This document shows, one piece after another, positions 1 to 64,000 of a stretch of DNA of 64,000 bases (positions are counted from its first letter, which is position 1; every line of letters starts with the position of its first letter). The stretch covers positions 746 to 64,745 of the forward strand of contig CAWJHE010000004.1 in NCBI GenBank assembly GCA_963842455.1. Reading direction: 5' to 3'. A model generated the notes under the pieces. The model searched no databases, was not told the DNA's origin, and worked only from the letters and a program-made list of their open reading frames with translations. Source of the DNA: an uncultured Chloroflexia bacterium (GTDB taxonomy: Bacteria; Chloroflexota; Anaerolineae; Anaerolineales; UBA4823). The translations under genes were made by a program, and so were the position numbers.

Positions 1-132
1 AATGACCTGACACTTTGGTCGAGGGGAAGGGAAAGAAGCTAAGAATTCATCCAGATTGTTCAAAGGCGCAAACATCCACATATTCGGAACGAGCAGCCAC
101 AATACTAACCTCACTTTTTAGATAAGCCCATC

Positions 133-225
133 GCACCTCGTATGTTATGCAAAATGATCTGAGCGATAGGTTTTCAACGAAATCTCTGCAGACTCTGCGG
201 CTTTGCGAGAGATCAAAAATGATAA
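133..225 (+). repeat. Solo copy of intergenic repeat family A (~85-95 bp unit: '..tgcaaaatgatctg.gagataggctttcaa..ctctgcggactctgcggctctgcgagaga..')
   Basis: It aligns by eye, in the same orientation, to the three tandem units at 5611-5910. Confidence 0.55.
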
Positions 226-538
226 ACCTCTCAATCTCCTCTGGCACTGTATCGCCGCTGCCTAGCAAATGATGCCCCCCACTGGGAATTCTATCAAGCC
301 AACAGGCCCAATTTATCCTCAATAACCTCCTGATAGTTCTGAATAAAGCCATCGAGTTCTTCATGTGACTCTACAAAAGCCGATAAATCCAAGAATACGT
401 CCTGTCGTCTAATAGAAAGCGCGCCGACAGCCAGATGCCAAAAGGGCTCATCTGGCCGTGGCCGGAGATACCTAGCTTTCGATCACATGAATCTGATCGC
501 CATAAACCGTGCAGAAAAAAACGCTCAACGGGAGCAGG

Positions 539-1057
539 CTATCCTAAGCGAGGATAAAGCTCCTCTGCCCACAGGCGGATAGCCCCCCAGTCGCGGTGGT
601 CGCCTTCTTTCCAGGCGCCAAACAGCACGCTCAGGCGGAACTTGAACCGGTCCCCAAAAGAGGGGATTTTTTGGATATCCAGGACGCCGGCGAACAGACC
701 CTCACTGACCGGTTTCACCCTGGCACGCACCGGCGCCATCCAGGCTGCCACATGCTGGCGGTATTGGGAGGCATTCTTCATCGCCAGGGTCATGCACACC
801 AGGAAAGTAGCCACCGGTACTCGGGATAACTCCACCTGGTGCGCTTCGACAAATTGCAGGGCATCCGGCAGCCACTGGGCGCCATTGATAGCGCTGCCAA
901 GCACAACAGCATGGTAGGGTGAGAGATCACGGACGGCTTTTACCGGCAGCACATCAACCTGCGCTCCGCATTCAGTTAGGGTCTTACCAATCGCTTCAGC
1001 CACACCGGCCGTGGCGCCAAAGCGGCTGGCGTAGGCAACCAGAATTTTCTCAGTCAT
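539..1057 (-). CDS. Flavodoxin-fold protein (Flavodoxin_5 / HemG-like)
   Basis: 172 aa. The N-terminus 'KILVAYASRFGATAGVAEAI' is typical of flavodoxin-like proteins and the ORF is clean. Confidence 0.75.
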   Translation of the reverse strand: MTEKILVAYASRFGATAGVAEAIGKTLTECGAQVDVLPVKAVRDLSPYHAVVLGSAINGAQWLPDALQFVEAHQVELSRVPVATFLVCMTLAMKNASQYRQHVAAWMAPVRARVKPVSEGLFAGVLDIQKIPSFGDRFKFRLSVLFGAWKEGDHRDWGAIRLWAEELYPRLG

Positions 1058-1073
1058 GGATCATTTCCTTTCG

Positions 1074-1802
1074 TTAAGCGCTGTGCGCAGAAAACAGCCT
1101 GAATGCTATCAAAATATGGTAAATCATCAAGGCCAAACCGCCTATCAAAGATGTTAGCATGGCTGTCGAAAAAAGCTGCGGGGAAAAGGCGGCTAAGGTG
1201 AAAAAGATGAGCATACAGGTGAAACCCAGGATGCCAAGCCAGGCTATCTTCTTGCTGAATACCCCGGCGCGTAATAACACCAGTGCCATGATCAAGCCGC
1301 CTAATTGGGTGTAACCCAGCCCCATAAAAGTGCCAGGGGTCAGATCCGCGCCCTGCGCCAGTGCTGCCCTTGCTGCTTCTTCCAGGAAAACCCTTTGTGA
1401 ATCGGATGCCAGCGCATATTGACTGCTGATTGCCAACATGGAGAAAACCGTGTTGCTCGAGATATAGATGGCGACCCCGATGAAGTAGAGTGTAGCTGCT
1501 AACCCGGCAAAGGCTGGGTTGGTCTGCCGGTGAACGTGAAATAATGCCAGGTAGACCGGAATGCCCAGGCTGAGCGTGATGATATTAATCAAGCCCAAAT
1601 TGCTGAGAGCCGTGATAGGACTGGTTTCAAATAGATGAAACCAGTCAGTCACTGGAACGGCATGGTTTGACGCGGCCTCTCCAGCGGCCATAGACAATAT
1701 CGTATCAGCAATCCCCGCCGCCACGATCAACAAAGCTGCTAGCCCGGCGATGGTGTAAAAGTTTTTCCAATGTGAATCAACGCTGATTTTGGTTGTACTC
1801 AT
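1074..1802 (-). CDS. Polytopic integral membrane protein, function unknown
   Basis: 242 aa with repeated hydrophobic helices. Its start overlaps the upstream stop as ATGA (1799-1802). Confidence 0.6.
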   Translation of the reverse strand: MSTTKISVDSHWKNFYTIAGLAALLIVAAGIADTILSMAAGEAASNHAVPVTDWFHLFETSPITALSNLGLINIITLSLGIPVYLALFHVHRQTNPAFAGLAATLYFIGVAIYISSNTVFSMLAISSQYALASDSQRVFLEEAARAALAQGADLTPGTFMGLGYTQLGGLIMALVLLRAGVFSKKIAWLGILGFTCMLIFFTLAAFSPQLFSTAMLTSLIGGLALMIYHILIAFRLFSAHSA

Positions 1803-2635
1803 GCTGTTAAAGCCTCCTTTGGGCCAGATTTCATGTTAAAGAATAGAAACAGACTGGCGGTCAAGCCTAATGCCGTCAAGGTTCCCCACAAAGGTATTTC
1901 GTTAGTTTCAGTTACTCCCCGACTTAAAGCCAGATAACTATTGAAACCCAAGACCAGGGTGTACAAGGGTCCTTTTACACTCAGAATGCCAGCAATCACA
2001 AATCCCCAAGGCTGGCGTTTCAATAACCAAACTGCAGCTACGATTAACCAGGGAATGAGCAGGGTCAGATCCAGGGCAAAGACCACGTTGGTCGGATGCC
2101 CAGCCAAGATCACAATTGCCGGAAGCTGACCCGTGATGATAAAGTTAAGCGATTGAAGAATATATACCAGGCTTAAGCCAGCCGCCACGAAGAGGAAGTA
2201 GCCTGCGATCCACTTAACGGGTGTGTGTTTAGAAAATTGCTGCTGAATGGCTGGCAAGTCTAAATTTACCAGCCCCAGGATCAAGGCAAAGATCGATAAT
2301 CCAAGCAAAGCAGCATACACCAGGAAGAAGGCATTGAACGCCGCGCCAAACAAATAAAAGGCATAGTTGTAAAGCATATAATCCAGCATTCCCAACCAGA
2401 TCAGCTGGGCTTTGAGCGAGCCGCGTCTGGAAGTAACCATCGCCAGGGTTAGAATTGGGATGGCCAGGAATAAGGTGATTAAATCATTGCCAAACCAGGT
2501 GGTTGTCACAAAACGATTATCGCGATAGAGGTTATCGAACAAAAGCCCCCCAGCGGAAGCAATCAAGGCTAGCACAACGATAGCTATCGATAACCAGAGA
2601 ACGGATTTAGATGTTGCCAATATGGGACCCTCCAA
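1799..2635 (-). CDS. Polytopic integral membrane protein, function unknown
   Basis: 278 aa and highly hydrophobic. It is translationally coupled to the downstream membrane ORF. Confidence 0.65.
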   Translation of the reverse strand: MEGPILATSKSVLWLSIAIVVLALIASAGGLLFDNLYRDNRFVTTTWFGNDLITLFLAIPILTLAMVTSRRGSLKAQLIWLGMLDYMLYNYAFYLFGAAFNAFFLVYAALLGLSIFALILGLVNLDLPAIQQQFSKHTPVKWIAGYFLFVAAGLSLVYILQSLNFIITGQLPAIVILAGHPTNVVFALDLTLLIPWLIVAAVWLLKRQPWGFVIAGILSVKGPLYTLVLGFNSYLALSRGVTETNEIPLWGTLTALGLTASLFLFFNMKSGPKEALTA

Positions 2636-2654
2636 AGATTTCGAAATTACTTTC

Positions 2655-3254
2655 CTATTCAGAATTTTTTATATGTTTTTTGTAAAAGTGTTCAGCAAAC
2701 CAGACCAGGAGGAACATCAAGACCAAAACTTCGGCAAAACCTACCGAAGCCAGCAATGGCAGTGAGAGTTGATCCTTTACCAAAGTGACAAGTTGCCCCA
2801 TCGGTTGTAGATTCTTTAGTGAAAACCAAGCCAACGGGTTAACCATCCAGAATATACGCCAGCCAGGATGCCAAGATTGATCACCACCCCCATGATCAGC
2901 CATGGATGCCAGTAAAGCCCAAGCAGCAGTAAGGATAGAGCTGATCCAATCACCGCGAAGGTTTGCCAGGCAGCGCTTAATCCCGGGAAACCCAATAAAC
3001 CGATCGCCGCTACAATAAAAAACACCAGGGAGACCAGCCATAACATCCAGCCAACGGCTCGAACAAGACTATCACCTAATCCAAAGCGGCTGATCGGCCA
3101 GGCCGGGTCCACATTCGGTCGCCACCAGGCAGGCAGGTAAGGCGTACGCAACGCGCCAGGCTGAGGCACAGGAACAGTCGCCAGGCTCATGGCTATCAAT
3201 CCATGCAGCACTAGAAAGACAGCAAATATCGATCCGAAGGCTTTGTGAATTCAT
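2655..3254 (-). CDS. Small membrane protein, apparently split over three frames (two frameshifts)
   Basis: An ATG at 3254 is followed by '..KAFGSIFAVFLVLHGLIAMS..' in the next frame. The hydrophobic sequence continues in a third frame ('FWMVNPLAWFSL...LVLMFLLVWFAEHFYKK'). The listed ORFs 2816-3211 and 2655-3041 look like pieces of one gene. Confidence 0.35.
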
Positions 3255-3419
3255 GTAAGCATTTATCCTATCTAATTTTTTAATATACAAAATTTTTTCG
3301 GCTGCCCAGTAACCATGCAAACACAGAAGAAATAACACTTAATCATCAGACCAGTGTATTCCCCAATTTCTGGCTAGCTTGGGAGCAATTTCAATTGGAT
3401 ATTGGATCGGAAACTTTGT

Positions 3420-4016
3420 TTAGGGGCTTTCTGATTTTGTCAAATACGCGTCCTGGATAGCCTCCCGAAAATGGGCTGCCAGTATTCTCAAAGGGTCAGA
3501 TGTGCGATGAACACGGCTGAGCAGGATGCCGCCTTCCAGGCTGACCATGATCAAACAGGCTTTTTCTTTCGCCAGCGCCGGGCTCATTCCTGAGCTGGTC
3601 ATCTTCTCTTCAAACGCAGATTGTAATTGGGCGTACACCTGCCGGCAAGCCTGGCTGATGCGCTCACTGGCAGCAGCCGACTCGATCGCTACGATGCTGA
3701 GCGGGTTGCCAGCTGAGAATTGCTTTTCCTCAATTTTGTCTGCCAGGCGTAAAATATAGGCATAGATCGCCTGGATTGGATCTGGATCTTTATCCAATTC
3801 TGCCCGCAAACGGTTTACCAGGATTTCTCCAGAATAGAGCACGGCCTCGCTGACAAGCTGTTCCTTGCCCTCTGGAAAATAATGGTAAAGAGAGCCCTTC
3901 GGCGCGCCGCTTTTTCGGACGATTTCGTTTAAACCAGTTGCCGGGAAGCCTTGTTTTTCAAGCAGAAAACAGGTGGCCTGGATAATTTGTTCTCGCGTGG
4001 TAGACATCAGGAACAT
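3420..4016 (-). CDS. TetR/AcrR family transcriptional regulator
   Basis: The N-terminal HTH 'TREQIIQATCFLLEKQGFPATGLNEIVRKSGAPKGSLYHYFPEGKEQL' is a classic TetR_N signature. Confidence 0.9.
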   Translation of the reverse strand: MFLMSTTREQIIQATCFLLEKQGFPATGLNEIVRKSGAPKGSLYHYFPEGKEQLVSEAVLYSGEILVNRLRAELDKDPDPIQAIYAYILRLADKIEEKQFSAGNPLSIVAIESAAASERISQACRQVYAQLQSAFEEKMTSSGMSPALAKEKACLIMVSLEGGILLSRVHRTSDPLRILAAHFREAIQDAYLTKSESP

Positions 4017-4188
4017 CCTATTGTTGCGGAATTCTCACGATTATATCGACCGGTCTAATTAATGTCAAGAGGTGCAATTGGCAATTTCACTTTTAGCCTG
4101 TAACGAGTATGATTTTGTAATCCGAGAGGAAATGATTGTGCAGGTATAGAAACATCATTTTGTGCGGATACGGTATAATCTTACCATA

Positions 4189-4407
4189 ATGACGATCGAT
4201 AATTGCTGGGATTTATGGAAGAGAAGGCAATTAATGACTGGCAGTGATGTCAATCGTACCCGAGCTTACTTAGCTATTGTGACCCATTTGGAACGGATAA
4301 CCATGTTTCGTCCACTCGAATCAATTAAAGACACCCATCAAAGAGAACAAGCCAAAAAGTTGCGAATCTGGTTCGAAGAAAGTTTCCTTAAGGACAAGCA
4401 TGAATGA
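4189..4407 (+). CDS. Small basic hypothetical protein (72 aa from the ATG at 4189)
   Basis: An ORF with TATAAT (4174-4179) 9 nt upstream of the ATG. It overlaps the next ORF by 8 nt. No recognisable domain. Confidence 0.3.
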   Translation: MTIDNCWDLWKRRQLMTGSDVNRTRAYLAIVTHLERITMFRPLESIKDTHQREQAKKLRIWFEESFLKDKHE

Positions 4408-4639
4408 CAATCACTGGCTGGACGGGTCTTTATATCCTGACATGGACCCACCCGACACACTAGATACCCTACCCGAGCAGGTGGATTTCCTGGCACGTTT
4501 ATGCGCTGCCTGGGATTTTGGCATCCTGCCAGAGGAAAGCACCGTTATAGGAGATCCGCAAACCCGAATGGACTCCTGCCGTCGATGCCTGCCGTTTATT
4601 GACCTCGCCAGCCTATCATCTGTTGCGCCGCTGGCATAA
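4400..4639 (+). CDS. Small acidic hypothetical protein (79 aa)
   Basis: D/E-rich ORF whose ATG lies inside the last codons of the preceding ORF. No recognisable domain. Confidence 0.3.
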   Translation: MNDNHWLDGSLYPDMDPPDTLDTLPEQVDFLARLCAAWDFGILPEESTVIGDPQTRMDSCRRCLPFIDLASLSSVAPLA

Positions 4640-4729
4640 CCTGTCGCGCCTGCCTTATTTAGGCCAGGATACTCGCCTACATTCGCGACGATCCCTGCCT
4701 GTCCCAGGTATAAACCCATGTCTCAAAAT

Positions 4730-5593
4730 ATGAAAGATAAAGATTTGCCTGGTCACAGGCGCTACTTCGGGTATCGGCAAGGAAACGGCCGCAGCCCTGG
4801 CATCCCAGGGCGCCACAGTCGTAATCACCGGACGCCGTCAGGCCAGAATTGAGGCTAGCTGTCCAGGAGATTAGCGCCAAGACCGGCAGCCCGAATATCC
4901 ATTCCCTGCAAGCCGATTTCTCCAACCTGGAAGAAGTGCAGGCGCTGGCAAACGCCTTCAAAGAGCGCTTCCAGCGGCTGGATGTTTTGGTGAATAATGC
5001 CGGCGCTTATTTCAACCGGCGCCATGAAAGGCTGGGGGAGGTCGAGCTGACCTTGGTGGTCAACCACCTGGCGCCATTTCTTTTGACCGGTCTGCTCTTG
5101 GACAGGTTGCTCTCCAGTTCACCAGCGCGTATCGTCAACGTCTCCTCCGGCGCGCATCATTATGACAAGCATGGATTTCAATAACCTGGGCTTTCAACGC
5201 GGTTATTTTGGGCTAAAAGCCTATGCCCGCTCCAAACTGGCCAATATCCTATTCACCTATGAGCTCGACCGCCGGTTGGGAAAGAACGGGGTCACGGTCA
5301 ACGCTGTGCACCCAGGGCAGGTCACCACCGACATCTGGCGCACCAACTTCTCAATTTTTGGACCCCTCGTCCAATGGCTGATCAGCTTGAATGCCCTAAC
5401 ACCCGAACAAGGAGCGCAGCCAGTAATACACCTGGCTTCATCTCCGCAAGCCGAGGGTATCTCCGGGAAATATTTTAACCGCATGAAAGTCCAGAAATCC
5501 TCTGCAATATCCTACGATGAAGTCCTGGCACAGCGTCTTTGGGGCGAGAGTGAGCGCCTGACAGGTTACCACTACCCTGAGATTACCTGTTAA
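4730..5593 (+). pseudogene. Short-chain dehydrogenase/reductase (SDR) interrupted by at least 3 frameshifts
   Basis: The Rossmann motif '[21 protein letters not shown]' lies in a frame with no start codon. 'VLVNNAGA' and 'YARSKLANILFTYEL' (the YxxxK motif) lie in two further frames. The breaks are near 4735, 4855 and 5165. Confidence 0.7.
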
Positions 5594-5610
5594 TTCTCTG
5601 GAAAAAGCTT

Positions 5611-5910
5611 GGCACCTTGTAGGTCATGCAAAATGGTCTGTGTAATAAGCTTTCAAAAAAACTCTGCGGATCTGCGAGAGATCAAAAAGCTCAACGTACC
5701 TTGTGGGTCATGCAAAATGATCTGTGAGATAGGCTTTCAAAAAAAGCTCTGCGGACTCTGCGGCTCTGCGAGAGAACAAAATTCTCAACGTACCTTGCGG
5801 ATCATGCAAAATGATCTGTGAGATAGGCTTTCAATAAAAAGTTCTGCGGACTCTGCGGCTCTGCGAGAGATAAGAAAATCTTTGCGTACTTTGCGACTTT
5901 GCGAGAAATA
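5611..5910 (+). repeat. Tandem array of three units plus a partial unit of repeat family A (85-95 bp period)
   Basis: Units start at 5611, 5696 and 5790. Each carries 'gtaccttg.gg.tcatgcaaaatgatctgtgagataggctttcaa' followed by 'ctctgcggactctgcggctctgcgagaga'. A degenerate tail 'ctttgcgtactttgcgactttgcgagaaa' follows. Confidence 0.8.
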
Positions 5911-5961
5911 ACCAACTAAAGTTTGTGCTACATAAAGGCTTTGCGAAAGATCAAAAAAATT

Positions 5962-6937
5962 ATGTCTTACATCACCTGGCTACGCCGGCATATCGGCAAT
6001 CAAAAAACGATCCTGGTTTACACCAGCGTGGTGCTACAGGACTCCCAAGGCAGGGTTTTGCTGCAGCGGCGCACCGATATAGATATCTGGGGGCTACCAG
6101 GCGGCATCCTGGAGCCGGGTGAAACCCTGCTTGAATGCGCTCAGCGTGAATTGTTCGAAGAGACTGGCTTAACTGCTGGAGAGATGCGCCTGGTGGGGGT
6201 GTACAGCGAGCCCTGTTATGATGCGATCTACCCCAATGGCGACCAGGTGCAGCAATACACAGTCTGCTTTCAAGCCCAGGTGAATGGCGGCGAGATGCGC
6301 GCAGATGGCGATCGAAACCAGCGCCCTGGCCTTCATGGCGCCAGACGAAATTCCCTATGCTGAGCTGCCAAATTTTTACCAGGCCATGTTAACAGATGCC
6401 CTCCACAGACCAGGGGCTAACGGTTATCAACCCGCGTTCACGCCACCCGTTTCGCAATCGCTGCTGGTCAATCCCATTGAAGTCGTCCGCCCCTTGATCG
6501 GTAATGCCCTCTATGTTGGCGCAGGCGCCATAGCCGTGGTGAAGCGAGCGGACGGAAAATTGTTAGTTGTACGCCGCACGGATAACGGCGAATGGTCCTT
6601 GCCAGGCGGCTTTTTGCATATGGGGGAAAACGCAGCCAACGCTGCCCAACGCGAAGTGCTGGAAGAGACTGGCCTCCACATCCAGATCCAGCGCCTGATG
6701 GGTGTCTTTTCACCCGCCTATAACTGGGTCTATCCCAACGGCGACCAGGTGCACGCAGTGGTATCCGTTTTTAAAGCTATCCCTACCGGCGGCGTGGAAA
6801 AGGCTGACCAGGTCGAAACCAGCCAGGTGGGATGGATGCACCCACAGGAGCTGGCAAGCTTATCAACCCTACCCATTCTAAAAGAACTCAACCAGGCAGT
6901 TATCTCCCATCTGAACCAGGGTGTATTTATCCACTAG
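5962..6937 (+). CDS. Tandem double-NUDIX hydrolase (two Nudix domains), one frameshift near 6300
   Basis: There are two Nudix boxes: 'GLPGGILEPGETLLECAQRELFEETGL' and 'SLPGGFLHMGENAANAAQREVLEETGL'. ORFs 5923-6363 and 6284-6937 join as '..VNGGEMRADG/IETSALAFMAPDEIP..'. Confidence 0.7.
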
Positions 6938-6971
6938 CGCGGAATTACGAGAGTCCATCTCAACCATAGGT

Positions 6972-7294
6972 GAGACTGCTTCGCACAGACCGCTCCTAAT
7001 GACAACTGTCATTGCGAACGAAGTGAAGCAATCTCTCCTCTCGACTGGCGCTGTGATTGCTTCGCACAGAACGCTCGCAATGACGCGCACTGACAGCACA
7101 TGCATGTAACGCAAACTGGCGCATGCTCCTAATGACAAGCGTTATTGCGAGGATAGCGCTCTTTGCCCGGAGGTCAGCGTTCATTGCTGACCCAGCACTC
7201 TCTCCTCTCGACTGGCGCTGAGATTGCTTCGCACAGACCGCTCGCAATGACGCGCACTGGCAGCACATGCATGTAACGCAAACTGTCAGTTTGC
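6972..7294. repeat. Repeat family B cluster (imperfect palindromic 'gtcattgcga..gaagcaatc / gattgcttcg..ctcgcaatgac' elements, with an internal ~164 bp direct duplication)
   Basis: 'ctctcctctcgactggcgctg.gattgcttcgcacaga.cgctcgcaatgacgcgcactg.cagcacatgcatgtaacgcaaactg' occurs twice (about 7033 and 7197). The core is the reverse complement of the units at 18058-18406. Confidence 0.75.
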
Positions 7295-7472
7295 GGATTT
7301 GCTGCAGGCAAATACCCTGTTCACACCATCGCAAGGAATCATCAGCAGCGGCGTGCTTCTCAACTCATAGCTTGAAACAAACTGAAGTTGTTATACATCT
7401 AATGATACAATTTAATCCCCTGTCACAATGGCAGGCCGGGCGGTGTTAATCTATTAGAAACACCGAACCTGC

Positions 7473-8027
7473 GTGCCGAGGCCGGTCATGGCAATGACAC
7501 TATCCAAACACCAAAGTGCAGCTCGTCCACTTGAAAATGATCCAGCCGCATTGGAGACCCTCTTCCATGCGAACTGGGAACGCGTCTGCCGCTTGCTTTA
7601 CCGCTTAACCGGCGATTGGGATGAGGCTCAGGACCTGGCTTTAGAGACCTTTTTCCAGTTTCACCGCAATCCTCCTGGGGATGATACCAACCTGGAGGGC
7701 TGGCTATACCGGGTTGCCTGGCGGTTGGGTTTGAACGCCCTGCGCGCACAAAAAAGGCGACAGACTTACGAACAAGCCGCCGGACAACAAGTGATTGCTG
7801 AGAAAGGGCTCTCGCATAACCGGCAGCTCGAAGAACATATCCAACAGCAAATCGAAGTACGCAAAGCTCTGAGCATTCTACCGCCTCGTTCAGCCCAACT
7901 GCTCCTGCTGCGCTACTCCGGTTTTTCCTACGCCGAGATTGCTGCCATTATGGAAATCGCCCCTACATCTATCGGCGCCTTATTGGCCCGTGCAGAGAAA
8001 GAATTTGAACAAGTATTTGAAGCATGA
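7473..8027 (+). CDS. ECF-type RNA polymerase sigma-70 family factor
   Basis: Region 2 reads 'DWDEAQDLALETFFQF..WLYRVAWRLGLNALR' and the region 4 HTH reads 'LLLLRYSGFSYAEIAAIMEIAPTSIGALLARA'. Confidence 0.9.
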   Translation: MPRPVMAMTLSKHQSAARPLENDPAALETLFHANWERVCRLLYRLTGDWDEAQDLALETFFQFHRNPPGDDTNLEGWLYRVAWRLGLNALRAQKRRQTYEQAAGQQVIAEKGLSHNRQLEEHIQQQIEVRKALSILPPRSAQLLLLRYSGFSYAEIAAIMEIAPTSIGALLARAEKEFEQVFEA

Positions 8028-8038
8028 AGGAGTGAGCC

Positions 8039-9220
8039 ATGCATATTCTAGAAGGTGACATCAGGGCATATGTAGATCGAGAGCTGGAACCAGAAAAGGC
8101 TGCCAAGTTGGAATCACACCTGGCAGAATGCCCGCTTTGCCTGGAAAAATACCAGGCAATCCAAAGCAGGCAACAGCATTTATCCAATGTGTTTGAGGGC
8201 AAAAACATAACCGAGCCCAAGCTGCCCATACAAACACCTGTCGCATGGCGCACTTTGCAAAGCAAGATCAATGAAGATCAGAAGGAGAAAACTAACATGT
8301 GGAAGAACATGCAATCCAGAATACCCCGTCTGGCCTGGATGGCCATGGCGATTGTTTTAATCCTGGCAGTTTCCTTAACTTTTGCGCCGGTTAGAGCCAT
8401 CGCCAATAACTTCCTGGGTTTATTCCGGGTCGAACAAATCCAGGTGGTTGAAGTGGACTACAGAAACCTGTCGAGCCAGTTAGGCGACTCGTCCCAAATC
8501 GAAAATTTCCTATCAGAAAATGTACAGGTTGCTGAAGGTGGTGATACTCAGGAAGTAGCCGATGCCCAGACTGCAGCCCAGATGACTGGCCTGGACGTGC
8601 GCGTGATCAGCGGTTTTGACGGTCCGGTAAAATTCCGCGTTCAGCCTGCGGCAAAAGCCGTTTTTAACATGGATTTAGAGCTGATAGAAGCTATTCTAAA
8701 AGATCTGAACCGCAGCGATATCCATCTTCCGGACTCTATAGATGGCGCCGTGGTTACCGTTGAAATCCCAACTGCGGTCATCTCAAGCTATGGCGATTGT
8801 CCCGAACCGGATGAGGAAAGCGGAGCCGGCGCATATGATCCAGACGACCCGGATAGCTCCCGCATGGCAGATCGTCCCGATTGCATTGGCTTTCTGCAAG
8901 TGCCTGCGCCAACCATCAGCGCCCCGCCAGACCTGGATGTCAACCAGATTGGTCAGGCTTACCTGCAAATCCTGGGGATGAAACCTAAAGAAGCCCAAAA
9001 GTTTGCCCAAAATGTGGATTGGACCAGCACTTTTATCGTCCCAATCCCCAATTCGGGAACCGATTATATAGAAGTCTCGGTGGATGGCGTCAAAGGCACC
9101 TTGATTACCCACCATTCAGGCCAGTTTATCCTGATCTGGCTGAAGGATGGCATTTTACATGCCCTGAGCGGACCTGGGGCAAAAAACCGGGCTTTAGAAT
9201 TAGCCAACGCTCTGCGCTAA
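8039..9220 (+). CDS. Anti-sigma factor (zf-HC2, single TM helix, large extracytoplasmic domain)
   Basis: It has the H-x3-C-x2-C motif 'HLAECPLC' and a TM helix 'LAWMAMAIVLILAVSLTF'. It sits 11 nt downstream of the ECF sigma gene, with an AGGAG Shine-Dalgarno. Confidence 0.75.
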   Translation: MHILEGDIRAYVDRELEPEKAAKLESHLAECPLCLEKYQAIQSRQQHLSNVFEGKNITEPKLPIQTPVAWRTLQSKINEDQKEKTNMWKNMQSRIPRLAWMAMAIVLILAVSLTFAPVRAIANNFLGLFRVEQIQVVEVDYRNLSSQLGDSSQIENFLSENVQVAEGGDTQEVADAQTAAQMTGLDVRVISGFDGPVKFRVQPAAKAVFNMDLELIEAILKDLNRSDIHLPDSIDGAVVTVEIPTAVISSYGDCPEPDEESGAGAYDPDDPDSSRMADRPDCIGFLQVPAPTISAPPDLDVNQIGQAYLQILGMKPKEAQKFAQNVDWTSTFIVPIPNSGTDYIEVSVDGVKGTLITHHSGQFILIWLKDGILHALSGPGAKNRALELANALR

Positions 9221-9246
9221 AACCCGATCTGCTTTTTCTCTCATTT

Positions 9247-9289
9247 ACAGGTAGACAGAACCCCCTGTCTACCTGTATACTTTTTCTTA
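9247..9289 (+). terminator. Candidate intrinsic terminator after the anti-sigma gene
   Basis: A perfect 12-bp stem 'acaggtagacag'/'ctgtctacctgt' with a 7-nt loop is followed by 'atacttttt'. Confidence 0.55.
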
Positions 9290-9325
9290 AACAGAAAGAA
9301 GAAAGATCAGCATGGTGAATTTGGT

Positions 9326-10253
9326 ATGACAAATGCTAAATCTTTAGCTATCCAGACCACTGGCTTACGCAAGGTTTTCGGAGAAAAAACGGCTGTCGAA
9401 AACCTGACTCTGGAGGTAGCCCGCGGGGAAGTATTCGGCTTTCTCGGGCCGAACGGCGCTGGAAAAACCACCTCGGTCAAGATGCTGCTCAACCTGATCA
9501 CGCCCAGCGCCGGTGAAGGCAGCTGTTCTCGGGTACCCGCTAACCGATCCAGCTGCCCGCAGTAAAATTGGTTTCCTGCCCGAGCATTTTCGCTTTCACG
9601 ATTGGCTGCAAGCGCGTGAGTTCCTGACTTTACATGCTGATCTCTACCACATGCCAAAAACCCAGGCGCGCAATCGGATCGAAGAATTGCTCGATTTGGT
9701 AGGTTTAATCCCGCACGCCGAGAAACGCCTGCGAGATTTCTCGAAAGGCATGCTGCAACGGGTGGGGTTGGCGCAAGCCTTGCTGAACCAGCCGGAACTG
9801 GTCATCTTAGATGAACCCACTTCGGGTCTCGATCCGGTAGGTCGTCGCCTGGTGCGCGATATCATCCGCCAGCTGAGCCAGGCAGGGACAACTGTTTTCT
9901 GAACTCGCATCTTGCTCAGCGAGGTGGAAATCACCTGCCACCGGGTAGCTTTTATCAAGCATGGTGAAGTCGTGCTGACTGCCCCTTTGCACACCTTGAT
10001 GGAAAAGGAGATCAGCGTACAGGTGCGGGCAAGCAATTTACTCGCCGACATGCTGCAGGGATTGACACGCTGGTGCCGGCAAATTCGGGTTGATGGAGAA
10101 CATCTATCCTTTACCATCCAAGATGAAAGAGACCTGCCTGCCGTGCACCGTTACCTGGTGGAACAAGATGCACAGGTATATACTTTTCAGCCTCAGCAAA
10201 TTTCTCTGGAAGAGCTATTTATCCAGATTGTGGGAACGGATGGCGGTTTATGA
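9326..10253 (+). CDS. ABC transporter ATP-binding protein (split into three ORFs by frameshifts)
   Basis: It carries Walker A 'GPNGAGKTT', the signature '[15 protein letters not shown]' and Walker B '[12 protein letters not shown]'. The breaks are near 9520 and 9900-9915 ('TTVF*' then '..[21 protein letters not shown]'). Confidence 0.85.
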
Positions 10254-11125
10254 TCCATAATGAACAACTTCCAATGAGTGGAATTTTCACCATCGCCCAC
10301 CTGACCTTCCAAGAAGCCGCTCGCAGAAAGATCCTGCTGGCTGCACTCCTATTGGGTATTCTTTTCTTAATCGTATTCGGCTTGGGCTTTCATTTCATCA
10401 TGCTCGATTTTGAGGTGGGCACTGAGACATCCACCCTGGTAGAACTTAACGCTTTCCGCAACTTCATCTTAATGGCCGGCTTGTATGTGGTCAACTTCTT
10501 GACCGCTATCATGACCGTTCTGACATCAGTCGACACGGTCTCAGGCGAAATCAATTCAGGTATTATCCAGACGGTGGTTTCCAAGCCTATCCGGCGCTGG
10601 GAGGTAATCGTGGGCAAGTGGCTGGGCTATGCAGGCATGCTCAGCTTGTATTTGCTTTTATTGGCGGGCGGAGTGATGGGTTTGATCTACTTCCGCAGCG
10701 GCTACTTGCCACCCAATCCTCTCGCCGGAATGGGGTTGATCTGGCTTAACGCCTTGATCCTGCTGTCGGTGTCCATCTTCGGCGGCACAGTATTTTCCAC
10801 ACTTGCTAATGGTGTCCTGGTTTTTGGGTTATACGGCGTGGCTTTTATCGGCGGCTGGATTGAAACCATCGGTGGATTTCTGCCAGACCAGGCTTCCAGC
10901 CAGACAGCAATCAATATTGGCATCGTCACCAGCCTGCTCTTGCCCAGCGAGGCTCTGTGGAAGCGCGCCGCTCACGAAATCCAATCTCCCCTGGCCGCCA
11001 TTTTGGGCATCACCCCATTCTCAGCTGGCTCTTACCCCAGTAATATCATGATCTTTTATTCGATTGCTTACCTGGCGCTGGCCATCGGTCTGGCTATTTA
11101 CCAGTTCAATCACCGAGATTTGTAA
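10250..11125 (+). CDS. ABC-2 type transporter permease
   Basis: 291-aa polytopic membrane protein. Its ATG overlaps the ATPase stop as ATGA. Confidence 0.7.
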   Translation: MIHNEQLPMSGIFTIAHLTFQEAARRKILLAALLLGILFLIVFGLGFHFIMLDFEVGTETSTLVELNAFRNFILMAGLYVVNFLTAIMTVLTSVDTVSGEINSGIIQTVVSKPIRRWEVIVGKWLGYAGMLSLYLLLLAGGVMGLIYFRSGYLPPNPLAGMGLIWLNALILLSVSIFGGTVFSTLANGVLVFGLYGVAFIGGWIETIGGFLPDQASSQTAINIGIVTSLLLPSEALWKRAAHEIQSPLAAILGITPFSAGSYPSNIMIFYSIAYLALAIGLAIYQFNHRDL

Positions 11126-11133
11126 AATTCCAT

Positions 11134-11388
11134 TTACGAGATGGTAAAAATGTAGAAAATGGCTACGTGCAGCACGCTGCTAACCCCAGCTGAAATCCAA
11201 AAAATGGGTTTACGGGTCTTATGGTGAAATAGCAGCATACCCGCTAACAGACCAAACGCGCCGCCGAGCCAATTCAAAGTCAAGAGGGTGCGCTCCGGGA
11301 TACGCCATTGGCGCGCCCGGGCGCGGAATTTATCTATCCCTACGATCAGGAAAGTCAGGATGCTCACAGCGATATAGAAAATCAACAT
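11134..11388 (-). CDS. DUF1294 family small membrane protein
   Basis: 'GIDKFRARARQWRIPERTLLTLNWLGGAFGLLAGMLLFHHKTRK' matches the DUF1294 pattern as I recall it. Confidence 0.75.
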   Translation of the reverse strand: MLIFYIAVSILTFLIVGIDKFRARARQWRIPERTLLTLNWLGGAFGLLAGMLLFHHKTRKPIFWISAGVSSVLHVAIFYIFTIS

Positions 11389-11467
11389 GCTTCACTCCTC
11401 TTGCACAAACCAAATAATTTAGACAAATTTTATTTATCATATATTTAACATAATTATTGTCTAAATA

Positions 11468-11476
11468 TGGTACTAT
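11468..11476 (+). promoter_or_regulatory. Extended -10-like element 'TGgTACTAT' 6 nt upstream of the ATG at 11483 (possible leaderless start)
   Basis: Sequence only. There is no Shine-Dalgarno between this element and the ATG. Confidence 0.3.
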
Positions 11477-11482
11477 TCTCAA

Positions 11483-12631
11483 ATGGATTCGCAGCAAGAA
11501 GATCTCTTTACCCCTCTGCATAATTTACGCAAAGAATGGTCTTTTTTTGCCGCGCTGAGTATATTATACCTTTCGGCTGGCTTTGCACTTCTGGCATTGA
11601 GCTGGCAAGTACATTTTGCAGCCATCTGGGGACTGACAGGTGCAGTTACGCTAATTTACCAACTATCGGTACTCTGGTCAGGGTTACCTCGCAACCATCG
11701 CCAGGGTGAGATCGATATCCTGCCAAGTCTGGGCTGGGGAAATTGCCTGACTTTGCTACGTGGCATATTAATTGCCGGGCTAGGTGGTTTTCTTTTCTTA
11801 CCCGAACCAGAAGGCTGGCTAGCCTGGCTGCCAGGAATTTTCTACACCCTGGCAATCGCCGCCGACTTCTTTGACGGCTACCTGGCTCGCATCACAAACC
11901 ATGCCACTCGCCTGGGAGAAATCCTGGATATGAGCTTTGATGGACTGGGTATTCTGGCGGCTATCATCCTGGCTGTGCTATATGATCGACTGCCTAACTG
12001 GTACTTGATTGTAGCATTTGCTCGCTATGCCTTTGTTTTTGGGCTATGGCTGCGAACGCGTCTTGGCAAAGTCAATTACGATCTTCCTCCCAGCATCCGC
12101 AGGCGTGCACTCGCCGGATTTCAAATGGGCTTTCTAGCGGTGATGCTATGGCCCTTATTTTCACCTCCTGGAACCCATGTCGCCGCCCTTTTGTTCGGTA
12201 TTCCTATCTTACTGGGATTTCTTCAGGATTGGCTTTATGTGACTGGCTTCATTCAATCAGGCGCCCTCCCTAAAAACCAATCGCTACAAAAGGTGATCCA
12301 TTGGCTTCCATTACTTTTCCGCGCCGGCGTGGTTTCGCTTGGCGCTGCTCTTATCTTCCCCGACTTGGCAGTTCTTAACCAACTCTCCAGCTCCCAAGCC
12401 GCGCTGGTTCTCGCTGACCTGGCTGTTATCATCCTTTTGACAGCCGGCGTCACCACACGCTCAGCAGCCATCGTCGGGCTGATTTTGCTGGGCTTTCACC
12501 AGCTTTTTGCCAGTCTCAGCCTCGCCCAAATCTCTCTGGCCTGCGGTTATGCCGTGATTCTCTTTTTAGGTGGTGGACCTTTTTCGTTATGGACGCCAGA
12601 GGAATACCTGGTCTTACCACCGCGCCGGTGA
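11483..12631 (+). CDS. CDP-alcohol phosphatidyltransferase family protein with an extended C-terminal membrane domain
   Basis: It matches D-x2-DG-x2-AR-x8-G-x3-D-x3-D exactly: 'DFFDGYLARITNHATRLGEILDMSFD'. Confidence 0.85.
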   Translation: MDSQQEDLFTPLHNLRKEWSFFAALSILYLSAGFALLALSWQVHFAAIWGLTGAVTLIYQLSVLWSGLPRNHRQGEIDILPSLGWGNCLTLLRGILIAGLGGFLFLPEPEGWLAWLPGIFYTLAIAADFFDGYLARITNHATRLGEILDMSFDGLGILAAIILAVLYDRLPNWYLIVAFARYAFVFGLWLRTRLGKVNYDLPPSIRRRALAGFQMGFLAVMLWPLFSPPGTHVAALLFGIPILLGFLQDWLYVTGFIQSGALPKNQSLQKVIHWLPLLFRAGVVSLGAALIFPDLAVLNQLSSSQAALVLADLAVIILLTAGVTTRSAAIVGLILLGFHQLFASLSLAQISLACGYAVILFLGGGPFSLWTPEEYLVLPPRR

Positions 12632-12661
12632 AACTGCCATGCTCAAAGGGGAGCAAACATC

Positions 12662-13759
12662 ATGAAGACTGGCTGGAGAATTGGGATAATTTTCGGATTT
12701 GCGAGTGTCCTGCTCGTCTGGTGGACCGTTCAGCATATATCTCTTGAGGAAGTCTGGTTGTCGATCAGCCAGTTGAGCATTGGTCAAATTACTTCTCTGA
12801 TACTGCTTAACCTCTTGATAATTTTGCTGTTTACAAGCCGCTGGTGGCTTATCCTAAAAGCATCTGGTTATGCCGTGCCTTACCTGAGTCTAACCGGTTA
12901 TCGCCTGGCTTCGTTCGCAGTCAGCTACTTCACCCCAGGCACTCAATTTGGTGGCGAGCCGCTCCAGGTACATTTGCTGAGCAAGAAACATCATATCCCC
13001 TCAACCACCGCCCTGGCTTCTGTAGCCTTGGATAAGCTCTTAGAGTTAATTGCAAATTTCTCCTTCCTCAGCCTGGGATTATGGCTTATCATCACCAATG
13101 GTCAAAAATTGACTGGATCATCTGCCCAAGGCTGGCTTTCTGGGATAAATGGCTTGCAAGCTGTTGCCTGGCTGAGCATCTTGATTAGCCTACCCTTGAT
13201 CTATCTGTTTCTGCTATGGCGAGGCAGGTTCCCATTCGCCGAAATGAGCCGGCGATTACCAACTCCCATTTTGCGAACCAGACTTTTCCACAACCTGCCA
13301 GCGTTCCTGGCTTCAACCGAAAGACAAATCTCCACCCTTTTCCGTCTCTCTCCGCGCACCATCTCACTCAGTGGCTTGTTATCGATAGTTATCTGGGTTC
13401 TGATGGGGTTTGAATTCTGGTTGATGATCCGTTTCCTTGGCAACAACCTGGGGCTCGTCCAGTTGATCACAGTATTAACCGCCGCTCGCCTGGCTTTTCT
13501 GATGCCTTTGCCAGGTGGCATCGGCGTTTTGGAAGCCAGCCAGGTTCTGGCTATGCAGGCTTTGGGGCTCAGCCCTGCTTTGGGCATCAGCATTAGTTTG
13601 CTAATCCGTACCCGCGATATGTCACTCGGCCTGGTAGGTCTGTGGCTTGGAGCAGTTTTGACCCCCCATAAGCCTTCAGTTGAGCAGGGAACTGAAGTGG
13701 CCGAAACTTTTCCTGGCACAACAGGATCATATCCAATACAATCTTTGAAGGAGGTGTAG
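12662..13759 (+). CDS. Flippase-like / lysylphosphatidylglycerol-synthase TM-region family protein (UPF0104)
   Basis: 365-aa polytopic protein. '..LPGGIGVLEASQVLAM..' is typical of the UPF0104/MprF N-terminal family. Confidence 0.7.
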   Translation: MKTGWRIGIIFGFASVLLVWWTVQHISLEEVWLSISQLSIGQITSLILLNLLIILLFTSRWWLILKASGYAVPYLSLTGYRLASFAVSYFTPGTQFGGEPLQVHLLSKKHHIPSTTALASVALDKLLELIANFSFLSLGLWLIITNGQKLTGSSAQGWLSGINGLQAVAWLSILISLPLIYLFLLWRGRFPFAEMSRRLPTPILRTRLFHNLPAFLASTERQISTLFRLSPRTISLSGLLSIVIWVLMGFEFWLMIRFLGNNLGLVQLITVLTAARLAFLMPLPGGIGVLEASQVLAMQALGLSPALGISISLLIRTRDMSLGLVGLWLGAVLTPHKPSVEQGTEVAETFPGTTGSYPIQSLKEV

Positions 13760-13789
13760 GATGAATCTGAAATCTTAAACAATGGGGAA

Positions 13790-14102
13790 TTGTCTTGTCT
13801 AACCCTGCTAACAGCCATTATCCATTTTTCACTTACTCTTCCCCGATCTTCTTTTTATCTTAAATGGGCAGGATTTTTAACCTTATTGGCAGCCTATATT
13901 TTACCAAACCAATACTTCCGGCAAAATCGCGCACTAATCCGCATTGCTTTCATGGCTTTTACAGCCATAACCATCCTGGCCTGGGTGGCTATCGGCGATA
14001 AGTCCTGGCCAGCAGGTATGCTGGGCTACTATCACCAAAGCCATCGAACTGGCATTATTGGGTCTGCTATGGAGCGACCGCCGGTCATCAGGAGGGCATT
14101 AG
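13790..14102 (+). CDS. Small membrane protein, probably frameshifted near 14030
   Basis: The N-terminus is hydrophobic in the listed frame. A plausible C-terminus '..ITKAIELALLGLLWSDRRSSGGH*' lies in another frame and ends 2 nt before the ribA ATG. Confidence 0.3.
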
Positions 14103-14104
14103 AA

Positions 14105-14749
14105 ATGAAAGAAATTAGCGTTGAACGAAAAGTCACTGCACGTATTCCTACCGAAGAGGCCGAATTTCGACTGGCCTTATACCATAACAACCAGGATGAT
14201 AAAGAACACCTGGCGCTGATCCTGGGTGAACTCAGCAACCAGGAAAATGTGCTGGTAAGGGTGCATTCCGAATGCTTCACTGGCGATGTGCTTGGCTCTA
14301 GGCGCTGCGATTGCGGCGAACAATTGAAGACAGCCATGCAGATCATCGCCCAGGCTGGCAGCGGCGTCGTCCTATACCTGCGTCAGGAGGGCCGGGGCAT
14401 CGGCTTGCTCAACAAACTGCATGCCTACAACCTGCAAGACCAGGGCTATGACACAGTCGAAGCCAACCTGCTCCTGGGGCATCAGGCTGACGAACGCGAT
14501 TACACCATGGCAGCTTTAATCCTGGAAGACCTCGGGATACGCTCTATCCAGCTGATTACCAACAACCCAACCAAAATCCAGCATTTGCAGGAATTGGGCG
14601 TTGATGTAACCCAGCGCGTCCCGCTTGAGCCCACCATCTATGAAGATAACGCTGCGTATTTGTTCACCAAGATGGTGCGCATGGATCATCTCTACCAGCT
14701 TGGACTTTCGCCCATCGGGGTCATGGCAGCCAGTCATGCAGATCATTGA
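14105..14749 (+). CDS. ribA: GTP cyclohydrolase II (monofunctional RibA)
   Basis: 'VRVHSECFTGDVLGSRRCDCGEQL..LYLRQEGRGIGLLNKLHAYNLQDQGYDTVEAN' is a near-textbook GCH II sequence. An AGGAGG Shine-Dalgarno lies 9 nt upstream of the ATG at 14105. Confidence 0.9.
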   Translation: MKEISVERKVTARIPTEEAEFRLALYHNNQDDKEHLALILGELSNQENVLVRVHSECFTGDVLGSRRCDCGEQLKTAMQIIAQAGSGVVLYLRQEGRGIGLLNKLHAYNLQDQGYDTVEANLLLGHQADERDYTMAALILEDLGIRSIQLITNNPTKIQHLQELGVDVTQRVPLEPTIYEDNAAYLFTKMVRMDHLYQLGLSPIGVMAASHADH

Positions 14750-15449
14750 GCAATGGCTGGAGCAATCTGCTGAGCATGTGCAGCAGATAGGTCGCCCGCT
14801 GGTCACGGTTAGTTACGCCCAGAGCCTGGACGGGAGCATCACCGCCAAACGCGGTCAGCCGCTTGCGCTGAGCGGAGCAGCCTCAAGCCGCTTCACCCAC
14901 CAGCTCCGTTCTCTGCACGATGCCATCCTGGTCGGTGTGGGAACTGTGCTGGCAGACGACCCCCTGCTAACGGTACGGCATGTACCGGGCAAGCATCCCC
15001 AACCGGTCATCCTGGACAGCCACCTGCGCACCCCGCTGCATGCCCGCCTGGTCGCCCAGCATCCTGGTCAGGTCTGGATAGCCGCCGCACAAACGGCTGA
15101 GCCAGAACGCATCCAGCGGTTGCAAGACGCCGGCGCCAGAGTGATCCTACTGCCAACCGAACCGCAAAACAGGGTTTCCTTAAGCAAACTCCTGCAAAGC
15201 CTGGCTTCCCAGGGCATCCGTAGCTTAATGGTCGAAGGCGGCGCCCAGGTTATCACCAGCTTTTACCAGCAAGGCCTGGCAGACCAGGTGGTTCTAACCC
15301 TGGCGCCAGTCTTCGTTGGTGGGTTACCGGCTGTTACCCCTCAACAGCCTTTGGGTGAAAATGCGGAACAACTACCTCGCCTGACCGAAAGCGGTTCACA
15401 CTGGCTGGGAGAAGATCTGATCGTGTGGGGAAAGCTGCGTTACTCATGA
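14736..15449 (+). CDS. RibD C-terminal-domain reductase (dihydrofolate-reductase-like), with no deaminase domain
   Basis: 'PLVTVSYAQSLDGSI..LHDAILVGVGTVLADDPLLTVR..LMVEGGAQVITSF' is a RibD_C signature. The ATG overlaps the end of ribA by 14 nt. No HAE/PCxxC deaminase motif is present. Confidence 0.8.
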   Translation: MQIIEQWLEQSAEHVQQIGRPLVTVSYAQSLDGSITAKRGQPLALSGAASSRFTHQLRSLHDAILVGVGTVLADDPLLTVRHVPGKHPQPVILDSHLRTPLHARLVAQHPGQVWIAAAQTAEPERIQRLQDAGARVILLPTEPQNRVSLSKLLQSLASQGIRSLMVEGGAQVITSFYQQGLADQVVLTLAPVFVGGLPAVTPQQPLGENAEQLPRLTESGSHWLGEDLIVWGKLRYS

Positions 15450-16468
15450 AAACAGTTTACCGGCAATCTTTGTTTTTCACTGCGCCAGGTGAGGTCGAAG
15501 TCCGCAGGGAACCCATCCCGGAAGTATTGCCAGATCAGGTCCTGGTTCAAACCATCCTGAGCGCCATCAGCCCTGGCACGGAATCGCTCATCTATCAAGG
15601 TCTCTTTCCCCAAGAGTTGCCCCTGGATGCTAACTTACCTGCCCTATCATCCAGTTTTGCCTACCCATTAAAGTATGGCTATGCTGCCATCGGTAAAGTG
15701 ATTGAGGCAGGAGAGCAAGTCGATCCAGACTGGGTCGGTCGCCTGGTTTTTGCCTTCAATCCCCACGAAAGCCATTTCACCAGCCGCCCCGAGGATTTAC
15801 ACATCATTCCAAGTCATCTCTCACCTGAGGAGGCCGTATTCCTGCCCAACATGGAAACGGCTGTCAACCTGGTAATGGATGGTCGTCCCATCTTGGGAGA
15901 AAATGTAATCGTCTTTGGTCAGGGAATTGTCGGCCTGCTCACCAGCGCTTTGTTAAGCCAGTTTCCCTTAGGCAAGCTGGTTACCGTAGACCGCTACCCT
16001 TTGCGCCGCAGTGCGTTGGATGCCATTGGTGTGCACACCAGTCTCGACCCGGCTCAATCCGGCTTTACCGAGCTGGCAATGCGCAGCCTTGCAGGTGCAG
16101 CGGACCTGAGTTTTGAGCTCTCCGGTGCGCCAGAAGCCCTGGACCAGGCCATCGCAGTCACCGGCTTTGGCGGGCGCATCGTGATTGGCTCCTGGTATGG
16201 ACAAAAGCGCGCCAACCTGGACCTGGGCGGTTGGTTTCACCGCAGCCGCATCCAGCTCATCAGCAGCCAGGTGAGCACCATCGCTCCTGAATTCAGCGCA
16301 CGTTGGGATAAACAACGGCGTTTTCAACTAGCCTGGGACAAGCTGGCTCAAATTCGCCCTTCCCGATGGATCACCCATCGCTTTCCGATCAGCCAGGCGG
16401 CGGAGGCTTATCGCCTGATCACCCACCAGCCTGATGCCTGTCTGCAGGTCATCTTGACTTACGAATAA
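15446..16468 (+). CDS. Medium-chain dehydrogenase/reductase (zinc-type alcohol dehydrogenase superfamily)
   Basis: It has the Rossmann motif 'VIVFGQGIVGLLTSALL' and MDR-like length and layout. It overlaps the upstream stop as ATGA. Confidence 0.8.
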   Translation: MKTVYRQSLFFTAPGEVEVRREPIPEVLPDQVLVQTILSAISPGTESLIYQGLFPQELPLDANLPALSSSFAYPLKYGYAAIGKVIEAGEQVDPDWVGRLVFAFNPHESHFTSRPEDLHIIPSHLSPEEAVFLPNMETAVNLVMDGRPILGENVIVFGQGIVGLLTSALLSQFPLGKLVTVDRYPLRRSALDAIGVHTSLDPAQSGFTELAMRSLAGAADLSFELSGAPEALDQAIAVTGFGGRIVIGSWYGQKRANLDLGGWFHRSRIQLISSQVSTIAPEFSARWDKQRRFQLAWDKLAQIRPSRWITHRFPISQAAEAYRLITHQPDACLQVILTYE

Positions 16469-16480
16469 AACGAGGAATAA

Positions 16481-16867
16481 ATGTACACTGTCGCAGTTAA
16501 ACGCAATTTTATCGCCCAACATTTCCTGATTGGCGGAGATTGGGGGGCGGAAAACCAAAACCATTCGCACCACTACCAGCTCGAATTACAGTTGCACGGA
16601 GAAAGACTGGACCAACACGGTTACCTGGTCGACATCGTGCAGATTGAACAAACTCTGCAGGAGCTGGTAAACAAATATCAAGACCAGACCCTCAATCATC
16701 TGCCTGAATTTGAAGGTCTCAACCCCAGCATCGAGCACTTTAGCCGCATCCTGTGCCAGCAATTGGCTCAAAATATCCATGCGCCGACTTTGCATGCTTT
16801 GACCGTCAAGTTGTGGGAAAATGAAATTGCCTGGGCTTCTTTCCAGATGCACTTCCCATCTGCGTAA
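16481..16867 (+). CDS. 6-pyruvoyl-tetrahydropterin synthase / QueD-family T-fold protein (atypical)
   Basis: 128 aa. 'FIAQHFL....NHSHHYQLEL' corresponds to the His ligands of the PTPS/QueD 'H...C...HGH' motif, but no Cys precedes the HxH. Confidence 0.8.
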   Translation: MYTVAVKRNFIAQHFLIGGDWGAENQNHSHHYQLELQLHGERLDQHGYLVDIVQIEQTLQELVNKYQDQTLNHLPEFEGLNPSIEHFSRILCQQLAQNIHAPTLHALTVKLWENEIAWASFQMHFPSA

Positions 16868-16920
16868 GGACCGGAAGCCAAAACATAGCAAGTATTTGAT
16901 GTGAGACTATCACAAGAACG

Positions 16921-18048
16921 ATGCACATTGCCCTGCTCATCTATGGAAATCTGGAAACAGTTTCCGGTGGATACCTTTATGATCGCAAACTGGTCGAACA
17001 CCTGCGCAGCCAGGGCGACCAGGTAGAAATCATATCGATCCCCTGGCGAAGCTACCCGCTTCTCCTGGCGGATAACTTCTCCGCTTCACTTTTCCACCGC
17101 ATGCAGAATTTGCAGGTGGATATACTTCTGCAGGACGAGCTCAATCATCCTTCGTTGTTTTTACTCAATCAGCGTATGCGCAAGGAAACCAAGATTCCCC
17201 TGGTGTCTATCGTGCATCATCTACGCAGCAGTGAGCAACGATCCGCCTGGCAAAACATCCTGTTCAAAGCGATTGAAAGGCGATACCTGGACAGTGTAGA
17301 TGCCTTGATCTTCAACAGCCGGGCAACCCAAAAAGCTGTTCTTGAGTGCAATGCTTCTTTGAAAGATAAGCCCTCTCTAATCGCCTTCCCCGCTGGAGAT
17401 CGCTTCAAGCCTGCCTGGGATTTGTTGGAAACACAAAAGCGCGCAGACCAGCCTGGCCCTTTAAAAATTGTTTTTATCGGCAATCTCATCCCACGCAAAG
17501 GATTAGACAGCCTGCTTAAAGCCCTAAAATACATACCAGCCCATTTATGGGAGCTGAATGTGATCGGCAGCCTGGAGCTTGACCCTTTTTATGCCCAAAA
17601 GATGCGAAAGCTTGTGTCCAAGTTGGACATGACAAAACACGTGAAATTTCTGGGGACTGTGCCAGACACGCTCATAGCGCAAACCCTGTCGAATAGTCAC
17701 CTGCTAGCCGTGCCATCCAGCTACGAAGGCTTTGGGATCGTTTACCTGGAAGGTATGAGTTTTGGTCTGCCAGCCATTGGCGCAAAAGCTGGCGGTGCAC
17801 AAGAAATCATCCAGCATGGGCATAACGGTTTCCTGGTCGAACCTGGCGATGTTGAAAGGTTAAGCGCTCATATTTCCAATCTGGCTACAGACCGTCAAAA
17901 GCTGGTAGAAATGAGCCTGGCAGCTCGTCGCAGCTTTGAATCGCACCCCAGTTGGGAAATGACTGGTGCGCAGATTCGCAATTTCCTGCTTACAATTAAT
18001 GAAAACCGCAATGCAGCGTCTACACCAGCTAAAACAAGTTTGCCTTAA
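16921..18048 (+). CDS. GT4-family (GT-B) glycosyltransferase
   Basis: 'PSSYEGFGIVYLEGMSFGLPAIGAKAGGAQEIIQHGHNGFLVEPGD' is the classic Glycos_transf_1 E-x7-E region. Confidence 0.85.
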   Translation: MHIALLIYGNLETVSGGYLYDRKLVEHLRSQGDQVEIISIPWRSYPLLLADNFSASLFHRMQNLQVDILLQDELNHPSLFLLNQRMRKETKIPLVSIVHHLRSSEQRSAWQNILFKAIERRYLDSVDALIFNSRATQKAVLECNASLKDKPSLIAFPAGDRFKPAWDLLETQKRADQPGPLKIVFIGNLIPRKGLDSLLKALKYIPAHLWELNVIGSLELDPFYAQKMRKLVSKLDMTKHVKFLGTVPDTLIAQTLSNSHLLAVPSSYEGFGIVYLEGMSFGLPAIGAKAGGAQEIIQHGHNGFLVEPGDVERLSAHISNLATDRQKLVEMSLAARRSFESHPSWEMTGAQIRNFLLTINENRNAASTPAKTSLP

Positions 18049-18057
18049 TCAGCAAAG

Positions 18058-18406
18058 AGCGTTGGCCAATTACAATGTCACTGCGAGTAACGCTAGGTTA
18101 CCAGGGTGCCATCCAGTCTGAAGCGACAACCGAAAGCGGGAGTCATTGCGAGCGTTCTGTGCGAAGCAATCTCGGTACTAGTCAAGAGGTGAGATTGCTT
18201 CACTGTGTTCGCAATGACAGTTGTCATTAGTATAGCGTTGGCCAATTACGATGTCACTGCGAGTAACGCTAGGTTACAAGGGTGCCATCCAGTCTGAAGA
18301 GACAGCCGAAAGCGGGAGTCATTGCGAGCGTTCTGTGCGAAGCAATCTCGGTACTAGTCAAGAGGTGAGATTGCTTCACTGTGTTCGCAATGACAGTTGT
18401 TATTAG
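18058..18406. repeat. Two tandem 176-bp units of repeat family B (opposite orientation to 6972-7294)
   Basis: The units start at 18058 and 18234 and are nearly identical. Each contains 'gtcattgcgagcgttctgtgcgaagcaatctc...gagattgcttcactgtgttcgcaatgac', a long imperfect palindrome. Confidence 0.85.
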
Positions 18407-18451
18407 AGGCGAACTTTGCGAAGTAGTCTAAATTACCATACAACTTATCAG

Positions 18452-18471
18452 GAACAAACTGAAGTTTGTTC
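18452..18471. promoter_or_regulatory. Perfect 8-bp inverted repeat 'gaacaaac-tgaa-gtttgttc' 24 nt upstream of the methyltransferase ATG
   Basis: Seen directly. Related copies of the motif occur at 7376-7400 and 5914-5938, each at the 3' edge of a repeat cluster. Confidence 0.4.
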
Positions 18472-18494
18472 TACATATAAAAGGATAACTCAAG

Positions 18495-19433
18495 ATGCAG
18501 TCAATTACCGAATATTCATTTCCACGCTACCTGGCGGCGAAGAAGAGCGTCGACGACCGTGCTTTGAATCGCCAGGTCTGGGACACTTTGGCAGCTCAAC
18601 TACCAACTGCATCGAAACAGAAACCACTCAGGGTGCTGGAGATTGGCGCCGGAATAGGCACGATGATCGAGCGTATGCTGGAGTGGAAATTGCTGCAACA
18701 GGCTCACTACACCGCGCTTGACTCGCTGCCCGAAAATGCACAAGCAGCGCTTACCGCGCCTCTCAAAATGGGCAGCCAGGCAACACATGCAAATATATTC
18801 CAAAAGCGCCTTACCATTGGGCAAGTAGCCGACTCTCATCGAAGAAAAAAGGTCGAAGTTGAATACCACTCAGAGGATCTTTTTGCCTTCATCGAACACC
18901 AAAGCGGTCAACAACAATGGGATTTGCTGGTTGCACATGCCTTCTTAGATCTGGTAGATATCCCTGCCACTTTGCCACTGCTTCGCCCATTGCTGTCACC
19001 AGGTGGTAGTTTCTATTTCAGCCTGAATTTTGATGGTGCGAGCATCTTTGAGCCAGGCATTGATCCTGGTTTCGACCGTCTGGTGGAAGCTTTATATCAC
19101 CAGAGTATGGACGAACGCGTGATCGCAGGCCAACCTGCTGGAGACAGCCAGGCTGGTCGCCACCTCTTCACCCATCTCCGCCAGGCAGGTTTCACGGTTA
19201 CCGGTGCGGGTGCATCCGATTGGGTTGTGTTTCCCACCAACGGTTCCTATCCCCACGATGAGGCTTACTTTCTGCATTTCATCATCCATACTATTTTCGA
19301 GGAATTAAAAAATCATCCAGAAATGGATACCCACCGCTTTGAGGCCTGGGTCTCGAAACGACGCCAGCAAATCGAAGATGCTGAATTGGTGTACATTGCA
19401 CATCAATTAGATTTTGTGGGAACACCAGCATAA
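18495..19433 (+). CDS. Class I SAM-dependent methyltransferase
   Basis: It carries motif I '[17 protein letters not shown]' and has the overall length of a Methyltransf_12/23-type protein. Confidence 0.8.
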
Positions 19434-19566
19434 CGACAATGCTCATAGCGTTCTGTGATGTAAATTACTTAATCAAAACATGATCATTGACAGAACACTG
19501 ACCGAACCATGATTATCTTCTAATTTTTAGAGAATAATCTCATTGTGGGCAGCTAGCTGAGGTAAA

Positions 19567-20172
19567 ATGGGAGGCGTTAAACCCTTAAAAAAACCTGGAG
19601 TCAATTTGAACGTTAAGCGTTTAGTAACTGATTATTTCTGGCTGCTGTTTGGAGCAGGCCTCATCGTCTTTCTAGATCAGCTCAGCAAAGGATGGGTGCG
19701 TAACAACCTGTCCTTGGGAGAAGTATACCGGCCAGAATTGTGGATCACGCCTTTTGCCCGCATCTTGCATTGGAGCAATACCGGCTCTGCTTTTGGTTTA
19801 TTCCCGAACATGAGCGGCGTTTTTACAGTTTTAGCATTCCTTGTCTCGGCTGCAATTATCTATTATTACCCACAAGTCCCCGGAAATGACCGTTTGCTAC
19901 GCCTGGCAATGATCCTACAATTAGGTGGCGCTGTCGGCAACCTGGTTGACCGCCTGATCCAAGGGCATGTCACCGATTTTCTCTCTGTGGGCAATTTCCC
20001 TGTTTTTAATGTTGCCGATGCCAGCATTTCCACCGGTGTTGCTGTTTTGGTGCTCGGCATCTTCCTTAAAGAGCGACAAGAAAAAGCGGCATCCAGCCGG
20101 GAGATCAACGCATCTGCCTCACAAATCTCATTGAATGATCCAAGCAGCTGCAACACCGACCTCGATAGCTGA
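19567..20172 (+). CDS. lspA: Lipoprotein signal peptidase (signal peptidase II), copy 1
   Basis: 'NTGSAFGLF', 'GGAVGNLVDRL..GHVTDF' and 'FPVFNVADASISTG' are LspA hallmarks. Confidence 0.85.
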   Translation: MGGVKPLKKPGVNLNVKRLVTDYFWLLFGAGLIVFLDQLSKGWVRNNLSLGEVYRPELWITPFARILHWSNTGSAFGLFPNMSGVFTVLAFLVSAAIIYYYPQVPGNDRLLRLAMILQLGGAVGNLVDRLIQGHVTDFLSVGNFPVFNVADASISTGVAVLVLGIFLKERQEKAASSREINASASQISLNDPSSCNTDLDS

Positions 20173-20212
20173 GGTAAAATGGGGGCAAATCTTATATCTA
20201 TTGGAGCTTTCG

Positions 20213-20785
20213 TTGAAGACTCAACGCTATATAACTGATTATATTTTCTTGCTTGCTGGCGCAGCGATCATCATCTTCCTGGATCAGTGGTCCAAAGAAT
20301 GGATACGAACCAACCTGGCTTATGGGGAGATCTATCACCCAGAATTATGGCTGAGCCAGTATGTTCGTTTGATGCACTGGCGAAACACAGGAATCGTGTT
20401 TGGGCTTTTCCAGGATATCCACAAGCTATTTAGCCTTCTGCCTGCCATCATCTCTGCAGCAATTATTTTCTATTACCCCAGGGTACCCAAAGAAGACCGC
20501 TTGATTCGCTTCTCGATGATGCTTTACCTTGGTGGAGGCATAGGCAACTTGATCGATCGTCTGACCCAGGGTTATGTGACCGATTTTGTTTCTGTGGGAA
20601 ATTTCGCTGTTTTTAATGTTGCCGATGCCAGTATTTCGGTTGGTGTCGTCATTCTGGCTTTGGGGGTTTACCTGAAAGAACAAGAAGAAAAGAAATTAGC
20701 AGCCTCTGCTAAAGAGACACAAACTGAAGAACTCCCGGAACAGGCCGATGATTCGCAGCTTCCGGAGGAGAACAAACTTGAATGA
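20213..20785 (+). CDS. lspA: Lipoprotein signal peptidase (signal peptidase II), copy 2 (tandem paralogue)
   Basis: It carries 'NTGIVFGLF', 'GGGIGNLIDRL..GYVTDF' and 'FAVFNVADASISVG'. The start is placed at TTG 20213 after a GGAG. The duplicated 'agctgaggtaaaatggg' ATG at 20179 is out of frame. Confidence 0.8.
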   Translation: MKTQRYITDYIFLLAGAAIIIFLDQWSKEWIRTNLAYGEIYHPELWLSQYVRLMHWRNTGIVFGLFQDIHKLFSLLPAIISAAIIFYYPRVPKEDRLIRFSMMLYLGGGIGNLIDRLTQGYVTDFVSVGNFAVFNVADASISVGVVILALGVYLKEQEEKKLAASAKETQTEELPEQADDSQLPEENKLE

Positions 20786-21704
20786 TCAAAATTTCACTTT
20801 TAAATTCGATGAGGCAGAACCTCAGCGGCTAGATAAATTCCTGGTGACATGCTTGCCTGAGTTATCCCGGTCACGCATTCAGGCGTTGATTAAAGAAGGA
20901 AAAATCACTACGGATGGTCAATTGCCGCGCAAATCTGGGCAGATGCTTGAAAAGGGTGCACAAGTCCAAATTTTTATCCCAGCTCCAGTCCCTACCGACC
21001 TGATACCCGAATCTATTCCTTTGCAGATCATTTTTGAAAATGAAGATTTGCTGGTAGTCAATAAGCCTGCAGGAATGGTCGTGCATCCTGCAGCCGGCCA
21101 CTCTTCAGGGACATTAGTACATGCTGCATTGGCGCATGCTCCCGGAATGGAAGGCATTGGGGGTGAGCAACGCCCTGGAGTAGTCCATCGCCTGGATAAA
21201 GATACATCTGGTTTGATTTTGTTGGCAAAAAATGATCGAACCCTGCGCTGGTTGCAAGATCAGTTTCGCCTGCGCAAGGTGGAGAAGACCTATCTTGCCC
21301 TGGTAGATGGACATCCCCCTACGCCTGTGGGAAGAATAGAAGCCCCAATTGGTAGGGATGTGAAGTCGCGCAAGAAAATGGCGGTGGTCTCTCCTGCCAA
21401 AGGACGGCTGGCAACCAGTGAATATAAAACCGTGGAAATGTTTATGGACCACGCTTTACTGGAGGTACACCCTGAAACTGGCCGGACGCACCAAATCCGC
21501 CTGCATATGGCCTTCCTGGGTTGCCCCGTAACTGGCGACACGATTTATGGACATCGGAAAGCGACCATTCCAATCAAGCGCCACTTTTTGCATGCAGCAC
21601 AGCTAAAAATTCAATTACGCGGGGAAAAAGAAGAACGGGTTTTTACAGCCCCCTTACCTGAAGAATTGGAAAATGCCCTGGGTGCTCTGCGCGTTTCTCT
21701 GTGA
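20748..21704 (+). CDS. rluD: RluA-family 23S rRNA pseudouridine synthase with an N-terminal S4 domain
   Basis: The S4-like region reads 'RLDKFLVTCLPELSRSRIQALIKEGKITTDG' and the catalytic motif reads 'HRLDKDTSGLILLAKN'. The start is uncertain (ATG 20748 or TTG 20778). Confidence 0.85.
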   Translation: MIRSFRRRTNLNDQNFTFKFDEAEPQRLDKFLVTCLPELSRSRIQALIKEGKITTDGQLPRKSGQMLEKGAQVQIFIPAPVPTDLIPESIPLQIIFENEDLLVVNKPAGMVVHPAAGHSSGTLVHAALAHAPGMEGIGGEQRPGVVHRLDKDTSGLILLAKNDRTLRWLQDQFRLRKVEKTYLALVDGHPPTPVGRIEAPIGRDVKSRKKMAVVSPAKGRLATSEYKTVEMFMDHALLEVHPETGRTHQIRLHMAFLGCPVTGDTIYGHRKATIPIKRHFLHAAQLKIQLRGEKEERVFTAPLPEELENALGALRVSL

Positions 21705-21815
21705 TCATTAAACCAGTCTTTCCTGACCAGCACCCATTAAAAATCAATCGTAGAATTTCTTTAGTCAGGCAATCAGAAAAAAAATACAACTCATCCAAAT
21801 GAATCTGGAGAAAAC

Positions 21816-22859
21816 ATGAAAATAGTTGACCTACGCTCGGATACCGTCTCACAGCCAACGGCGGCTATGCGTCAGGCAATGGCTGCAGCAGAGGTTGGAG
21901 ACGATGTGTATGGAGAAGATCCAACCATAAACCACCTACAAGAAATGGCGGCCAGCCTGATGGGCAAGGAAGCCGGGCTTTTTATTCCTTCAGGCACAAT
22001 GGGAAATTTGATCGCCATCCTGGCGCACTGTGGACGCGGTGATGAAGTGATCCTGGGAAACCAGGCTCATACTTTTTTGTTTGAAGCCGGCGGCATTTCC
22101 GCCTTGGGTGGTGTCCACTCTTGCCAGATTCCCAACCAGCTTGATGGCACATTGGACCTGGACGATATTCGCCATGCGGTCCGTCCCAATGACCCACATC
22201 ATCCCATCACTCGCCTGATTACAATTGAAAATACCCAAAACCGCTGTGGAGGCGTTCCACTAACCGCCAGCTACACACAGGCTGTCAGTGAATTAGCCCA
22301 GGATTTCCATTTGAATGTTCACCTGGATGGCGCCCGCATTTTCAATGCAGCGGTTGCTCAAGGAATACAGGCAAAAGAGTTGGCTGCACCAGTCGACTCG
22401 GTGACATTCTGCCTGAGCAAAGGTTTATGCGCTCCCGTCGGATCAGTCCTGTGCGGGTCAGCCGAATTTATCGCCCGTGCCCACCGTATCCGCAAGCAAC
22501 TTGGCGGTGGGATGCGACAGGCTGGCGTCTTGGCAGCTGCCGGCATTGTCGCTTTGGAGAGCATGATCGATCGCCTGGAAGAAGACCACCAACGCGCAAA
22601 AAACCTGGCCAGGCTTCTAGGTCAGATCCCTGGAATCTTGCTCGAACCAGGTACTCCTTACACCAATATGGTATTCATAAAATTTGACAAAAGCATAATT
22701 CCTTACACTGCCGGGCAAATTGCCGAGCGCATGGCAGAATTTGGCATCAAATTGGGGATCACCGGCAGATTCCGCTTCAGACTGGTCACCCACTACTGGA
22801 TTGATGATCAAGCAATCGAATTGACAGCAGAAAAGCTTGCAGAAATCTTAAAGAATTAA
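21816..22859 (+). CDS. ltaE: Low-specificity L-threonine aldolase
   Basis: '[39 protein letters not shown]' and '[14 protein letters not shown]' (PLP lysine) are present. Confidence 0.9.
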
Positions 22860-22892
22860 GTGCATGTTATAATTAATTGGGATTGGGTAACT

Positions 22893-23730
22893 ATGAGCGC
22901 ATTATTTAACGATAGAACAGATTGATGAAGTTGTTCGAATTATTAGAAAAGAGCAGTTCAGCCAGCCACGGGTGGGGATCATACTGGGCTCTGGCTTAGG
23001 TGAGTTTGCAAGAACTGTTGAAGGGGCTACTCATATTCCATTCGGAAAACTGCCCTACTGGCCGGTTTCTACCGTTCATGGTCATCAAGGTCAACTGGTT
23101 TTTGGCAACCTGGAAGACCAGCCAGTCGTTATCATGCAAGGGCGTTCTCACTACTATGAGGGCTACAGCATGTCAATCATCGGTTTGCCGGTGCGCGTCA
23201 TGCAGCGCTTAGGTATTGAAATTCTGATTGTGACCAATGCAGCTGGCGCTGTTAATCCAGACTTCAGTGCTGGTGAATTGATGCTCATCACCGACCACCT
23301 GAATTTAATTGGCATGGCGGGGCTAAATCCATTGCGCGGCCCCAATTTAGATGAACTGGGTCCACGCTTTCCGGACATGAGCCAGCCTTATGATCGAGAG
23401 CTTTGCGAAATCGCTCGACAGGTCGCCAAACAGGCCCAAATCAGGCTAAATGAAGGTGTGTATGCGTCTCTGGCGGGTCCTTCCTTTGAATCACCAGCCG
23501 ATTTGCGTTTCTTACGCGCTGCTGGAGTGGATGCAGTTGGAATGTCCACGGTCCCTGAAGTAATTGTGGCCAGACATGCAGGAACTCGCGTGTTGGGAGT
23601 TTCTGGAATCAGCAATAAAGCAAACCTGGATGGTAGTACGATCACGACTCACGAAGAGGTTTTGGAAGCAGGCAAAAAGATTGTTCCCCAACTCTCTGCC
23701 TTGATTCGAGGCGTACTTAACCGGTTATAG
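22893..23730 (+). CDS. punA: Purine nucleoside phosphorylase (trimeric PNP family), N-terminal frameshift near 22905
   Basis: It carries 'GIILGSGLG', 'HGHQGQLVFG', 'MQGRSHYYEG' and 'VGMSTVPEVIVARH'. The conserved leader '..TIEQIDEVVRIIRKE..' is in frame with the body but not with the only ATG (22893). Confidence 0.8.
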
Positions 23731-23784
23731 TTATCTTGAATTTTAACGGCGTGTTATCGGTATGCGCCCTCACCGAGGTGTGGC

Positions 23785-24483
23785 TTGGAAGAAGCTCTTA
23801 GCTTTTTTCGCGCCTTTGAAACATGGATTTACTTGTTTCTCGGGCTTTGGGGGCTAATTTTTATTCGACGTTTTGTTGTAGCCTGGCAGGAATTGCGCGG
23901 TGCTGTTTTTGGTTTAGAGCGAGAAAAGGCTCAAACACGGCTCAACCAATCTGCCAGTATGCTAGTTTTGTTATTAAGCATTGCCGTTGTAGAGTTTGTA
24001 TTGGTTTCGTTTATTGCACCGGCATTACCAGGAGCGAACCTGTTGCCAACCCCGACATTAGACTTGCTCGCAACCCCAACCACCACTCTCGCAGCCGGCA
24101 ATATGGAAAACCGTGATGAGATCGATATGCTTACCGCAGAACCCCCTCAAACCCCTCTAAATCCAGGCTGTATTCCAGGACAAATCGAAATCACATCACC
24201 GACGAACGGACAGGAAGTAAGCGGTGTGTTTGAAATTACGGGCGCGGCTAATATCCCAAATTTCGGTTTCTACAAATTTGAAATCAAGCGCCCTGATGAA
24301 AGTTTATGGTTAACCATCCAGGCAGGGAATTCTGTTGTCAATGGAGGTAAACTGGGTGATTGGGATACCGCCAGGTTGACCCCGGGAGAATATCAATTAG
24401 GTCTGGTCGTTGTTGATAACCAGGCGCAGGCCTCACCGGCTTGTATCATTCAAGTTCGCGTCATTCCGCCAACGGTTGAGTAA
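23785..24483 (+). CDS. Membrane-anchored protein with a C-terminal Ig-like/beta-sandwich-looking domain, function unknown
   Basis: Two N-terminal hydrophobic helices are followed by 'GQIEITSPTNGQEVSGVFEITGAANIPNFGFYKFEIK'. Confidence 0.5.
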   Translation: MEEALSFFRAFETWIYLFLGLWGLIFIRRFVVAWQELRGAVFGLEREKAQTRLNQSASMLVLLLSIAVVEFVLVSFIAPALPGANLLPTPTLDLLATPTTTLAAGNMENRDEIDMLTAEPPQTPLNPGCIPGQIEITSPTNGQEVSGVFEITGAANIPNFGFYKFEIKRPDESLWLTIQAGNSVVNGGKLGDWDTARLTPGEYQLGLVVVDNQAQASPACIIQVRVIPPTVE

Positions 24484-24517
24484 GAACCTGAAACCAGTAA
24501 AAACCGCTTAGAGGTAA

Positions 24518-25069
24518 TTGTTAATGCCAGAAATTGAAATCCGTCCTGCTATCGCTTCCGACATTCCGTTTTTAGTGGGATTAGACCATCATTACCAAAG
24601 CAATTATGCCTGGCAGATGGACTTCAACCAGGACCGAGAAGACAACCAGATCAGTATTCATTTTAAGAAAATTCGCTTACCCCGTGCAATCCAAGTTGAA
24701 TATCCCTGGTCACCCAACGCTTTAGCTGAAACCTGGATGGAGCGTCCGGTTGTTCTGGTCGCCAGTTTATCCGAGCGTCCCATAGCTTACGCAGGGATTG
24801 CTCTTTCAGATCAAGGCTTAAGCGCCTGGGTAACCGACTTGATTGTTCACCGTCCATTACGCCGGCAAGGGATTGGCAGTGCTTTGATCTGGTCATGCAT
24901 AGAGTGGGCGCTGCAAGCCAACTCTCAAAGCCTGGTATTGGAAATGCAACCTAAAAACGATCCTGCAATCCGATTAGCTCAAAAATTAGGATTTGAATTC
25001 TTCGGTTATCGCGATTATCACTACCCTCATCAAGAAACCGGTTTCTATTTTGGCAAGCGACTAAAATAA
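24518..25069 (+). CDS. GNAT family N-acetyltransferase
   Basis: It carries the acetyl-CoA binding motif 'VHRPLRRQGIGSALI'. Confidence 0.8.
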   Translation: MLMPEIEIRPAIASDIPFLVGLDHHYQSNYAWQMDFNQDREDNQISIHFKKIRLPRAIQVEYPWSPNALAETWMERPVVLVASLSERPIAYAGIALSDQGLSAWVTDLIVHRPLRRQGIGSALIWSCIEWALQANSQSLVLEMQPKNDPAIRLAQKLGFEFFGYRDYHYPHQETGFYFGKRLK

Positions 25070-25098
25070 ATCTTATTGGACCACCCTTTACACGAGGT

Positions 25099-27064
25099 AT
25101 GTACAATTTTACTGTCACAGCCTTAAGAACGATAAACGAACTGCTTTCTGCAGGCATTGCCATTACAGCATTTTCCTTGCTGCTATATGCGCTCTCATTC
25201 AATTTGCGTGATCGAGTCGCGCGCTCATTTGCTATCATCCTCCTATGCGTTGTGATTGTCTTCGTCTCCGAAGCGTTGAGCAGTGTTGCCCAGAATAATG
25301 AGCAGCTTGAACTCTGGCTGCGAATCCAATGGGTAGGGATTATCATTTTACCTGCAGCCTATTTGCATTTTTCCGATGCCTTACTCGCAACAACCGGTAG
25401 ACCTTCGCGAGGTCGCCGGAGTCTGGCTGTGCGCTTAGGCTATATAGCCTCCTTTGCCTTTTTGCTTACCTTACCATTTTCTTTATTAGTTGGTCCCCTG
25501 GTCACAAATGGTCAGCCAGCGCCGCACTTACAACGAACCTGGTTAAGCTGGATATTCATCACCTTATACCTGCTCAGCATGGCAGTTTCTTGGATCAACT
25601 TCTGGCGCGCCTACCGCCGAACAGTCGCCCGCACCAGCCGGAGGCGGATGTCCTACTTGATCACCGGCGCGTTAGCGCCTGCTTTGGGTTCTTTTCCATT
25701 TCTCCTATTTCGGCTTTAATTTTGCAGCCCAACACCAGCTCATCTTCTGGTCCACAGTTACACTGAGCAATTTACTTATCTCAGCCCTGCTTGTGTTGAT
25801 GGCCTACGCGGTAGCTTTCTTTGGTGTTCCCTGGCCTGACAGGGTAGTAAAAAGACGCCTGCTTAAATGGCTGATGCGCGGTCCAGTGACAGCTTCCACC
25901 ATCCTGGCAATCGCAACGATCCTGAGGCGCACTGGCGCCAGGTTTGGGTTAGATTTATCAGCCATTATTCTGACATCTACCGTTGCTTTAATATTGATTT
26001 TTGAGCACCTGATCACCTTAGTCGCTCCCATCTGGGAAAGATGGTTGTTTTCAGGAAAAGACCGTGAAGAAATGCAATTACTGCAGACTTTGGATGAACG
26101 ACTATTGACCGCCAGTGATATGCAGCAATTTCTTGAAGCTGTCCTGGCTGCAGTCTGCGACCGGTTGCAAGTTTCCAAAGCTTTTATTGCCGCTTTGGGA
26201 GCGCAAGGTTTAGAACGAATAGTAAAGATAGGAGGTGAAATAACGCTGGAAAAAGGCGAACTGTCTGCCAATCTACTGGAGGCTGTCTCCCAAAATAGTT
26301 TGACTCGAAGCTTGTTCTCTTGGGGAGAATATTGGATAATTCCACTTTATGACCCTGAGGAGATATCTGGCGAACTCTTAGGGCTGATGGGAGTCGTTCA
26401 CCAACCAGATCAAATCCTGGATGACGAACAATCTGATGCCCTCGACATGCTTTCCCAGCGGGTTGCGATTGCTCTCCGTGATCGCCGCAGGCAACAACAA
26501 GCATTTAGTTCGCTTGAAGAATTGACCCCACAAATGGACATGTTACAAAAGTTACGTGCAGCCGCCCGATATGATGGCAAGGAAATGCTGGCACTTGCAT
26601 CGTCCAGCACAAACCAGGGAGAGATGACTTCTTGGGTCAAAGATGCCCTCACCCACTTTTGGGGTGGCCCTAAGTTGACCCAGAATCCACTCCTACGTTT
26701 GCACCTGGTCGAACAAGCCTTATCAGAGGGTGAGGAAAATCCCACCAACGCATTACGTGGCATCCTGCGCAAAGCGATTGATCGTGTCCGCCCTGAGGGA
26801 GAACGCCGGTTTACAGCCGAATGGATTTTATACAACATCTTAGAAATGAAATTTATGGAAGGTCGCAAGGTCCGAGAAATTGCAGTTCGCCTGGCTATGT
26901 CAGAAGCCGATTTATACCGCAAACAACGCGTAGCCATCGAAGCAGTTGCAGAAGCAATTATTGAAATGGAACAAATTGCAACTGCACAAGAACCACTCAT
27001 TGACGAACAAAAACCATCTCAACTCAAAGATGAAAAGCAAAAAGGTGGACTTAATGGTAGGTAA
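25099..27064 (+). CDS. Multi-pass membrane sensor-like protein with a C-terminal HTH (sigma-70 region-4/LuxR-like), one frameshift near 25712
   Basis: The N-terminal 7TM-like segment continues across the break ('..PFLLFGFNFAAQHQLIFWSTVTLSNLLISALLVLMAY..'). The C-terminus reads 'GRKVREIAVRLAMSEADLYRKQRVAIEAV'. Confidence 0.55.
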
Positions 27065-28034
27065 AAGATACTCCTATAACGAACAAAATATGCCACCCCC
27101 TATGAACGAATCCTGGTGGGAGGCAGTCTTGGCAGAGGACGAAGCGCAGTACGCATCCTTGAATTCGAAAACCTCAAGCCAGAGCGGGGGGGAGCGGAAA
27201 TATTTGGAGAATGAAAATGGTGAAGAGATAGACCATCTCAACTGGGAAGAAGCCAGCCTCCTGTATGAGCAGGACCAGGTTATCAGCCTGACTGTAACCG
27301 GCTGCAACCGGGGAGGTCTACTGGTTCATGGTGATGGCCTGCATGGTTTCGTCCCATTGTCCCATTTGATTGGTGTTGAATGCAATGAAGACGATCCCGA
27401 AAAAATCCTTGAACAATACAAAGACAGCCAAATAAGTTTGAAAATAATTGAATGTGATCCGGATCGGGGACGCATTGTATTTTCAGAACGCGCCGCCCAG
27501 GCATCGCCAGGAAGTCGAAAGCGCCTGCTTGAAAACCTTGCGCCTGGTGATTGTACTTGGGGTACCGTGACAAATATTACTGACTTTGGCGTTTTTGTCG
27601 ATTTAGGTGGGGTAGAGGGATTGGTGCATGTATCGGAGATTTCCTGGGGGCGTGTTCACCATCCATCCGATGTGGTAAGCTTGGGGCAAGATGTGGAAGT
27701 TTATGTGATCCAAATCGATCAAGACCGGGCACGCATTGCCCTAAGCCTGAAACGCCTGAAGCCGAACCCATGGGAAACTGCTGAGGACAGGTATTATGTT
27801 GGGCAGCTCACTGAAGCAGTGATTACCAGCATTGTGCCCTTTGGCGCCTTTGCCAGGTTAGAAGAAGGCCTGGATGGACTGATCCATATATCCGAATTCT
27901 GCCAATTAAACTCCAAGCGAGAAGAAGAATTTGGCTTATGTGAAGGTCAAAAGATTCAGGTTCGAGTTTTGCACGTGGATGCAACCAAACAGAGACTTGG
28001 ATTAAGTCTAAAATTAGACGAAGAGCTGAATTAA
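27054..28034 (+). CDS. S1 RNA-binding domain protein (about three S1 domains)
   Basis: 'GTVTNITDFGVFVDLGGVEGLVHVSEISW' and 'AVITSIVPFGAFARLEEGLDGLIHISEF' are S1 domain signatures. The start is chosen at ATG 27054 after 'aaaggtgga'. Confidence 0.8.
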   Translation: MVGKRYSYNEQNMPPPMNESWWEAVLAEDEAQYASLNSKTSSQSGGERKYLENENGEEIDHLNWEEASLLYEQDQVISLTVTGCNRGGLLVHGDGLHGFVPLSHLIGVECNEDDPEKILEQYKDSQISLKIIECDPDRGRIVFSERAAQASPGSRKRLLENLAPGDCTWGTVTNITDFGVFVDLGGVEGLVHVSEISWGRVHHPSDVVSLGQDVEVYVIQIDQDRARIALSLKRLKPNPWETAEDRYYVGQLTEAVITSIVPFGAFARLEEGLDGLIHISEFCQLNSKREEEFGLCEGQKIQVRVLHVDATKQRLGLSLKLDEELN

Positions 28035-28117
28035 GCCATTCTGTTTGAGATTGTTGGAAGATGATAGACTACCGCCCTGGCATTCGTCCTGAGGAATACC
28101 AGCTCATTTAAGGTAAT

Positions 28118-28692
28118 ATGAACGATTTTTGGAAGATTGTACTCGGTGTATTGTGCGGGTTGCTGGGGGCTGGAATTCTCCTTTTAACTTTGCGTCAGCC
28201 TGCAGGCGAACCAGTTCAGCTTCGCCCCTTATCGACACCTGCACCGGTCACAGTTTACCTGGTAGGGTCTGTTCAATCTCCCGGGGTATATACATTGCCC
28301 GCTGGCAGCCGGCATCCAAGATGCAGTTCAGGCAGCCGGCGGGCTATTAACTGGATGCCAACCCCAAATCAGTCAATCTTGCAGCCATCTTGGTCGATGG
28401 TGAGCGCATCTTCGTTGCCAGCATGGCAGAACCAGAGGCCGAAACGGTTTCACCAGGCAACCCCTTCGAACGATCTGGCAACCTGGATAGTCTTTTCTTA
28501 ATCAACATCAACACAGCCTCACAAGCCGATCTAGAGCTTTTGCCAGGGATTGGTCCTGTAACTGCACAAAAAATCATTGAATACCGTGAAGCCAATGGCT
28601 TTTTTCCCTCCATAGAAGCAATTTTAGATGTCCCTGGAATCGGTGAAAAGACACTGGAAGAGATCAAAGACATGATTACAGTCAGTGACTAA
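28118..28692 (+). CDS. comEA: ComEA-family DNA-binding competence protein (SLBB plus helix-hairpin-helix), two frameshifts
   Basis: It has an N-terminal TM helix, 'VYLVGSVQSPGVYTLPAGSR|IQDAVQAAGGLL|..ANPKSVNLAAILVDGERIFV' spread over three frames, and the HhH region 'NINTASQADLELLPGIGPVTAQKIIEYR'. Confidence 0.75.
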
Positions 28693-28860
28693 AGCTACCG
28701 AATTCTGGCGCTACTACGATACCCATGCAAACCAGCTACAAGTTCAAAATCACATCCCAAGCATTGGGAGAATTATTCAGTCTCGATGGAATTCAAGATC
28801 ATATCAACGAATGTTCAATAAACAGGCGACTGCCTGCTTATCCAATCATCGGAGACCTGC

Positions 28861-29755
28861 ATGCCCCCAAAACCACGCCGCAAACCTGCCACCAGCACCA
28901 GCGCATTCGGTTCGCCAGGACGCACCAGCCATGATGCATCCACCTTCTATCAAAGTCGCTTGTATGAAAACCTGCCTGAGCCGCAGAAGATGCACTTACC
29001 AAGAGACTGCATTACCAGAACAAGTCGTAGATCATATTCTGTGCGCATCCTCTCAGAATATGCACCAATTGCCAGATCACTGCATCCATCTGATGGTCAC
29101 TTCCCCGCCATACAACGTGGGTAAAGATTATGATGAAAACCTGACACTTCAAGAGTATCTGGACTTTTTAGCTGGTGTTTTCAAAGAAGTTTATCGTGTC
29201 CTGGTACCCGGTGGACGAGCTTGTATCAACATCGCCAATCTGGGTCGAAAACCTTACTTGCCGCTGAATGCTTTCATTGTTCAAACGATGTTAGACTTGA
29301 ATTTTCTAATGCGCGGAGAAATCATCTGGAATAAAGCTGCCAGCGCAAGCTCATCTACAGCCTGGGGCAGCTGGCTTTCTGCTGCCAACCCAACTTTACG
29401 GGATGTACACGAATATCTCCTGGTCTTCTCCAAGGACACCTTCAAACGCCTGAACCCAGAAAAACGCCAGTCAACCATTACCAAAGAAGATTTCCTGGAA
29501 TGCAGCAAAAGTGTCTGGACCTTTCCAACCGAATCTGCAAAAAAGATTGGTCACCCTGCCCCATTCCCCATCGAATTGCCGAGACGACTGATCCAATTGT
29601 ACACATTTTCCAATGAAGTCATTCTCGACCCGTTCATGGGAAGCGGGCAAACCGCATTAGCGGCATTGGCATCTGGACGGCATTTCGTGGGGTACGAGGT
29701 TAACGAAGATTACGCCAAGTTGGCTGAAAAGAGGATTCTGCAAGCCAAAAGCTGA
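28861..29755 (+). CDS. Beta-class N6-adenine/N4-cytosine DNA methyltransferase (N6_N4_Mtase family), frameshift near 28990
   Basis: Motif IV 'MVTSPPYNVGKDY' precedes motif I 'DPFMGSGQTALAA'. The family-typical N-terminus 'SAFGSPGRTSHDASTFYQSRLY' lies in ORF 28861-29124. Confidence 0.8.
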
Positions 29756-29797
29756 TTGTGGTATCATTCAGCATCCTACTTAAAACCTGGTGTACTC

Positions 29798-30856
29798 ATG
29801 AAACCTTATCAAGGCATTTTAGATCGTTACGGATCATTACTGGATCTGCCATCCCACACAAAACCTGTTACTTTACTCGAAGGAAATACTCCACTAATCC
29901 CGGTTCCCAGGCTGGCTCAAGAATTAGCCTCTGGAATGGAATTGTTCATAAAATATGAAGGTCTGAATCCGACTGGCTCCTTTAAAGATCGCGGCATGAC
30001 CGCCGCAATCAGCGAGGCAGCCGGGCGCGGGGTCAAAGCTGTTATCTGCGCATCAACAGGAAATACAGCCGCTTCAGCAGCCGCTTACGCTGCTCGAGCC
30101 GGCATGAAAGCTATTGTCTTAATCCCGCAAGGCAAAGTAGCGGCTGGTAAATTAGCTGGCGCTATTGCCTATGGTGCGCAAGTGGTTCAAGTTGACGGCT
30201 CATTTGACGATGCCCTGGCGCTGGTTGTTGAAATTACCCAACGCCACCCCATTGCTCTGGTCAATTCACTCAACCCCTACCGGCTTGAAGGGCAGAAATC
30301 TTCTGCCTTTGAAATTTGCGATTCGCTCGGAGAAGCGCCTGATTGGTTATGCTTACCTGTGGGCAATGCAGGCAATATCACGGCTTACTGGATGGGTTTC
30401 AATCAATACAACACCCTGAAAAACACAGGCCTACCCCAGATTCTCGGGGTCCAGGCAGCCGGTTCAGCCCCCTTGGTCCTTGGTCACCCTGTGGAAAAAC
30501 CCGAGACTGTGGCAACAGCGATCCGAATCGGCCGCCCAGCTCGTGGCGAACAGGCCCTACAGGCCGCCGAAGAATCAAATGGGCGTATCATTGCAGTTTC
30601 GGATGACGCCATTCTTTCCATGCAGCGCCGTCTGGCAAAAGAAGGCGTCTGGGTCGAGCCAGCTTCCGCGGCTGGAATTGCAGGCCTGGCAGCTCAATTA
30701 CAATCCGGCGAGCTGGACATGACGGGCAAACGCGTCGTGGTCATCTGTACAGGTCATGGTCTCAAAGACCCAGATATCATCGTAAAACAATTTCATCAGC
30801 CAACCGTTTTACCTCCCCAGCTGCAAGCCCTGGAAGATATCATACTGGATCAATAA
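29798..30856 (+). CDS. thrC: Threonine synthase
   Basis: 'LLEGNTPLIP..LFIKYEGLNPTGSFKDRGMT' carries the PLP lysine in the correct context. Confidence 0.92.
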   Translation: MKPYQGILDRYGSLLDLPSHTKPVTLLEGNTPLIPVPRLAQELASGMELFIKYEGLNPTGSFKDRGMTAAISEAAGRGVKAVICASTGNTAASAAAYAARAGMKAIVLIPQGKVAAGKLAGAIAYGAQVVQVDGSFDDALALVVEITQRHPIALVNSLNPYRLEGQKSSAFEICDSLGEAPDWLCLPVGNAGNITAYWMGFNQYNTLKNTGLPQILGVQAAGSAPLVLGHPVEKPETVATAIRIGRPARGEQALQAAEESNGRIIAVSDDAILSMQRRLAKEGVWVEPASAAGIAGLAAQLQSGELDMTGKRVVVICTGHGLKDPDIIVKQFHQPTVLPPQLQALEDIILDQ

Positions 30857-30969
30857 CCCTGATCAAGCCGAATAGTTTATTCAAATCAAGTCTTGCAACC
30901 TGAAACGAAAATCTGCGTAGATAGATTGTAGACATTTACAAGAATAATATTTTGATCAGGAGAATTACC

Positions 30970-31209
30970 ATGAATACCGAAGTTAAACGTCTCTATCGTT
31001 CCCGCACCGAGCGCATGATCGGCGGGATTTGCGGCGGGTTAGCCAATTTCATCAACATCGATGTCACCCTGGTTCGATTGCTTTTCGTATTTGGCGCAAT
31101 CTTTGGCGGACCAGGCATATTGGTTTACCTGGTGATGCTCTTTGTCATTCCTGAAGAGCCTTTAACCAGCCAGGCTGTAATCACCCCCCATGAAGAAAAG
31201 ACCGAGTAA
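30970..31209 (+). CDS. PspC-domain membrane protein
   Basis: 'LYRSRTERMIGGICGGLANFINIDVTLVRLLFV' is the PspC signature. An AGGAG Shine-Dalgarno lies upstream. Confidence 0.8.
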   Translation: MNTEVKRLYRSRTERMIGGICGGLANFINIDVTLVRLLFVFGAIFGGPGILVYLVMLFVIPEEPLTSQAVITPHEEKTE

Positions 31210-31225
31210 ATTTCAGCCAAAGAGA

Positions 31226-31267
31226 ACGGTCACCCCATCCGAGCTGAATGGGGTGACCGTTTTTTTA
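31226..31267 (+). terminator. Intrinsic terminator
   Basis: A 12-bp stem 'acggtcacccca'/'tggggtgaccgt' is followed by TTTTTT. Confidence 0.7.
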
Positions 31268-32401
31268 TTCACTGCCCACAATATGAGTCAGCGTACGGTG
31301 CAAAGGAGCATAACCGCGTTCCACCTGTTCAGGTGTCGGGAAGGTAGCTTCGTCCGGCTTGTCCGAAAGGCCAAATAATAAGGCGCCGCGTTCTTTCCAG
31401 GACAAAGCTGCCTGGCGCACCTCCTGTGTGATCACAATCTCTTGATCCAAAAGGGTTTCCACAGGCGTAGTTCCTGCCAGGTGACCCATGCGCGCCACAG
31501 TTAAGAGATATTCATTCCGCCGGAAAGCTTTAAACGGGGTGGGATCGCCCAGACGCACATAATGATATATCTCCGAATGAATAGCAGCAAGATTCTCGGG
31601 TAAGCCAGCCTTATTCTTGTTCGTCTGTGCAATAAAATCATCAAAAGAATTCAATCGTTTTTCCCTGACTTGCCTGGCCAGGCCGTCTGCGTCTTCTAAC
31701 CCGCTGCCAATTACCAGGCAAATATACGCCAGGTAATCCTGGTTATCAGCTGTAAAGGGGTGGAACTCCACCTGGTTGAACAGTTCATAGGCAGTCTTAA
31801 AGAGCTGTAAATCAAACGATTTCCCCAGCAAATCCGCCACGGTGTGTTGAACAGCGTTCACCCGCGCCTGATCAATTGTATGAGCATTCCTACCACGCGC
31901 CCCCAGGGTGGTTTTATCCAGGTCAATCACCAAGGCGGTAGATTCATCGCCTGGGATTCCTTGATCCTGGCAAAACCGGTCAAAATCAGTCAGCGCTGAC
32001 CAGCGGTTAGCCAGGTAAATCAAATCGCCGCCCGGCAGTTCCTCAACTTGAAATGAGGCGGGTTGGTTATTCTCAGAGCCGATAAAAGCCGCCCCGCGCC
32101 ACCCACCCGCCTGGCACAGGTTGGTAAAGGCGGTGCCATCCAACATGCGTGTATCACCAATCAATACCAGGTTGCGAATATTCCCATTAACCCCGCGTCT
32201 ATGCTGAACTTCCTGCAGAAGATAAGCTACTACCTGGGCATAGGCTGGCTGGGTTTTGCGCGGCGCTCCGCCCTGGCTTAGACCTATTTTTGGCGCAATC
32301 GCAGCCAGACCGGGCAAAGATGCATCAGCCGGCTGCAGGTTGCGATACACAATTTGATCCTCCAAAAATTCACTGACAGTTGATAATCCATAATTTTTCA
32401 T
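31265..32401 (-). CDS. Hypothetical protein with HAD-like motifs
   Basis: 378-aa clean ORF. 'LVIDLDKTTLG' (DxDxT-like) and 'LFGLSDKPDEA' suggest a HAD fold. The assignment is tentative. Confidence 0.5.
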   Translation of the reverse strand: MKNYGLSTVSEFLEDQIVYRNLQPADASLPGLAAIAPKIGLSQGGAPRKTQPAYAQVVAYLLQEVQHRRGVNGNIRNLVLIGDTRMLDGTAFTNLCQAGGWRGAAFIGSENNQPASFQVEELPGGDLIYLANRWSALTDFDRFCQDQGIPGDESTALVIDLDKTTLGARGRNAHTIDQARVNAVQHTVADLLGKSFDLQLFKTAYELFNQVEFHPFTADNQDYLAYICLVIGSGLEDADGLARQVREKRLNSFDDFIAQTNKNKAGLPENLAAIHSEIYHYVRLGDPTPFKAFRRNEYLLTVARMGHLAGTTPVETLLDQEIVITQEVRQAALSWKERGALLFGLSDKPDEATFPTPEQVERGYAPLHRTLTHIVGSE

Positions 32402-32578
32402 TTTGTTTGCCTGTTTTTTTAGAATTTACTGATTTTATCCGCCTTTCTTGAAAACTGGTAGCCATACAACCCAACTAGTGGAAAAATCTTCTCTATACGC
32501 TTCCTTGAAGCTCCAATCTCCATGGTATGATTAAATGGTTTGATCAAAACTCATTTGCGAATTGGAGAACTGTGATTT

Positions 32579-32968
32579 ATGGCCAAAAAAATTATTCAAA
32601 CAAACGCGTCTGTACCTCCCCAGGGCGCCTATTCCCAGGGAATTCGCGCCGGGGATTTTCTCTTTGTCGCTGGTCACACGCCGCTTGATCCCGTAACCCA
32701 ACAAGTAGTCGGCGACACAATCGAAGAGCAAACCGCCCGTGTGCTTGAAAACATTCGCGCTGTATTGGAAGCTGGCGGCGCCGGCCTGGAAGATATCATC
32801 AAGACAACCGTCTACTTAACCGATATCACCTTATTCCCGCGCTTCAACCAGGCTTATGGCAAATTCTTCCCCGAATCTAAACCAGTTCGAGCCACGGTAG
32901 AGGCCAAAATTGTTGGAGATGGCGCTTTGATCGAAATTGAAGCGATTGCGTACGTGGGCGATAAATAG
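32579..32968 (+). CDS. ridA: RidA/YjgF/TdcF family reactive-intermediate deaminase
   Basis: 'APPQGAYSQGIRAGDFLFVAGHTPLDP..' and '..KTTVYLTDITLFPRFNQAYGKFF...PVRATVE' are present. Confidence 0.9.
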   Translation: MAKKIIQTNASVPPQGAYSQGIRAGDFLFVAGHTPLDPVTQQVVGDTIEEQTARVLENIRAVLEAGGAGLEDIIKTTVYLTDITLFPRFNQAYGKFFPESKPVRATVEAKIVGDGALIEIEAIAYVGDK

Positions 32969-33063
32969 AAGCAAATCATCAAAGCGAACAACCAGGGGCA
33001 ATTTCAATCGGTTTATGCTAATTTTATGATTGAACAGGATGCCTTTTATAGAAGGATCAACGC

Positions 33064-33444
33064 ATGTTAGAAAATTTACCCAACGAAACCAGGCTCTTTG
33101 TCTACATTTTGTTGTTTATGTTTGTCAGTGGATTAATACTATCGACGCTTCTTCTGGTTTGGGTTTTATGGCGCATTAAAAAGATCCATTTACCGGAAGG
33201 AGCAGATTTCTTAACCACCCTGAGAGCCACTCCACTGGCAGTGGTCTTGCTTTTAGATGTCTTAGATATGACCCTGGATATCTTCGGTACACCGGTCGCC
33301 TGGGTTGTGCTTGGCAAGTTGGGGTTGCATCCATTGCGAACCGTAACCACCGTAGAAGCCTTTATCCCCGGCACCCAGTTTATCCCCCTGATGACCGCTT
33401 CCTGGATCGTAGCCCGGCTGGCTGGAAAGTCTCGCCGGTTTTAA
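33064..33444 (+). CDS. Small membrane protein, function unknown
   Basis: 126 aa with 3 hydrophobic helices. Confidence 0.5.
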   Translation: MLENLPNETRLFVYILLFMFVSGLILSTLLLVWVLWRIKKIHLPEGADFLTTLRATPLAVVLLLDVLDMTLDIFGTPVAWVVLGKLGLHPLRTVTTVEAFIPGTQFIPLMTASWIVARLAGKSRRF

Positions 33445-33476
33445 TCAGCAGACCATCAAAAGAACCATGTATGATT

Positions 33477-33514
33477 AAAAAGCCCCCCATCGGGTAGATG
33501 AGGGGCTTTTTCAT
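33477..33514. terminator. Bidirectional intrinsic terminator between convergent genes
   Basis: The hairpin 'aaaagcccc..ggggctttt' is flanked by an A-run and a T-run. Confidence 0.6.
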
Positions 33515-33527
33515 TTTGAAGTTCTAC

Positions 33528-36042
33528 CTATTCTTTGGCGATTACCGGCAAATACAAGCGGGATAGCGGCATATCAAATGTCGTCGCATATTTCAAGTTT
33601 ACCCAGGGAGGCATCGTAATAGCTGATCGCTGGTTCACCAAGACCGTTCAAGTGCAATGGAACAGTATTGTCCAACAACTCACCGGCGCTTTCTACGATT
33701 TCAAAGGTCCAGGCGCCATTCCACTTTGCATATTTTAAATCACCATTGGTCTCATCGTAATAGCAAAGATGCCGGTTCATCCGTTCCCGTTGGTATGGCC
33801 AAAGAAACATATTTGCCAACACTACCTGGAGAGTCAATCGTAGAAATCGTCCAATCTGCTAGAACTAGCATGGAAATTCCGGTGTTAGCAACAGCCAACA
33901 TGAGATCCTTTTGTGTATCGTTATAGTAAGCAATGCGCATACGCCAATGGTTAGCTCGGATTGATAAATCATCATCAAAGAGAGCTATGGATGTATATGC
34001 CTCGGTGACAACCACACCATCTCCATCAAGACCAACTTTTACGAGTGGGTAACTCTCCCAGGAGTCGCTAAATCTCTTATAGGCATACTTGATCTACTTC
34101 GTTGGTTTTATCATAATAGCTGATATAGGGACGATCGCTCTCATCCAAAGCCAAGGATGAAAAATAACCGACATCACCCAGTGGGTCCACTGTGGTTATC
34201 TTCCAGGATGTACTGACAGTGTCCCAATAGGCATATTTCAAATCACCCTAGGCTGGCATCATAATAGCTCATATGTGGGTTACCACCAGAGTCAATCGCT
34301 AAAGAGACATACCGACCCACATCCCCAAGCGTATCAACTTTTTAAAAATCCCAATTCTTAGAAACCAGGTTCCATTTAGCATAGACTCAAATCGCCCTGC
34401 GTCTGATCATAGAAAGCAATCGCTGGACGATAATCATCAATCCAGGCTGTTGATGAGTGTTGACCGTCAGAAGAACCCGGGTTCACAAACTCCAATTTCC
34501 CAGTTTGGCGTAAGATAACGGGCAAATTTAAGTGCATCTGCATTCACGTCGCGATAACTGATCGCTGGCTCCCCAAATCCATTGATCGAAAGAGAAGTGT
34601 TCAAGCCAACTTTTGACTCAATATTATTTACGCAACTGATAACGCTGGCTATCCATTTATTATCTACATTGAGGTATGTGTAATTCAACGAGTTATTCGT
34701 AAAGTCACCAAATACGATGCCTGGTTTATTGTTGCTTTTATTAAGAGCAATCGAGGTGTAGAAGCCAATATTGCCATCTGTATAGATCGTCTTTCACCGT
34801 TGTGGTTGAACCACTAGAAATCGAAGCATATTTCAGATCGCCATTGGTTTGATCATAGTAACTTATCCAGACTTTCCCATCAGAGCCGCGCGCAATGGAT
34901 GTATACAAACCCACAACACCTTGGGTGTCAATCGCTGGTTTTTTCCATTGTAAATCGAGCCCTACATATGCATATTTCAGATTATAACTGGTAAAATCCA
35001 GGTAACTGATATGGGGATAAACACTGGATCCTATTTCCTGCAAAGCCAAGGAAGCATAGGAACCAACATTATGATCTTGATCTACATCGAAAATCTGCCA
35101 ACTACCGCTACTAGATCTACGTGCATACTTCAAGTCATCATACTTCTCTGACATATACGCAATATGCGGACGATTACTTTGATCTACCGCAATTGAGGTA
35201 TGAGTACCCACGACACCCTGGTCACTATAGGCATCAACTGTTTCAATCGTCCAACTCATTGGCAAATAGAAACGATCCCAATACGCATATTTCAAATCTC
35301 GGTTGGCTTCATCGTAGTAACTGATATGAATATTCCCGTAATTATCTACCGCAATAGATGTATGTTTACCTACACCAATAGACGCTTCAACCTGGGAAAT
35401 CAAATCTTCTTGTTGCGAAGGATCCGCCTGTTGTTCGCTTCTAAACAAACTATCTTCCAACTTACGTAAGGCTTGTAGTTCTGGACTGGAAACCTCATCA
35501 ATCTCTGGCAAGCCTGTCTCTGAAATAGCATAGGGGAGAGGGCTGGTATCCACAACGAGCTTTTCCCAACCACTGCCCAGGTTATAGGCTAACTTTAAAT
35601 TACCATTAGCAGCATCGTAATAGCTGATAAACGGCCGAGAAGAGAAATCAAATGCCAGGGCTGCATAAGACACCAACCAGATAACTGCCGTCAACCACTT
35701 CCTCATCCCATTTTTGTCCACATTATTCCAGCAGGAATAATATAGATAGTCGCCGCCAAAGGCCACACAAGGGGTGTTATCACTTTTTAAAGCCAGGCTG
35801 CGATCAGTCATAAACCGTAAAGATAGAGGGAAGGGTGGGAGCTGCTGGCGCCCCGATCAATTACCTGGATATTCCAGGTTGCGGCAGGTGCATCCGGTGC
35901 AGGCAGGGGGACTGCCCCTTGCGCCGACGAGGTCACAAGCGATAGAAGGATGACCAAAGCACTGATGTGGTACAACTTCACTCCCTGCAGATTTGCGCTT
36001 ATTTTCGCTCTGTCGAGCCAAAGTTCTTTTGATTGGTTTCAT
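33528..36042 (-). pseudogene. Secreted multi-blade beta-propeller-like repeat protein, heavily disrupted (many frameshifts and in-frame stops)
   Basis: An ATG at 36042 follows an AGGAG Shine-Dalgarno. A signal peptide '..ISALVILLSLVTSSAQG' lies in a shifted frame. More than 12 copies of a ~45-50 aa repeat '..TS(I/L)A(V/L)D..G.P.ISYYD..N.DLKYA..' are scattered over all three minus frames (ORFs 34741-35811, 34467-34688, 33752-34015 and 33574-33837). There are stop codons inside repeats at about 34080-34440. Confidence 0.65.
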
Positions 36043-36212
36043 TGTAATCTCCTGACCTGTTCTTGTTTTATCTTGTCTAGTAACAGGATTTTTTATGTTA
36101 ATTATTCGATACAAGTAACTACTCAAAACAGCATTTCGAAGTATAGCATAATCCTGCAGCTTTGGCGAAATGGGCTATTTCACCGCCGAGACCAGGAAAA
36201 AACCTCGGCAGA

Positions 36213-37469
36213 TCAATTCGTACGCAAGAAATCTAATCCGTACTGCGCATCCAGGTAATTCGGGTTCTCCTCCAAGGCACGCCGGAAATCCGCTTCTGCC
36301 TGGATCCTATCGCCTTGCCGGTACATAGCCCAACCATGCCATAACCAGGCTTCCTCTGCATTCGGAGTAATCTGTAAAGCATACTCAGTCAATGCAATCA
36401 AATCATCCATTTGACCCGTGTGAAAATAGGCGATAAATGGACCAAACTGGTAACGCAACATCCGTTGCGGCAAACCCAGCTCGCGGGCTTTATCATACGC
36501 GTCAGTTGCCTCAATATAACGCTCAAAATACATCAGGTTCGTACCCAGGTTAAACCAGGCAAAAGCATTCTCCGGGTCAGATTGCGTTTCTTCTTGGGCT
36601 ACCACTAACGCATGCTCCCGGTTAACATCTGCATCCCAATGCTCGCCCATGATACTCTTTAACAATTCTTCTTGACCAGGCAAGTAGATCACAATATAAA
36701 CGCGGTTAAATGCCTGCCAATATTCATCCAGCGTATCATATGGGATTTCAAGATCTGGTCCGTGAAAGCTATCCTGGCCAATAAAATGACTGGCGGTGTC
36801 ATCATAACCGGTCAGCAACTGGTAGTGGGCTGCCCACAAGTCGTCATTCGCCCAAAACGGCTCATCAAAATGGAATGTTTCTTCAATCATAACGGGAATG
36901 CCAGCCGCTAAAAGTTTTTTAAGCAGATCAAGATCCCCACCCACCCGGTATTGGACATTTAGCCAACCAGCTCTTGTGCGTACATAGTAAGCAAGCTCTT
37001 CAACATTCACATTGCGATCTTCGCGAAAAGGCTTGAGCAGAGAAGCAATATCTTCCTGGTTTCCCTGCCAGCCATAATAGCGCAGGTACATCGCCAGACT
37101 GGCTGGCCCACAATTGTTGATATCCTGTTTTTCGTACCCCGGGCTGGTTAAAATCACGCTTTCTGGCAATGGGGTGGCTGTCGGATATTGTGTAGGTGTG
37201 ACTACCAAAGTTGGTGTGGGTGTATTAACTGGAGTGGAAGTAGGCGGAGCTATCGTCGGAGATGCATTTGCCTGCATAACCTGTGTAGGTGATGGCAACG
37301 CGGTAGGCATAGAACGGATCGGATTAATAATACTGCGCACATAAGCCATGGCAAAATCAACCCGCCAGCCTATCCGATCTTGAACCGCTGGTAACCAGAC
37401 AATCATCCCCGCTAAAATTAACACAACCCCCACTAAAAACAGGGTTTTTATCTTTTTTGACATGCGCAT
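36213..37469 (-). CDS. Membrane-anchored C39-like (papain-fold) peptidase domain protein with C-terminal TPR repeats
   Basis: It has a TM helix 'LFLVGVVLILAGMIVWL', a Pro/Thr linker, 'DINNCGPASLAMYLRYYGW' plus 'AAHYQLLTGYDD' (Cys/His of Peptidase_C39_2-type domains), and a TPR-like C-terminus. The start is set at M76 of the listed ORF to avoid overlap with the miaB promoter and start. Confidence 0.7.
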   Translation of the reverse strand: MRMSKKIKTLFLVGVVLILAGMIVWLPAVQDRIGWRVDFAMAYVRSIINPIRSMPTALPSPTQVMQANASPTIAPPTSTPVNTPTPTLVVTPTQYPTATPLPESVILTSPGYEKQDINNCGPASLAMYLRYYGWQGNQEDIASLLKPFREDRNVNVEELAYYVRTRAGWLNVQYRVGGDLDLLKKLLAAGIPVMIEETFHFDEPFWANDDLWAAHYQLLTGYDDTASHFIGQDSFHGPDLEIPYDTLDEYWQAFNRVYIVIYLPGQEELLKSIMGEHWDADVNREHALVVAQEETQSDPENAFAWFNLGTNLMYFERYIEATDAYDKARELGLPQRMLRYQFGPFIAYFHTGQMDDLIALTEYALQITPNAEEAWLWHGWAMYRQGDRIQAEADFRRALEENPNYLDAQYGLDFLRTN

Positions 37470-37625
37470 GGCGGCAATTTTATCACCAGTTGACTTGACT
37501 TTGGTGAACAAGGGATTAAGGAAAGGACAAATCCCGGTTATGAACTGAGTTTCCGCTAGACAGAGCTCTTTCGTTAGAAAAAAAGACGGATGGTACCCTG
37601 GATTATAACCTTTATGATTTTCTAA

Positions 37626-37654
37626 TTGCTCGTTTCCCTTTGGATTGTTATAAT
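37626..37654 (+). promoter_or_regulatory. Candidate sigma-70 promoter of miaB (-35 TTGCTC, 17-nt spacer, -10 TATAAT) that would give a leaderless mRNA
   Basis: The -10 ends 7 nt before the ATG at 37662 and no Shine-Dalgarno is present. Confidence 0.4.
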
Positions 37655-37661
37655 ACTGGAC

Positions 37662-39039
37662 ATGAAATATCACATTTGGACTGAAGGTTGTCAAATGAAT
37701 GTCGCGGATTCACTGCGAGTGGCATCCGCGCTTGAACATCTTGGTTATCACCCAACACCACGCCCTGAGGAAGCACAGGTGATCGTACTGAACACCTGTG
37801 TAGTACGCCAGAGTGCAGAAGATAAAGCTTATGGACGATTAAGTTCTTTGCGCCCCCTGAAGAAGCAGAGACCGGATTTGGTGATTAACTTGATGGGTTG
37901 TTTGGTTGGGGTTAAAGGCCACGAACGGTTACAAAAACGCTTTCCCTACGTGGATGTGTTTTCCCCACCCTCGGATCCTGGCCCTCTGATCGCCTTCTTG
38001 ACCCAGGGAGAAAGCCAGAGCCTGGAAGAGGCGCAAACACAGCAGCGCTTTGCTTTGATGGATGGAGACCTGGTTCTGCCGCAGGATGAAAGAGAAAAAC
38101 TGGTCGCATCCTTTGTGCCGGTGGTTTTGGGTTGTTCCCATGCCTGCACCTATTGCATCATCCCCTACCGGCGCGGCGTCGAACGCAGCCGCTCTGTCGG
38201 CGACATTGTTGCAGAGTCGCGCGCGTCTGGTATCGCAAGGCGTGAAAGAGATCACCCTTTTAGGTCAGATTGTTGACCGCTATGGAAAAGATATCCCAGA
38301 TGGACCCAACCTGGCCAGTTTGCTGCGCATCTTACATCAGATCGATGGCTTAGAAAGGATACGTTTTCTAACCTCGCACCCCAATTGGATGAACGATGAT
38401 CTCTTAGATGCGGTTGCAGAATTACCCAAAGTTATGCCGCATATCGAAGTCCCTGTACAGGCTGGGGATGACCAGGTCCTGGAGAACATGAAACGCGGTT
38501 ACACAGCAGCGGATTATCGGGAACTCGTCCAACGCATTCGCCAGCGCATCCCAGGTGTATCAATTGCAACCGATATCATCGTCGGCTTCCCAGGTGAGAC
38601 CGATGAGCAATTCCAACATACTTACGACCTCCTGGATGAGCTGCAAATGGATGTTGCCCACCTGGCGCGATATTCCACACGACCTGGAACCGTTGCCGAC
38701 CGGCGCATGCAGGATGATGTGCCTGAAGAGGAAAAAATGCGCCGTTTTCGCCTGCTTGAGAATTTACAAGAAGGCATTGCAACACGCATTAACTCAACCT
38801 ATCTGGGCGAGACGGTCGACGTCCTTTTCGAGGAGCAGGTACGCGGCAGGTGGCGAGGACGGACGCCCACCAACAAGCTAGTTTTTGTTCAATCGGATGA
38901 AGATTTACTCGGAGAATTACGGCCTGTGCAAATCACCTGGACTGGACCCTGGTCTATGCAAGGTCGTTTACCCAGGAGTTTCGCCAGTACCCAGCCAGTT
39001 GAAAACCTGACCATGCTGAACCCGATATCGAATGATTGA
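37662..39039 (+). CDS. miaB: tRNA-i6A37 methylthiotransferase MiaB (radical SAM), one frameshift near 38220
   Basis: It starts 'KYHIWTEGCQMNVADS', has the radical-SAM 'GCSHACTYCIIPYRRG', then 'GVKEITLLGQIVDRYG' and a TRAM C-terminus. The two ORFs join at '..DIVAESRA/LVSQGVKEI..'. Confidence 0.9.
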
Positions 39040-39946
39040 AAGTTCTACCTTTACCCCGCCGCAACGTTTTGGCATCCTCTTCCAGTTGCTGCTGATTGGC
39101 GTCTTTCTAGCAGCGGCTTCATTAGGGCTCTGGCAGGCCATTTATACCAGCATCGGCCCAATGCTGATCCTATACTTGTTCCCAGCCTTTTTAGCGGTGT
39201 TCTTAGTTCCTCTGTTAGCATACCGCATCTATGGACTTCGAACTGCCGTCTATTCGCTCGAGCGTGAAGGGATTCACTTGCGATGGGGGCTGCGCGTGGA
39301 AGATATCCCCATCGATCACATTTTATGGATACACAAGAAAGAAGAGCTGGAAAGCCACCTGCCCCTGCCATGGTTTCATTGGCCTGGTTCACTGCTTGGG
39401 ACACGTCGAACAGTAGGCATAGAAGAGGTAGAATTCATGGCTTCCCGTACACAAGGGTTAATCCTGATCGGTACGCAAGAACGAATCTTTGCCATTTCCC
39501 CAGCAAATCCAGATCTTTTTTTACACACCGTTTCACAAATCATGGAAATGGGTTCGCTGGCGCCAATCCCTGGTCGTTCCATCTATCCAACCAATTTGAT
39601 GAGCCGGGTATGGACATCCAGGTTAGCGCGCTGGATGCTGATCGGCTGCATTCTGTTCAGCCTGTTGCTCTTGATTTGGGTAAGCATCGCAATACCCTCG
39701 CGCAGCCAGATAATCCTCGGATTTGGCCCAGATAGCTCACCAGGAGATTTGGTACCGGCCAGTCGCCTGTTACTCCTGCCCATCTTAAGTACCAGTTTTG
39801 TTTTGATTAATTTCTTCCTGGGGCTTTTCTTATATCGCAAAGATAAAAATCAGCCATTATCTCTGCTGCTTTGGGGAAGCAGCGCCCTCTTGCCACTTAT
39901 ATTTCTGATTGGGGCTATCTTTATCACGGTGAATAGCCCAGGCTAA
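39032..39946 (+). CDS. Membrane protein with a central soluble (bacterial PH-like?) segment, function unknown
   Basis: 304 aa with 2 N-terminal and 3 or more C-terminal TM helices. It overlaps the miaB stop by 8 nt. Confidence 0.55.
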   Translation: MIESSTFTPPQRFGILFQLLLIGVFLAAASLGLWQAIYTSIGPMLILYLFPAFLAVFLVPLLAYRIYGLRTAVYSLEREGIHLRWGLRVEDIPIDHILWIHKKEELESHLPLPWFHWPGSLLGTRRTVGIEEVEFMASRTQGLILIGTQERIFAISPANPDLFLHTVSQIMEMGSLAPIPGRSIYPTNLMSRVWTSRLARWMLIGCILFSLLLLIWVSIAIPSRSQIILGFGPDSSPGDLVPASRLLLLPILSTSFVLINFFLGLFLYRKDKNQPLSLLLWGSSALLPLIFLIGAIFITVNSPG

Positions 39947-40030
39947 ATCCATTTCTCCACAGAGAAACGTCAGTTATCCACAGATTTCCAACACTTATCC
40001 ACAGGATCATCCACGTAACAGGTAGTTTCT

Positions 40031-40825
40031 ATGCCGCTCATTTCAGGTCTTTTCTTCGGAATTCTCGTTGCAGCCATTGCCTGGCGAGCAAGGTCGCTTT
40101 CCCGTAGTGGAGCAGTAGCAGCTGCTATCAGCGGTGGCTTGATCTTTGGACTGGGCGGAATCAAATGGGCGAGCTTATTGCTGGCATTCTTCATCTCCTC
40201 CAGCCTGCTTTCCAAAATCTTTTCCCGTCGCAAAGCTGGACTAAGCGAAAAATTCTCAAAAGGAAGCCAGCGAGATTGGGGGCAGGTGTTAGCGAACGGA
40301 GGACTAGGAGCTTTTTTGGCAATCCTGCACACGTTCCTCCCAAATCAAGAGTGGATTTGGTTTGCCTATGCAGGCGCCATGGCAGCGGTTAATGCCGATA
40401 CTTGGGCAACTGAGTTAGGTGTATTTAACCCAACACCCCCGCGCCTGATCACCACCGGCGAACAAGTCGAACGCGGCACATCTGGCGGCGTCAGCCTTTT
40501 GGGTAGTTTTGCCGCCCTGGCAGGTGCGGCTTTCATCGGATTTTGGGCGATAATTTGGAATTTCGATCCTATCGCCTGGAAAATTCTGGCGTCCGCTGTG
40601 CTTGGCGGGCTGGCAGGCTCCTTCTTCGACTCACTGTTAGGAGCCACCCTGCAATCTATTTACTTTTGTCCCGTGTGTTGCAAGGAGACTGAACGCCACC
40701 CCATTCACACCTGCGGAACAGTTACCCAGCCTTTAAGAGGATGGAGCTGGCTGAATAATGACCTTGTCAATTTATCCGCCTCCATTATCGGAGCGATGGT
40801 AGCTGCCGCAATTTGGTTTTTATAA
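40031..40825 (+). CDS. DUF92 (TMEM19-like) integral membrane protein
   Basis: 'FFISSSLLSKIFSRRK', 'RDWGQVLANGG' and 'NADTWATELG' resemble the DUF92 family. Confidence 0.7.
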   Translation: MPLISGLFFGILVAAIAWRARSLSRSGAVAAAISGGLIFGLGGIKWASLLLAFFISSSLLSKIFSRRKAGLSEKFSKGSQRDWGQVLANGGLGAFLAILHTFLPNQEWIWFAYAGAMAAVNADTWATELGVFNPTPPRLITTGEQVERGTSGGVSLLGSFAALAGAAFIGFWAIIWNFDPIAWKILASAVLGGLAGSFFDSLLGATLQSIYFCPVCCKETERHPIHTCGTVTQPLRGWSWLNNDLVNLSASIIGAMVAAAIWFL

Positions 40826-41554
40826 TTCCAACAACTGGGAAAGATCGCCAATCGATTTTACAACCAGGCAATCTGCATCTGGGAAGACGCCATCCGGGTC
40901 AACTAAGACTGGGATCAGAGCAGCATTTTTAGCTCCCACGATATCTGCATAATAATTATCACCGATATAAACTGTTCTATCCGGTAAAGCCCCCATGCGC
41001 TGTAAAGCCTGGTGGAAGATTTCAGGATCTGGTTTCCAGGAGTTAACCTCTCCGGCAACCAATGACAGTTCAAAATACTTTGCTAATCCAACTTCCTGCA
41101 GGTAGTCCTGGCAAGGCTGGGAGCGATTGGAAAGCAAGCCCAAACGATAATTCGCATCTTTCAAGAGCTGCAAGGTTTCGGGGACTTCTGGGGGAATATA
41201 ATCTTCAGAGTTTTGGTTTCGACTGATATACCGTTGAACTTCAGGCGCCAATGTTTGTGCACATTCAGTTGAACAATCAAACGCTAATAAACTTCGCTGC
41301 GCATAATGCACCCAAAAGGCATCATCTTGAAGATCAAATTGCTGAGAATCCTGTTCCAGCTCTGCCGATTGAGCCCAGTAATAATGCGTCCAGCGTGCAG
41401 CTCTACGCCGCTTCTCCGATCCATCCGCGACCCCCAAAGAAACGGCATAATCATAAAAGGTCTGAACAAAGGACGGCCGGTTATGCCGCAAGGTGCCATC
41501 TAAATCAAATAAAATTGTGTCAACATTTGCCAGGAATCCATTTCCACCGTACAA
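40820..41554 (-). CDS. HAD-superfamily hydrolase (subfamily IA-like)
   Basis: Motif I 'ILFDLDGTL' and motif IV 'YIGDNYYADIVGAKNAA' are present. Confidence 0.8.
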   Translation of the reverse strand: MYGGNGFLANVDTILFDLDGTLRHNRPSFVQTFYDYAVSLGVADGSEKRRRAARWTHYYWAQSAELEQDSQQFDLQDDAFWVHYAQRSLLAFDCSTECAQTLAPEVQRYISRNQNSEDYIPPEVPETLQLLKDANYRLGLLSNRSQPCQDYLQEVGLAKYFELSLVAGEVNSWKPDPEIFHQALQRMGALPDRTVYIGDNYYADIVGAKNAALIPVLVDPDGVFPDADCLVVKSIGDLSQLLEL

Positions 41555-41575
41555 GATAACCCTCCCAAAATTTTC

Positions 41576-42556
41576 TTAGCCGCCAATTTCGCTCATCACC
41601 CGGTTCAAGGGGATCAGCCCATCGGCTAAACCATGCCCCCAAGGTTTGTACCAAATACCATCCAGAATCAACTGGCGCAGCTCAACAAGTGAGGCGCCTG
41701 CCCTTAAAGGTTCCAACAAATTCAACTCGCCCTCACGCAATAAACACAGCCGCAGCCTGCCATCCGCAGTCAAACGCGCCCGGGTACATGAAGCACAAAA
41801 AGGCTCCGTAACCGTTGAGATAAAGCCGACTTCCCCTGCTGCCCCTGGCAAACGAAAAACGCGCGCCTCCCCATCCAATTGCCCATTGCCAACAGGTTCC
41901 ATTTCACCGAGTGCAGCTGTGATCCGAGAATGGACTTCCTGAGCCGTCACCACCTGTTTTTGCTGTAATTCGGTGACCCCGCCAAAAGGCATCATCTCAA
42001 TGAAGCGCACTTGCCAGGGGTTTTCCAGGCTTAATCGCGCCAGGTCCACTACATCCTCTTCGTTATACCCCCGAACAACAACCACATTAATCTTGATAGG
42101 TGTCAAACCTGCTGAATCCGCCGCTTGAATGCCAGTCCAGACATCCTCCACTTGCCCCCAACGTGTTAAGCGCTGAAACTTATCAGGATCAAGAGTGTCT
42201 AAACTGATATTCACGCGTTGTAAACCAGCTTTCGCCAAGGGATGCGCCAGCCTGGAAAGCAAGACGCCATTCGTCGTCATGGATAAGGACTGTATTCCTG
42301 GTGTGCCTGAGATGCCTTCAACCAGGTCGACGATATGAGCGCGTACCGTTGGTTCTCCGCCTGTCAGTCGAATTTTATTAAAGCCCAATTGAGCGAACAA
42401 ACGCACCAATAACAAAACCTCATCATCCTGCATAAGCTCTGCATTAGGACGAAAAGTCATGTCTTCCGGCATACAATACACACAGCGCAAGTTACAATGA
42501 TCTGTCAGGCTGATGCGTAAATAGTGAATATTTCTTCCGAAGCGATCAATTGCCAT
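41576..42556 (-). CDS. moaA: GTP 3',8-cyclase MoaA (molybdenum cofactor biosynthesis, radical SAM)
   Basis: It carries 'DRFGRNIHYLRISLTDHCNLRCVYCMP', the C-terminal cluster 'FCASCTRARLTADGRLRLCL' and a terminal 'GG'. The start is set at the internal ATG at 42556. Confidence 0.9.
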   Translation of the reverse strand: MAIDRFGRNIHYLRISLTDHCNLRCVYCMPEDMTFRPNAELMQDDEVLLLVRLFAQLGFNKIRLTGGEPTVRAHIVDLVEGISGTPGIQSLSMTTNGVLLSRLAHPLAKAGLQRVNISLDTLDPDKFQRLTRWGQVEDVWTGIQAADSAGLTPIKINVVVVRGYNEEDVVDLARLSLENPWQVRFIEMMPFGGVTELQQKQVVTAQEVHSRITAALGEMEPVGNGQLDGEARVFRLPGAAGEVGFISTVTEPFCASCTRARLTADGRLRLCLLREGELNLLEPLRAGASLVELRQLILDGIWYKPWGHGLADGLIPLNRVMSEIGG

Positions 42557-42593
42557 ATCAAAACTACCAATAAATCCGATTTTCCTCGTCCGA

Positions 42594-42623
42594 ATTATAC
42601 CTTGATTTTCATACACTTAGCAA
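42594..42623 (-). promoter_or_regulatory. Candidate sigma-70 promoter of moaA (-35 TTGCTA, 18-nt spacer, -10 TATAAT)
   Basis: The minus strand reads '..ttgctaagtgtatgaaaatcaaggtataat..', about 38 nt upstream of the ATG. Confidence 0.4.
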
Positions 42624-42688
42624 CTTGTGTACGTATGATCACGCTCATGCCAGATTGCTCGCCGCAGCATCTTGCGCGGGCTCCAGAT

Positions 42689-43171
42689 TTAGCAGATATC
42701 CACCACTTTTCCGCCGGTAATTTTGACCAGCTCGGCTGGGGTCAGGCGGAAGACTGCCCTTGGGGTGCCAGCCGCAGCCCAAATACTCTCATATTGCAGC
42801 AAATCTTTATCTACAAACGTTTCAATCGGCTCTACATGTCCTACCGGTGGCACACCGCCGATCGCAAAGCCTGTCTGCTGGCGCACAAAATCAGCATCCG
42901 CTTTTCCCAAGGGCTCCTGCAATAAAGCTTCTAATTTCCTCTCATCGACCCGGTTCTGTCCGCTGGCCACCACCAGGATTGGACGGCGAGAACGTTTGGT
43001 TTTAAACACCAGGGATTTCACAATTTGTCCCACCAGGCAGCCGATTGCCTGGGCTGCATCATGTGCAGTACGGGTCGAATCTGGCATTTCCATTACTTGC
43101 AGCTTCAAGCCAAATGCATCTAACACCTGTTGTACTTTTTGGGCGCTCGAGCTGAGTTGATTTTCCGTCAA
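42689..43171 (-). CDS. YbaK/EbsC-family aminoacyl-tRNA deacylase domain protein
   Basis: 'GQIVKSLVFKT....PILVVASGQNRVDERKL' and 'GFAIGGVPPVGH' are typical of the YbaK family. Confidence 0.8.
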   Translation of the reverse strand: MTENQLSSSAQKVQQVLDAFGLKLQVMEMPDSTRTAHDAAQAIGCLVGQIVKSLVFKTKRSRRPILVVASGQNRVDERKLEALLQEPLGKADADFVRQQTGFAIGGVPPVGHVEPIETFVDKDLLQYESIWAAAGTPRAVFRLTPAELVKITGGKVVDIC

Positions 43172-43190
43172 GCTTAGACCTCCAAAATTT

Positions 43191-44177
43191 TTAGAGCCAT
43201 CCTCGCCTTCGAAGCCAGGCTAGCATAAAAAATGGTGTTATGCAGAGTATGACAATAACCACTAAAAATACCGAGGGTTCCATCAAGCTTCGGACTGGAT
43301 TGCGTGGAAGAAAGAAATTCATCCCAAAAAAAGAAGTAATAAAAGATAAAGGCATAAAGAAGGTAGTGATCACGGTTAAGACTTTAACTACTTCATTCAT
43401 GCGGTTATTGACCATCGACAAGTAGGTCTCCAGTGTTCCAGTGATCAGATCACGCATACTCTCCATTAAATCATGCATCCTGACCAAATGATCGTATACA
43501 TCCCTGAAGTAAACCTGGGCACGGGTATCGATCACATCAAATTCTTCACGGGACAGCTTATTAAGTACTTCGCGTTGAGGAAAAATAATCCGCCGCAGCT
43601 GCAAAACCATCCGCTTTACATTATAAATTCTTTCCAGAGTGTCTGCAGATTGGCGCCCGAAAACCTGACCCTCCAGCCGGTCGATTTCATCGTCCAGCGC
43701 ATCAAAGATAGACTGGTAACTGCCTACAACATCATCAATTATCCGGTAGAGTAAATGGTCAGAACCAAATTTTAATGCACGCTCATCGGTCTGTAAGGAT
43801 GACCACAAGTGATCCAAGACTTCGATGGGTTTGTCATGATAGGTTACTATATAATTTTTCCCCACAAAAATATCCAACTCAAGAGTTGACAAATCAAGGC
43901 TCTCACTTTTTACAAGAGTAATGGCAGAAAAAACCAGATAAAGATATTTCCCCCAGTTATCTAATTTCGGCACATGTGTCTCTCTCAAGGCATCATCAAT
44001 TGCCAGTGGATGGAATCCAAAAGTTTTTTCCAATATTTCTTCATCGTCATGACCATCCTCATTATGAAAATCTACCCACAATAAACCATCCGGCTCATGG
44101 ATGGCAAAGGCGATGTCAACTAACTCCAAACCGGTTTTCAACTTCCCATCCGACGAAAAATGAAGAGCTCGAAACAT
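43191..44177 (-). CDS. corA: CorA-family magnesium/cobalt transporter
   Basis: It has 'MPLSFITSFFGMNF' (the GMN motif) followed by a final TM helix. The start at 44177 has a GGAGG Shine-Dalgarno 8 nt upstream. Confidence 0.88.
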   Translation of the reverse strand: MFRALHFSSDGKLKTGLELVDIAFAIHEPDGLLWVDFHNEDGHDDEEILEKTFGFHPLAIDDALRETHVPKLDNWGKYLYLVFSAITLVKSESLDLSTLELDIFVGKNYIVTYHDKPIEVLDHLWSSLQTDERALKFGSDHLLYRIIDDVVGSYQSIFDALDDEIDRLEGQVFGRQSADTLERIYNVKRMVLQLRRIIFPQREVLNKLSREEFDVIDTRAQVYFRDVYDHLVRMHDLMESMRDLITGTLETYLSMVNNRMNEVVKVLTVITTFFMPLSFITSFFGMNFFLPRNPVRSLMEPSVFLVVIVILCITPFFMLAWLRRRGWL

Positions 44178-44197
44178 ATTTCTACCTCCAAATAAAA

Positions 44198-46732
44198 TTA
44201 AGGGAGCATCCATGCTCTCTCAAACCAATCTTTATTTTGAACAACCCAACCTTCTACGGATTCTTCACCTTCTGGCATTAATCCAGACACCTTCCACCAG
44301 ATGGACCCATCCGCTTCGACCGGTCCATCGACTATCATCACATAATCTCCTGCTCGCAATCGGTTAAGGGTTATTGCTATTCTCGTTGGGTTAGCCCGGA
44401 TACTTAAATTGGATCCAGCTGGGGTAATCCGGTAGACATCTCCTTTGCGAAAGGCTAATACAAAAAATGGGGCGCCTCCTGGTAGTGAATCGATCATGCT
44501 CCACGCCGGTCTTTCTGGTTGCGCATGCTTAACAATCCAGCCCCATTCAATATCACTCAACCTTTCTGTCGTCGATTGATTGAATTCATAATAAGAGAAT
44601 ACCCCTCCTTGAGCAATTTGCAGCTCACCCCCGATAGGCGCAATGACATAGATCCAATCCAGCCAGCCAGTGCCAGCCTGCAAAACCTGGGAACCCGTAT
44701 CAGCCAACACAGAAATTGCCACAACAGACATATTTTCTTGGGCTGATTGGACATTCTGAGTGATCAGCTTCGTAGAAGAAATATCTACCAGACCTAATGG
44801 CGCTTGAATCAAGGTGAAATCATTGGAGTCTAAAGGAACGCCTTGGATTTCTTTAACAGCAATATCACCCAGGCGCACCAGGCGATCACCCAGGTCGCGC
44901 ATCTCCTGCATCAAATCTGCCAGGTTTAGATTGTCCTGCTCTTCAGCCAAAAAACCTACCATCTGTCTTTGCTCAAGACCATCGACAATCACATTAGCCA
45001 GGTAGGATAAGTGGTAAAAATCATCAGGCGCGGGTTCCACAAAGGCAGGCGCCGGAATAGAAACAGTTGGTCCAGCCTCAGATACCCGACCAGTGTAGAA
45101 ATTTCTTTCATCAGAACGGTGATGTGCTAAAGCCCAGCGAGCCAGGGCGCTGTTTAAGTTTCTCTGAACCCACCCAGGCCGGTTCATGAATGATGGAAAC
45201 TTATCAGGATATTCTTGCGGGAAGGGAAAAAATGCTAGATTCCAGGCGCCCCAAAAGGTGCTTTGCCTTTGTCCATCATCCTGCAATCGAAAGGCGTCTT
45301 GCAAACTGGGCAAATCTTGTGAATATGCCTCAGGCTGTGTGGGGGCGTAAGATTTCAGGATCTGTTCTGCAACTTGCCACCCTGCAACAGCCATCCAATC
45401 CAGGCCACTGGCTGTGTGCTGCGGTAATGCAGTTGCTTCCTCACGGAGAACTGGCAAGCTGGAAAGAACAAGTGTATCCGGTAAATACCTTCTGCCCAAA
45501 AAACGCCAATCTCGGCTACCGGACATATCATCTGAAAGAGATACCAGAGGCGAATACGCTCTGGGGGGCGGTAAGGTCTGTGCCAAAACCCGAAAAACCT
45601 GCCATGTGCTTTCATCAGAAAATGCCAATACAGAAATCTTGTTTCCGTAAACACGGTCTATCAATTGAGCATACCGACGGGGATCATCATCTTGCGAACG
45701 TCCATAGAAAAAGGCCATCGTTTCATCTAAATCTGCCCACAATTGCGCAGACGGCTTTCCAGCAACACTGGCGCGCTGTAATGCCAGGTTTATGATTAAC
45801 GGGGCACGCGAGGCTGGCAGACCAGGTCTATCCTCTAAGGAAAAACCTACCTGTTCAAACCAGGTTTTACCGCGAAAATATGCTTCCAGTGTATGATCAC
45901 CTTGATAAAAATAAGGCGCCTCAAAAGAGCTGAAGTCGAGCTTTACCCCAGGGAAGATGACCAATTCCTCAACCAGCGAGCTATTGAGCACTTGCCCTAC
46001 CTGTGCCAGGGAAAGCATTTCCAGGTCTGTATCCAAATCGAGCTGAACTTCAGGCTCCAGAAGACGAAGCCCTACTGAAAGATAAAGCACTGCCAGTTTT
46101 GCATCTTTTTCAAGCACGCTTCCTTGCAAACCGGGTAAATATCCCTGAATTTCATCCAAAGTAGATTGAGCTACATCAGCCAGTCGCCTGGACAGCTCCT
46201 CTCGCTCCAATGCTCGCAGCAAAGCATCGCCAGTTGTTTTCAAGGCATGGCTGGCAGCATCTGTGGTTAGATAATATGGCTGACCATGAAGAGCAGAAAC
46301 CTTATGCCGGATACTGCTAAAATCCCCTTCTTGACTTTGGATGACAACAAACCCATTTTGCGTTAGGTAACGCTGTTGAGAATTGGTCAACCCGGCAGTC
46401 ACACCTGCGTTGCTGATCCGATCCAAATCAACTGGGAATTCAGTCCAGCTTGTACTGCCAGGAACGGCTTCCCAACCCTGGACATTTGTGTCTGCAAAGG
46501 GTTGTTCTGGTAGCAGGGGAATGGGTTCGATTTCAAAAGCAGGCGAAGCCGCAGATTCAGGAAAAAGAGTCTGCGTGATGATTGGCGTCGCCTGATGAGT
46601 TTCAGAGAAAGCTGGAGAAGGTGTTTCTCCCCTGCCGGCTACTGTCGGCGTCAAAGGCGGAGGCGTAGGAATGACCTGGCATGACAAAATCAGTAGCCAT
46701 AAACAAAGTACAGGCAAAAATAACTTTTTCAT
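44198..46732 (-). CDS. Large secreted lipoprotein (DUF3160-like, tentative) with a C-terminal SH3b-like domain
   Basis: It has a signal peptide and lipobox 'LLILSC', 'GQPYYLTTDAASHAL', and the C-terminus 'GDYVMIVDGPVEADGSIWWKVSG..GWVV'. Confidence 0.7.
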   Translation of the reverse strand: MKKLFLPVLCLWLLILSCQVIPTPPPLTPTVAGRGETPSPAFSETHQATPIITQTLFPESAASPAFEIEPIPLLPEQPFADTNVQGWEAVPGSTSWTEFPVDLDRISNAGVTAGLTNSQQRYLTQNGFVVIQSQEGDFSSIRHKVSALHGQPYYLTTDAASHALKTTGDALLRALEREELSRRLADVAQSTLDEIQGYLPGLQGSVLEKDAKLAVLYLSVGLRLLEPEVQLDLDTDLEMLSLAQVGQVLNSSLVEELVIFPGVKLDFSSFEAPYFYQGDHTLEAYFRGKTWFEQVGFSLEDRPGLPASRAPLIINLALQRASVAGKPSAQLWADLDETMAFFYGRSQDDDPRRYAQLIDRVYGNKISVLAFSDESTWQVFRVLAQTLPPPRAYSPLVSLSDDMSGSRDWRFLGRRYLPDTLVLSSLPVLREEATALPQHTASGLDWMAVAGWQVAEQILKSYAPTQPEAYSQDLPSLQDAFRLQDDGQRQSTFWGAWNLAFFPFPQEYPDKFPSFMNRPGWVQRNLNSALARWALAHHRSDERNFYTGRVSEAGPTVSIPAPAFVEPAPDDFYHLSYLANVIVDGLEQRQMVGFLAEEQDNLNLADLMQEMRDLGDRLVRLGDIAVKEIQGVPLDSNDFTLIQAPLGLVDISSTKLITQNVQSAQENMSVVAISVLADTGSQVLQAGTGWLDWIYVIAPIGGELQIAQGGVFSYYEFNQSTTERLSDIEWGWIVKHAQPERPAWSMIDSLPGGAPFFVLAFRKGDVYRITPAGSNLSIRANPTRIAITLNRLRAGDYVMIVDGPVEADGSIWWKVSGLMPEGEESVEGWVVQNKDWFERAWMLP

Positions 46733-46771
46733 GGTTCTAGCTTATTTAAAAAGGCGCTCTATCTAAAGAAT

Positions 46772-48034
46772 TCAAAGATATGCGAGCCATATCCATAAAG
46801 TCGATATTAGCAGCGAAACCAGGACAGTTGGCAAGCCAATGCGAAAGAACTCCCAAAATGAAATCCGGAATCCGCTCCGTTCAGCAATGCTGGCCACAAC
46901 TAAATTAGCAGAAGCGCCGACCAGAGTCAAGTTACCGCCCAGGTCAGCTCCCAAGGCTAAAGCCCACCATAAGGGTTTAATCAGCATACTCTCACCCAGG
47001 TTTTCAACCAGTGGAATCATGGTAGCCGTATAGGGGATGTTGTCGATAATTCCCGAGAAAAAAGCTGATATCCATAACAAGCTCATCGAAGTGATCGAAA
47101 GGTCGTTGTGAGTCAGGCTAACCAATTGATCTGCGACCCGATCCACCACTCCGGTTTTTACCAGGCCTTCAACGGTTACAAAAAGACCCACAAAAAACAT
47201 CAACATAGCCCATTCCACATGTTCTAAAATTTCAGCAGGGGACCTCTTGGTCCAGATAAGCAGGATTGTGGCTCCTAATAATGCAATGGTTGCCGGTTCC
47301 AGATGAAAAAAATGGGCAAAGAAAAATCCCACTAGAACCAAACTGAGAATGATTAACGATTGAGCTAACAGTACCGGGTTGCGGATTAACCCCCTGGTTT
47401 GAATTCTTAGTACAGATTGTCTTCGATCAGGTTCCACAACCAATTTTTTACGAAAAAACACGGCGCATGCAGCCAGAAAAACGATGAGGATCATGATCGT
47501 AGGCGGCGCCATGTTAACAAAAAATTGAGAAAAATCAATATTTGCATGGCTGGCTATCATGATATTGGGAGGATCACCAATTAATGTCGCCGCCCCACCA
47601 ATATTCGATGATAATGTTTGAGTGATCAAGAATGGCACAGGGCTTAATCCCAGGTCGGTTGCCACAAATAATGTGACCGGCGCCATCAAGACCACTACCG
47701 TGACATTATCTAATAATGCCGATGAAACAGCCGTTATCGCACACAAAATCACCAGTATCCGAATTGGATCGCCTTTCCCCAGCCTGACTGCTTTGACGGC
47801 CATCCATTGAAAGACGCCTGTCTCCCCCAACAAATAGGCAATCATCATCATTCCTGTAAGCAAGAATATTACGTTCAAATCCAGGGCACGAAAAGCTTCC
47901 TCTTGCGATAAAACCCCCAGCAGAATCATCAGCATTCCACCCAGCAAGGCTGTTGGCGTTCGATGAACTCGTTCGCTGACGATAATAGCATAGGTGATCA
48001 AGAACAGGAGAACCGCCAGAACCTGGTCAGTCAT
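46772..48034 (-). CDS. ArsB/NhaD-superfamily (CitMHS-like) anion permease
   Basis: 420-aa polytopic protein. The N-terminus 'LFLITYAIIVSERVHRTPTALLGG' is typical of this family. Confidence 0.8.
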   Translation of the reverse strand: MTDQVLAVLLFLITYAIIVSERVHRTPTALLGGMLMILLGVLSQEEAFRALDLNVIFLLTGMMMIAYLLGETGVFQWMAVKAVRLGKGDPIRILVILCAITAVSSALLDNVTVVVLMAPVTLFVATDLGLSPVPFLITQTLSSNIGGAATLIGDPPNIMIASHANIDFSQFFVNMAPPTIMILIVFLAACAVFFRKKLVVEPDRRQSVLRIQTRGLIRNPVLLAQSLIILSLVLVGFFFAHFFHLEPATIALLGATILLIWTKRSPAEILEHVEWAMLMFFVGLFVTVEGLVKTGVVDRVADQLVSLTHNDLSITSMSLLWISAFFSGIIDNIPYTATMIPLVENLGESMLIKPLWWALALGADLGGNLTLVGASANLVVASIAERSGFRISFWEFFRIGLPTVLVSLLISTLWIWLAYL

Positions 48035-48909
48035 ACCTGCTCCTCATTACCACTCTTTGCCCTCCAGCAGAATGCCATCAGTTCCAACAAATTAATGTAA
48101 CCCACTACATGGTAATGATCATCGATAACAGGAACCCCGTTTAGCTTCTCGACATGCAGCACATGGAATACTTTCTCCAGACCATCCTGCATTTTCACCC
48201 ACACTGGCGGTCTCATCAAGTCTTCTGCTGTGCGCACCTTCGAACGCTGGAGGTAAGTCAAGACTTTTTCGATATCCGTCGCTTCGCTGATAAATTCTTC
48301 GGGAAACATTTCATAAAACATGGTGTCAGCCAGCGAGGCAATATCAATCAACCCAATCAGTCTTTCTTCACGGTTAACCACACATGTAACTTGCACCCGC
48401 GGCCGGGTCAGAATAGCTTCTACTACCTGGTGCAAAGGTGCATCCGCCTGCACCTGAACAGCCTCCAGGTCCATCATTTTTATAATTTGTGAGACTTGGA
48501 TTTTTTGATCTAATACTAAGGAATCGGCCTGCGGTTCAGAGGGTGTGGCAGATGTTGTCAGTGAATAGCCGCGCTTGCGTATCCCGAGCGCATGACTGAC
48601 AGGCAATGCAAACAAAATTCCACTATGAGGGCGATCGAAGCCCTCGACGATCTGGTCCGCCTCAGAGATAGCCTTTTCTAACAAAATCTCATCGCTGATA
48701 ACGCTAATCAGCGTCCGCTGGGGCACATTTTCATGCTCAAACAAGCGTCCAATGCCACCCAGTCCAATCTTTTTTAGCCAGTTCTCTGCCTGGTCGCCTC
48801 CCACGCTATTCAAAATCGTAACACCGGGCACACCAATGCGTCTCCAGGCTTCTAACAAAGCAGGAAGGCGAGACAAATCGTGCAAAATAACCACCAGCAT
48901 ATATGTCAT
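48031..48909 (-). CDS. CBS-pair protein with an N-terminal P-II-like domain (tentative)
   Basis: The N-terminus 'MLVVILHDLSRLPALLEAWRRIGVPGVTILNSVGG' is P-II-like. The C-terminal CBS pair includes '..NGVPVIDDHYHVVGYINL'. It overlaps the permease start as ATGA. Confidence 0.7.
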   Translation of the reverse strand: MTYMLVVILHDLSRLPALLEAWRRIGVPGVTILNSVGGDQAENWLKKIGLGGIGRLFEHENVPQRTLISVISDEILLEKAISEADQIVEGFDRPHSGILFALPVSHALGIRKRGYSLTTSATPSEPQADSLVLDQKIQVSQIIKMMDLEAVQVQADAPLHQVVEAILTRPRVQVTCVVNREERLIGLIDIASLADTMFYEMFPEEFISEATDIEKVLTYLQRSKVRTAEDLMRPPVWVKMQDGLEKVFHVLHVEKLNGVPVIDDHYHVVGYINLLELMAFCWRAKSGNEEQV

Positions 48910-48959
48910 GTTTTTCCTCCCAACGAATCCGGGTAAACGAAAAGACCAACTGGATGCAG

Positions 48960-49514
48960 TTATACCGATCGCGCCAGAGCCGTCATTGCCAGCACCAACA
49001 CCCCCAAAATCAGGTTCAAGCGCATAAGATTCTCTTCCTGGCGCAGGATGCGCGCTTCGTTTTCGAGAACACTACGTCCTTGTTTTGGTCGTTCATAGTC
49101 TGTATCAGACCGTTGAGCCAGGTCGAGCGCCCTCACCAAAGCCAGGCGGCGAACCTGAGGCAACAATCCCCAGGTAAGATAAGCTGAAACACCAGCCATC
49201 CCTAAAAAGAGAATGTGTTTAATTAGAATTGCACCTGCCCAAAGGTTGCCGATCGAGAAGAATCCATCATAATTCGGGTTAGCGCCCATTTGCAGCATTC
49301 CAGTACCGGCCAGGATCGCCAGGCTAAACCATGCCAAAGGATCAAAGCGCCTTTGCAGGGCGCCGAGAAAACGCGCATAACCTTCCGCTGGCAAACTTTT
49401 CCGCGCAGCAGGTAATACTAGCCAGGCTATTGCCGCCAATCCCCCAATCCATGCTACAGTAGCCAGCATATGCAACCAGTAAGCCATTGCAAGCACCCAC
49501 AGGGAGTTTAGCAT
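48960..49514 (-). CDS. Membrane protein (CopD/DUF4149-like, tentative)
   Basis: 184 aa with 4 helices, starting 'LHMLATVAWIGGLAAIAWLVLP'. Confidence 0.5.
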   Translation of the reverse strand: MLNSLWVLAMAYWLHMLATVAWIGGLAAIAWLVLPAARKSLPAEGYARFLGALQRRFDPLAWFSLAILAGTGMLQMGANPNYDGFFSIGNLWAGAILIKHILFLGMAGVSAYLTWGLLPQVRRLALVRALDLAQRSDTDYERPKQGRSVLENEARILRQEENLMRLNLILGVLVLAMTALARSV

Positions 49515-49538
49515 ACGCAGTTTTTCTCCTGGTAAGAT

Positions 49539-50618
49539 TTACGGCGAAACGGTCGGTTGCTCTTCGTTCTTTGGTTCACTCAGGGCTGCACAGCGGCCTG
49601 CAATGTCTGCATAGGCCTGTTCCAATTCGGGATCGGATGCGATCGAGAGTGCAATTTCCAATTGAGCGGCTGCATCACACCATCGTTTTTGCTGGGCTAA
49701 CAATTTGGCATAATTAAACAAGGATGTCCGATATCGCTGTGCTGCAGTCAAGCCTGAACCATCGCGCAAATTGGGCACATGAGGCGCTACCTGTCCAAAA
49801 TAATAGGCAGCCTGCCCCCAGTCAATCTCCCAGAAACTGGCGCCGGTGATATACAAGGTGGTCCAGTTCAGAATTCCTTTAGCCTCGGTATCCAGTAAGC
49901 CAAAACGAGAAGCCAGGGTCAAGTCGTAGATACCGCCTTCCAAATCGGACTTGTTGATAATTTTATCTCTGCCGCGGCTACGCAATGCCAGAAACAACAT
50001 TCCATCTACTTCCACACTGTGGAAATCCGGATCGGCTTTACGCAAGGTGAGCAAAGTTTCAAAGGCATTATCCCAATCTTCATCTAATAAATATTGCTGG
50101 CTTTGGTCAAACATTTCCTGCACACCGCGCATGTCGGGCGTAGGCGTTAGTGTTGGCGTGGGGATCAGGGTTGGGGTAGCTGTCGTATTGAGATATAGCA
50201 GCACTTCCGACAACTTATCCATAGCCCCAGGATAAGCGGGGTCAATTTGAATGACATATTCGAAACGTTGCCGGGCGCGAAAATACTGACCTTCTTCCAA
50301 CTCTTGCATTCCCAATTGGAATTGTTCACCAACTACCTGGGCAAGTTGGGTCGTTTCTGCGCTTTGACGCAGGTCAATACCTGAAGAGTAACCACCCAAA
50401 GCGCTAAGAGCGGCAATGATGATTAACGCCAGAATCCCAAGTAAAGTATAAACCAGGGTTGGAGAGCGTTTTTTCTTAAGAATGCTTGTTTCTTTCAGCT
50501 CACTGCCAATCTCTCCGGACAATCCGTTTGGCGAAAGCTGGTCGGGCTGTTGATCGTTGTCAACTGGTACATTTACAGGTTGTGGTTCGTTTGGGTTCTC
50601 ATTTTCCATGTTGCCCAT
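49539..50618 (-). CDS. Membrane-anchored TPR-like protein, function unknown
   Basis: It has an acidic N-terminus, one TM helix 'LVYTLLGILALIIIAALSALGG' and a helical repeat C-terminus. The start is at 50618 or 50609. Confidence 0.55.
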   Translation of the reverse strand: MGNMENENPNEPQPVNVPVDNDQQPDQLSPNGLSGEIGSELKETSILKKKRSPTLVYTLLGILALIIIAALSALGGYSSGIDLRQSAETTQLAQVVGEQFQLGMQELEEGQYFRARQRFEYVIQIDPAYPGAMDKLSEVLLYLNTTATPTLIPTPTLTPTPDMRGVQEMFDQSQQYLLDEDWDNAFETLLTLRKADPDFHSVEVDGMLFLALRSRGRDKIINKSDLEGGIYDLTLASRFGLLDTEAKGILNWTTLYITGASFWEIDWGQAAYYFGQVAPHVPNLRDGSGLTAAQRYRTSLFNYAKLLAQQKRWCDAAAQLEIALSIASDPELEQAYADIAGRCAALSEPKNEEQPTVSP

Positions 50619-50659
50619 TATACCGCAGCTCTTCCTTCTCGCATCATTCTTCAAAGAGG

Positions 50660-50665
50660 TATAAT
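50660..50665 (+). promoter_or_regulatory. TATAAT -10 box 6 nt upstream of the thioesterase ATG (possible leaderless start)
   Basis: Seen directly. A 'gagg' 12 nt upstream of the ATG is an alternative explanation (a distant Shine-Dalgarno). Confidence 0.3.
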
Positions 50666-50671
50666 CCTGGT

Positions 50672-51121
50672 ATGACCCTATTTCATTATTATCATCCGGT
50701 GGAAGTACGCTACTCAGACCTTGACCCTCAAGGGCATTTGAATAACGCACGTTACCTGACCTATTTTGAACAGGCGCGCATCAACTATATCGTCCACATT
50801 GGCTTGTGGCAAGGCGGCTCATTTTTAGATATGGGATTTATCGTTGCCAATGCACAGATTAATTTTTTAGCGCCAGTCTTTTTCGGCCAAAAGTTAAAGG
50901 TTGGAGCACGCATTACGCATTTAGGCAATAAAAGTATGAATATGGAGTACAGTCTGCTGGATCTTGAATCGAACCAGGAGCTGGCCAATGGTTCCACAGT
51001 TTTAGTGGCCTACGATTATCAAAGCGGAAAAACGGTCCCTATTCCAGAGCAATGGAGACAGGTTATTAGCGAGTTTGAAGGTTTATCAAGAAAATCTACT
51101 CACAGGATAGAAAACGGATGA
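50672..51121 (+). CDS. 4HBT/YbgC-type acyl-CoA thioesterase
   Basis: 'VEVRYSDLDPQGHLNNARYLTYFEQAR' is the classic hotdog-fold 4HBT N-terminus. Confidence 0.85.
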   Translation: MTLFHYYHPVEVRYSDLDPQGHLNNARYLTYFEQARINYIVHIGLWQGGSFLDMGFIVANAQINFLAPVFFGQKLKVGARITHLGNKSMNMEYSLLDLESNQELANGSTVLVAYDYQSGKTVPIPEQWRQVISEFEGLSRKSTHRIENG

Positions 51122-52164
51122 TATTACCCGATGTAAATACCAGTTACTTATTAAATTTTTTAGCTCAATTACTCAACACCCCCAGCCCAACCGGTTTTGC
51201 TCAGCAAGGAATCGAAGCGACGCGCCAGGCAATGCTAGCCTTTCCAGACATTCAACTTTCGCTCACCCGCAAAGGAGCCCTGGTGGGACACTGGAAAGGA
51301 GAACAATCCGATGCGCCACGTGCTCTAACCGCCCATGCAGACACCTTGGGAGCCATGGTTAAGGAAATTAAGCCTAATGGACGGCTGCTATTAACCAAAA
51401 TTGGTGGGTTTGCCTGGAATACGGTCGAAGGTGAAGGCTGTACAATCTTCACACGGCGCGGCGATCCGATACGCGGCTCTTTTTTGTTATCGAAGGCCTC
51501 CTCACATGTTCACGGCAAAGCAGTCATGGAAACGCCTCGCGATGACCATCAAATGGAAGTACGGCTGGATGAACGAACCCAAAATGCAGATGAAACCCGT
51601 GATTTGGGCATCGAAGTCGGAGATTTTGTTGCCTTTGATCCGCGCGTGGAGATTACAAACGGTTTTATTCGCTCTCGCCATCTTGACGATAAAGCCTGCG
51701 TGGCATGCATTCTGGCTGCCATCCAGGCTATGCAACAAGCCAAGCTGAAACCACGCCAAAACACAATTTTTCACATCAGCAATTACGAAGAAGTGGGGCA
51801 TGGCGCTTCTGCTGGCATCCCGGCTGAAGTAACCGAGTTGCTCACAGTGGACATGGCCGCTGTAGGCGATGGACAAACTTCGGATGAGTTTCACGCCACT
51901 TTGTGCGTTAAAGATTCGGGGGGACCCTATCATCATGGGATGAGCCAACGCTTGCGTGGACTGGCAGACCAATTCCAGATTCCTTATAAGGTGGATATTT
52001 ATCCTCAGTACGGATCAGACGGTGAAGCATTTTGGCGCGCTGGTGGAGATGTGGCCGTAGCCTTAATTGGACCCGGCGTAGATGCGTCGCATAATTATGA
52101 ACGCACACACACAGAGGCATTGCTAGCCACCACCCGTTGGATTCTGGCTTATTTATTGACCTGA
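51118..52164 (+). CDS. M42 family metallopeptidase (NAGGN-system-type subfamily, from memory)
   Basis: 'TPSPTGF', 'AHADTLGAMVKEIKPNGRL', 'IRSRHLDDKACVA', 'EEVGHGA' and 'SHNYERTH' are present. It overlaps the upstream stop as ATGA. Confidence 0.85.
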   Translation: MILPDVNTSYLLNFLAQLLNTPSPTGFAQQGIEATRQAMLAFPDIQLSLTRKGALVGHWKGEQSDAPRALTAHADTLGAMVKEIKPNGRLLLTKIGGFAWNTVEGEGCTIFTRRGDPIRGSFLLSKASSHVHGKAVMETPRDDHQMEVRLDERTQNADETRDLGIEVGDFVAFDPRVEITNGFIRSRHLDDKACVACILAAIQAMQQAKLKPRQNTIFHISNYEEVGHGASAGIPAEVTELLTVDMAAVGDGQTSDEFHATLCVKDSGGPYHHGMSQRLRGLADQFQIPYKVDIYPQYGSDGEAFWRAGGDVAVALIGPGVDASHNYERTHTEALLATTRWILAYLLT

Positions 52165-52184
52165 TTCCAAACAGGTCGGGAGGC

Positions 52185-53198
52185 ATGAAAATGATCCTGG
52201 ATGCTTCGTTGCCCCCAGTTCCTCTAACTCACGTTCGGCAGATCGCTCAATCAGCGGAAAAGCTTGGTTTTGCCGCGCTCTGGTCCACGGAGACCCTGCA
52301 CGACCCCTTTCTGCCCGGAGCAATCATTGCCGAAAACACCCAAAGACTTGGCTTTGGAACAGCCGTGGCAATTGCATTTGCCAGAAGCCCGGCCAACCTG
52401 GCTTATACTGCCTGGGATTTAGCGCAGGCTTCCTCCGGGCGCTTCATTTTAGGTTTGGGAACACAGGTGAAGGCTCATATCGAACGCCGCTTCGGCATGC
52501 CCTGGCCCGAATCCGTCGTTGGCAAATTGAGAGATCAAATTAATGCCATACGTGCCTTTTGGAATACCTGGCAAAACGGTGCAGCATTTAACTTCCATGG
52601 CGATTATTATCGCCTTTCATTGATGTCCCCCTTCTTTAACCCGGGTCCAATTTCCCATCCGAATATCCCTATCTACATCGCCGGTGTAAACACTGGCCTG
52701 GCCCGATTAGCTGGTGAATGCGCCGACGGCTTCCTGGTCCACCCTTTTCATTCCCCGCGCTATTTGAAGGAAGTCTTATTGCCAGCCATAGCCATCGGTC
52801 AAGAAAGAACCGGCCGTACGCAACAGTCCACAGCCATCAGCCTGACAGCTTTTGTAGCCACCTCACCTGAAGAAGTCTTTTTTGTCCGGTCTCAGATTGC
52901 TTTCTACGCTTCAACACCTTCCTACCGGGCCGTGATGAGTTTGCATGGCTGGGATGATATCGCTCAACAGCTTTCATCTATGGCTGCCCGCAAAGAATGG
53001 GCGCAGATGCCAGCATTGATCGATGACGAGATGCTGGAGACCTTCGCCCTGGTCTGCGAGCCCCGTAAAGTGGCAGAAGGTTTATTGCATCGATATTCAG
53101 GCTGGGTAGATCGCCTGGGGCTGTACCTGCCCTATACGCCAGGGGACCGGGATAAATTCTGGCAATCACTCATTATGGAATTGCAAGAAACCCCATAG
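52185..53198 (+). CDS. Luciferase-like monooxygenase (LLM) family, probably an F420-dependent oxidoreductase
   Basis: 'AEKLGFAALWSTETLHDPF', 'FILGLGTQVKAHIERRFGMPW' and 'PIYIAGVN' are present. A GGGAGG Shine-Dalgarno precedes the ATG at 52185. Confidence 0.8.
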   Translation: MKMILDASLPPVPLTHVRQIAQSAEKLGFAALWSTETLHDPFLPGAIIAENTQRLGFGTAVAIAFARSPANLAYTAWDLAQASSGRFILGLGTQVKAHIERRFGMPWPESVVGKLRDQINAIRAFWNTWQNGAAFNFHGDYYRLSLMSPFFNPGPISHPNIPIYIAGVNTGLARLAGECADGFLVHPFHSPRYLKEVLLPAIAIGQERTGRTQQSTAISLTAFVATSPEEVFFVRSQIAFYASTPSYRAVMSLHGWDDIAQQLSSMAARKEWAQMPALIDDEMLETFALVCEPRKVAEGLLHRYSGWVDRLGLYLPYTPGDRDKFWQSLIMELQETP

Positions 53199-53288
53199 GG
53201 ATTGCCATCAAAGGTTGCTGGTTTCCTTCGTCACGGAGGCTTATCGGCTATTAGAATGGAAAATTGGACAATTTATAAAGCCAATAGT

Positions 53289-53945
53289 ATGGAAAACAAA
53301 ACCCTTTTCGAGATTGACCGTGAGGACATGGTCAAGAACCAAATCATTAACAGGGGGGTTCATTCTCCCCAGGTTCTACGAGCTTTACGCGAGATCCCCC
53401 GCCATTGCTTTGTTCCGCCCGATTACCAACACCTGGCCTACGATGATGGCCCTCTACCAATCGGTCACGGGCAAACCATATCCCAACCCTATATTGTGGC
53501 GCTGATGACAGAGCTGCTCGAATTAAGCGGAACCGAAAAAGTTTTAGAGGTCGGCGCCGGTTCTGGCTATCAAGCTGCCATCCTCAGTCAACTTGCGCGC
53601 CAGGTGCACACCATAGAACGCCACGCTGGCCTGGCTCACCTGGCAGAAAAAACTCTCCGCCAGCTCAACATCGAAAATGTACACGTGCATATCGGCGATG
53701 GCAGCCTGGGTTTAGCTGAATTCGCGCCATTCGAAGCCATTCTGGTGACTGCGGCCGCTCCAAAAATCCCAAAGACCCTTTTGGATCAGTTAGCTGATCG
53801 AGGCAAGTTGGTCATACCAGTCGGTGGACGAGGCGGTCAATACCTGGAAAGATGGCGACGAGCTGGCCCAGACTATCATAAAGAAACCATCATACCGGTT
53901 GCTTTTGTACCTTTGATTGGAGAGCAAGGTTGGGAGGAAGCTTAA
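53289..53945 (+). CDS. pcm: Protein-L-isoaspartate O-methyltransferase
   Basis: 'PRHCFVP', 'GQTISQPYIVALMTE' and 'VLEVGAGSGYQAAIL' are present. Confidence 0.9.
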   Translation: MENKTLFEIDREDMVKNQIINRGVHSPQVLRALREIPRHCFVPPDYQHLAYDDGPLPIGHGQTISQPYIVALMTELLELSGTEKVLEVGAGSGYQAAILSQLARQVHTIERHAGLAHLAEKTLRQLNIENVHVHIGDGSLGLAEFAPFEAILVTAAAPKIPKTLLDQLADRGKLVIPVGGRGGQYLERWRRAGPDYHKETIIPVAFVPLIGEQGWEEA

Positions 53946-53946
53946 A

Positions 53947-54249
53947 ATGAATTTTTCGGGTATCCTCATTGCAATATTCATGCTTTTTACGATTGGTTTT
54001 GGCTTTTTCTGGGTCATTAAATTGGAATATTACCTGGGAGCGAAAATTTGGAAAGCGGTAATGGGGATTGGATTACTGATTTGCATCGTATCCTTGTGGA
54101 TGCCAGATTTTTGGAGCTCAGCCCTTCTCGGTATTTTGGGTGGTTCAGTGGTGTGGGGAGCCACGGAATTTACCGAACAAGAAAAACGTGTTCAGAGAGG
54201 GCTCTTCCCAGCCAATCCCAGGCGCTATCCACAGGACACAGTAGAATGA
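53947..54249 (+). CDS. DUF4491 family membrane protein
   Basis: 'MNFSGILIAIFMLFTIGFGFFWVIKLEYYLG...EFTEQEKRVQRGLFPANP' matches DUF4491 as I recall it. Confidence 0.7.
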   Translation: MNFSGILIAIFMLFTIGFGFFWVIKLEYYLGAKIWKAVMGIGLLICIVSLWMPDFWSSALLGILGGSVVWGATEFTEQEKRVQRGLFPANPRRYPQDTVE

Positions 54250-54524
54250 ATCACTTGGTTTCCCTGCAATGGGCTGGCCTTGTCCTGGCCCTGACCACCT
54301 TTATAACCATTGCGGCCGGTCATGTTTTGGTGCGCCGCTTGCACGCACGTTTCGGCACCCGTCCTGCCATCCCCTTTTTCATCCTAGGCAGCCTGATATT
54401 AATTTTCTCTTTGTTCAACACCCTCAACCTGGTCTCAGCAGTGTTGGGAATCACCGGTATCACCCTGGTGTGGGATGGAATAGAAATTTACCGCCAGGAA
54501 AAACGAATGCAACGTGAGAAATGA
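54246..54524 (+). CDS. DUF4491-like membrane protein (paralogue of the preceding gene)
   Basis: It has a similar length and topology, with '..VWDGIEIYRQEKRMQ'. It overlaps the upstream stop as ATGA. Confidence 0.65.
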   Translation: MNHLVSLQWAGLVLALTTFITIAAGHVLVRRLHARFGTRPAIPFFILGSLILIFSLFNTLNLVSAVLGITGITLVWDGIEIYRQEKRMQREK

Positions 54525-54553
54525 AAAACCTGCCAGAAGGACATCTGGCAGGC
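54525..54553 (-). terminator. Intrinsic terminator downstream of rnj
   Basis: A 9-bp stem 'cctgccaga'/'tctggcagg' is followed on the minus strand by TTTTT. Confidence 0.55.
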
Positions 54554-54578
54554 ATTAAGAACTTCAATGAGACAGAAA

Positions 54579-56219
54579 TTACGCCCGACTAATAGAGACA
54601 AAAACCATTGGGCGGCGTTTTGTCTTATTAAACAGGTATGACTTAATCGTTTGCTCCAGGTCCTCCTGCAAATTCGATTGACCTGAGCTGACAGCTTGTT
54701 TAATTAAATCGCGCGTAGCACTCAGCAAATCATCGCCATTGCGAGCATAGATGAACCCACGGGTGATAATTTCGGGTTCTTCCAGCAACTGATTCGTATA
54801 GCTTTGCATAGTCAGGTTGACCAGCACGAAGCCATCCCGAGCCAGGGCTTCTCTTTCGCGAACCACACTGGGACCGATATCCCCCACACCAGCGCCATCC
54901 ACAAAGACATAACCACCGGGAATGCGCTCGCCAAGATGCATTTCCCCATGTTCAAATTCGACAACCTGTCCATTTTCGATCACTGCAATGTGTTCATCCG
55001 CCATACCAACCAGGCGGGCGATGTTGGCGTGTTGTTTCAGATGTCGCAGCTCACCATGGATAGGGATAAAATACTTGGGCTGCACCAGGTGCAGCAGCAA
55101 CTTCATCTCTTCCTGGCTGGCATGTCCCGAGACATGAACCGGAGCGATGGCTTCGTAGATCACGCTTGCACCGCGCCTGAATAAGCGATTGATGGTCCTG
55201 TAAACGCTCTCCTCGTTCCCTGGGATCGGGTGAGAGGATAAAACAATCGTATCGCCAGGTAAAATATCGAATTGGCGATTGGTTCCGGTAGATAGCCGCC
55301 CCATGATCGAGGTCGGCTCGCCCTGCGTTCCGGTGGACATCAAAACGACTTCATGGGGTTTCATCTTCAAAGCCTGATCCAGGCTAACAACCAGGTCATC
55401 CGGCAAATCCAGGTAGCCCAGGTTACGCGCCATCTTGGCATTTTCCACCATGCTGGCGCCAACAAAAGTCATCTTGCGCCCGAACTGCATAGCCGCATTG
55501 GCTACCTGCTGCATACGGGAAATCAGCGAAGCAAAGCTGGCAATGATGATCCTGCCTTTTGCATTGCGAAACACATCGAAGAAAGCAGGGTCGATCACCC
55601 TTTCGGAGGGCGTCCAGCCAGGGCGGTCAGCGTTGGTCGAATCGGCCAGTAGAGCCAACACCCCGCGCCCAGCCAACTCGGCTAATTTGGCATAATCGGT
55701 TGGCCAGTTATCTACTGGCGTATGATCGAATTTATAGTCGCCGGAATGAACGACCAAACCGGCAGGCGTGGTAATGCCTAGTCCAACACCATCCGGAATA
55801 GAATGACAGACATGGAAAAACTCAACTGTAAAAGGGCCAATCTGAACCATTTCACCGGCTTGAACCGTGATTAATTGGGCTTTATCCAGCAAGCCGCCTT
55901 TCGATAGCTTGACCTCCACCAACCCACGGGTTAGCGGAGTGGCATAGATCGGAGCTTTGATCTGGTCCAAAACGTGAGTAATCGCGCCGGTGTGATCTTC
56001 ATGACCGTGAGTGATAACAATCCCACGCACCCAATCTTTTTTATCAGCCAAATAATGGATATCGGGGATGATATAGTCAATCCCCAGCATATCATTATCA
56101 GGAAACATTAAGCCTGTGTCAACGAGCAGGATATTCTCCCCGTACTCGTAACACATCATATTTTTACCAACTTCCCCTAACCCGCCCAGGGGGACGATCC
56201 TAAATTTCTTATCACTCAT
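54579..56219 (-). CDS. rnj: Ribonuclease J
   Basis: 'FRIVPLGGLGEVGKNMM', the metallo-beta-lactamase motif 'ITHGHEDHTGAI', a beta-CASP domain and an RNase J C-terminal domain are present. Confidence 0.93.
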   Translation of the reverse strand: MSDKKFRIVPLGGLGEVGKNMMCYEYGENILLVDTGLMFPDNDMLGIDYIIPDIHYLADKKDWVRGIVITHGHEDHTGAITHVLDQIKAPIYATPLTRGLVEVKLSKGGLLDKAQLITVQAGEMVQIGPFTVEFFHVCHSIPDGVGLGITTPAGLVVHSGDYKFDHTPVDNWPTDYAKLAELAGRGVLALLADSTNADRPGWTPSERVIDPAFFDVFRNAKGRIIIASFASLISRMQQVANAAMQFGRKMTFVGASMVENAKMARNLGYLDLPDDLVVSLDQALKMKPHEVVLMSTGTQGEPTSIMGRLSTGTNRQFDILPGDTIVLSSHPIPGNEESVYRTINRLFRRGASVIYEAIAPVHVSGHASQEEMKLLLHLVQPKYFIPIHGELRHLKQHANIARLVGMADEHIAVIENGQVVEFEHGEMHLGERIPGGYVFVDGAGVGDIGPSVVREREALARDGFVLVNLTMQSYTNQLLEEPEIITRGFIYARNGDDLLSATRDLIKQAVSSGQSNLQEDLEQTIKSYLFNKTKRRPMVFVSISRA

Positions 56220-56411
56220 ATACACTTACCTTGCCTCAAACAAAATACCCTGTCCGAAAAAAGTGGGCCAGGGCCTCTAATCTTACTTACATTTACAAAA
56301 ATCTTGGTGTTTGTAATGAAAAGAGGGGAAATTTCTTCTGCCCCGAGTACATATGCAAATGATTCACAATATTCATGTATGTCAAGATAAGTCCCTTTGG
56401 AAACCGGATGG

Positions 56412-56440
56412 ATTTTAGCATGTAAAAAAGTTTTTGTCAA
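56412..56440 (-). promoter_or_regulatory. Near-consensus sigma-70 promoter (-35 TTGACA, 17-nt spacer, -10 TAAAAT) upstream of rnj
   Basis: The minus strand reads 'ctttgacaaaaacttttttacatgctaaaatcc'. It implies a 5' UTR of about 185 nt. Confidence 0.5.
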
Positions 56441-56453
56441 AGAAAGTCTGCTC

Positions 56454-56853
56454 TTACTCCCCGTAAAACACCGGACTGGCCCATCTGCCGAGCGAAGGGT
56501 CATACCACCTCGCCTTATAATAATACAGCCCGAACTCAGCCTCATACGAAGCCTGGCCGGTGAACTGGTACCTGCCTGGCAGGCTGCCCTCGGCAAAACG
56601 CAGCTCACCCCAGGGCAGGTATCCCTGGCGGCTGAGCAGGCTGCCGTCCGTGTTGGCGGCCACGCTGGTGCTGCCCAGGTGATCGCCCAGCAACCATACG
56701 GGAGCAGCGCATGCCTGTACGCACGGCGACCCGCTGCGCCCCGGCGTAATAGTAACGCGTCATGCTGCTGGAGGCTACGTCCCACTCGAAGACCTCCCCG
56801 ATGTACACCGTAGCTGCTCCAGCGATCACGGATGACCACGCGCTGCCCGACAT
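56454..56853 (-). pseudogene. Rhs core remnant (third, decayed cassette)
   Basis: '..VIAGAATVYIGEVFEWDV..YYYAGAQRVAV' and 'LGDHLGSTSVAANTDGSLLSRQGYLPWGELRFAEG..GLYYYKARWYDPSLGRWASP' lie in two frames. Homology to the two larger Rhs genes stops after 'RWASP', before the DPxGH motif. No toxin domain is present. Confidence 0.8.
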
Positions 56854-56869
56854 GATCTACACATCACAC

Positions 56870-57815
56870 TCATATCATATCTGCACGATCATGGTGCCAG
56901 CTCGGGTAATACCCGCCTTCCAGGATCGCCTCAGGTTTCGCGCTCATGGATATTGACTTTGTAAATGAATACTTTCTTGCGTTTAGAATTTTCTGCGGAT
57001 ACATAATGGTGATAAACAAGATCCACAATCCATCCGGCGACCAGTACAGTTTTAGTATCTCTTGACCAGGGATAACCTCGTTCTCCATGGATCAAAGAGA
57101 GGTTCATCGGTTAAGCCTGATTGTCTACAGCATCGTCGTCAGCAAGCGAGATCACATACAATCCATCCAAGACCGACAAAGGCAATCTGGCTGCTATCCG
57201 GCGACCAGCTGGGATTGATGCCTTCCGCCAACTGGGTTTCCATTCCATTTGTCAAATTCAAAAGCATCAGTCGATACTGCTCGTCACCTTGTGGACCTAC
57301 CACCAGCCCGTAGACCAGTTCTTGCCTGGCTCGGGAATACGAAAACCCTGAAACTACATATCCAGCTTGATCCGAGTAATCTACCAAAAATTGTTTTTCT
57401 TCGCAAGTTGCAATGTCAAAGTGCACAATAGCCTCGAATTTTGTACAATCACGGTGTAAGGGTTTTCAGGGTCATCATAACTTTGTATCTGTTCGAAATA
57501 TGGTAGATTCCAATCGCAGACCTTGAAACGTTTCTTGCGCAAGTCCCAAACAGCCGGGCGACCTATACCTAACCCCTTACCTCTTGACAATCCGTAAAGA
57601 TATTGCCCATCCGCAGACCAGACCGGGCTTGTGAACTGGCGTTTGAGATCAAACACCTGGTTGCCTCGCCCATCAGCATCCACAAAACCGAGCCCATTAA
57701 ATCCTGCCTGGTAGATAATCTCTTTGTCTGGCAAGTTGTGGGGGATTGCCGGTTGGCAGGCAGGCGCACAAACCAGGAAAATCAAAGAAACGACGACCAT
57801 TTTGAAGGATTTCAT
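56870..57815 (-). pseudogene. Exported PD40/TolB-like beta-propeller repeat protein, split by several frameshifts
   Basis: It has a signal peptide 'MKSFKMVVVSLIFLVCAPAC' and PD40-like 'SPVWSADGQYLY', 'NPSWSPDSSQIAF' and 'LYWSPDGLWILF' in three different ORFs (57381-57815, 57139-57426 and 56870-57088). Confidence 0.55.
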
Positions 57816-58014
57816 CGCATTAACATCCTGTTTCTGACATGGGAAGCGCCGAAAACGTTATCCAGGTCTGGCAAGGCGGGTATGGGGATCGTCTCCTGAT
57901 GGAAGGTTATCATCGAATTCGGTGGGATGAAAATATTGGAAGCAGACCAGACCTCATCGAAGCTGTCGAAGTTTCTTTCTTTTTTAGTATCGTTTAAGAA
58001 TATCGTTTTCTGAA

Positions 58015-59967
58015 TCAGATTTTATTATACGCCGGATTAAAGAATTGAATTTCATCTGTATCCGGATCATACCCGACAGCGGCAACCGCATGACCGACCT
58101 CCATACCAGGTAAGGCGAAAGAAACCAGGACGGGATCGCCACGCAGAAGGCTTTCCAAGATATCCTCTCTTGTTCCTGTAGAGAAAGTAGCTTGAAGAGA
58201 GGGTTCAACCAGCCTTAAGGTGATAGTTTGTTGTACGGGGGGAACTCCGATACCTGCGTAAGTGTTTGGAAATAGGGGTTGAACATCACTTTGGGTGATG
58301 ACAGATCCAGAATAGATGCTAAAAACGACGGCAATCGAGACAACTGCGCAAGTATTGCCATCCTGTAGCTGTATGTAATCATCATTCCAGCCGGGGATAA
58401 ACCAGGGTTCATGTCCGGTAGGATCAATGTAGTTAAGCGGTGAATTTCTTGCATAACTATAGCGGTCCCAATCCAGCGGATTACCCGGATCGGGCGTGAT
58501 GCTATCCGGACTAGCCCACCTACCGAGCGAAGGATCATACCACCTTGCCTTGTAGTAATACAGCCCGAACTCAGCCTCATACGAAGCCTGGCCGGTGAAC
58601 TGGTACCTGCCTGGCAGGCCGCCCTCGGCAAAACGCAGCTCCCCCCAGGGCAGGTATCCCTGGCGGCTGAGCAGGCTGCCGTCCGTGTTGGCGGCCACGC
58701 TGGTGCTGCCCAGGTGATCTCCCAGTAGCCATACGGGGGAGGCATTTTCTAAGCGCGTGGCGACCCGCTGCGTTCCAGCGTAATAGTAGCGCCTCATGCT
58801 GCCCGTGGTTACCTCCCACTCGAAGACCTCCCCGATATACACCGTAGCCGCCCCATCGATCAGGCTAGCCACGCGTTGCCCGTCCCCGTCGTACACGAAG
58901 CTGACTTGCATCTCCCCAGAGATCACACTCACCAGGCGGTTCTCGGCGTCATAACCATACTCAACTTCTTCCGGCGGCTCGGGCGGGCTCGGGTCGGGGG
59001 TCGGGGTGGGGTCGCCGGGTGGCGGATAGGCTTGCTGCAGTCCGGCAGCCAGGGCGGTTTGCCTGGTGCTATCGAAAAAATGCACCAGGATGTCCCAGGC
59101 GCTGTGCAGCCAGGCAAGCAGCCCGGAAGGTTCAGCCCGGCTTTGCTCTTCTGGCAACGGGTAGGGGTAGGTTGGCGAACTCTGGCTCTCCGGCGGCGCG
59201 CTCAAGGTTTCCTCGGGTTCAGTCAGCAACACCAGCGGGAAATACAACCCCGGCCGGTAGGCTTTACGCACCAGGTTGCCATTGGGGTCATATTCATAGC
59301 GCCAGCCATCCGAGAGGGCTGTGACCGCATGGCTGTGCCCGCTGTCCAGGTACTGGTGATACAATTCGCCCTTCTGGCGCAGGTTGCCACTACCCGGGTC
59401 GTAAGCCATCTCCAGGCTGTAATCCCCCAAGCTGCTGTCGCCCCCACTGGCGAAAGCGCTCACCAGGCGGTCCAGGGCGTCGTAGTCAAACACCTGCGTT
59501 TGGGGCGCGCCAGCCAGGTAGTCCTGCAGGCTGAGCAGGTTGCCGCTCAGGTCATACGTGTAGCGCAGGTCTTGCAGGCTGTCGCTGTCGGCGGGCGTCC
59601 CGCTCAGCAGCTGCTGCAGGCGGCCCCCTTGTTGCTCCCAGGGGTAATAGCTGTACTGGCTGAGCACGGCCGCGTTCCCCAGGCTGCGCTGCACCAGGCG
59701 TCCGGCGGCGTCATAGGCGCTGGCAGACACGTAAGCGTAATCCCCCGTTACCGTAGCCAACTGCAAGCGCTGGTCGTAGCTGTAGCTGACTAGCTCGCCC
59801 AACTGCCCGTTGTTCCCACCCGGGTATTGCCTCCAGGCCAGTCCGTCTGCCGAGTTGTACCCCCAGGCGCTGGCAAAGGACCCATAGCTGCCCACCTGGC
59901 GCAGCTCACTCACCAGGCGACCGCGGACGTCGTAGCTCCAGCTGACGCTGCCGCTGGCATCGCTCAT
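58015..59967 (-). CDS. N-terminally truncated Rhs/YD-repeat protein with a C-terminal papain-fold (C39-like) Cys/His domain ('orphan' cassette 2)
   Basis: It has YD repeats ('YSYDQRL', 'YEYDPNGNLV', 'YGYDAENRLV') and the Rhs core end 'YYKARWYDPSLGRWASPDS..NYIDPTGH'. After that comes '..QDGNTCAVVSIA...GDPVLVSF...VGHAVAAVGYDPDTDEIQFFNP'. Confidence 0.85.
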   Translation of the reverse strand: MSDASGSVSWSYDVRGRLVSELRQVGSYGSFASAWGYNSADGLAWRQYPGGNNGQLGELVSYSYDQRLQLATVTGDYAYVSASAYDAAGRLVQRSLGNAAVLSQYSYYPWEQQGGRLQQLLSGTPADSDSLQDLRYTYDLSGNLLSLQDYLAGAPQTQVFDYDALDRLVSAFASGGDSSLGDYSLEMAYDPGSGNLRQKGELYHQYLDSGHSHAVTALSDGWRYEYDPNGNLVRKAYRPGLYFPLVLLTEPEETLSAPPESQSSPTYPYPLPEEQSRAEPSGLLAWLHSAWDILVHFFDSTRQTALAAGLQQAYPPPGDPTPTPDPSPPEPPEEVEYGYDAENRLVSVISGEMQVSFVYDGDGQRVASLIDGAATVYIGEVFEWEVTTGSMRRYYYAGTQRVATRLENASPVWLLGDHLGSTSVAANTDGSLLSRQGYLPWGELRFAEGGLPGRYQFTGQASYEAEFGLYYYKARWYDPSLGRWASPDSITPDPGNPLDWDRYSYARNSPLNYIDPTGHEPWFIPGWNDDYIQLQDGNTCAVVSIAVVFSIYSGSVITQSDVQPLFPNTYAGIGVPPVQQTITLRLVEPSLQATFSTGTREDILESLLRGDPVLVSFALPGMEVGHAVAAVGYDPDTDEIQFFNPAYNKI

Positions 59968-59981
59968 GCCGGTGCGCTGCC
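58411..59981 (-). repeat. Direct repeat copy 2 of the Rhs core (~1.55 kb)
   Basis: It is highly similar to 61458-63013. Homology begins 14 nt upstream of the ATG at 59967 and ends at the DPTGH codons. Confidence 0.85.
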
Positions 59982-60067
59982 TATTGGTTATTAATTTTGG
60001 TAAAAACTTCTTTGATATGAGCGGAATATATTATGTTAGTAAAGTACAATGGTTAGGTGTAATAATT

Positions 60068-60772
60068 TTACTCCCTTATACGCACAGGTGGATACTTCTT
60101 TGTAATCTTCCCATACCCATCCCAGGGCGTCCAATATTCACGTGGAGAAAAGTAACCAGCATCCAGAAGTTGTTCAAAGAATTCAGGGTCAAAGAATGCT
60201 ATTCCTCCTAGCTTATTCTCTGGTCTCAGTTCAGATCTGCGATATGCAGACTGTTGTAGCGTGTCAAAGTTAAAGCTAATCCCTCTTTCAGGATGAAATG
60301 CGAAAATCCTATAACTGGTAGTGGGTGCGCCCGGAATGCCACCTGTGGTTGGGATATTGAGGATATATTGTGGTTCTCCAAGTTGTTTCAGTGCATTGCT
60401 GAAAGAAATACCGAGTACTCCATTACCACCTTCGCTGAAGAATTGAATAAAGGAGACCTTACCATTGGATATATGGATCCAGCCCCCGAGACCTCTTTTC
60501 TTGAAATCAAAATAAATAACATCCTCAAAGATGTCTCGAGGGCGACCATTGAAGGTGATAGAGGATTGATCCACTTCAGGCAAGGTATTCAATAAATATG
60601 CAGCCTCATCTTTTGTTGTCCGACCTGGATAAATGCCTTTCCAGCAGGGCAGCTCACACTCCGAGCTCAGCAAAATAGTGGCACTGGATGGTTGGCAAGC
60701 AATGAGGAGAAGGATGAGTATCAGACATATAGCTAGGCAAGTATAAATAAATTTACGATTTCTGTTTATCAT
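60068..60772 (-). CDS. Lipoprotein; candidate immunity protein for the HExxH toxin domain
   Basis: It has a signal peptide with lipobox 'LLLIAC'. Its ATG is 1 nt after the stop of the upstream Rhs gene. The sequence is AT-rich like the toxin tip. No recognisable domain. Confidence 0.6.
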   Translation of the reverse strand: MINRNRKFIYTCLAICLILILLLIACQPSSATILLSSECELPCWKGIYPGRTTKDEAAYLLNTLPEVDQSSITFNGRPRDIFEDVIYFDFKKRGLGGWIHISNGKVSFIQFFSEGGNGVLGISFSNALKQLGEPQYILNIPTTGGIPGAPTTSYRIFAFHPERGISFNFDTLQQSAYRRSELRPENKLGGIAFFDPEFFEQLLDAGYFSPREYWTPWDGYGKITKKYPPVRIRE

Positions 60773-60773
60773 C

Positions 60774-63269
60774 TTAATTACCTATTAAAGAAACAGCTGA
60801 CTGAAGCCACAGTAAGATATCTGGCTGAGGAATTTCAGATGGGTCATGAACCATCCATGAAAATGCTTCGGCCAAGAAATCGGCTGTTGAGTAATTGCCA
60901 CCGCTATAACGAGGTTTTTGAGGGTCCCACCTATAAGATTCTGGGATACTATTTACTCCATTCTTCCAGCGTATTCCCGATGGTGACCCGCCCATAAATT
61001 CGATCAAAGCATCCGCCATGCCCCCACCGCACCAGGTCGCCGGGCACATGGATGTGCCAGTACTTATATCCAGAACATGGCCAAGTTCATGCGTAATCGT
61101 ATTTGTATTGATACCAGCATTTGAAAGATACACATCTTTAGCATGGAAGGGAACAATTCCTAAGATTCCGTTTGATGTGAACGGATTCACAATCCCCATC
61201 ACCATAGTTTGTATCAAATCGTTGTGATGAAAGGTGGTCCCCCCTAAGTTAGGAAGCATCCAGCCACGGCCATTTCCATCCATCAGGGTCGATAGTTTAT
61301 TTTCGATGGCAATACCTGAGTCGAGCAGAATAAATAACTCTTTCTTGGTCCAATTTCCCGCTACATTCCATTGAAAAGACAGGTTAATTGCAGCAATAAC
61401 GTCGTATTGTGTTACCTCACAATCATCCTCAGTAACTCCCGCGCCATCACAGGCCTTATGCCCTGTAGGATCATAGAATCTGATAGGATTGTTTCGTGCG
61501 TAAGCAAACCGATCCCAATCCAGCGGGTTACCCGGATCGGGCACGATGCTATCCGGCTGGGAAAAACGGCCTAAATGGGGGTCATACCATCTCGCCTTGA
61601 AGTAGTACAACCCGAACTCAGCCTCGTACGAAGCCTGGCCGGTGAACTGGTACCTGCCCGGCAGGCTGCCCTCGGCGAAGCGCAGCTCGCCCCAGGGCAG
61701 GTATCCCTGGCGGCTGAGCAGGCTGCCGTCTGTGTTGGCCGCCACGCTGGTGCTGCCCAGGTGATCGCCCAACAGCCACACGGGAGAGGTATTTTCTAAG
61801 CGCACAGCCACCCGCTGCGCCCCGGCGTAATAGTAGCGCGTCATGCTGGCGGCGGTTACCTCCCACTCGAAGACCTCCCTGATATACACCGTCACTTCCC
61901 CAGCGATCACGGATGCCACGCGCTGCCCGTCTCCGTCATAGAGGATGCTGGCTTGCATCTCCCCCGCGCTGACGCTCACCAGGCGGTTTTCAGCATCATA
62001 GCCGTACTCGATCTCTTCCGGCGGTTCGGGCGGGCTCGGGTCAGGGGTAGGCGTGGGATCGTCCTGCTGCAATGCGGCGGCCTGGGCGGTGTGCACGCCC
62101 CCGCCAAACCGGCTCGTCAGGAAGTCCCAAGCGCTGTGCAGCCAGGCTAGCAGCCCACCAGGTTCAGCCCGGCTTTGCTCTTCTGGCAGCGGGTAGGGGG
62201 AGGTTGGCTCAGCCTGGCTCTCCGGCGGCGCGCCCAAGGTTTCCTCAGGTTCGGTCAGCAGCACCAGAGGGAAATACAGCCCCGGCCGGTAGGCTTTGCG
62301 CACCAGGTTGCCGTTGGGGTCATATTCATAGCGCCAGCCGTCCGAGACGGCGGTGACCGCATGGCTGTGCCCGCTATCCAGGTAGCGGTAATACAATTCG
62401 CCTTTCTGGCTCAAGTTGCCGCTGTCCGGGTCATAGGCCATCTCCAGGCTGTAATCCCCCAGGCCATTGTCGCCCCCGCTGGCGGAAGCGCTCACCAGGC
62501 GGTCCAGGGCGTCGTAGTCAAACACCTGCGTCTGGGGCGCGCCAGCCAGGTAGTCCTGCAGGCTGAGCAGGTTGCCGCTCAGGTCATGCGTGTAGCGCAG
62601 GTCTTGCAGGCTGTCGCTGTCGGCGGGCGTCCCGCTCAGCAGCTGCTGCAGGCGCCCCCCTTGTTGCTCCCAGGGGTAATAGCTGTACTGGCTGAGCACG
62701 GCCGCGTTCCCCAGGCTGCGCTGCACCAGGCGTCCGGCGGCGTCATAGGCGCTGGCAGACACGTAAGCATACTCCCCCGTTACCGTAGCCAACTGCAAGC
62801 GCTGGTCGTAGCTGTAGCTGACCAGCTCGCCCAACTGCCCGTTGTTCCCGCCCGGGTATTGCCTCCAGGCCAGTCCGTCCGCCGAGTTGTATCCCCAGGC
62901 GCTGGCAAAGGACCCATAGCTGCCCACCTGGCGCAGCTCGCTCACCAGGCGGCCGCGGGCGTCGTAGCTCCAGCTGACGCTGCCGCTGGCGTCGCTCATG
63001 CCGGTGCGCTGCCCAATCCCGTTTACCCCCTGGTCGTAACTGTAGCTGACCGGGGCGGCGTTGGCAACGATGGCGGCGCAATTCCCCCCGCTGGCGTTGC
63101 TGTAGCTCTTTCCCAGCAAGCGGTTGAGGCTGTCATAGCTCAGGCTGGTCAGGCAGCCGCGGGCATCGGTCTGTTCCACCAGGTTGCCCAGGGCGTCATA
63201 GGCGTAGCTCCAGGCGGCCAGGGCGGTGTGCATGTCCTGCTGAACCAACTCGTCAAGGCAGCCAATCAA
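60774..63269 (-). CDS. N-terminally truncated Rhs/YD-repeat protein with a C-terminal HExxH metallopeptidase-like domain ('orphan' cassette 1)
   Basis: The 831-aa ORF opens at a TTG directly after an in-frame TGA. It has YD repeats and the core end 'YYFKARWYDPHLGRFSQPDS..RFYDPTGH'. A 227-aa tail follows, containing 'NTITHELGHVLD'. Confidence 0.88.
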   Translation of the reverse strand: MIGCLDELVQQDMHTALAAWSYAYDALGNLVEQTDARGCLTSLSYDSLNRLLGKSYSNASGGNCAAIVANAAPVSYSYDQGVNGIGQRTGMSDASGSVSWSYDARGRLVSELRQVGSYGSFASAWGYNSADGLAWRQYPGGNNGQLGELVSYSYDQRLQLATVTGEYAYVSASAYDAAGRLVQRSLGNAAVLSQYSYYPWEQQGGRLQQLLSGTPADSDSLQDLRYTHDLSGNLLSLQDYLAGAPQTQVFDYDALDRLVSASASGGDNGLGDYSLEMAYDPDSGNLSQKGELYYRYLDSGHSHAVTAVSDGWRYEYDPNGNLVRKAYRPGLYFPLVLLTEPEETLGAPPESQAEPTSPYPLPEEQSRAEPGGLLAWLHSAWDFLTSRFGGGVHTAQAAALQQDDPTPTPDPSPPEPPEEIEYGYDAENRLVSVSAGEMQASILYDGDGQRVASVIAGEVTVYIREVFEWEVTAASMTRYYYAGAQRVAVRLENTSPVWLLGDHLGSTSVAANTDGSLLSRQGYLPWGELRFAEGSLPGRYQFTGQASYEAEFGLYYFKARWYDPHLGRFSQPDSIVPDPGNPLDWDRFAYARNNPIRFYDPTGHKACDGAGVTEDDCEVTQYDVIAAINLSFQWNVAGNWTKKELFILLDSGIAIENKLSTLMDGNGRGWMLPNLGGTTFHHNDLIQTMVMGIVNPFTSNGILGIVPFHAKDVYLSNAGINTNTITHELGHVLDISTGTSMCPATWCGGGMADALIEFMGGSPSGIRWKNGVNSIPESYRWDPQKPRYSGGNYSTADFLAEAFSWMVHDPSEIPQPDILLWLQSAVSLIGN
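61458..63013 (-). repeat. Direct repeat copy 1 of the Rhs core (~1.55 kb)
   Basis: See 58411-59981. The two copies differ mainly by indels in the Pro-rich insert. Confidence 0.85.
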
Positions 63270-63452
63270 TCACGCGAAGTGCCAGTTTCGCGCACCCTTT
63301 CATTAAATTGTTAAGGTTCCAATAGACGTTGAGTTTATCGCATTTCATCCATTGCCATGGCATAAGGAAAGAGCAGATGGGTTTCCTCTCTGCTCTGACA
63401 GCGAGGATAAAGCGACAAACTCATTTGCTTTTAATGGTCCATATTTGCCAGA

Positions 63453-63779
63453 TCATTGTGATGGAGAATTCCATCCTGCATTTATATTATTAACAGCCTG
63501 TTCAAGGACACGCTTTAACCAGTCGTTTGCTTCAGGGGATGATTGATTAATGATATACGAATAGACACCAACATCTTCATGGTAAATCACCTTAAAGTTA
63601 GCCCCTTCCATGTCCAAAGTAGCGACCCTCGAATAAATTCCATCCAAGGTCTCCAATATTCTAGCGTGCATGTGTATCAGTTGATCAAGCACTACCTCGA
63701 TGTCCTCATACTTTTCCAAACCAACAAAATAATATTCAACTGTGCCAGTGTCATTTACACCGGGCTTTAGAATGACCAT
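63453..63779 (-). CDS. Small cytoplasmic protein; candidate immunity protein for the toxin tip that enters from beyond 64000
   Basis: 108 aa with no signal peptide. A GGAGG Shine-Dalgarno is followed by the ATG, 15 nt after the upstream stop. No recognisable domain. Confidence 0.5.
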   Translation of the reverse strand: MVILKPGVNDTGTVEYYFVGLEKYEDIEVVLDQLIHMHARILETLDGIYSRVATLDMEGANFKVIYHEDVGVYSYIINQSSPEANDWLKRVLEQAVNNINAGWNSPSQ

Positions 63780-63794
63780 CGTGACCTCCGCTTA

Positions 63795-64000
63795 TCATTT
63801 ATACACCCCTAGGTCTGTATTTACACTGGGCCTTGAGCGTTGAGAACTATCAATAATATACTGATAGATATCATCTCCTGAGTATCCTTTGTCCTTTGCT
63901 TTTTGAATTACCTGTTCCCACGTGAGGTTGGGCTCCTCGCGCATCAATTTTTCAGCTAGCTCTCGATCAGCCATTAAATTTCTCGCTTGAGTTCTGTATT
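63795..64000 (-). CDS. 3' end of an ORF that runs off the window (possible C-terminal tip of the main polymorphic toxin)
   Basis: The minus frame is open from the window edge to the TGA at 63795-63797: '..YRTQARNLMADRELAEKLMREEPNLTWEQVIQKAKDKGYSGDDIYQYIIDSSQRSRPSVNTDLGVYK*'. It could instead be a 59-aa ORF starting at ATG 63974. Confidence 0.45.
   Translation of the reverse strand, partial: YRTQARNLMADRELAEKLMREEPNLTWEQVIQKAKDKGYSGDDIYQYIIDSSQRSRPSVNTDLGVYK

Follow-up and report, generated by a model that had tools for sequence, protein, structure and literature searches.

A conserved cluster of GTP cyclohydrolase II, RibD-type reductase, T-fold and glycosyltransferase genes associated with lipid head-group genes in Chloroflexota and other lineages

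GTP cyclohydrolase II (GCH II) and the RibD C-terminal reductase (RibD_C) resemble enzymes of early riboflavin synthesis, and their occurrence beside genes for a CDP-alcohol phosphatidyltransferase, a T-fold protein, a glycosyltransferase and a methyltransferase raises the question of whether such genes form a unit and what this unit could make. The locus lies at positions 11483–19433 of the window, i.e. the whole 64-kb stretch of DNA that was analysed. The first-pass annotation held that this is not a riboflavin operon and that no product had been assigned to such clusters. The former agrees with the window, in which neither ribB, ribH, ribE nor a deaminase domain was found anywhere in the 64 kb, nor any riboswitch, including the FMN type, using Rfam. 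The latter agrees with the searched literature, in which no paper assigns a product to the cluster.

Gene content of the locus

Open reading frames together with Pfam and NCBIfam matches define eight intact co-directional genes on the + strand. Nine had been annotated, but the small membrane gene between the second and third intact genes is frameshifted; likewise, the annotated intergenic distances of 30, 30, -14, -4, 12, 53 and 446 nt were reproduced, but the 2-nt gap upstream of the GCH II gene was not, as it was measured from a stop codon (14100–14102) in a different frame from that opened by TTG 13790. The small gene (13790–14102, +) was recognized by a weak Pfam DUF7475 match and by an orthologue alignment, which spans two frames and requires about three frame switches. 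The frame from TTG 13790 reads into the GCH II gene without a stop codon, and an AGGAGG sequence is located 8 nt upstream of the GCH II start codon (ATG 14105).

The first two genes encode lipid-side proteins. The CDP-alcohol phosphatidyltransferase (11483–12631, +; PF01066 CDP-OH_P_transf, 66.8 bits) carries additional membrane helices C-terminal to a PgsA-like core, and the motif D-FF-DG-YL-AR-ITNHATRL-G-EIL-D-MSF-D, previously described as perfect, is readable directly in its translation. Its best NCBIfam match is pgsA, below the cut-off for that family, and its sole PDB match is PgsA (7drj, 5e-5). The following gene (12662–13759, +) encodes an MprF/HpnL-type flippase-like membrane domain without a synthase domain (PF03706 LPG_synthase_TM, 139.6 bits; TIGR00374 above cut-off), in agreement with its earlier description as MprF-like.

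The assignments of the remaining genes were all upheld. The monofunctional GCH II (14105–14749, +) matches PF00925 GTP_cyclohydro2 with 232 bits and TIGR00505 with 244.6 against a cut-off of 205.85, its PDB matches being RibBA and E. coli RibA (1e-56 to 1e-58), and the catalytic Tyr of its LHAYNLQ motif is kept here and in all 43 motif matches across loci. In the stand-alone pyrimidine nucleotide reductase (14736–15449, +) RibD_C was the only domain matched (PF01872, 166.7 bits; TIGR00227, 175 against a cut-off of 150), with no deaminase, and the best PDB match is 6p8c, deposited as 2,5-diamino-6-ribosylamino-4(3H)-pyrimidinone 5'-phosphate reductase. The MDR-superfamily dehydrogenase (15446–16468, +; PF00107 ADH_zinc_N) lacks zinc ligands and is BchC/polyol-dehydrogenase-like, given that its best NCBIfam match is BchC (sub-threshold) and its PDB matches are butanediol, xylitol, sorbitol and threonine dehydrogenases. 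The GxGxxG motif and the Asp at the end of beta-2 are kept in an alignment of 72 MDR orthologues, and this Asp marks the enzyme, as predicted from its sequence, as NAD-type.

The PTPS-like T-fold protein (16481–16867, +; PF01242, 89.9 bits) is of the SCO6650 type. The structure of SCO6650 (3d7j) is its best PDB match by sequence (1.4e-15) and also the best fold match of its model (pLDDT 88.5, TM 0.87). Residues H14, H28, H30, E24 and E113 are invariant in the alignment, so that the protein retains three zinc-binding His and the Glu that anchors the ring, with a further conserved Glu in place of the catalytic Cys. [quoted passage not shown] The sequence E-x3-H-S-H does not fit the published signatures of QueD, PTPS-II or PTPS-III (CxxxHGH, CxxxxxHGH and ExxHGH, respectively; PMC5041015).

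The GT4 glycosyltransferase (16921–18048, +; PF00534 Glycos_transf_1, 123 bits) has PimB' as its best PDB match (2e-21) and also matches MshA, BshA and, at about 1e-12, tetrahydrobiopterin glucosyltransferases. The class I SAM-dependent methyltransferase (MT; 18495–19433, +) was recognized by weak Methyltransf_23/12 matches and has no PDB match by sequence; the best folds for its model (pLDDT 85.8) are 3mgg, RebM and phosphoethanolamine N-methyltransferases, with TM of approximately 0.5. The 446-nt interval between these two genes was said to be filled by repeats, and it does contain a tandem repeat at 18058–18406 (TRF; period 176 bp, 2.0 copies, 97 % identical). The repeat core is found again on the other strand at 6974–7250 (5 matches versus 0.01 expected), and since the GT4 and MT genes abut in relatives, e.g. 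in locus L001, this dispersed intergenic repeat, present in tandem, is an insertion here.

Conservation and rearrangement of the cluster

Relatives of the T-fold protein form 2398 clusters at 50 % identity (E<=1e-3) and are encoded in at least 570 species genomes, the best 80 all being Chloroflexota. Most retain the order GCH II, RibD_C, MDR, T-fold, GT4, MT. Among the 41 Chloroflexota loci flanked on either side by 6 kb or more, MDR and GT4 genes are each present in 38, the RibD_C gene in 35, the MT gene in 32, the GCH II gene in 29 and the flippase gene in 26, while transferase orthologues are cluster-linked in 25 of these well-flanked Anaerolineae loci. In all phyla sampled the MDR gene precedes the T-fold gene directly or at a short distance, and in almost every locus the GT4 gene comes immediately after the T-fold gene.

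The position of the lipid module varies: in about 22 loci it precedes the core and shares its strand, and in about 16 it lies downstream in inverted orientation. The flippase gene moves together with the CDP-alcohol transferase gene on either strand, and in the Chloroflexota loci the module invariably brings along the small membrane gene, which comes after the flippase gene wherever the latter sits in the Anaerolineae loci. Other membrane proteins (DUF420, rhomboid and PlsC), as well as DUF7475, recur within the clusters.

The same families are neighbours in more distant lineages. The cluster of the haloarchaeon Natronorubrum consists of a DUF7475 gene upstream of the CDP-alcohol transferase (30 % identity to the window), MDR (47 %), T-fold (45 %), GT4 (44 %) and MT (31 %) genes and contains neither GCH nor reductase. 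Locus L089 carries the transferase on the opposite strand, followed by MT, a GCH II::RibD_C fusion, MDR, T-fold, GT4 and HAD phosphatase genes. Loci L087, L088 and L090–L092 carry the core genes RibD_C, MDR, T-fold and GT4, sometimes together with MT (the RibD_C and MDR genes adjoining in L087 and L090–L092, and GT4 being fused to MT in L092); in these five loci no CDP-alcohol transferase was found within 10 kb, and the lipid link is therefore not universal. MT orthologues lie within the clusters of L086 (31 %), L089 (42 %) and L090 (35 %).

The suggested resemblance to the SCO6650/SCO6655 region of Streptomyces proved apt, both for the structure of SCO6650 and for its neighbours. The cluster SCO6648–SCO6655 comprises the same families, with MDR, SCO6650, GT4 and MT in the same order, together with a CDP-alcohol transferase, an LPG_synthase_TM protein of the same flippase family (112 bits), a creatininase-family gene and a GCH II (the SCO6655 paralogue). 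In Streptomyces, a GCH II paralogue of its own is reported to serve this cluster (Spoonamore et al. 2006), which speaks against housekeeping riboflavin genes. Identity is low (27 % for T-fold, 33 % for MDR), the MT and flippase pairs are not significant pairwise, and the Streptomyces GCH II has Met in place of the catalytic Tyr found in the window. Two further differences count against reading the cluster as the pathway set out below, namely that an ArfB-like (creatininase-family) gene is present instead of RibD_C, and that of the H-x-H pair only the first His is present in SCO6650 (LHGAT).

Since dozens of species from three phyla have the cluster genes side by side, their clustering is far beyond chance. 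The genes constitute a conserved unit built around RibD_C, MDR, T-fold and GT4, in most cases also MT, and this core is joined in several unrelated lineages by the CDP-alcohol transferase, often together with flippase-like and DUF7475 proteins. The proposed association with lipid genes has thus persisted through rearrangement and change of phylum, and conservation of the neighbours in relatives, on which the earlier reading depended, was observed.

A putative route from GTP to a membrane-bound product

The chance that the nine genes represent one dedicated non-riboflavin pathway, leading from GTP to a membrane-bound glycosylated and methylated compound, is judged to be about even. In such a pathway, GCH II would open GTP to 2,5-diamino-6-ribosylamino-4(3H)-pyrimidinone 5'-phosphate, and the deaminase-less reductase would convert it to the ribityl form with the 2-amino group retained. 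In Anaerolineae, both enzymes may have an additional role in riboflavin synthesis. A reduction preceding deamination is indicated for the archaeal riboflavin route by the title of a study (Graupner et al. 2002) listed in PMC8305020, and a ribityl-diaminopyrimidine would therefore be already supplied there; the deaminase-less bacterial reductase and the absence of GCH and reductase from the haloarchaeal cluster both fit this reduce-first route.

The NAD-type MDR dehydrogenase would subsequently oxidize the ribityl chain at one of its hydroxyls; at C2', such a step would be equivalent to an Amadori rearrangement and may allow ring closure to dihydroneopterin 3'-phosphate. In Chlamydia, the GCH II product and an Amadori step yield dihydroneopterin monophosphate (PMC4161248); that pathway (RibA and TrpF) similarly takes the GCH II product as the starting point for a pterin, with an Amadori-type change of the sugar chain, but no TrpF is encoded in this cluster, where reductase and dehydrogenase could form a two-step equivalent. 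Organisms with GCH I or MptA would need no second route to dihydroneopterin, so that the MDR and T-fold enzymes may make something other than a plain pterin. The T-fold enzyme, bearing zinc and glutamate, would rework the side chain, after which GT4 would add a sugar and the methyltransferase would methylate the product, both acting on putative acceptors.

Finally, in many lineages the PgsA-like transferase would link the compound through its polyol or phosphate end to CDP-diacylglycerol or, in archaea, CDP-archaeol. The flippase-like protein would then carry the product across the membrane. These last steps recall the phosphatidylinositol/PIM pathway, which combines a CDP-alcohol transferase, an acyltransferase and the GT4 enzymes PimA/PimB'; the present cluster has a PgsA/PIPS-like transferase and a GT4 enzyme with PimB' as its best PDB match, and a PlsC acyltransferase or HAD phosphatase accompanies some of the loci. 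However, inositol-phosphate synthase genes are absent here, and the head group appears to be supplied by GTP chemistry.

Alternative readings

It is possible, albeit not probable, that the core synthesizes a soluble pterin or pyrimidine glycoside (cf. biopterin glucoside, solfapterin and cyanopterin) and that the lipid genes serve a separate neighbouring function. The five loci with the core but no transferase agree with this, as do the distant homology of GT4 to tetrahydrobiopterin glucosyltransferases and the RebM-type sugar O-methyltransferases among the best MT folds. The known route to pterin glycosides (GCH I, PTPS-II, sepiapterin reductase and BGluT) likewise relies on a T-fold enzyme and a GT4-type glycosyltransferase along with a reductase or dehydrogenase, but the present cluster has GCH II instead of GCH I, a T-fold protein without the catalytic Cys, and attached lipid genes. 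Moreover, four independent lineages whose gene orders differ have the transferase tied to the core, the enzyme closest to GT4 in the PDB, PimB', acts on a lipid acceptor, and membrane proteins recur within the clusters, which argues against this reading.

Chloroflexota, Streptomyces and haloarchaea, the named lineages in which the cluster was found, are F420 producers. Together with the Glu at the position of the QueD Cys, this could suggest that the T-fold protein belongs to a known cofactor route, as a PTPS-III-type replacement of FolB in folate synthesis, as QueD or as the F420-linked PTPS-IV, whose role in F420 synthesis is cited as unpublished, PTPS-V being unassigned (PMC5041015). Such an assignment is improbable, given that the motif differs from those of PTPS-III, QueD and PTPS-II, that no folK/folP, queC/queE or F420 genes were seen in the cluster gene tables examined, and that a GT4, a methyltransferase and a CDP-alcohol transferase would be superfluous to all of these routes.

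The likeness to early riboflavin synthesis (RibA and the archaeal/fungal-type reductase ArfC/Rib7) lies in GCH II and RibD_C, which pass riboflavin-type models, and in the best PDB match of the reductase, whereas the constant partners here are the MDR dehydrogenase, the T-fold protein and GT4. That housekeeping riboflavin genes (ribA and reductase) simply lie beside unrelated glycolipid genes is highly improbable: both proteins exceed the NCBIfam cut-offs, GCH II keeps its catalytic Tyr and no further rib gene was seen within the 64 kb, so that a second rib copy is unproven, but the deaminase, ribB, ribH, ribE and the FMN riboswitch are missing from the window, RibD_C, MDR, T-fold and GT4 genes remain adjacent even in distant lineages, and L089 has a GCH II::RibD_C fusion within such a cluster.

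Organization of the cluster in the window

The genes at 11483–19433 (+ strand) encode, in order, a CDP-alcohol phosphatidyltransferase, a flippase-like protein, a small membrane protein, GTP cyclohydrolase II (GCH II), a deaminase-less RibD reductase (RibD_C), an MDR dehydrogenase, a T-fold protein, a GT4 glycosyltransferase and a SAM methyltransferase (MT). This list of families, proposed in the first-pass annotation, is borne out by co-directional ORFs with matching Pfam or NCBIfam assignments, and the intergenic gaps given there (30, 30, −14, −4, 12, 53 and 446 nt) are correct. The longest gap, described as filled by repeats, indeed holds two tandem copies of a 176-bp repeat (18058–18406). 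The GT4 and MT genes on either side of it abut in relatives, and the gap is therefore an insertion into a tight operon. The repeat is dispersed and intergenic, with the core TCATTGCGAGCG-N7-CGAAGCAATC, for which five hits were found in the window vs 0.01 expected; apart from the tandem pair, these are three copies on the − strand between the NUDIX and sigma-factor genes (6974–7002, 7055–7083 and 7222–7250). A separate 94-bp tandem repeat (5614–5870, two to three copies, 82–93 % identity) is located upstream of the NUDIX genes. Promoter and terminator scans gave no signal above background level.

The first-pass annotation had to be revised in one respect, which concerns the small DUF7475-like membrane gene (13790–14102). 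It had been counted as a gene, but its reading frame is broken, with approximately three frame switches relative to its orthologues, seemingly at homopolymer runs. The 2-nt gap reported upstream of GCH II is measured from the stop codon at 14100–14102, which is in a different frame from the ORF opening at 13790; the latter frame continues into GCH II with no stop codon between. Further genes of the window appear to be split likewise, namely those encoding a MiaB/RimO-like methylthiotransferase (37626–39039, whose UPF0004 and Radical_SAM/TRAM domains fall on two overlapping ORFs), a histidine kinase (25099–27064, a single 653-aa gene in the Chloroflexota locus L001) and possibly a NUDIX protein (5923–6937), which suggests assembly indel errors or some gene decay.

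Conservation of the cluster in Bacteria and Archaea

The cluster genes constitute a conserved unit with a definable core. In the comparison of gene neighbourhoods that the first-pass annotation had proposed, the cluster families were found to co-occur in Chloroflexota, Streptomyces, the haloarchaeon Natronorubrum and other distant loci. One genome per species was scanned, and the window proteins were then mapped onto the loci obtained; T-fold relatives occur in at least 570 species genomes, with the best 80 loci all belonging to Chloroflexota. The T-fold and MT homologues at 55–94 % identity come from Anaerolineales, Anaerolineae or Chloroflexota where named. For the gene counts, 41 loci were used, each flanked by 6 kb or more on either side: MDR and GT4 genes are each present in 38 of them, RibD_C in 35, MT in 32, GCH II in 29, the flippase-like gene in 26 and the CDP-alcohol transferase in 25. 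The commonest order is GCH II, RibD_C, MDR, T-fold, GT4, MT. In approximately 22 loci, the lipid module (the transferase and flippase-like genes) is found upstream and on the same strand, and in approximately 16 it is inverted and downstream, with the small membrane gene adjoining the flippase gene in both arrangements. That the linkage of this module survives inversion is strong evidence of shared function.

Synteny with the window spans the entire neighbourhood in CP070639.1, a complete Anaerolineales genome (sigma factor, anti-sigma, ABC transporter, cluster, LspA, RluD, threonine aldolase, PNP). A PlsC-type acyltransferase is encoded there at the position of the window's two lipid genes. 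Directly after the cluster, the window contains two tandem LspA (signal peptidase II) paralogues (19567–20172 and 20135–20785), and relatives have either two copies or one. Recurrent additional genes in the Chloroflexota loci encode a DUF420 membrane protein, a rhomboid, a second methyltransferase, a PRTase, a PlsC acyltransferase and a 4HBT thioesterase. In one Anaerolineae group (L008, L011, L015, L019, L025, L034, L038, L041 and L050), the gene for the DUF420 protein (~160 aa) separates MDR from T-fold, and in another the rhomboid protease gene separates MT from the lipid module. In four loci, a divergent RibD_C gene downstream of MT replaces the usual copy.

A comparable context in Streptomyces coelicolor had been suggested for the region of SCO6650, a T-fold protein (PDB 3d7j), and SCO6655, a GCH II paralogue. 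This parallel is correct: SCO6650 is the closest solved structure, and its neighbours in the Streptomyces locus (L085), as read from the gene table and a Pfam scan, are of the same families. They comprise a CDP-alcohol transferase, an MDR dehydrogenase, a GT4, a methyltransferase-domain ORF, an LPG_synthase_TM protein, a creatininase-family gene and GCH II, and the parallel thus extends to the lipid genes. The creatininase-family (ArfB-like) ORF (L085 14119–14883, − strand, 226 bits with Pfam), which is absent from the stored gene calls, is flanked by the flippase-like gene and GCH II. At the active site, 'AQRLHGAT' of SCO6650 aligns to the window-type 'ENxxHSHH' with a different residue at the Glu and the second His. 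The MT and flippase of the window and of Streptomyces match only in Pfam family and gene position, their pairwise BLAST comparisons being not significant. The best 120 SCO6650 homologues are 91–98 % identical to it and come from Streptomyces where named.

The two Natronorubrum loci (L086 and L093) encode DUF7475, CDP-alcohol transferase, MDR, T-fold, GT4 and MT proteins that are 30–47 % identical to their window counterparts. Among the other distant loci, L089 has the transferase on the opposite strand, followed by MT, a GCH II::RibD_C fusion (3805–5208, 467 aa), MDR, T-fold, GT4 and a HAD phosphatase; L087 and L090–L092 contain RibD_C, MDR, T-fold and usually GT4, once as a GT4::methyltransferase fusion (L092 10456–12276, 606 aa); and L088 contains MDR, T-fold and GT4. 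The extra ORFs of the distant clusters have no Pfam matches. MDR, T-fold and GT4 make up the universal core, which RibD_C and MT usually accompany and which GCH II joins in several lineages of bacteria. The CDP-alcohol transferase is not found in every lineage, but it is present with the core in four independent ones.

This gene context, in its Streptomyces form, has reportedly been noted since 2006–2008, and the T-fold subfamily is said to have been catalogued in 2012. The new findings are that orthologous versions of the cluster are widespread in both Bacteria and Archaea, that its core is defined, that fusion proteins tie pathway steps together and that the lipid genes are part of the cluster in several lineages. 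The enzyme families are all familiar, but no characterised pathway is known to use their combination. In agreement with the first-pass annotation, which knew of no assigned product, neither a product nor a function was found in the searchable literature, including that on SCO6648–6655, on SCO6650 and on combinations of these enzymes.

Properties of the encoded proteins

The monofunctional GCH II passes TIGR00505 (244.6 vs a cut-off of 205.85), and its catalytic Tyr position is occupied, within the motif 'LHAYNLQ'. This Tyr, reportedly the catalytic residue (E. coli Y105; Spoonamore et al. 2006), is kept in 43 motif matches across the loci and is replaced by Met only in the Streptomyces copy. 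The Met is said by the same authors to make SCO6655 stop at the formylated product, which would fit the adjacent gene for a creatininase/ArfB-like deformylase. RibD_C passes the riboflavin-type domain model, and its best PDB match was deposited as a 2,5-diamino-6-ribosylamino-pyrimidinone 5'-phosphate reductase.

The C-terminal half of the MDR protein resembles polyol and threonine dehydrogenases (PDB matches), and the GxGxxG motif and Asp typical of NAD users are kept (72 orthologues). Pfam detected no ADH_N domain. A zinc-dependent polyol dehydrogenase was rejected, as the catalytic zinc ligands (Cys, His, Glu) are missing: 'AISPGTE' and 'YGYA' stand, as judged by eye, in place of GxCGSD and GHE.

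The motif of the T-fold protein, ENQNHSH, reads E-x3-H-S-H, a pattern invariant in 28 orthologues. The conserved residues include three His, a Glu that takes the place of the QueD Cys and a further Glu, the anchor for a 2-amino-4-oxo ring in this fold. The published signatures are CxxxHGH for QueD, CxxxxxHGH for PTPS-II and ExxHGH for PTPS-III (PMC5041015). QueD/PTPS-I and PTPS-II were excluded, as Glu rather than Cys precedes the H-x-H pair, and TIGR03367 scores 49 vs a cut-off of 89; PTPS-III (FolB bypass) was rejected because its ExxHGH differs from E-x3-H-S-H. Structure 3d7j is the closest solved relative by profile (1.4e-15) and also ranks first in the fold search (Foldseek TM 0.87, rmsd 1.9, with a T-fold model of pLDDT 88.5). 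When 1.8 billion representative proteins were searched with the T-fold profile, 2398 clusters matched at E≤1e-3, and almost all of the top 150 representatives with a locatable H-x-H pair keep E-x3-H-x-H.

The GT4 protein is closest in the PDB to the lipid-acceptor enzyme PimB' and is related to MshA, BshA and tetrahydrobiopterin glucosyltransferases; these matches span lipid, polyol-phosphate and pterin acceptors, and hence do not settle the acceptor. MT weakly matches class I SAM methyltransferases in Pfam; it has no PDB match by sequence, and a fold search returned generic class I methyltransferases only (TM about 0.5). The transferase motif D-x2-DG-x2-AR-x8-G-x3-D-x3-D is complete and readable in translation. 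The protein scores 66.8 with PF01066 (cut-off of 22), is PgsA-like and passes no equivalog model. The flippase-like protein consists of an LPG_synthase_TM/HpnL-like domain alone (PF03706), with no synthase domain; MprF was rejected on the absence of the lysyl-PG synthase domain and on the bifunc_MprF score (25 vs a cut-off of 600).

A possible pathway and its alternatives

The boldest reading, which should be regarded as rather doubtful, is that the product is a membrane lipid of a new class, or a cofactor anchored in the membrane, common to Chloroflexota, Streptomyces and haloarchaea, whose head group is a glycosylated, methylated pterin or ribityl-diaminopyrimidine derived from GTP independently of GCH I. 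In the pathway considered most likely, GCH II would open GTP, and the deaminase-less reductase would then yield 2,5-diamino-6-ribitylamino-4(3H)-pyrimidinone 5'-phosphate. Bacteria normally deaminate before reducing and hence do not make the ribityl-diaminopyrimidine compound. Archaea reduce first, as the title of Graupner et al. 2002 (cited in PMC8305020) indicates. The haloarchaeal cluster contains neither a GCH nor a reductase gene, while the bacterial clusters carry their own reductase, which supports a ribityl-diaminopyrimidine entry point. The NAD-type dehydrogenase may subsequently oxidise one of the ribityl hydroxyls; if this happened at C2', the outcome would equal that of an Amadori rearrangement, and the ring could close to give dihydroneopterin 3'-phosphate, the same logic as in the RibA and TrpF bypass of Chlamydia (PMC4161248). 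The T-fold enzyme may rework the side chain, and GT4 and MT may decorate the product. The PgsA-like transferase could link CDP-diacylglycerol or CDP-archaeol to the compound through a polyol or phosphate end, the HAD phosphatase, where present, could take off the terminal phosphate, and the flippase-like protein would presumably carry the product across the membrane.

A pathway to a soluble glycoside, accompanied by an unrelated lipid module, agrees with the lineages that have no transferase gene, but it leaves the repeated linkage of the transferase elsewhere unexplained. Plain riboflavin synthesis is unlikely, since rib genes are missing from the window and the partner genes are conserved across phyla. 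The first-pass view that this is not a riboflavin operon stands: the RibD deaminase domain is absent, with only PF01872 (RibD_C) matching (residues 58–266 of the long ORF), no ORF of at least 140 aa in the 64-kb window matches the ribB, ribH or ribE Pfam families, and an Rfam scan of the whole window returned 0 hits, including no FMN riboswitch upstream. In Anaerolineae, GCH II and RibD_C may nevertheless do double duty with riboflavin synthesis. The toxoflavin (tox) cluster has ToxC and ToxD alongside GCH II, RibD and a methyltransferase; no T-fold, GT4 or MDR gene is known in it. A role of the T-fold protein in folate, queuosine or F420 synthesis fits neither its motif nor its neighbours. 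A review (PMC5041015) names a 'PTPS-IV' subfamily as involved in F420 synthesis but presents no data for this.

The breadth of the cluster, from at least 570 species genomes to Streptomyces and a haloarchaeon, points to a widespread, overlooked metabolite, lipid or cofactor. Such a compound would give a function to SCO6650 and the SCO6655-type GCH II, would explain why bacteria keep a deaminase-less RibD reductase and might show that biology has a second way of turning GTP into a pterin-like ring. S. coelicolor and haloarchaea are genetically tractable, and the question is directly testable there.

Elsewhere in the window, the genes at 28685–29755, 41576–42616 and 52137–53198 include an N6/N4 DNA methylase, MoaA and a luciferase-like monooxygenase, and in relatives the cluster is linked to none of them; MoaA performs the first step of molybdenum cofactor synthesis, likewise from GTP. 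Two large RHS-repeat proteins are encoded on the − strand (58015–59967 and 60774–63269), one with a C39-like peptidase domain, and their genes lie in patches of raised G+C content (0.57–0.59 vs about 0.48–0.51 elsewhere).

Follow-up and report, generated by a model that had tools for sequence, protein, structure and literature searches.

In the Rhs elements of Escherichia coli, the core is GC-rich and the tips are AT-rich relative to the genome. The enterobacterial Rhs loci described in E. coli, Salmonella Typhimurium and Dickeya dadantii (PMC3150448, PMC3967940, PMC7043789) contain a main gene and, behind it, core fragments truncated at the 5' end, which carry differing C-terminal toxins and are each followed by an immunity gene. 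These orphan modules have no translation signals, keep their immunity genes, and can be loaded onto the main gene by recombination (PMC3150448, PMC3967940). Polymorphic toxin systems in general (Zhang et al. 2012, PMC3482391) consist of a trafficking domain, RHS repeats, a variable C-terminal toxin and an immunity gene, together with standalone cassettes and toxin-immunity cassette arrays. Tox-ALF-MPTase and Tox-PL-C39 are among the toxin classes listed there, and lipoprotein immunity was called exceptional, with only Imm65 cited. RHS-repeat toxin loci were also reported to be abundant in Chloroflexi (PMC3482391), so a non-proteobacterial setting is not new in itself.

The minus strand at positions 56454-64000 of the window (the whole 64,000-nucleotide stretch analysed) has the same architecture, with four consecutive items: the end of a toxin ORF (tip 0) with a 108-aa ORF, cassette (ii), cassette (iii) and remnant (iv). 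All features named in the original prediction were recovered, nearly to the base. In our judgement the locus is likely the distal part of a Rhs polymorphic-toxin locus in an Anaerolineales bacterium, in which displaced (orphan) cassettes follow one another in tandem. Each of them probably combines a 5'-truncated, GC-rich Rhs shell piece, ending in the DPxGH self-cleavage motif, with a different AT-rich toxin tip and a partner gene. As in the enterobacterial rhs-CT/rhsI modules, translation signals are missing from the orphans and the core homology offers a substrate for recombination. Unlike the enterobacterial loci, the host belongs to Anaerolineales (Chloroflexota), no T6SS, PAAR or VgrG context is visible, the orphan cores are long (1.55-1.8 kb) with a Pro-rich insertion of about 97 aa, and the predicted toxins are peptidases whose partners are exported. 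Nor is the main gene observed here: no full-length rhs gene with this core was seen in the source contig of 65,847 bp, at most 1.85 kb of which lies outside the window. The Chloroflexota background suggested by the original prediction agrees with the RNase J sequence, which is 93% identical to an Anaerolineales MAG protein, and with the best Rhs homologues, which come from Anaerolineales or Anaerolineae. The contrast between GC-rich cores and AT-rich tips, first noted by eye, was borne out by the GC fractions of core (ii) (0.645), core (iii) and remnant (iv) (0.632 each) against the tips and partners (0.41-0.47) and the window (0.497), that is, 63-64% against 41-47% and 50%.

Cassettes and partner genes beside rnj

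Tip 0 is the 3' end of an upstream Rhs-type toxin ORF (63795-64000, minus strand), with its frame open from the window edge at 64000 down to the stop at 63795. Contig L001 (99.9% identical) lengthens this ORF by another 318 nt, and the start of the ORF in L001, VTSAVGDAALRFVDPIDAVFTGVECLQGQCSG.DILFAILPVVNGGLD, corresponds to the post-DPTGH linker and TM helix of the Rhs tips in L053 and P0001; because of this shared linker, the upstream ORF of the window is taken to be a Rhs tip. The toxin part was also found in 40 metagenome loci. As predicted, the ORF end is followed by a Shine-Dalgarno-coupled 108-aa ORF (63453-63779, minus strand; GGAGG upstream of the ATG), the candidate immunity protein; both ORFs are intact, and their translation is coupled. 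The same toxin domain occurs in L008, an unrelated locus, where a homologous 110-aa ORF comes next. The 108-aa ORF had no Pfam or NCBIfam match and no signal peptide, so not every partner is exported; the original prediction of peptidase-type toxins with exported partners stands for the tips of (ii) and (iii) and for two of the three partners.

The core of cassette (ii) (61458-63290, minus strand, 604 codons) is a 5'-truncated Rhs YD-shell fragment. Its 831-aa ORF (60774-63269) opens at a TTG (63269) directly after an in-frame TGA (63270-63272), as described in the original prediction. The ORF matches RHS_repeat (E 2.7e-22), residues 523-604 match TIGR03696 (68 bits, cut-off 32.5), and the core ends in RFYDPTGH, followed by a HELGH domain. 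Profile searches, proposed beforehand, found the RHS-associated core and self-cleavage domain in all three core copies. Neither a Shine-Dalgarno sequence nor a promoter-like site was found upstream of core (ii), in a scan that covers Chloroflexota promoter types poorly. The Pro-rich insertion (62001-62291, minus strand; residues 327-423) is shared with (iii), L053 and P0002, and its flanking segments adjoin in P0006 (976 to 986) and P0001 (421 to 432).

The 227-aa tip of (ii) (60774-61457, minus strand; HELGHVLD ... ADFLAEAF) is predicted to be an anthrax-lethal-factor-like (ALF-like) zinc metallopeptidase toxin domain. No Pfam match was found, and the family, with 440 representative clusters, has no Pfam model. 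Its AlphaFold model (pLDDT 93.3) is closest in predicted fold to the catalytic domain of lethal factor (LF): in a Foldseek search against the PDB, the top six matches were all LF (E 1.7e-3, probability 1.00, TM 0.50), and the family profile matches LF in the PDB with E-values of 6e-4 to 2e-3. The tip shares with LF (peptidase family M34, Pfam ATLF) the HExxH..D motif and, downstream of it, a ..FAEAF helix. Unlike LF, to which it shows only about 15% identity at a TM of 0.5 and with no Pfam ATLF match, it is a single domain, and an extracytoplasmic bacterial target rather than MAPKKs is probable. Compared with the systems in PMC3482391, the domain lacks a Pfam model, is carried by an Rhs protein and not delivered by PVC, and has a lipoprotein family as its partner instead of Imm-SuFu. 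The candidate immunity protein is a 234-aa lipoprotein (60068-60772, minus strand; lipobox LLLIAC), whose ORF starts at 60772, 1 nt past the stop of (ii), again as predicted. Its homologues with the motif C.PPCW..I.PG.TT..EA follow ALF-like tips in L053 (E 3e-35) and twice in L054, and L055 contains a copy with at least 90% identity. The ALF-like tip family pairs repeatedly with one lipoprotein family.

The core of cassette (iii) (58411-59981, minus strand, 519 codons; TIGR03696, 70.8 bits) belongs to a 650-aa ORF (58015-59967), which starts at an ATG (59967) that corresponds to an internal Met codon in the core. No Shine-Dalgarno sequence precedes it, and no promoter-like site was found in the same scan, with its poor coverage of Chloroflexota promoter types. 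The 5' boundary of this core is identical in L055. The tip of (iii) (57816-58410, minus strand), noted previously as an unrelated Cys/His domain, is a C39-like papain-fold cysteine peptidase (Peptidase_C39_2, E 3e-7, 31.6 bits, cut-off 24); that it is truncated by a frameshift had been overlooked. The ORF stops at 58015 with the final 67 or so codons out of frame, and an intact 228-aa version (L056) aligns to the tip in two frames, with indels at 58018 and 57987. The partner is a pseudogene of a signal-peptide PD40 beta-propeller protein (56890-57815, minus strand), which reads in three frames and has nine frame-changing indels between 57436 and 56896, none in homopolymers. Intact versions have 305 or 306 aa (P0429, P0430), and in L056 the intact PD40 gene overlaps the stop of the C39 ORF.

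Remnant (iv) (56466-56849, minus strand; about 380 nt) is a tipless core piece truncated at both ends, split between two frames and ending at RWASP, as had been described. Over 56849-56471 it is 89% identical to both cores, and it matches only positions 1-48 of the 76 in TIGR03696. It abuts the rnj promoter region, where a promoter-like site (56412-56440, minus strand; TTGACA-17-TAAAAT with an upstream TG, 11/12 matches) forms the distal edge of the array and is kept in the groEL-rnj spacer of the relative L047 (93% over 43 nt). The flanking housekeeping gene rnj (54579-56225, minus strand) encodes RNase J with the Pfam RNase_J domains. In close relatives (synteny with L047-L049), groES-groEL lie directly upstream of rnj and the array is absent, which indicates that the array is lineage-specific. 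The match of the same-species contigs L050-L052 to the window ends or diverges exactly at 56465.

Core divergence, truncation and junctions

The DNA homology between the cores (63013-61513 and 59981-58466) is 88.6% over 1521 nt and starts 14 nt upstream of the ATG of (iii), and residues 1-519 of (iii) are identical to residues 91-604 of (ii) at 455 of 519 positions (88%), in agreement with the repeat predicted earlier. The two cores are mosaic, with 96-99% identity over 63000-62500 and 51-93% elsewhere; dS is 0.089 in the first 170 codons and 0.52 in the rest, with a dN/dS of 0.21. The tract of 96-99% identity indicates that the cores have recently exchanged sequence. An assembly repeat that was collapsed or duplicated, a possibility raised beforehand, was ruled out: the two copies are 11% diverged and bear different tips.

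The state of the cassettes follows their order. Tip 0 and its partner are intact, as are the core, tip and lipoprotein gene of (ii); in (iii) the end of the tip is frameshifted and the partner is a pseudogene, while of (iv) only a stump is left. Judging from its reading frames, the distal cassette (iii) is apparently decaying together with its partner, which the original prediction had missed. The frameshifts could in principle be local assembly errors; against this, the window showed no gaps relative to short-read contigs over 13.7 kb, and the indels lie outside homopolymers. The damage to (iii), the stump (iv) and the lack of expression signals on the orphan cores would also be expected if all cassettes were non-functional, decaying relics of recombination, serving neither as a toxin reservoir nor as a source of immunity. 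We regard this as quite unlikely, given the intact cassette (ii), the intact and coupled tip 0 pair, the apparent recent core exchange, the dN/dS value, and a stop-free run of 604 codons at 64% GC, the chance probability of which is about 1e-7.

Alignment to full-length homologues showed that the N-terminal two thirds of a whole Rhs protein are missing from cassettes (ii) and (iii). Consistent with the predicted absence of an N-terminal region, residue 17 of (ii) aligns to residue 670 of P0006, a 1363-aa single-chain homologue (48% identity). In P0001, which is the final piece of a main gene in L005 that encodes about 2270 aa, the matching position is residue 122. Behind this main gene (about 6.8 kb, with a SpvB domain), L005 has an Imm11-like gene and then truncated Rhs ORFs (491, 475 and 340 aa), each of which precedes a small ORF; Tox-REase-5 is found in one of them, and a PD40 protein comes after one. 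The predicted layout of a main rhs gene plus orphan cassettes is therefore seen in L005. The same cassettes were found in other arrays (L053, L055, L056), with other truncation points and neighbours. The related array in L055 opens with a short-core cassette beside an unrelated gene on the opposite strand, and since no main gene adjoins it, orphan arrays can stand without one. Toxin-partner pairs also recur in unrelated loci (ALF/lipoprotein in L053 and L054, C39/PD40 in L056, tip 0/small ORF in L008).

In the TcB-TcC cocoons of Tc toxins and the bacterial Rhs shells (YenC2 4IGL, TcdB2-TccC3 4O9X, RhsA 7Q97, Tse5 8CP6), as in the window ORFs, the RHS-associated core domain closes off the YD-repeat shell, and the DPxG self-cleavage motif immediately precedes the toxin. 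The window ORFs differ in that they hold only the last 520-600 or so shell residues and may not form a closed cocoon; a TcA-like translocator is not visible either. The 831-aa and 650-aa ORFs might be complete, independently expressed TcC-like half-shells that pair with a separate TcB-like protein, as TccC paralogues do; their sizes resemble TcC (604-aa core plus 227-aa tip), the family profile matches TcC/YenC2 core ends in the PDB, and the SpvB-containing region of L005 was called as pieces of about 1530 aa and 811 aa. However, these overlapping pieces lie in frames that differ and have no start signals, an arrangement that suggests a single frameshifted gene, and P0006 consists of one chain. 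The ORFs open within a repeat, at positions that differ between arrays (63290, 63220, 63180 and 61985 for the ALF cassette core, 59981 for core (iii)), start at a TTG after an in-frame stop or at an internal Met codon with no Shine-Dalgarno sequence, and in (ii) are missing some 105 residues that P0001 has; arrays of the same kind are also built from even shorter versions (340 aa, or 25 aa of core). Half-shells are thus highly improbable, and we retain the reading as truncated orphan cassettes.

Least probable is that the array or its order is an assembly artefact, in which strain variants of one rhs 3' end were joined through the shared core: short contigs from other samples do break at the core boundaries and the locus varies between strains (upstream of 56465, L051 and L052 have another sequence), but the cores have diverged and do not share their 5' ends, the unique segments all differ from one another, arrays laid out alike exist in L005, L053, L054 and L006, and the junctions are found in independent assemblies from other samples (lipoprotein to core (iii) in L055, 61985-59796, 94.7%; C39 tip to PD40 to remnant (iv) in L056, 58680-56499, 92.2%) or, for remnant (iv) to rnj, in L050 at 98.4%.

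Proposed cassette switching

We infer a full-length rhs gene upstream, beyond 64000. The main genes in relatives encode Rhs proteins with SpvB/TcB-like or other (carbohydrate-binding-type) N-termini, unlike the enterobacterial ones, and the product here would be an exported shell that encloses a C-terminal toxin and then releases it onto neighbouring cells. The orphan toxins would stay silent until one of them is placed on the expressed gene by homologous recombination across the 1.5-kb core repeats; we infer this silence only from missing consensus signals, in a scan with poor coverage of Chloroflexota promoter types. The ALF-like zinc peptidase is partnered by a lipoprotein and the C39-like cysteine peptidase by a signal-peptide protein, so both peptidases would act outside the cytoplasmic membrane. 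Cassettes would be more decayed the farther they lie from the main gene. Read-through from upstream may express the orphan partner genes, protecting the cell against kin that use those toxins. Such a locus for toxin swapping is of a type ordinary for bacteria, but well preserved.

Anatomy and composition of the Rhs array

The minus-strand layout proposed for positions 56454 to 64000 in the original prediction was recovered with all of its features. Read 5' to 3', it starts with an ORF whose frame is open from the window edge at 64000 to a stop at 63795 (its C-terminal end is called tip 0 here), followed by a 108-aa ORF (63453-63779) with GGAGG upstream and by an 831-aa Rhs ORF (60774-63269), which opens at a TTG at 63269 right after an in-frame TGA. 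The GC-rich shell segment (core) of the 831-aa ORF terminates in RFYDPTGH and is followed by a 227-aa C-terminal toxin domain (tip) bearing HELGH, and a 234-aa ORF with the lipobox LLLIAC begins 1 nt past its stop. Next comes a 650-aa Rhs ORF (58015-59967), in which a Peptidase_C39_2 domain is found after IDPTGH. A third core remnant (56849-56471) lies beside rnj; it is 89% identical to both cores, is spread over two frames and has RWASP as its last motif. No further copies of the core were found within the window. Residues 1-519 of the 650-aa ORF and residues 91-604 of the 831-aa ORF are identical at 455 of 519 positions (88%), and the DNA homology (63013-61513 against 59981-58466; 88.6% over 1521 nt) begins 14 nt upstream of the ATG of the 650-aa ORF.

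HMM searches of the cores, tips and partner genes gave matches to the RHS repeat, TIGR03696 and Peptidase_C39_2. In Pfam, RHS_repeat (PF05593) matched the 831-aa ORF (E = 2.7e-22, together with YD_repeat_2x) and the 650-aa ORF (E = 1.2e-15), and both ORFs matched TIGR01643. TIGR03696 was found at residues 523-604 of the 831-aa ORF (68.0 bits) and in the 650-aa ORF (70.8 bits; cut-off 32.5 for both), and the remnant covers only positions 1-48 of the 76 in this model. The RHS/YD repeats and the RHS-associated core with the DPxG self-cleavage motif, present as both YDPTGH and IDPTGH, identify the proteins as Rhs/YD-repeat polymorphic toxins, and the tandem 5'-truncated cores in the same orientation, each with its own tip and partner gene, have the arrangement of an orphan array. 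The same layout was seen in five other loci (L005, L053, L054, L055 and L056). We conclude that the locus most probably represents a tandem set of orphan cassettes of an Rhs polymorphic toxin.

The Rhs ORFs of the window lack both a complete shell and, as had been predicted for the 831-aa ORF, any N-terminal region for secretion or trafficking. In alignments of the 831-aa ORF, residue 17 falls on residue 670 of P0006, a single-chain homologue of 1363 aa (48% identity), and on residue 122 of P0001 (63% identity); P0001 is the final called piece of the main gene region, about 6.8 kb long, of L005. The start of the 650-aa ORF lies 90 residues further along the core. Measured against P0006, both ORFs therefore code for parts of an Rhs protein and not for a complete one. 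An internal Met codon of the core provides the ATG of the 650-aa ORF, and a consensus scan found no Shine-Dalgarno sequence before TTG 63269 or ATG 59967 and no promoter-like site for either start. That these ORFs are instead standalone TcC-like subunits is less likely. The window has no SpvB domain, propeller or TcA translocator, unlike a Tc toxin, in which TcB/TcC act with TcA; SpvB was seen only in the main gene region of the relative L005.

The composition contrast noticed by eye in the original prediction was confirmed by GC contents of 0.63-0.645 in the cores and 0.41-0.47 in the tips and partner genes, against 0.497 for the window. A similar pattern was observed across three different genomic backgrounds, namely L005, L053 and the window, with Rhs cores of about 63-64% GC, flanks of 50-55% and tips of 39-49%. 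The Rhs elements of E. coli have the same contrast between core and tip. Two antisense ORFs on the plus strand, 62175-63314 (379 aa) and 58876-59793 (305 aa), were rejected as composition artefacts rather than genes, since that antisense frame has only three stops in 1.8 kb. Inside the Rhs shell, at 62001-62291, about 97 aa of Pro-rich, low-complexity sequence (LTEPEETLGAPPESQ...DPTPTPDPSPPEPPEE) are inserted, with the matching part of the core of the 650-aa ORF at about 58950-59260. The insertion stands in place of about 10 residues that are contiguous in P0006 and P0001, and it is also present in L053 and in the homologous protein P0002.

Toxin tips and candidate immunity partners

Only the tip of the upstream ORF is visible at the window edge, and the source contig (65,847 bp, against 64,000 bp for the window) has at most 1.85 kb more beyond the window, which puts any main gene out of its reach. 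The upstream ORF is longer by 318 nt in L001, a 1028-nt contig of another sample (99.9% identical), and the extension (VTSAVGDAALRFVDPIDAVFTGVECLQGQCSG.DILFAILPVVNGGLD) is nearly identical to a linker in L053 and P0001, where it comes after DPTGH and a transmembrane helix and is followed by a different toxin in each. This linker match makes the upstream ORF another Rhs C-terminal region. A scan of metagenome contigs with this tip gave 40 relatives, the source contig not among them. The scan of genome contigs returned only distant proteobacterial Rhs genes (24-39% identity); apart from the source contig, the 108-aa, 234-aa and RNase J proteins occurred only on short contigs that break at the core repeats, and the exact 831-aa product has no database record. 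A second swap point was observed inside the tips, in the order DPTGH, transmembrane helix and a conserved linker terminating in VNGGLD (L001 3-150, L053 100-330, P0001 residues 612-700), which is common to tips with differing toxin domains: the tip 0 type and two HNH-like 'HH.FS.K' types with Imm11-like partners. A further cassette with a core of the same type (84-88% identical) lies at 1-2611 of L006, a contig from the same JGI metagenome as L001; it has an AHH-nuclease-like tip (E = 2e-4) and an Imm11 partner, followed by another truncated, frameshifted core, and could be either a piece of this array past 64000 or sequence of a sister strain.

The tips of the 831-aa and 650-aa ORFs had been predicted to be of the peptidase type, and both proved so by similarity. 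For the HELGH tip of the 831-aa ORF, there was no Pfam match at E <= 1, no NCBIfam match and nothing useful in a single-sequence PDB search; tip 0, the lipoprotein and the 108-aa ORF likewise had no match in Pfam or NCBIfam, and PADLOC gave no match. The family of the HELGH tip comprises 440 representative clusters, the majority starting with an Rhs core end; E124 and H127 are invariant, and H123, D130 and the YGN...A..F columns are conserved to at least 90%. An earlier structure model from 9 sequences was poor (pLDDT 67.5), and the model from 99 sequences reached a pLDDT of 93.3. The best six PDB matches of the latter in Foldseek were all anthrax lethal factor (ALF; E = 1.7e-3, probability 1.00, TM 0.50), and the family profile also matched lethal factor in PDB (E = 6e-4 to 2e-3) over both the HExxH and the ..FAEAF regions. 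In the model, the tip has the HExxH motif, a downstream Glu-bearing helix and a fold like that of lethal factor. The Pfam ATLF model (family M34) did not match the window tip and matched only one of the 99 family members (E = 1e-3). The tip is best filed as a distant ALF-like family or zincin and not as a member of M34. The ALF-like toxin class appears in Zhang et al. 2012 (PMC3482391) as Tox-ALF-MPTase.

The tip of the 650-aa ORF matched Peptidase_C39_2 over profile positions 11-143 of 143 (E = 3e-7, 31.6 bits; cut-off 24) and has the Cys and His motifs GNTCAV and VGHAV of the Peptidase_C39_2/Tox-PL-C39 type; its PDB matches were designed proteins and were disregarded. Peptidase_C39_2 was also found (E = 2.5e-12), together with TPR repeats, in a 493-aa chromosomal protein (36213-37694, minus strand), which lies 20 kb away amid housekeeping genes.

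The array has three unrelated tips, each with a partner gene downstream, as in polymorphic toxins. L054 has two homologues of the lipoprotein with the motif C.PPCW..I.PG.TT..EA directly 3' of ALF-like tips, and L053 has another (34% identity, E = 3e-35). In L056, an intact PD40 protein of 306 aa, which has a signal peptide, follows the C39 tip, and its start overlaps the stop of the tip; in the unrelated locus L008 the toxin domain of tip 0 adjoins a 110-aa relative of the 108-aa ORF. These pairings recurring elsewhere support putative toxin-immunity relations for all three cassettes. A minimal form of such arrays was observed in L054 (1-3523), with three cassettes in 3.5 kb, each of which keeps only about 25 Rhs core codons (PNP.NP.DWDRYAYV.NNP..YNDPSGNKACDG) ahead of a diverged ALF-like tip and a CxPPCW-family partner (214 and 226 aa).

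Decay, probable exchange and strain variation

The cassettes of the array form a gradient, from tip 0 and the 831-aa ORF, both intact together with their partners (a lipoprotein for the latter), through the 650-aa ORF, with an intact core but a damaged tip and a dead partner, to the third core, a stump. Alignment to L056, which is 92.2% identical to window positions 58680-56499, revealed 16 indels of one or two bases in the window. Those at 58018 and 57987 remove the last ~67 codons from the C39 tip, so that the C-terminal ~67 residues of the L056 tip are out of frame in the window, and nine others, from 57436 to 56896, split the PD40 gene over three frames. This decay was absent from the original prediction. 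Sequencing errors are an unlikely source of the frameshifts, because none of the indels lies in a homopolymer and the window aligned with 13.7 kb of short-read contigs with no gaps; we therefore take the decay of the C39 cassette as probably real. That the array consists of pure relics, which the damaged cassette and the stump would suggest, is less likely than an array of orphan cassettes, two of which are intact with their partners. In L056 itself, the same T is missing from GAGGC(T)GAGTT in two core copies (near 9245 and 11270, corresponding to window 58573 and 56538), which could be a systematic long-read error or a shared frameshift.

Core mosaicism and the recurrence of cassettes elsewhere both point to cassette exchange. 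The identity between the cores of the 831-aa and 650-aa ORFs is a mosaic (96-99% over 63000-62500, 51-93% further 3'), and synonymous divergence rises from 0.089 over the first 170 shared codons to 0.52 over the remainder; dN/dS between the cores is 0.21 overall. The ALF cassette recurs in three other arrays (L053, L055 and L056) with different upstream neighbours and with core 5' ends at positions corresponding to 63180 in L053, 61985 in L055 and 63220 in L056, against 63290 in the window. These arrays lie between DUF1786/HSP90 flanks (L053, L055) or in a CoA-ligase region (L056). Repeated cores are a possible source of an assembly chimera or artefact, and this explanation is less likely in view of the junctions found elsewhere: L055 matches window positions 61985-59796 (94.7%) through the lipoprotein gene into the core start of the 650-aa ORF, which independently confirms this junction, and the passage from the C39 tip across PD40 into the remnant is borne out by L056. 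No main gene adjoins the L055 array, which weakens the assumption that a main gene must adjoin the orphan array in the present case.

The guess of a Chloroflexota background was right, since RNase J is 93% identical to a protein from an Anaerolineales MAG and the best Rhs homologues are from Anaerolineales or Anaerolineae. Close relatives (three contigs, L047-L049; RNase J 93% identical) keep the gene order of the window downstream of rnj, with two DUF4491 genes, PCMT, a luciferase-like gene and M42, onward to DUF3160. Their groES-groEL lies only about 320 nt upstream of rnj, where no Rhs sequence is present. The window has no groEL, and the Rhs array occupies its place upstream of rnj; on this comparison, the array is a lineage-specific insertion or rearrangement. 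Its distal edge is sharp, with the remnant stopping at about 56465, 25 nt upstream of a promoter-like site for rnj (TTGACA-17-TAAAAT, 56440-56412, minus strand), which is the best-scoring site in the region and whose sequence the relatives retain in their groEL-rnj spacer. Other samples supplied three contigs of the same species (L050-L052; 98.4-98.9% identical to the window, gap-free alignment), which either start at 56465 or diverge there. L051 (1-152) and L052 (1-82) have at the junction only a relic of about 40 nt of another core type (YLNRWIQP, L005-like), preceded by unrelated AT-rich sequence. These differences at 56465 indicate that the locus is strain-variable and that the content of the array differs between strains.

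Implications for Rhs arrays in Anaerolineales

Textbook accounts, in which orphan cassettes follow a main rhs gene, draw mostly on Enterobacteria. The present locus extends this picture, with base-level anatomy, to an uncultured Anaerolineales lineage, with GC-rich cores and AT-rich tips, a gradient of decay and cassettes shuffled between arrays at different genome positions. The concept of how Rhs loci work is unchanged: the logic is that of the orphan Rhs loci of Enterobacteria (PMC3150448, PMC3967940, PMC7043789), and for polymorphic toxins in general such arrays have been described, with an abundance of these toxins in Chloroflexi (PMC3482391). What is new is limited to the host lineage, the pair of ALF-like toxin and lipoprotein without a family model, and the Pro-rich shell insertion.

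It is possible, albeit rather doubtful, that the Rhs-borne ALF-like zincin and the CxPPCW lipoprotein constitute an undescribed toxin-immunity family (about 440 clusters, without a Pfam model) acting on the envelope in Chloroflexota and relatives, and that the cassette arrays are mainly immunity islands rather than toxin reservoirs. If so, the ALF-like zincin would be a peptidase effector with a target outside the cytoplasmic membrane, and the immunity islands would include arrays with about 25 core codons (L054) and arrays without an adjacent main gene (L055). The Chloroflexota envelope itself is debated. The locus supplies two testable pairs, the ALF-like zincin with the lipoprotein and the C39-like peptidase with the PD40 protein, both of which could reveal envelope targets in Chloroflexota.
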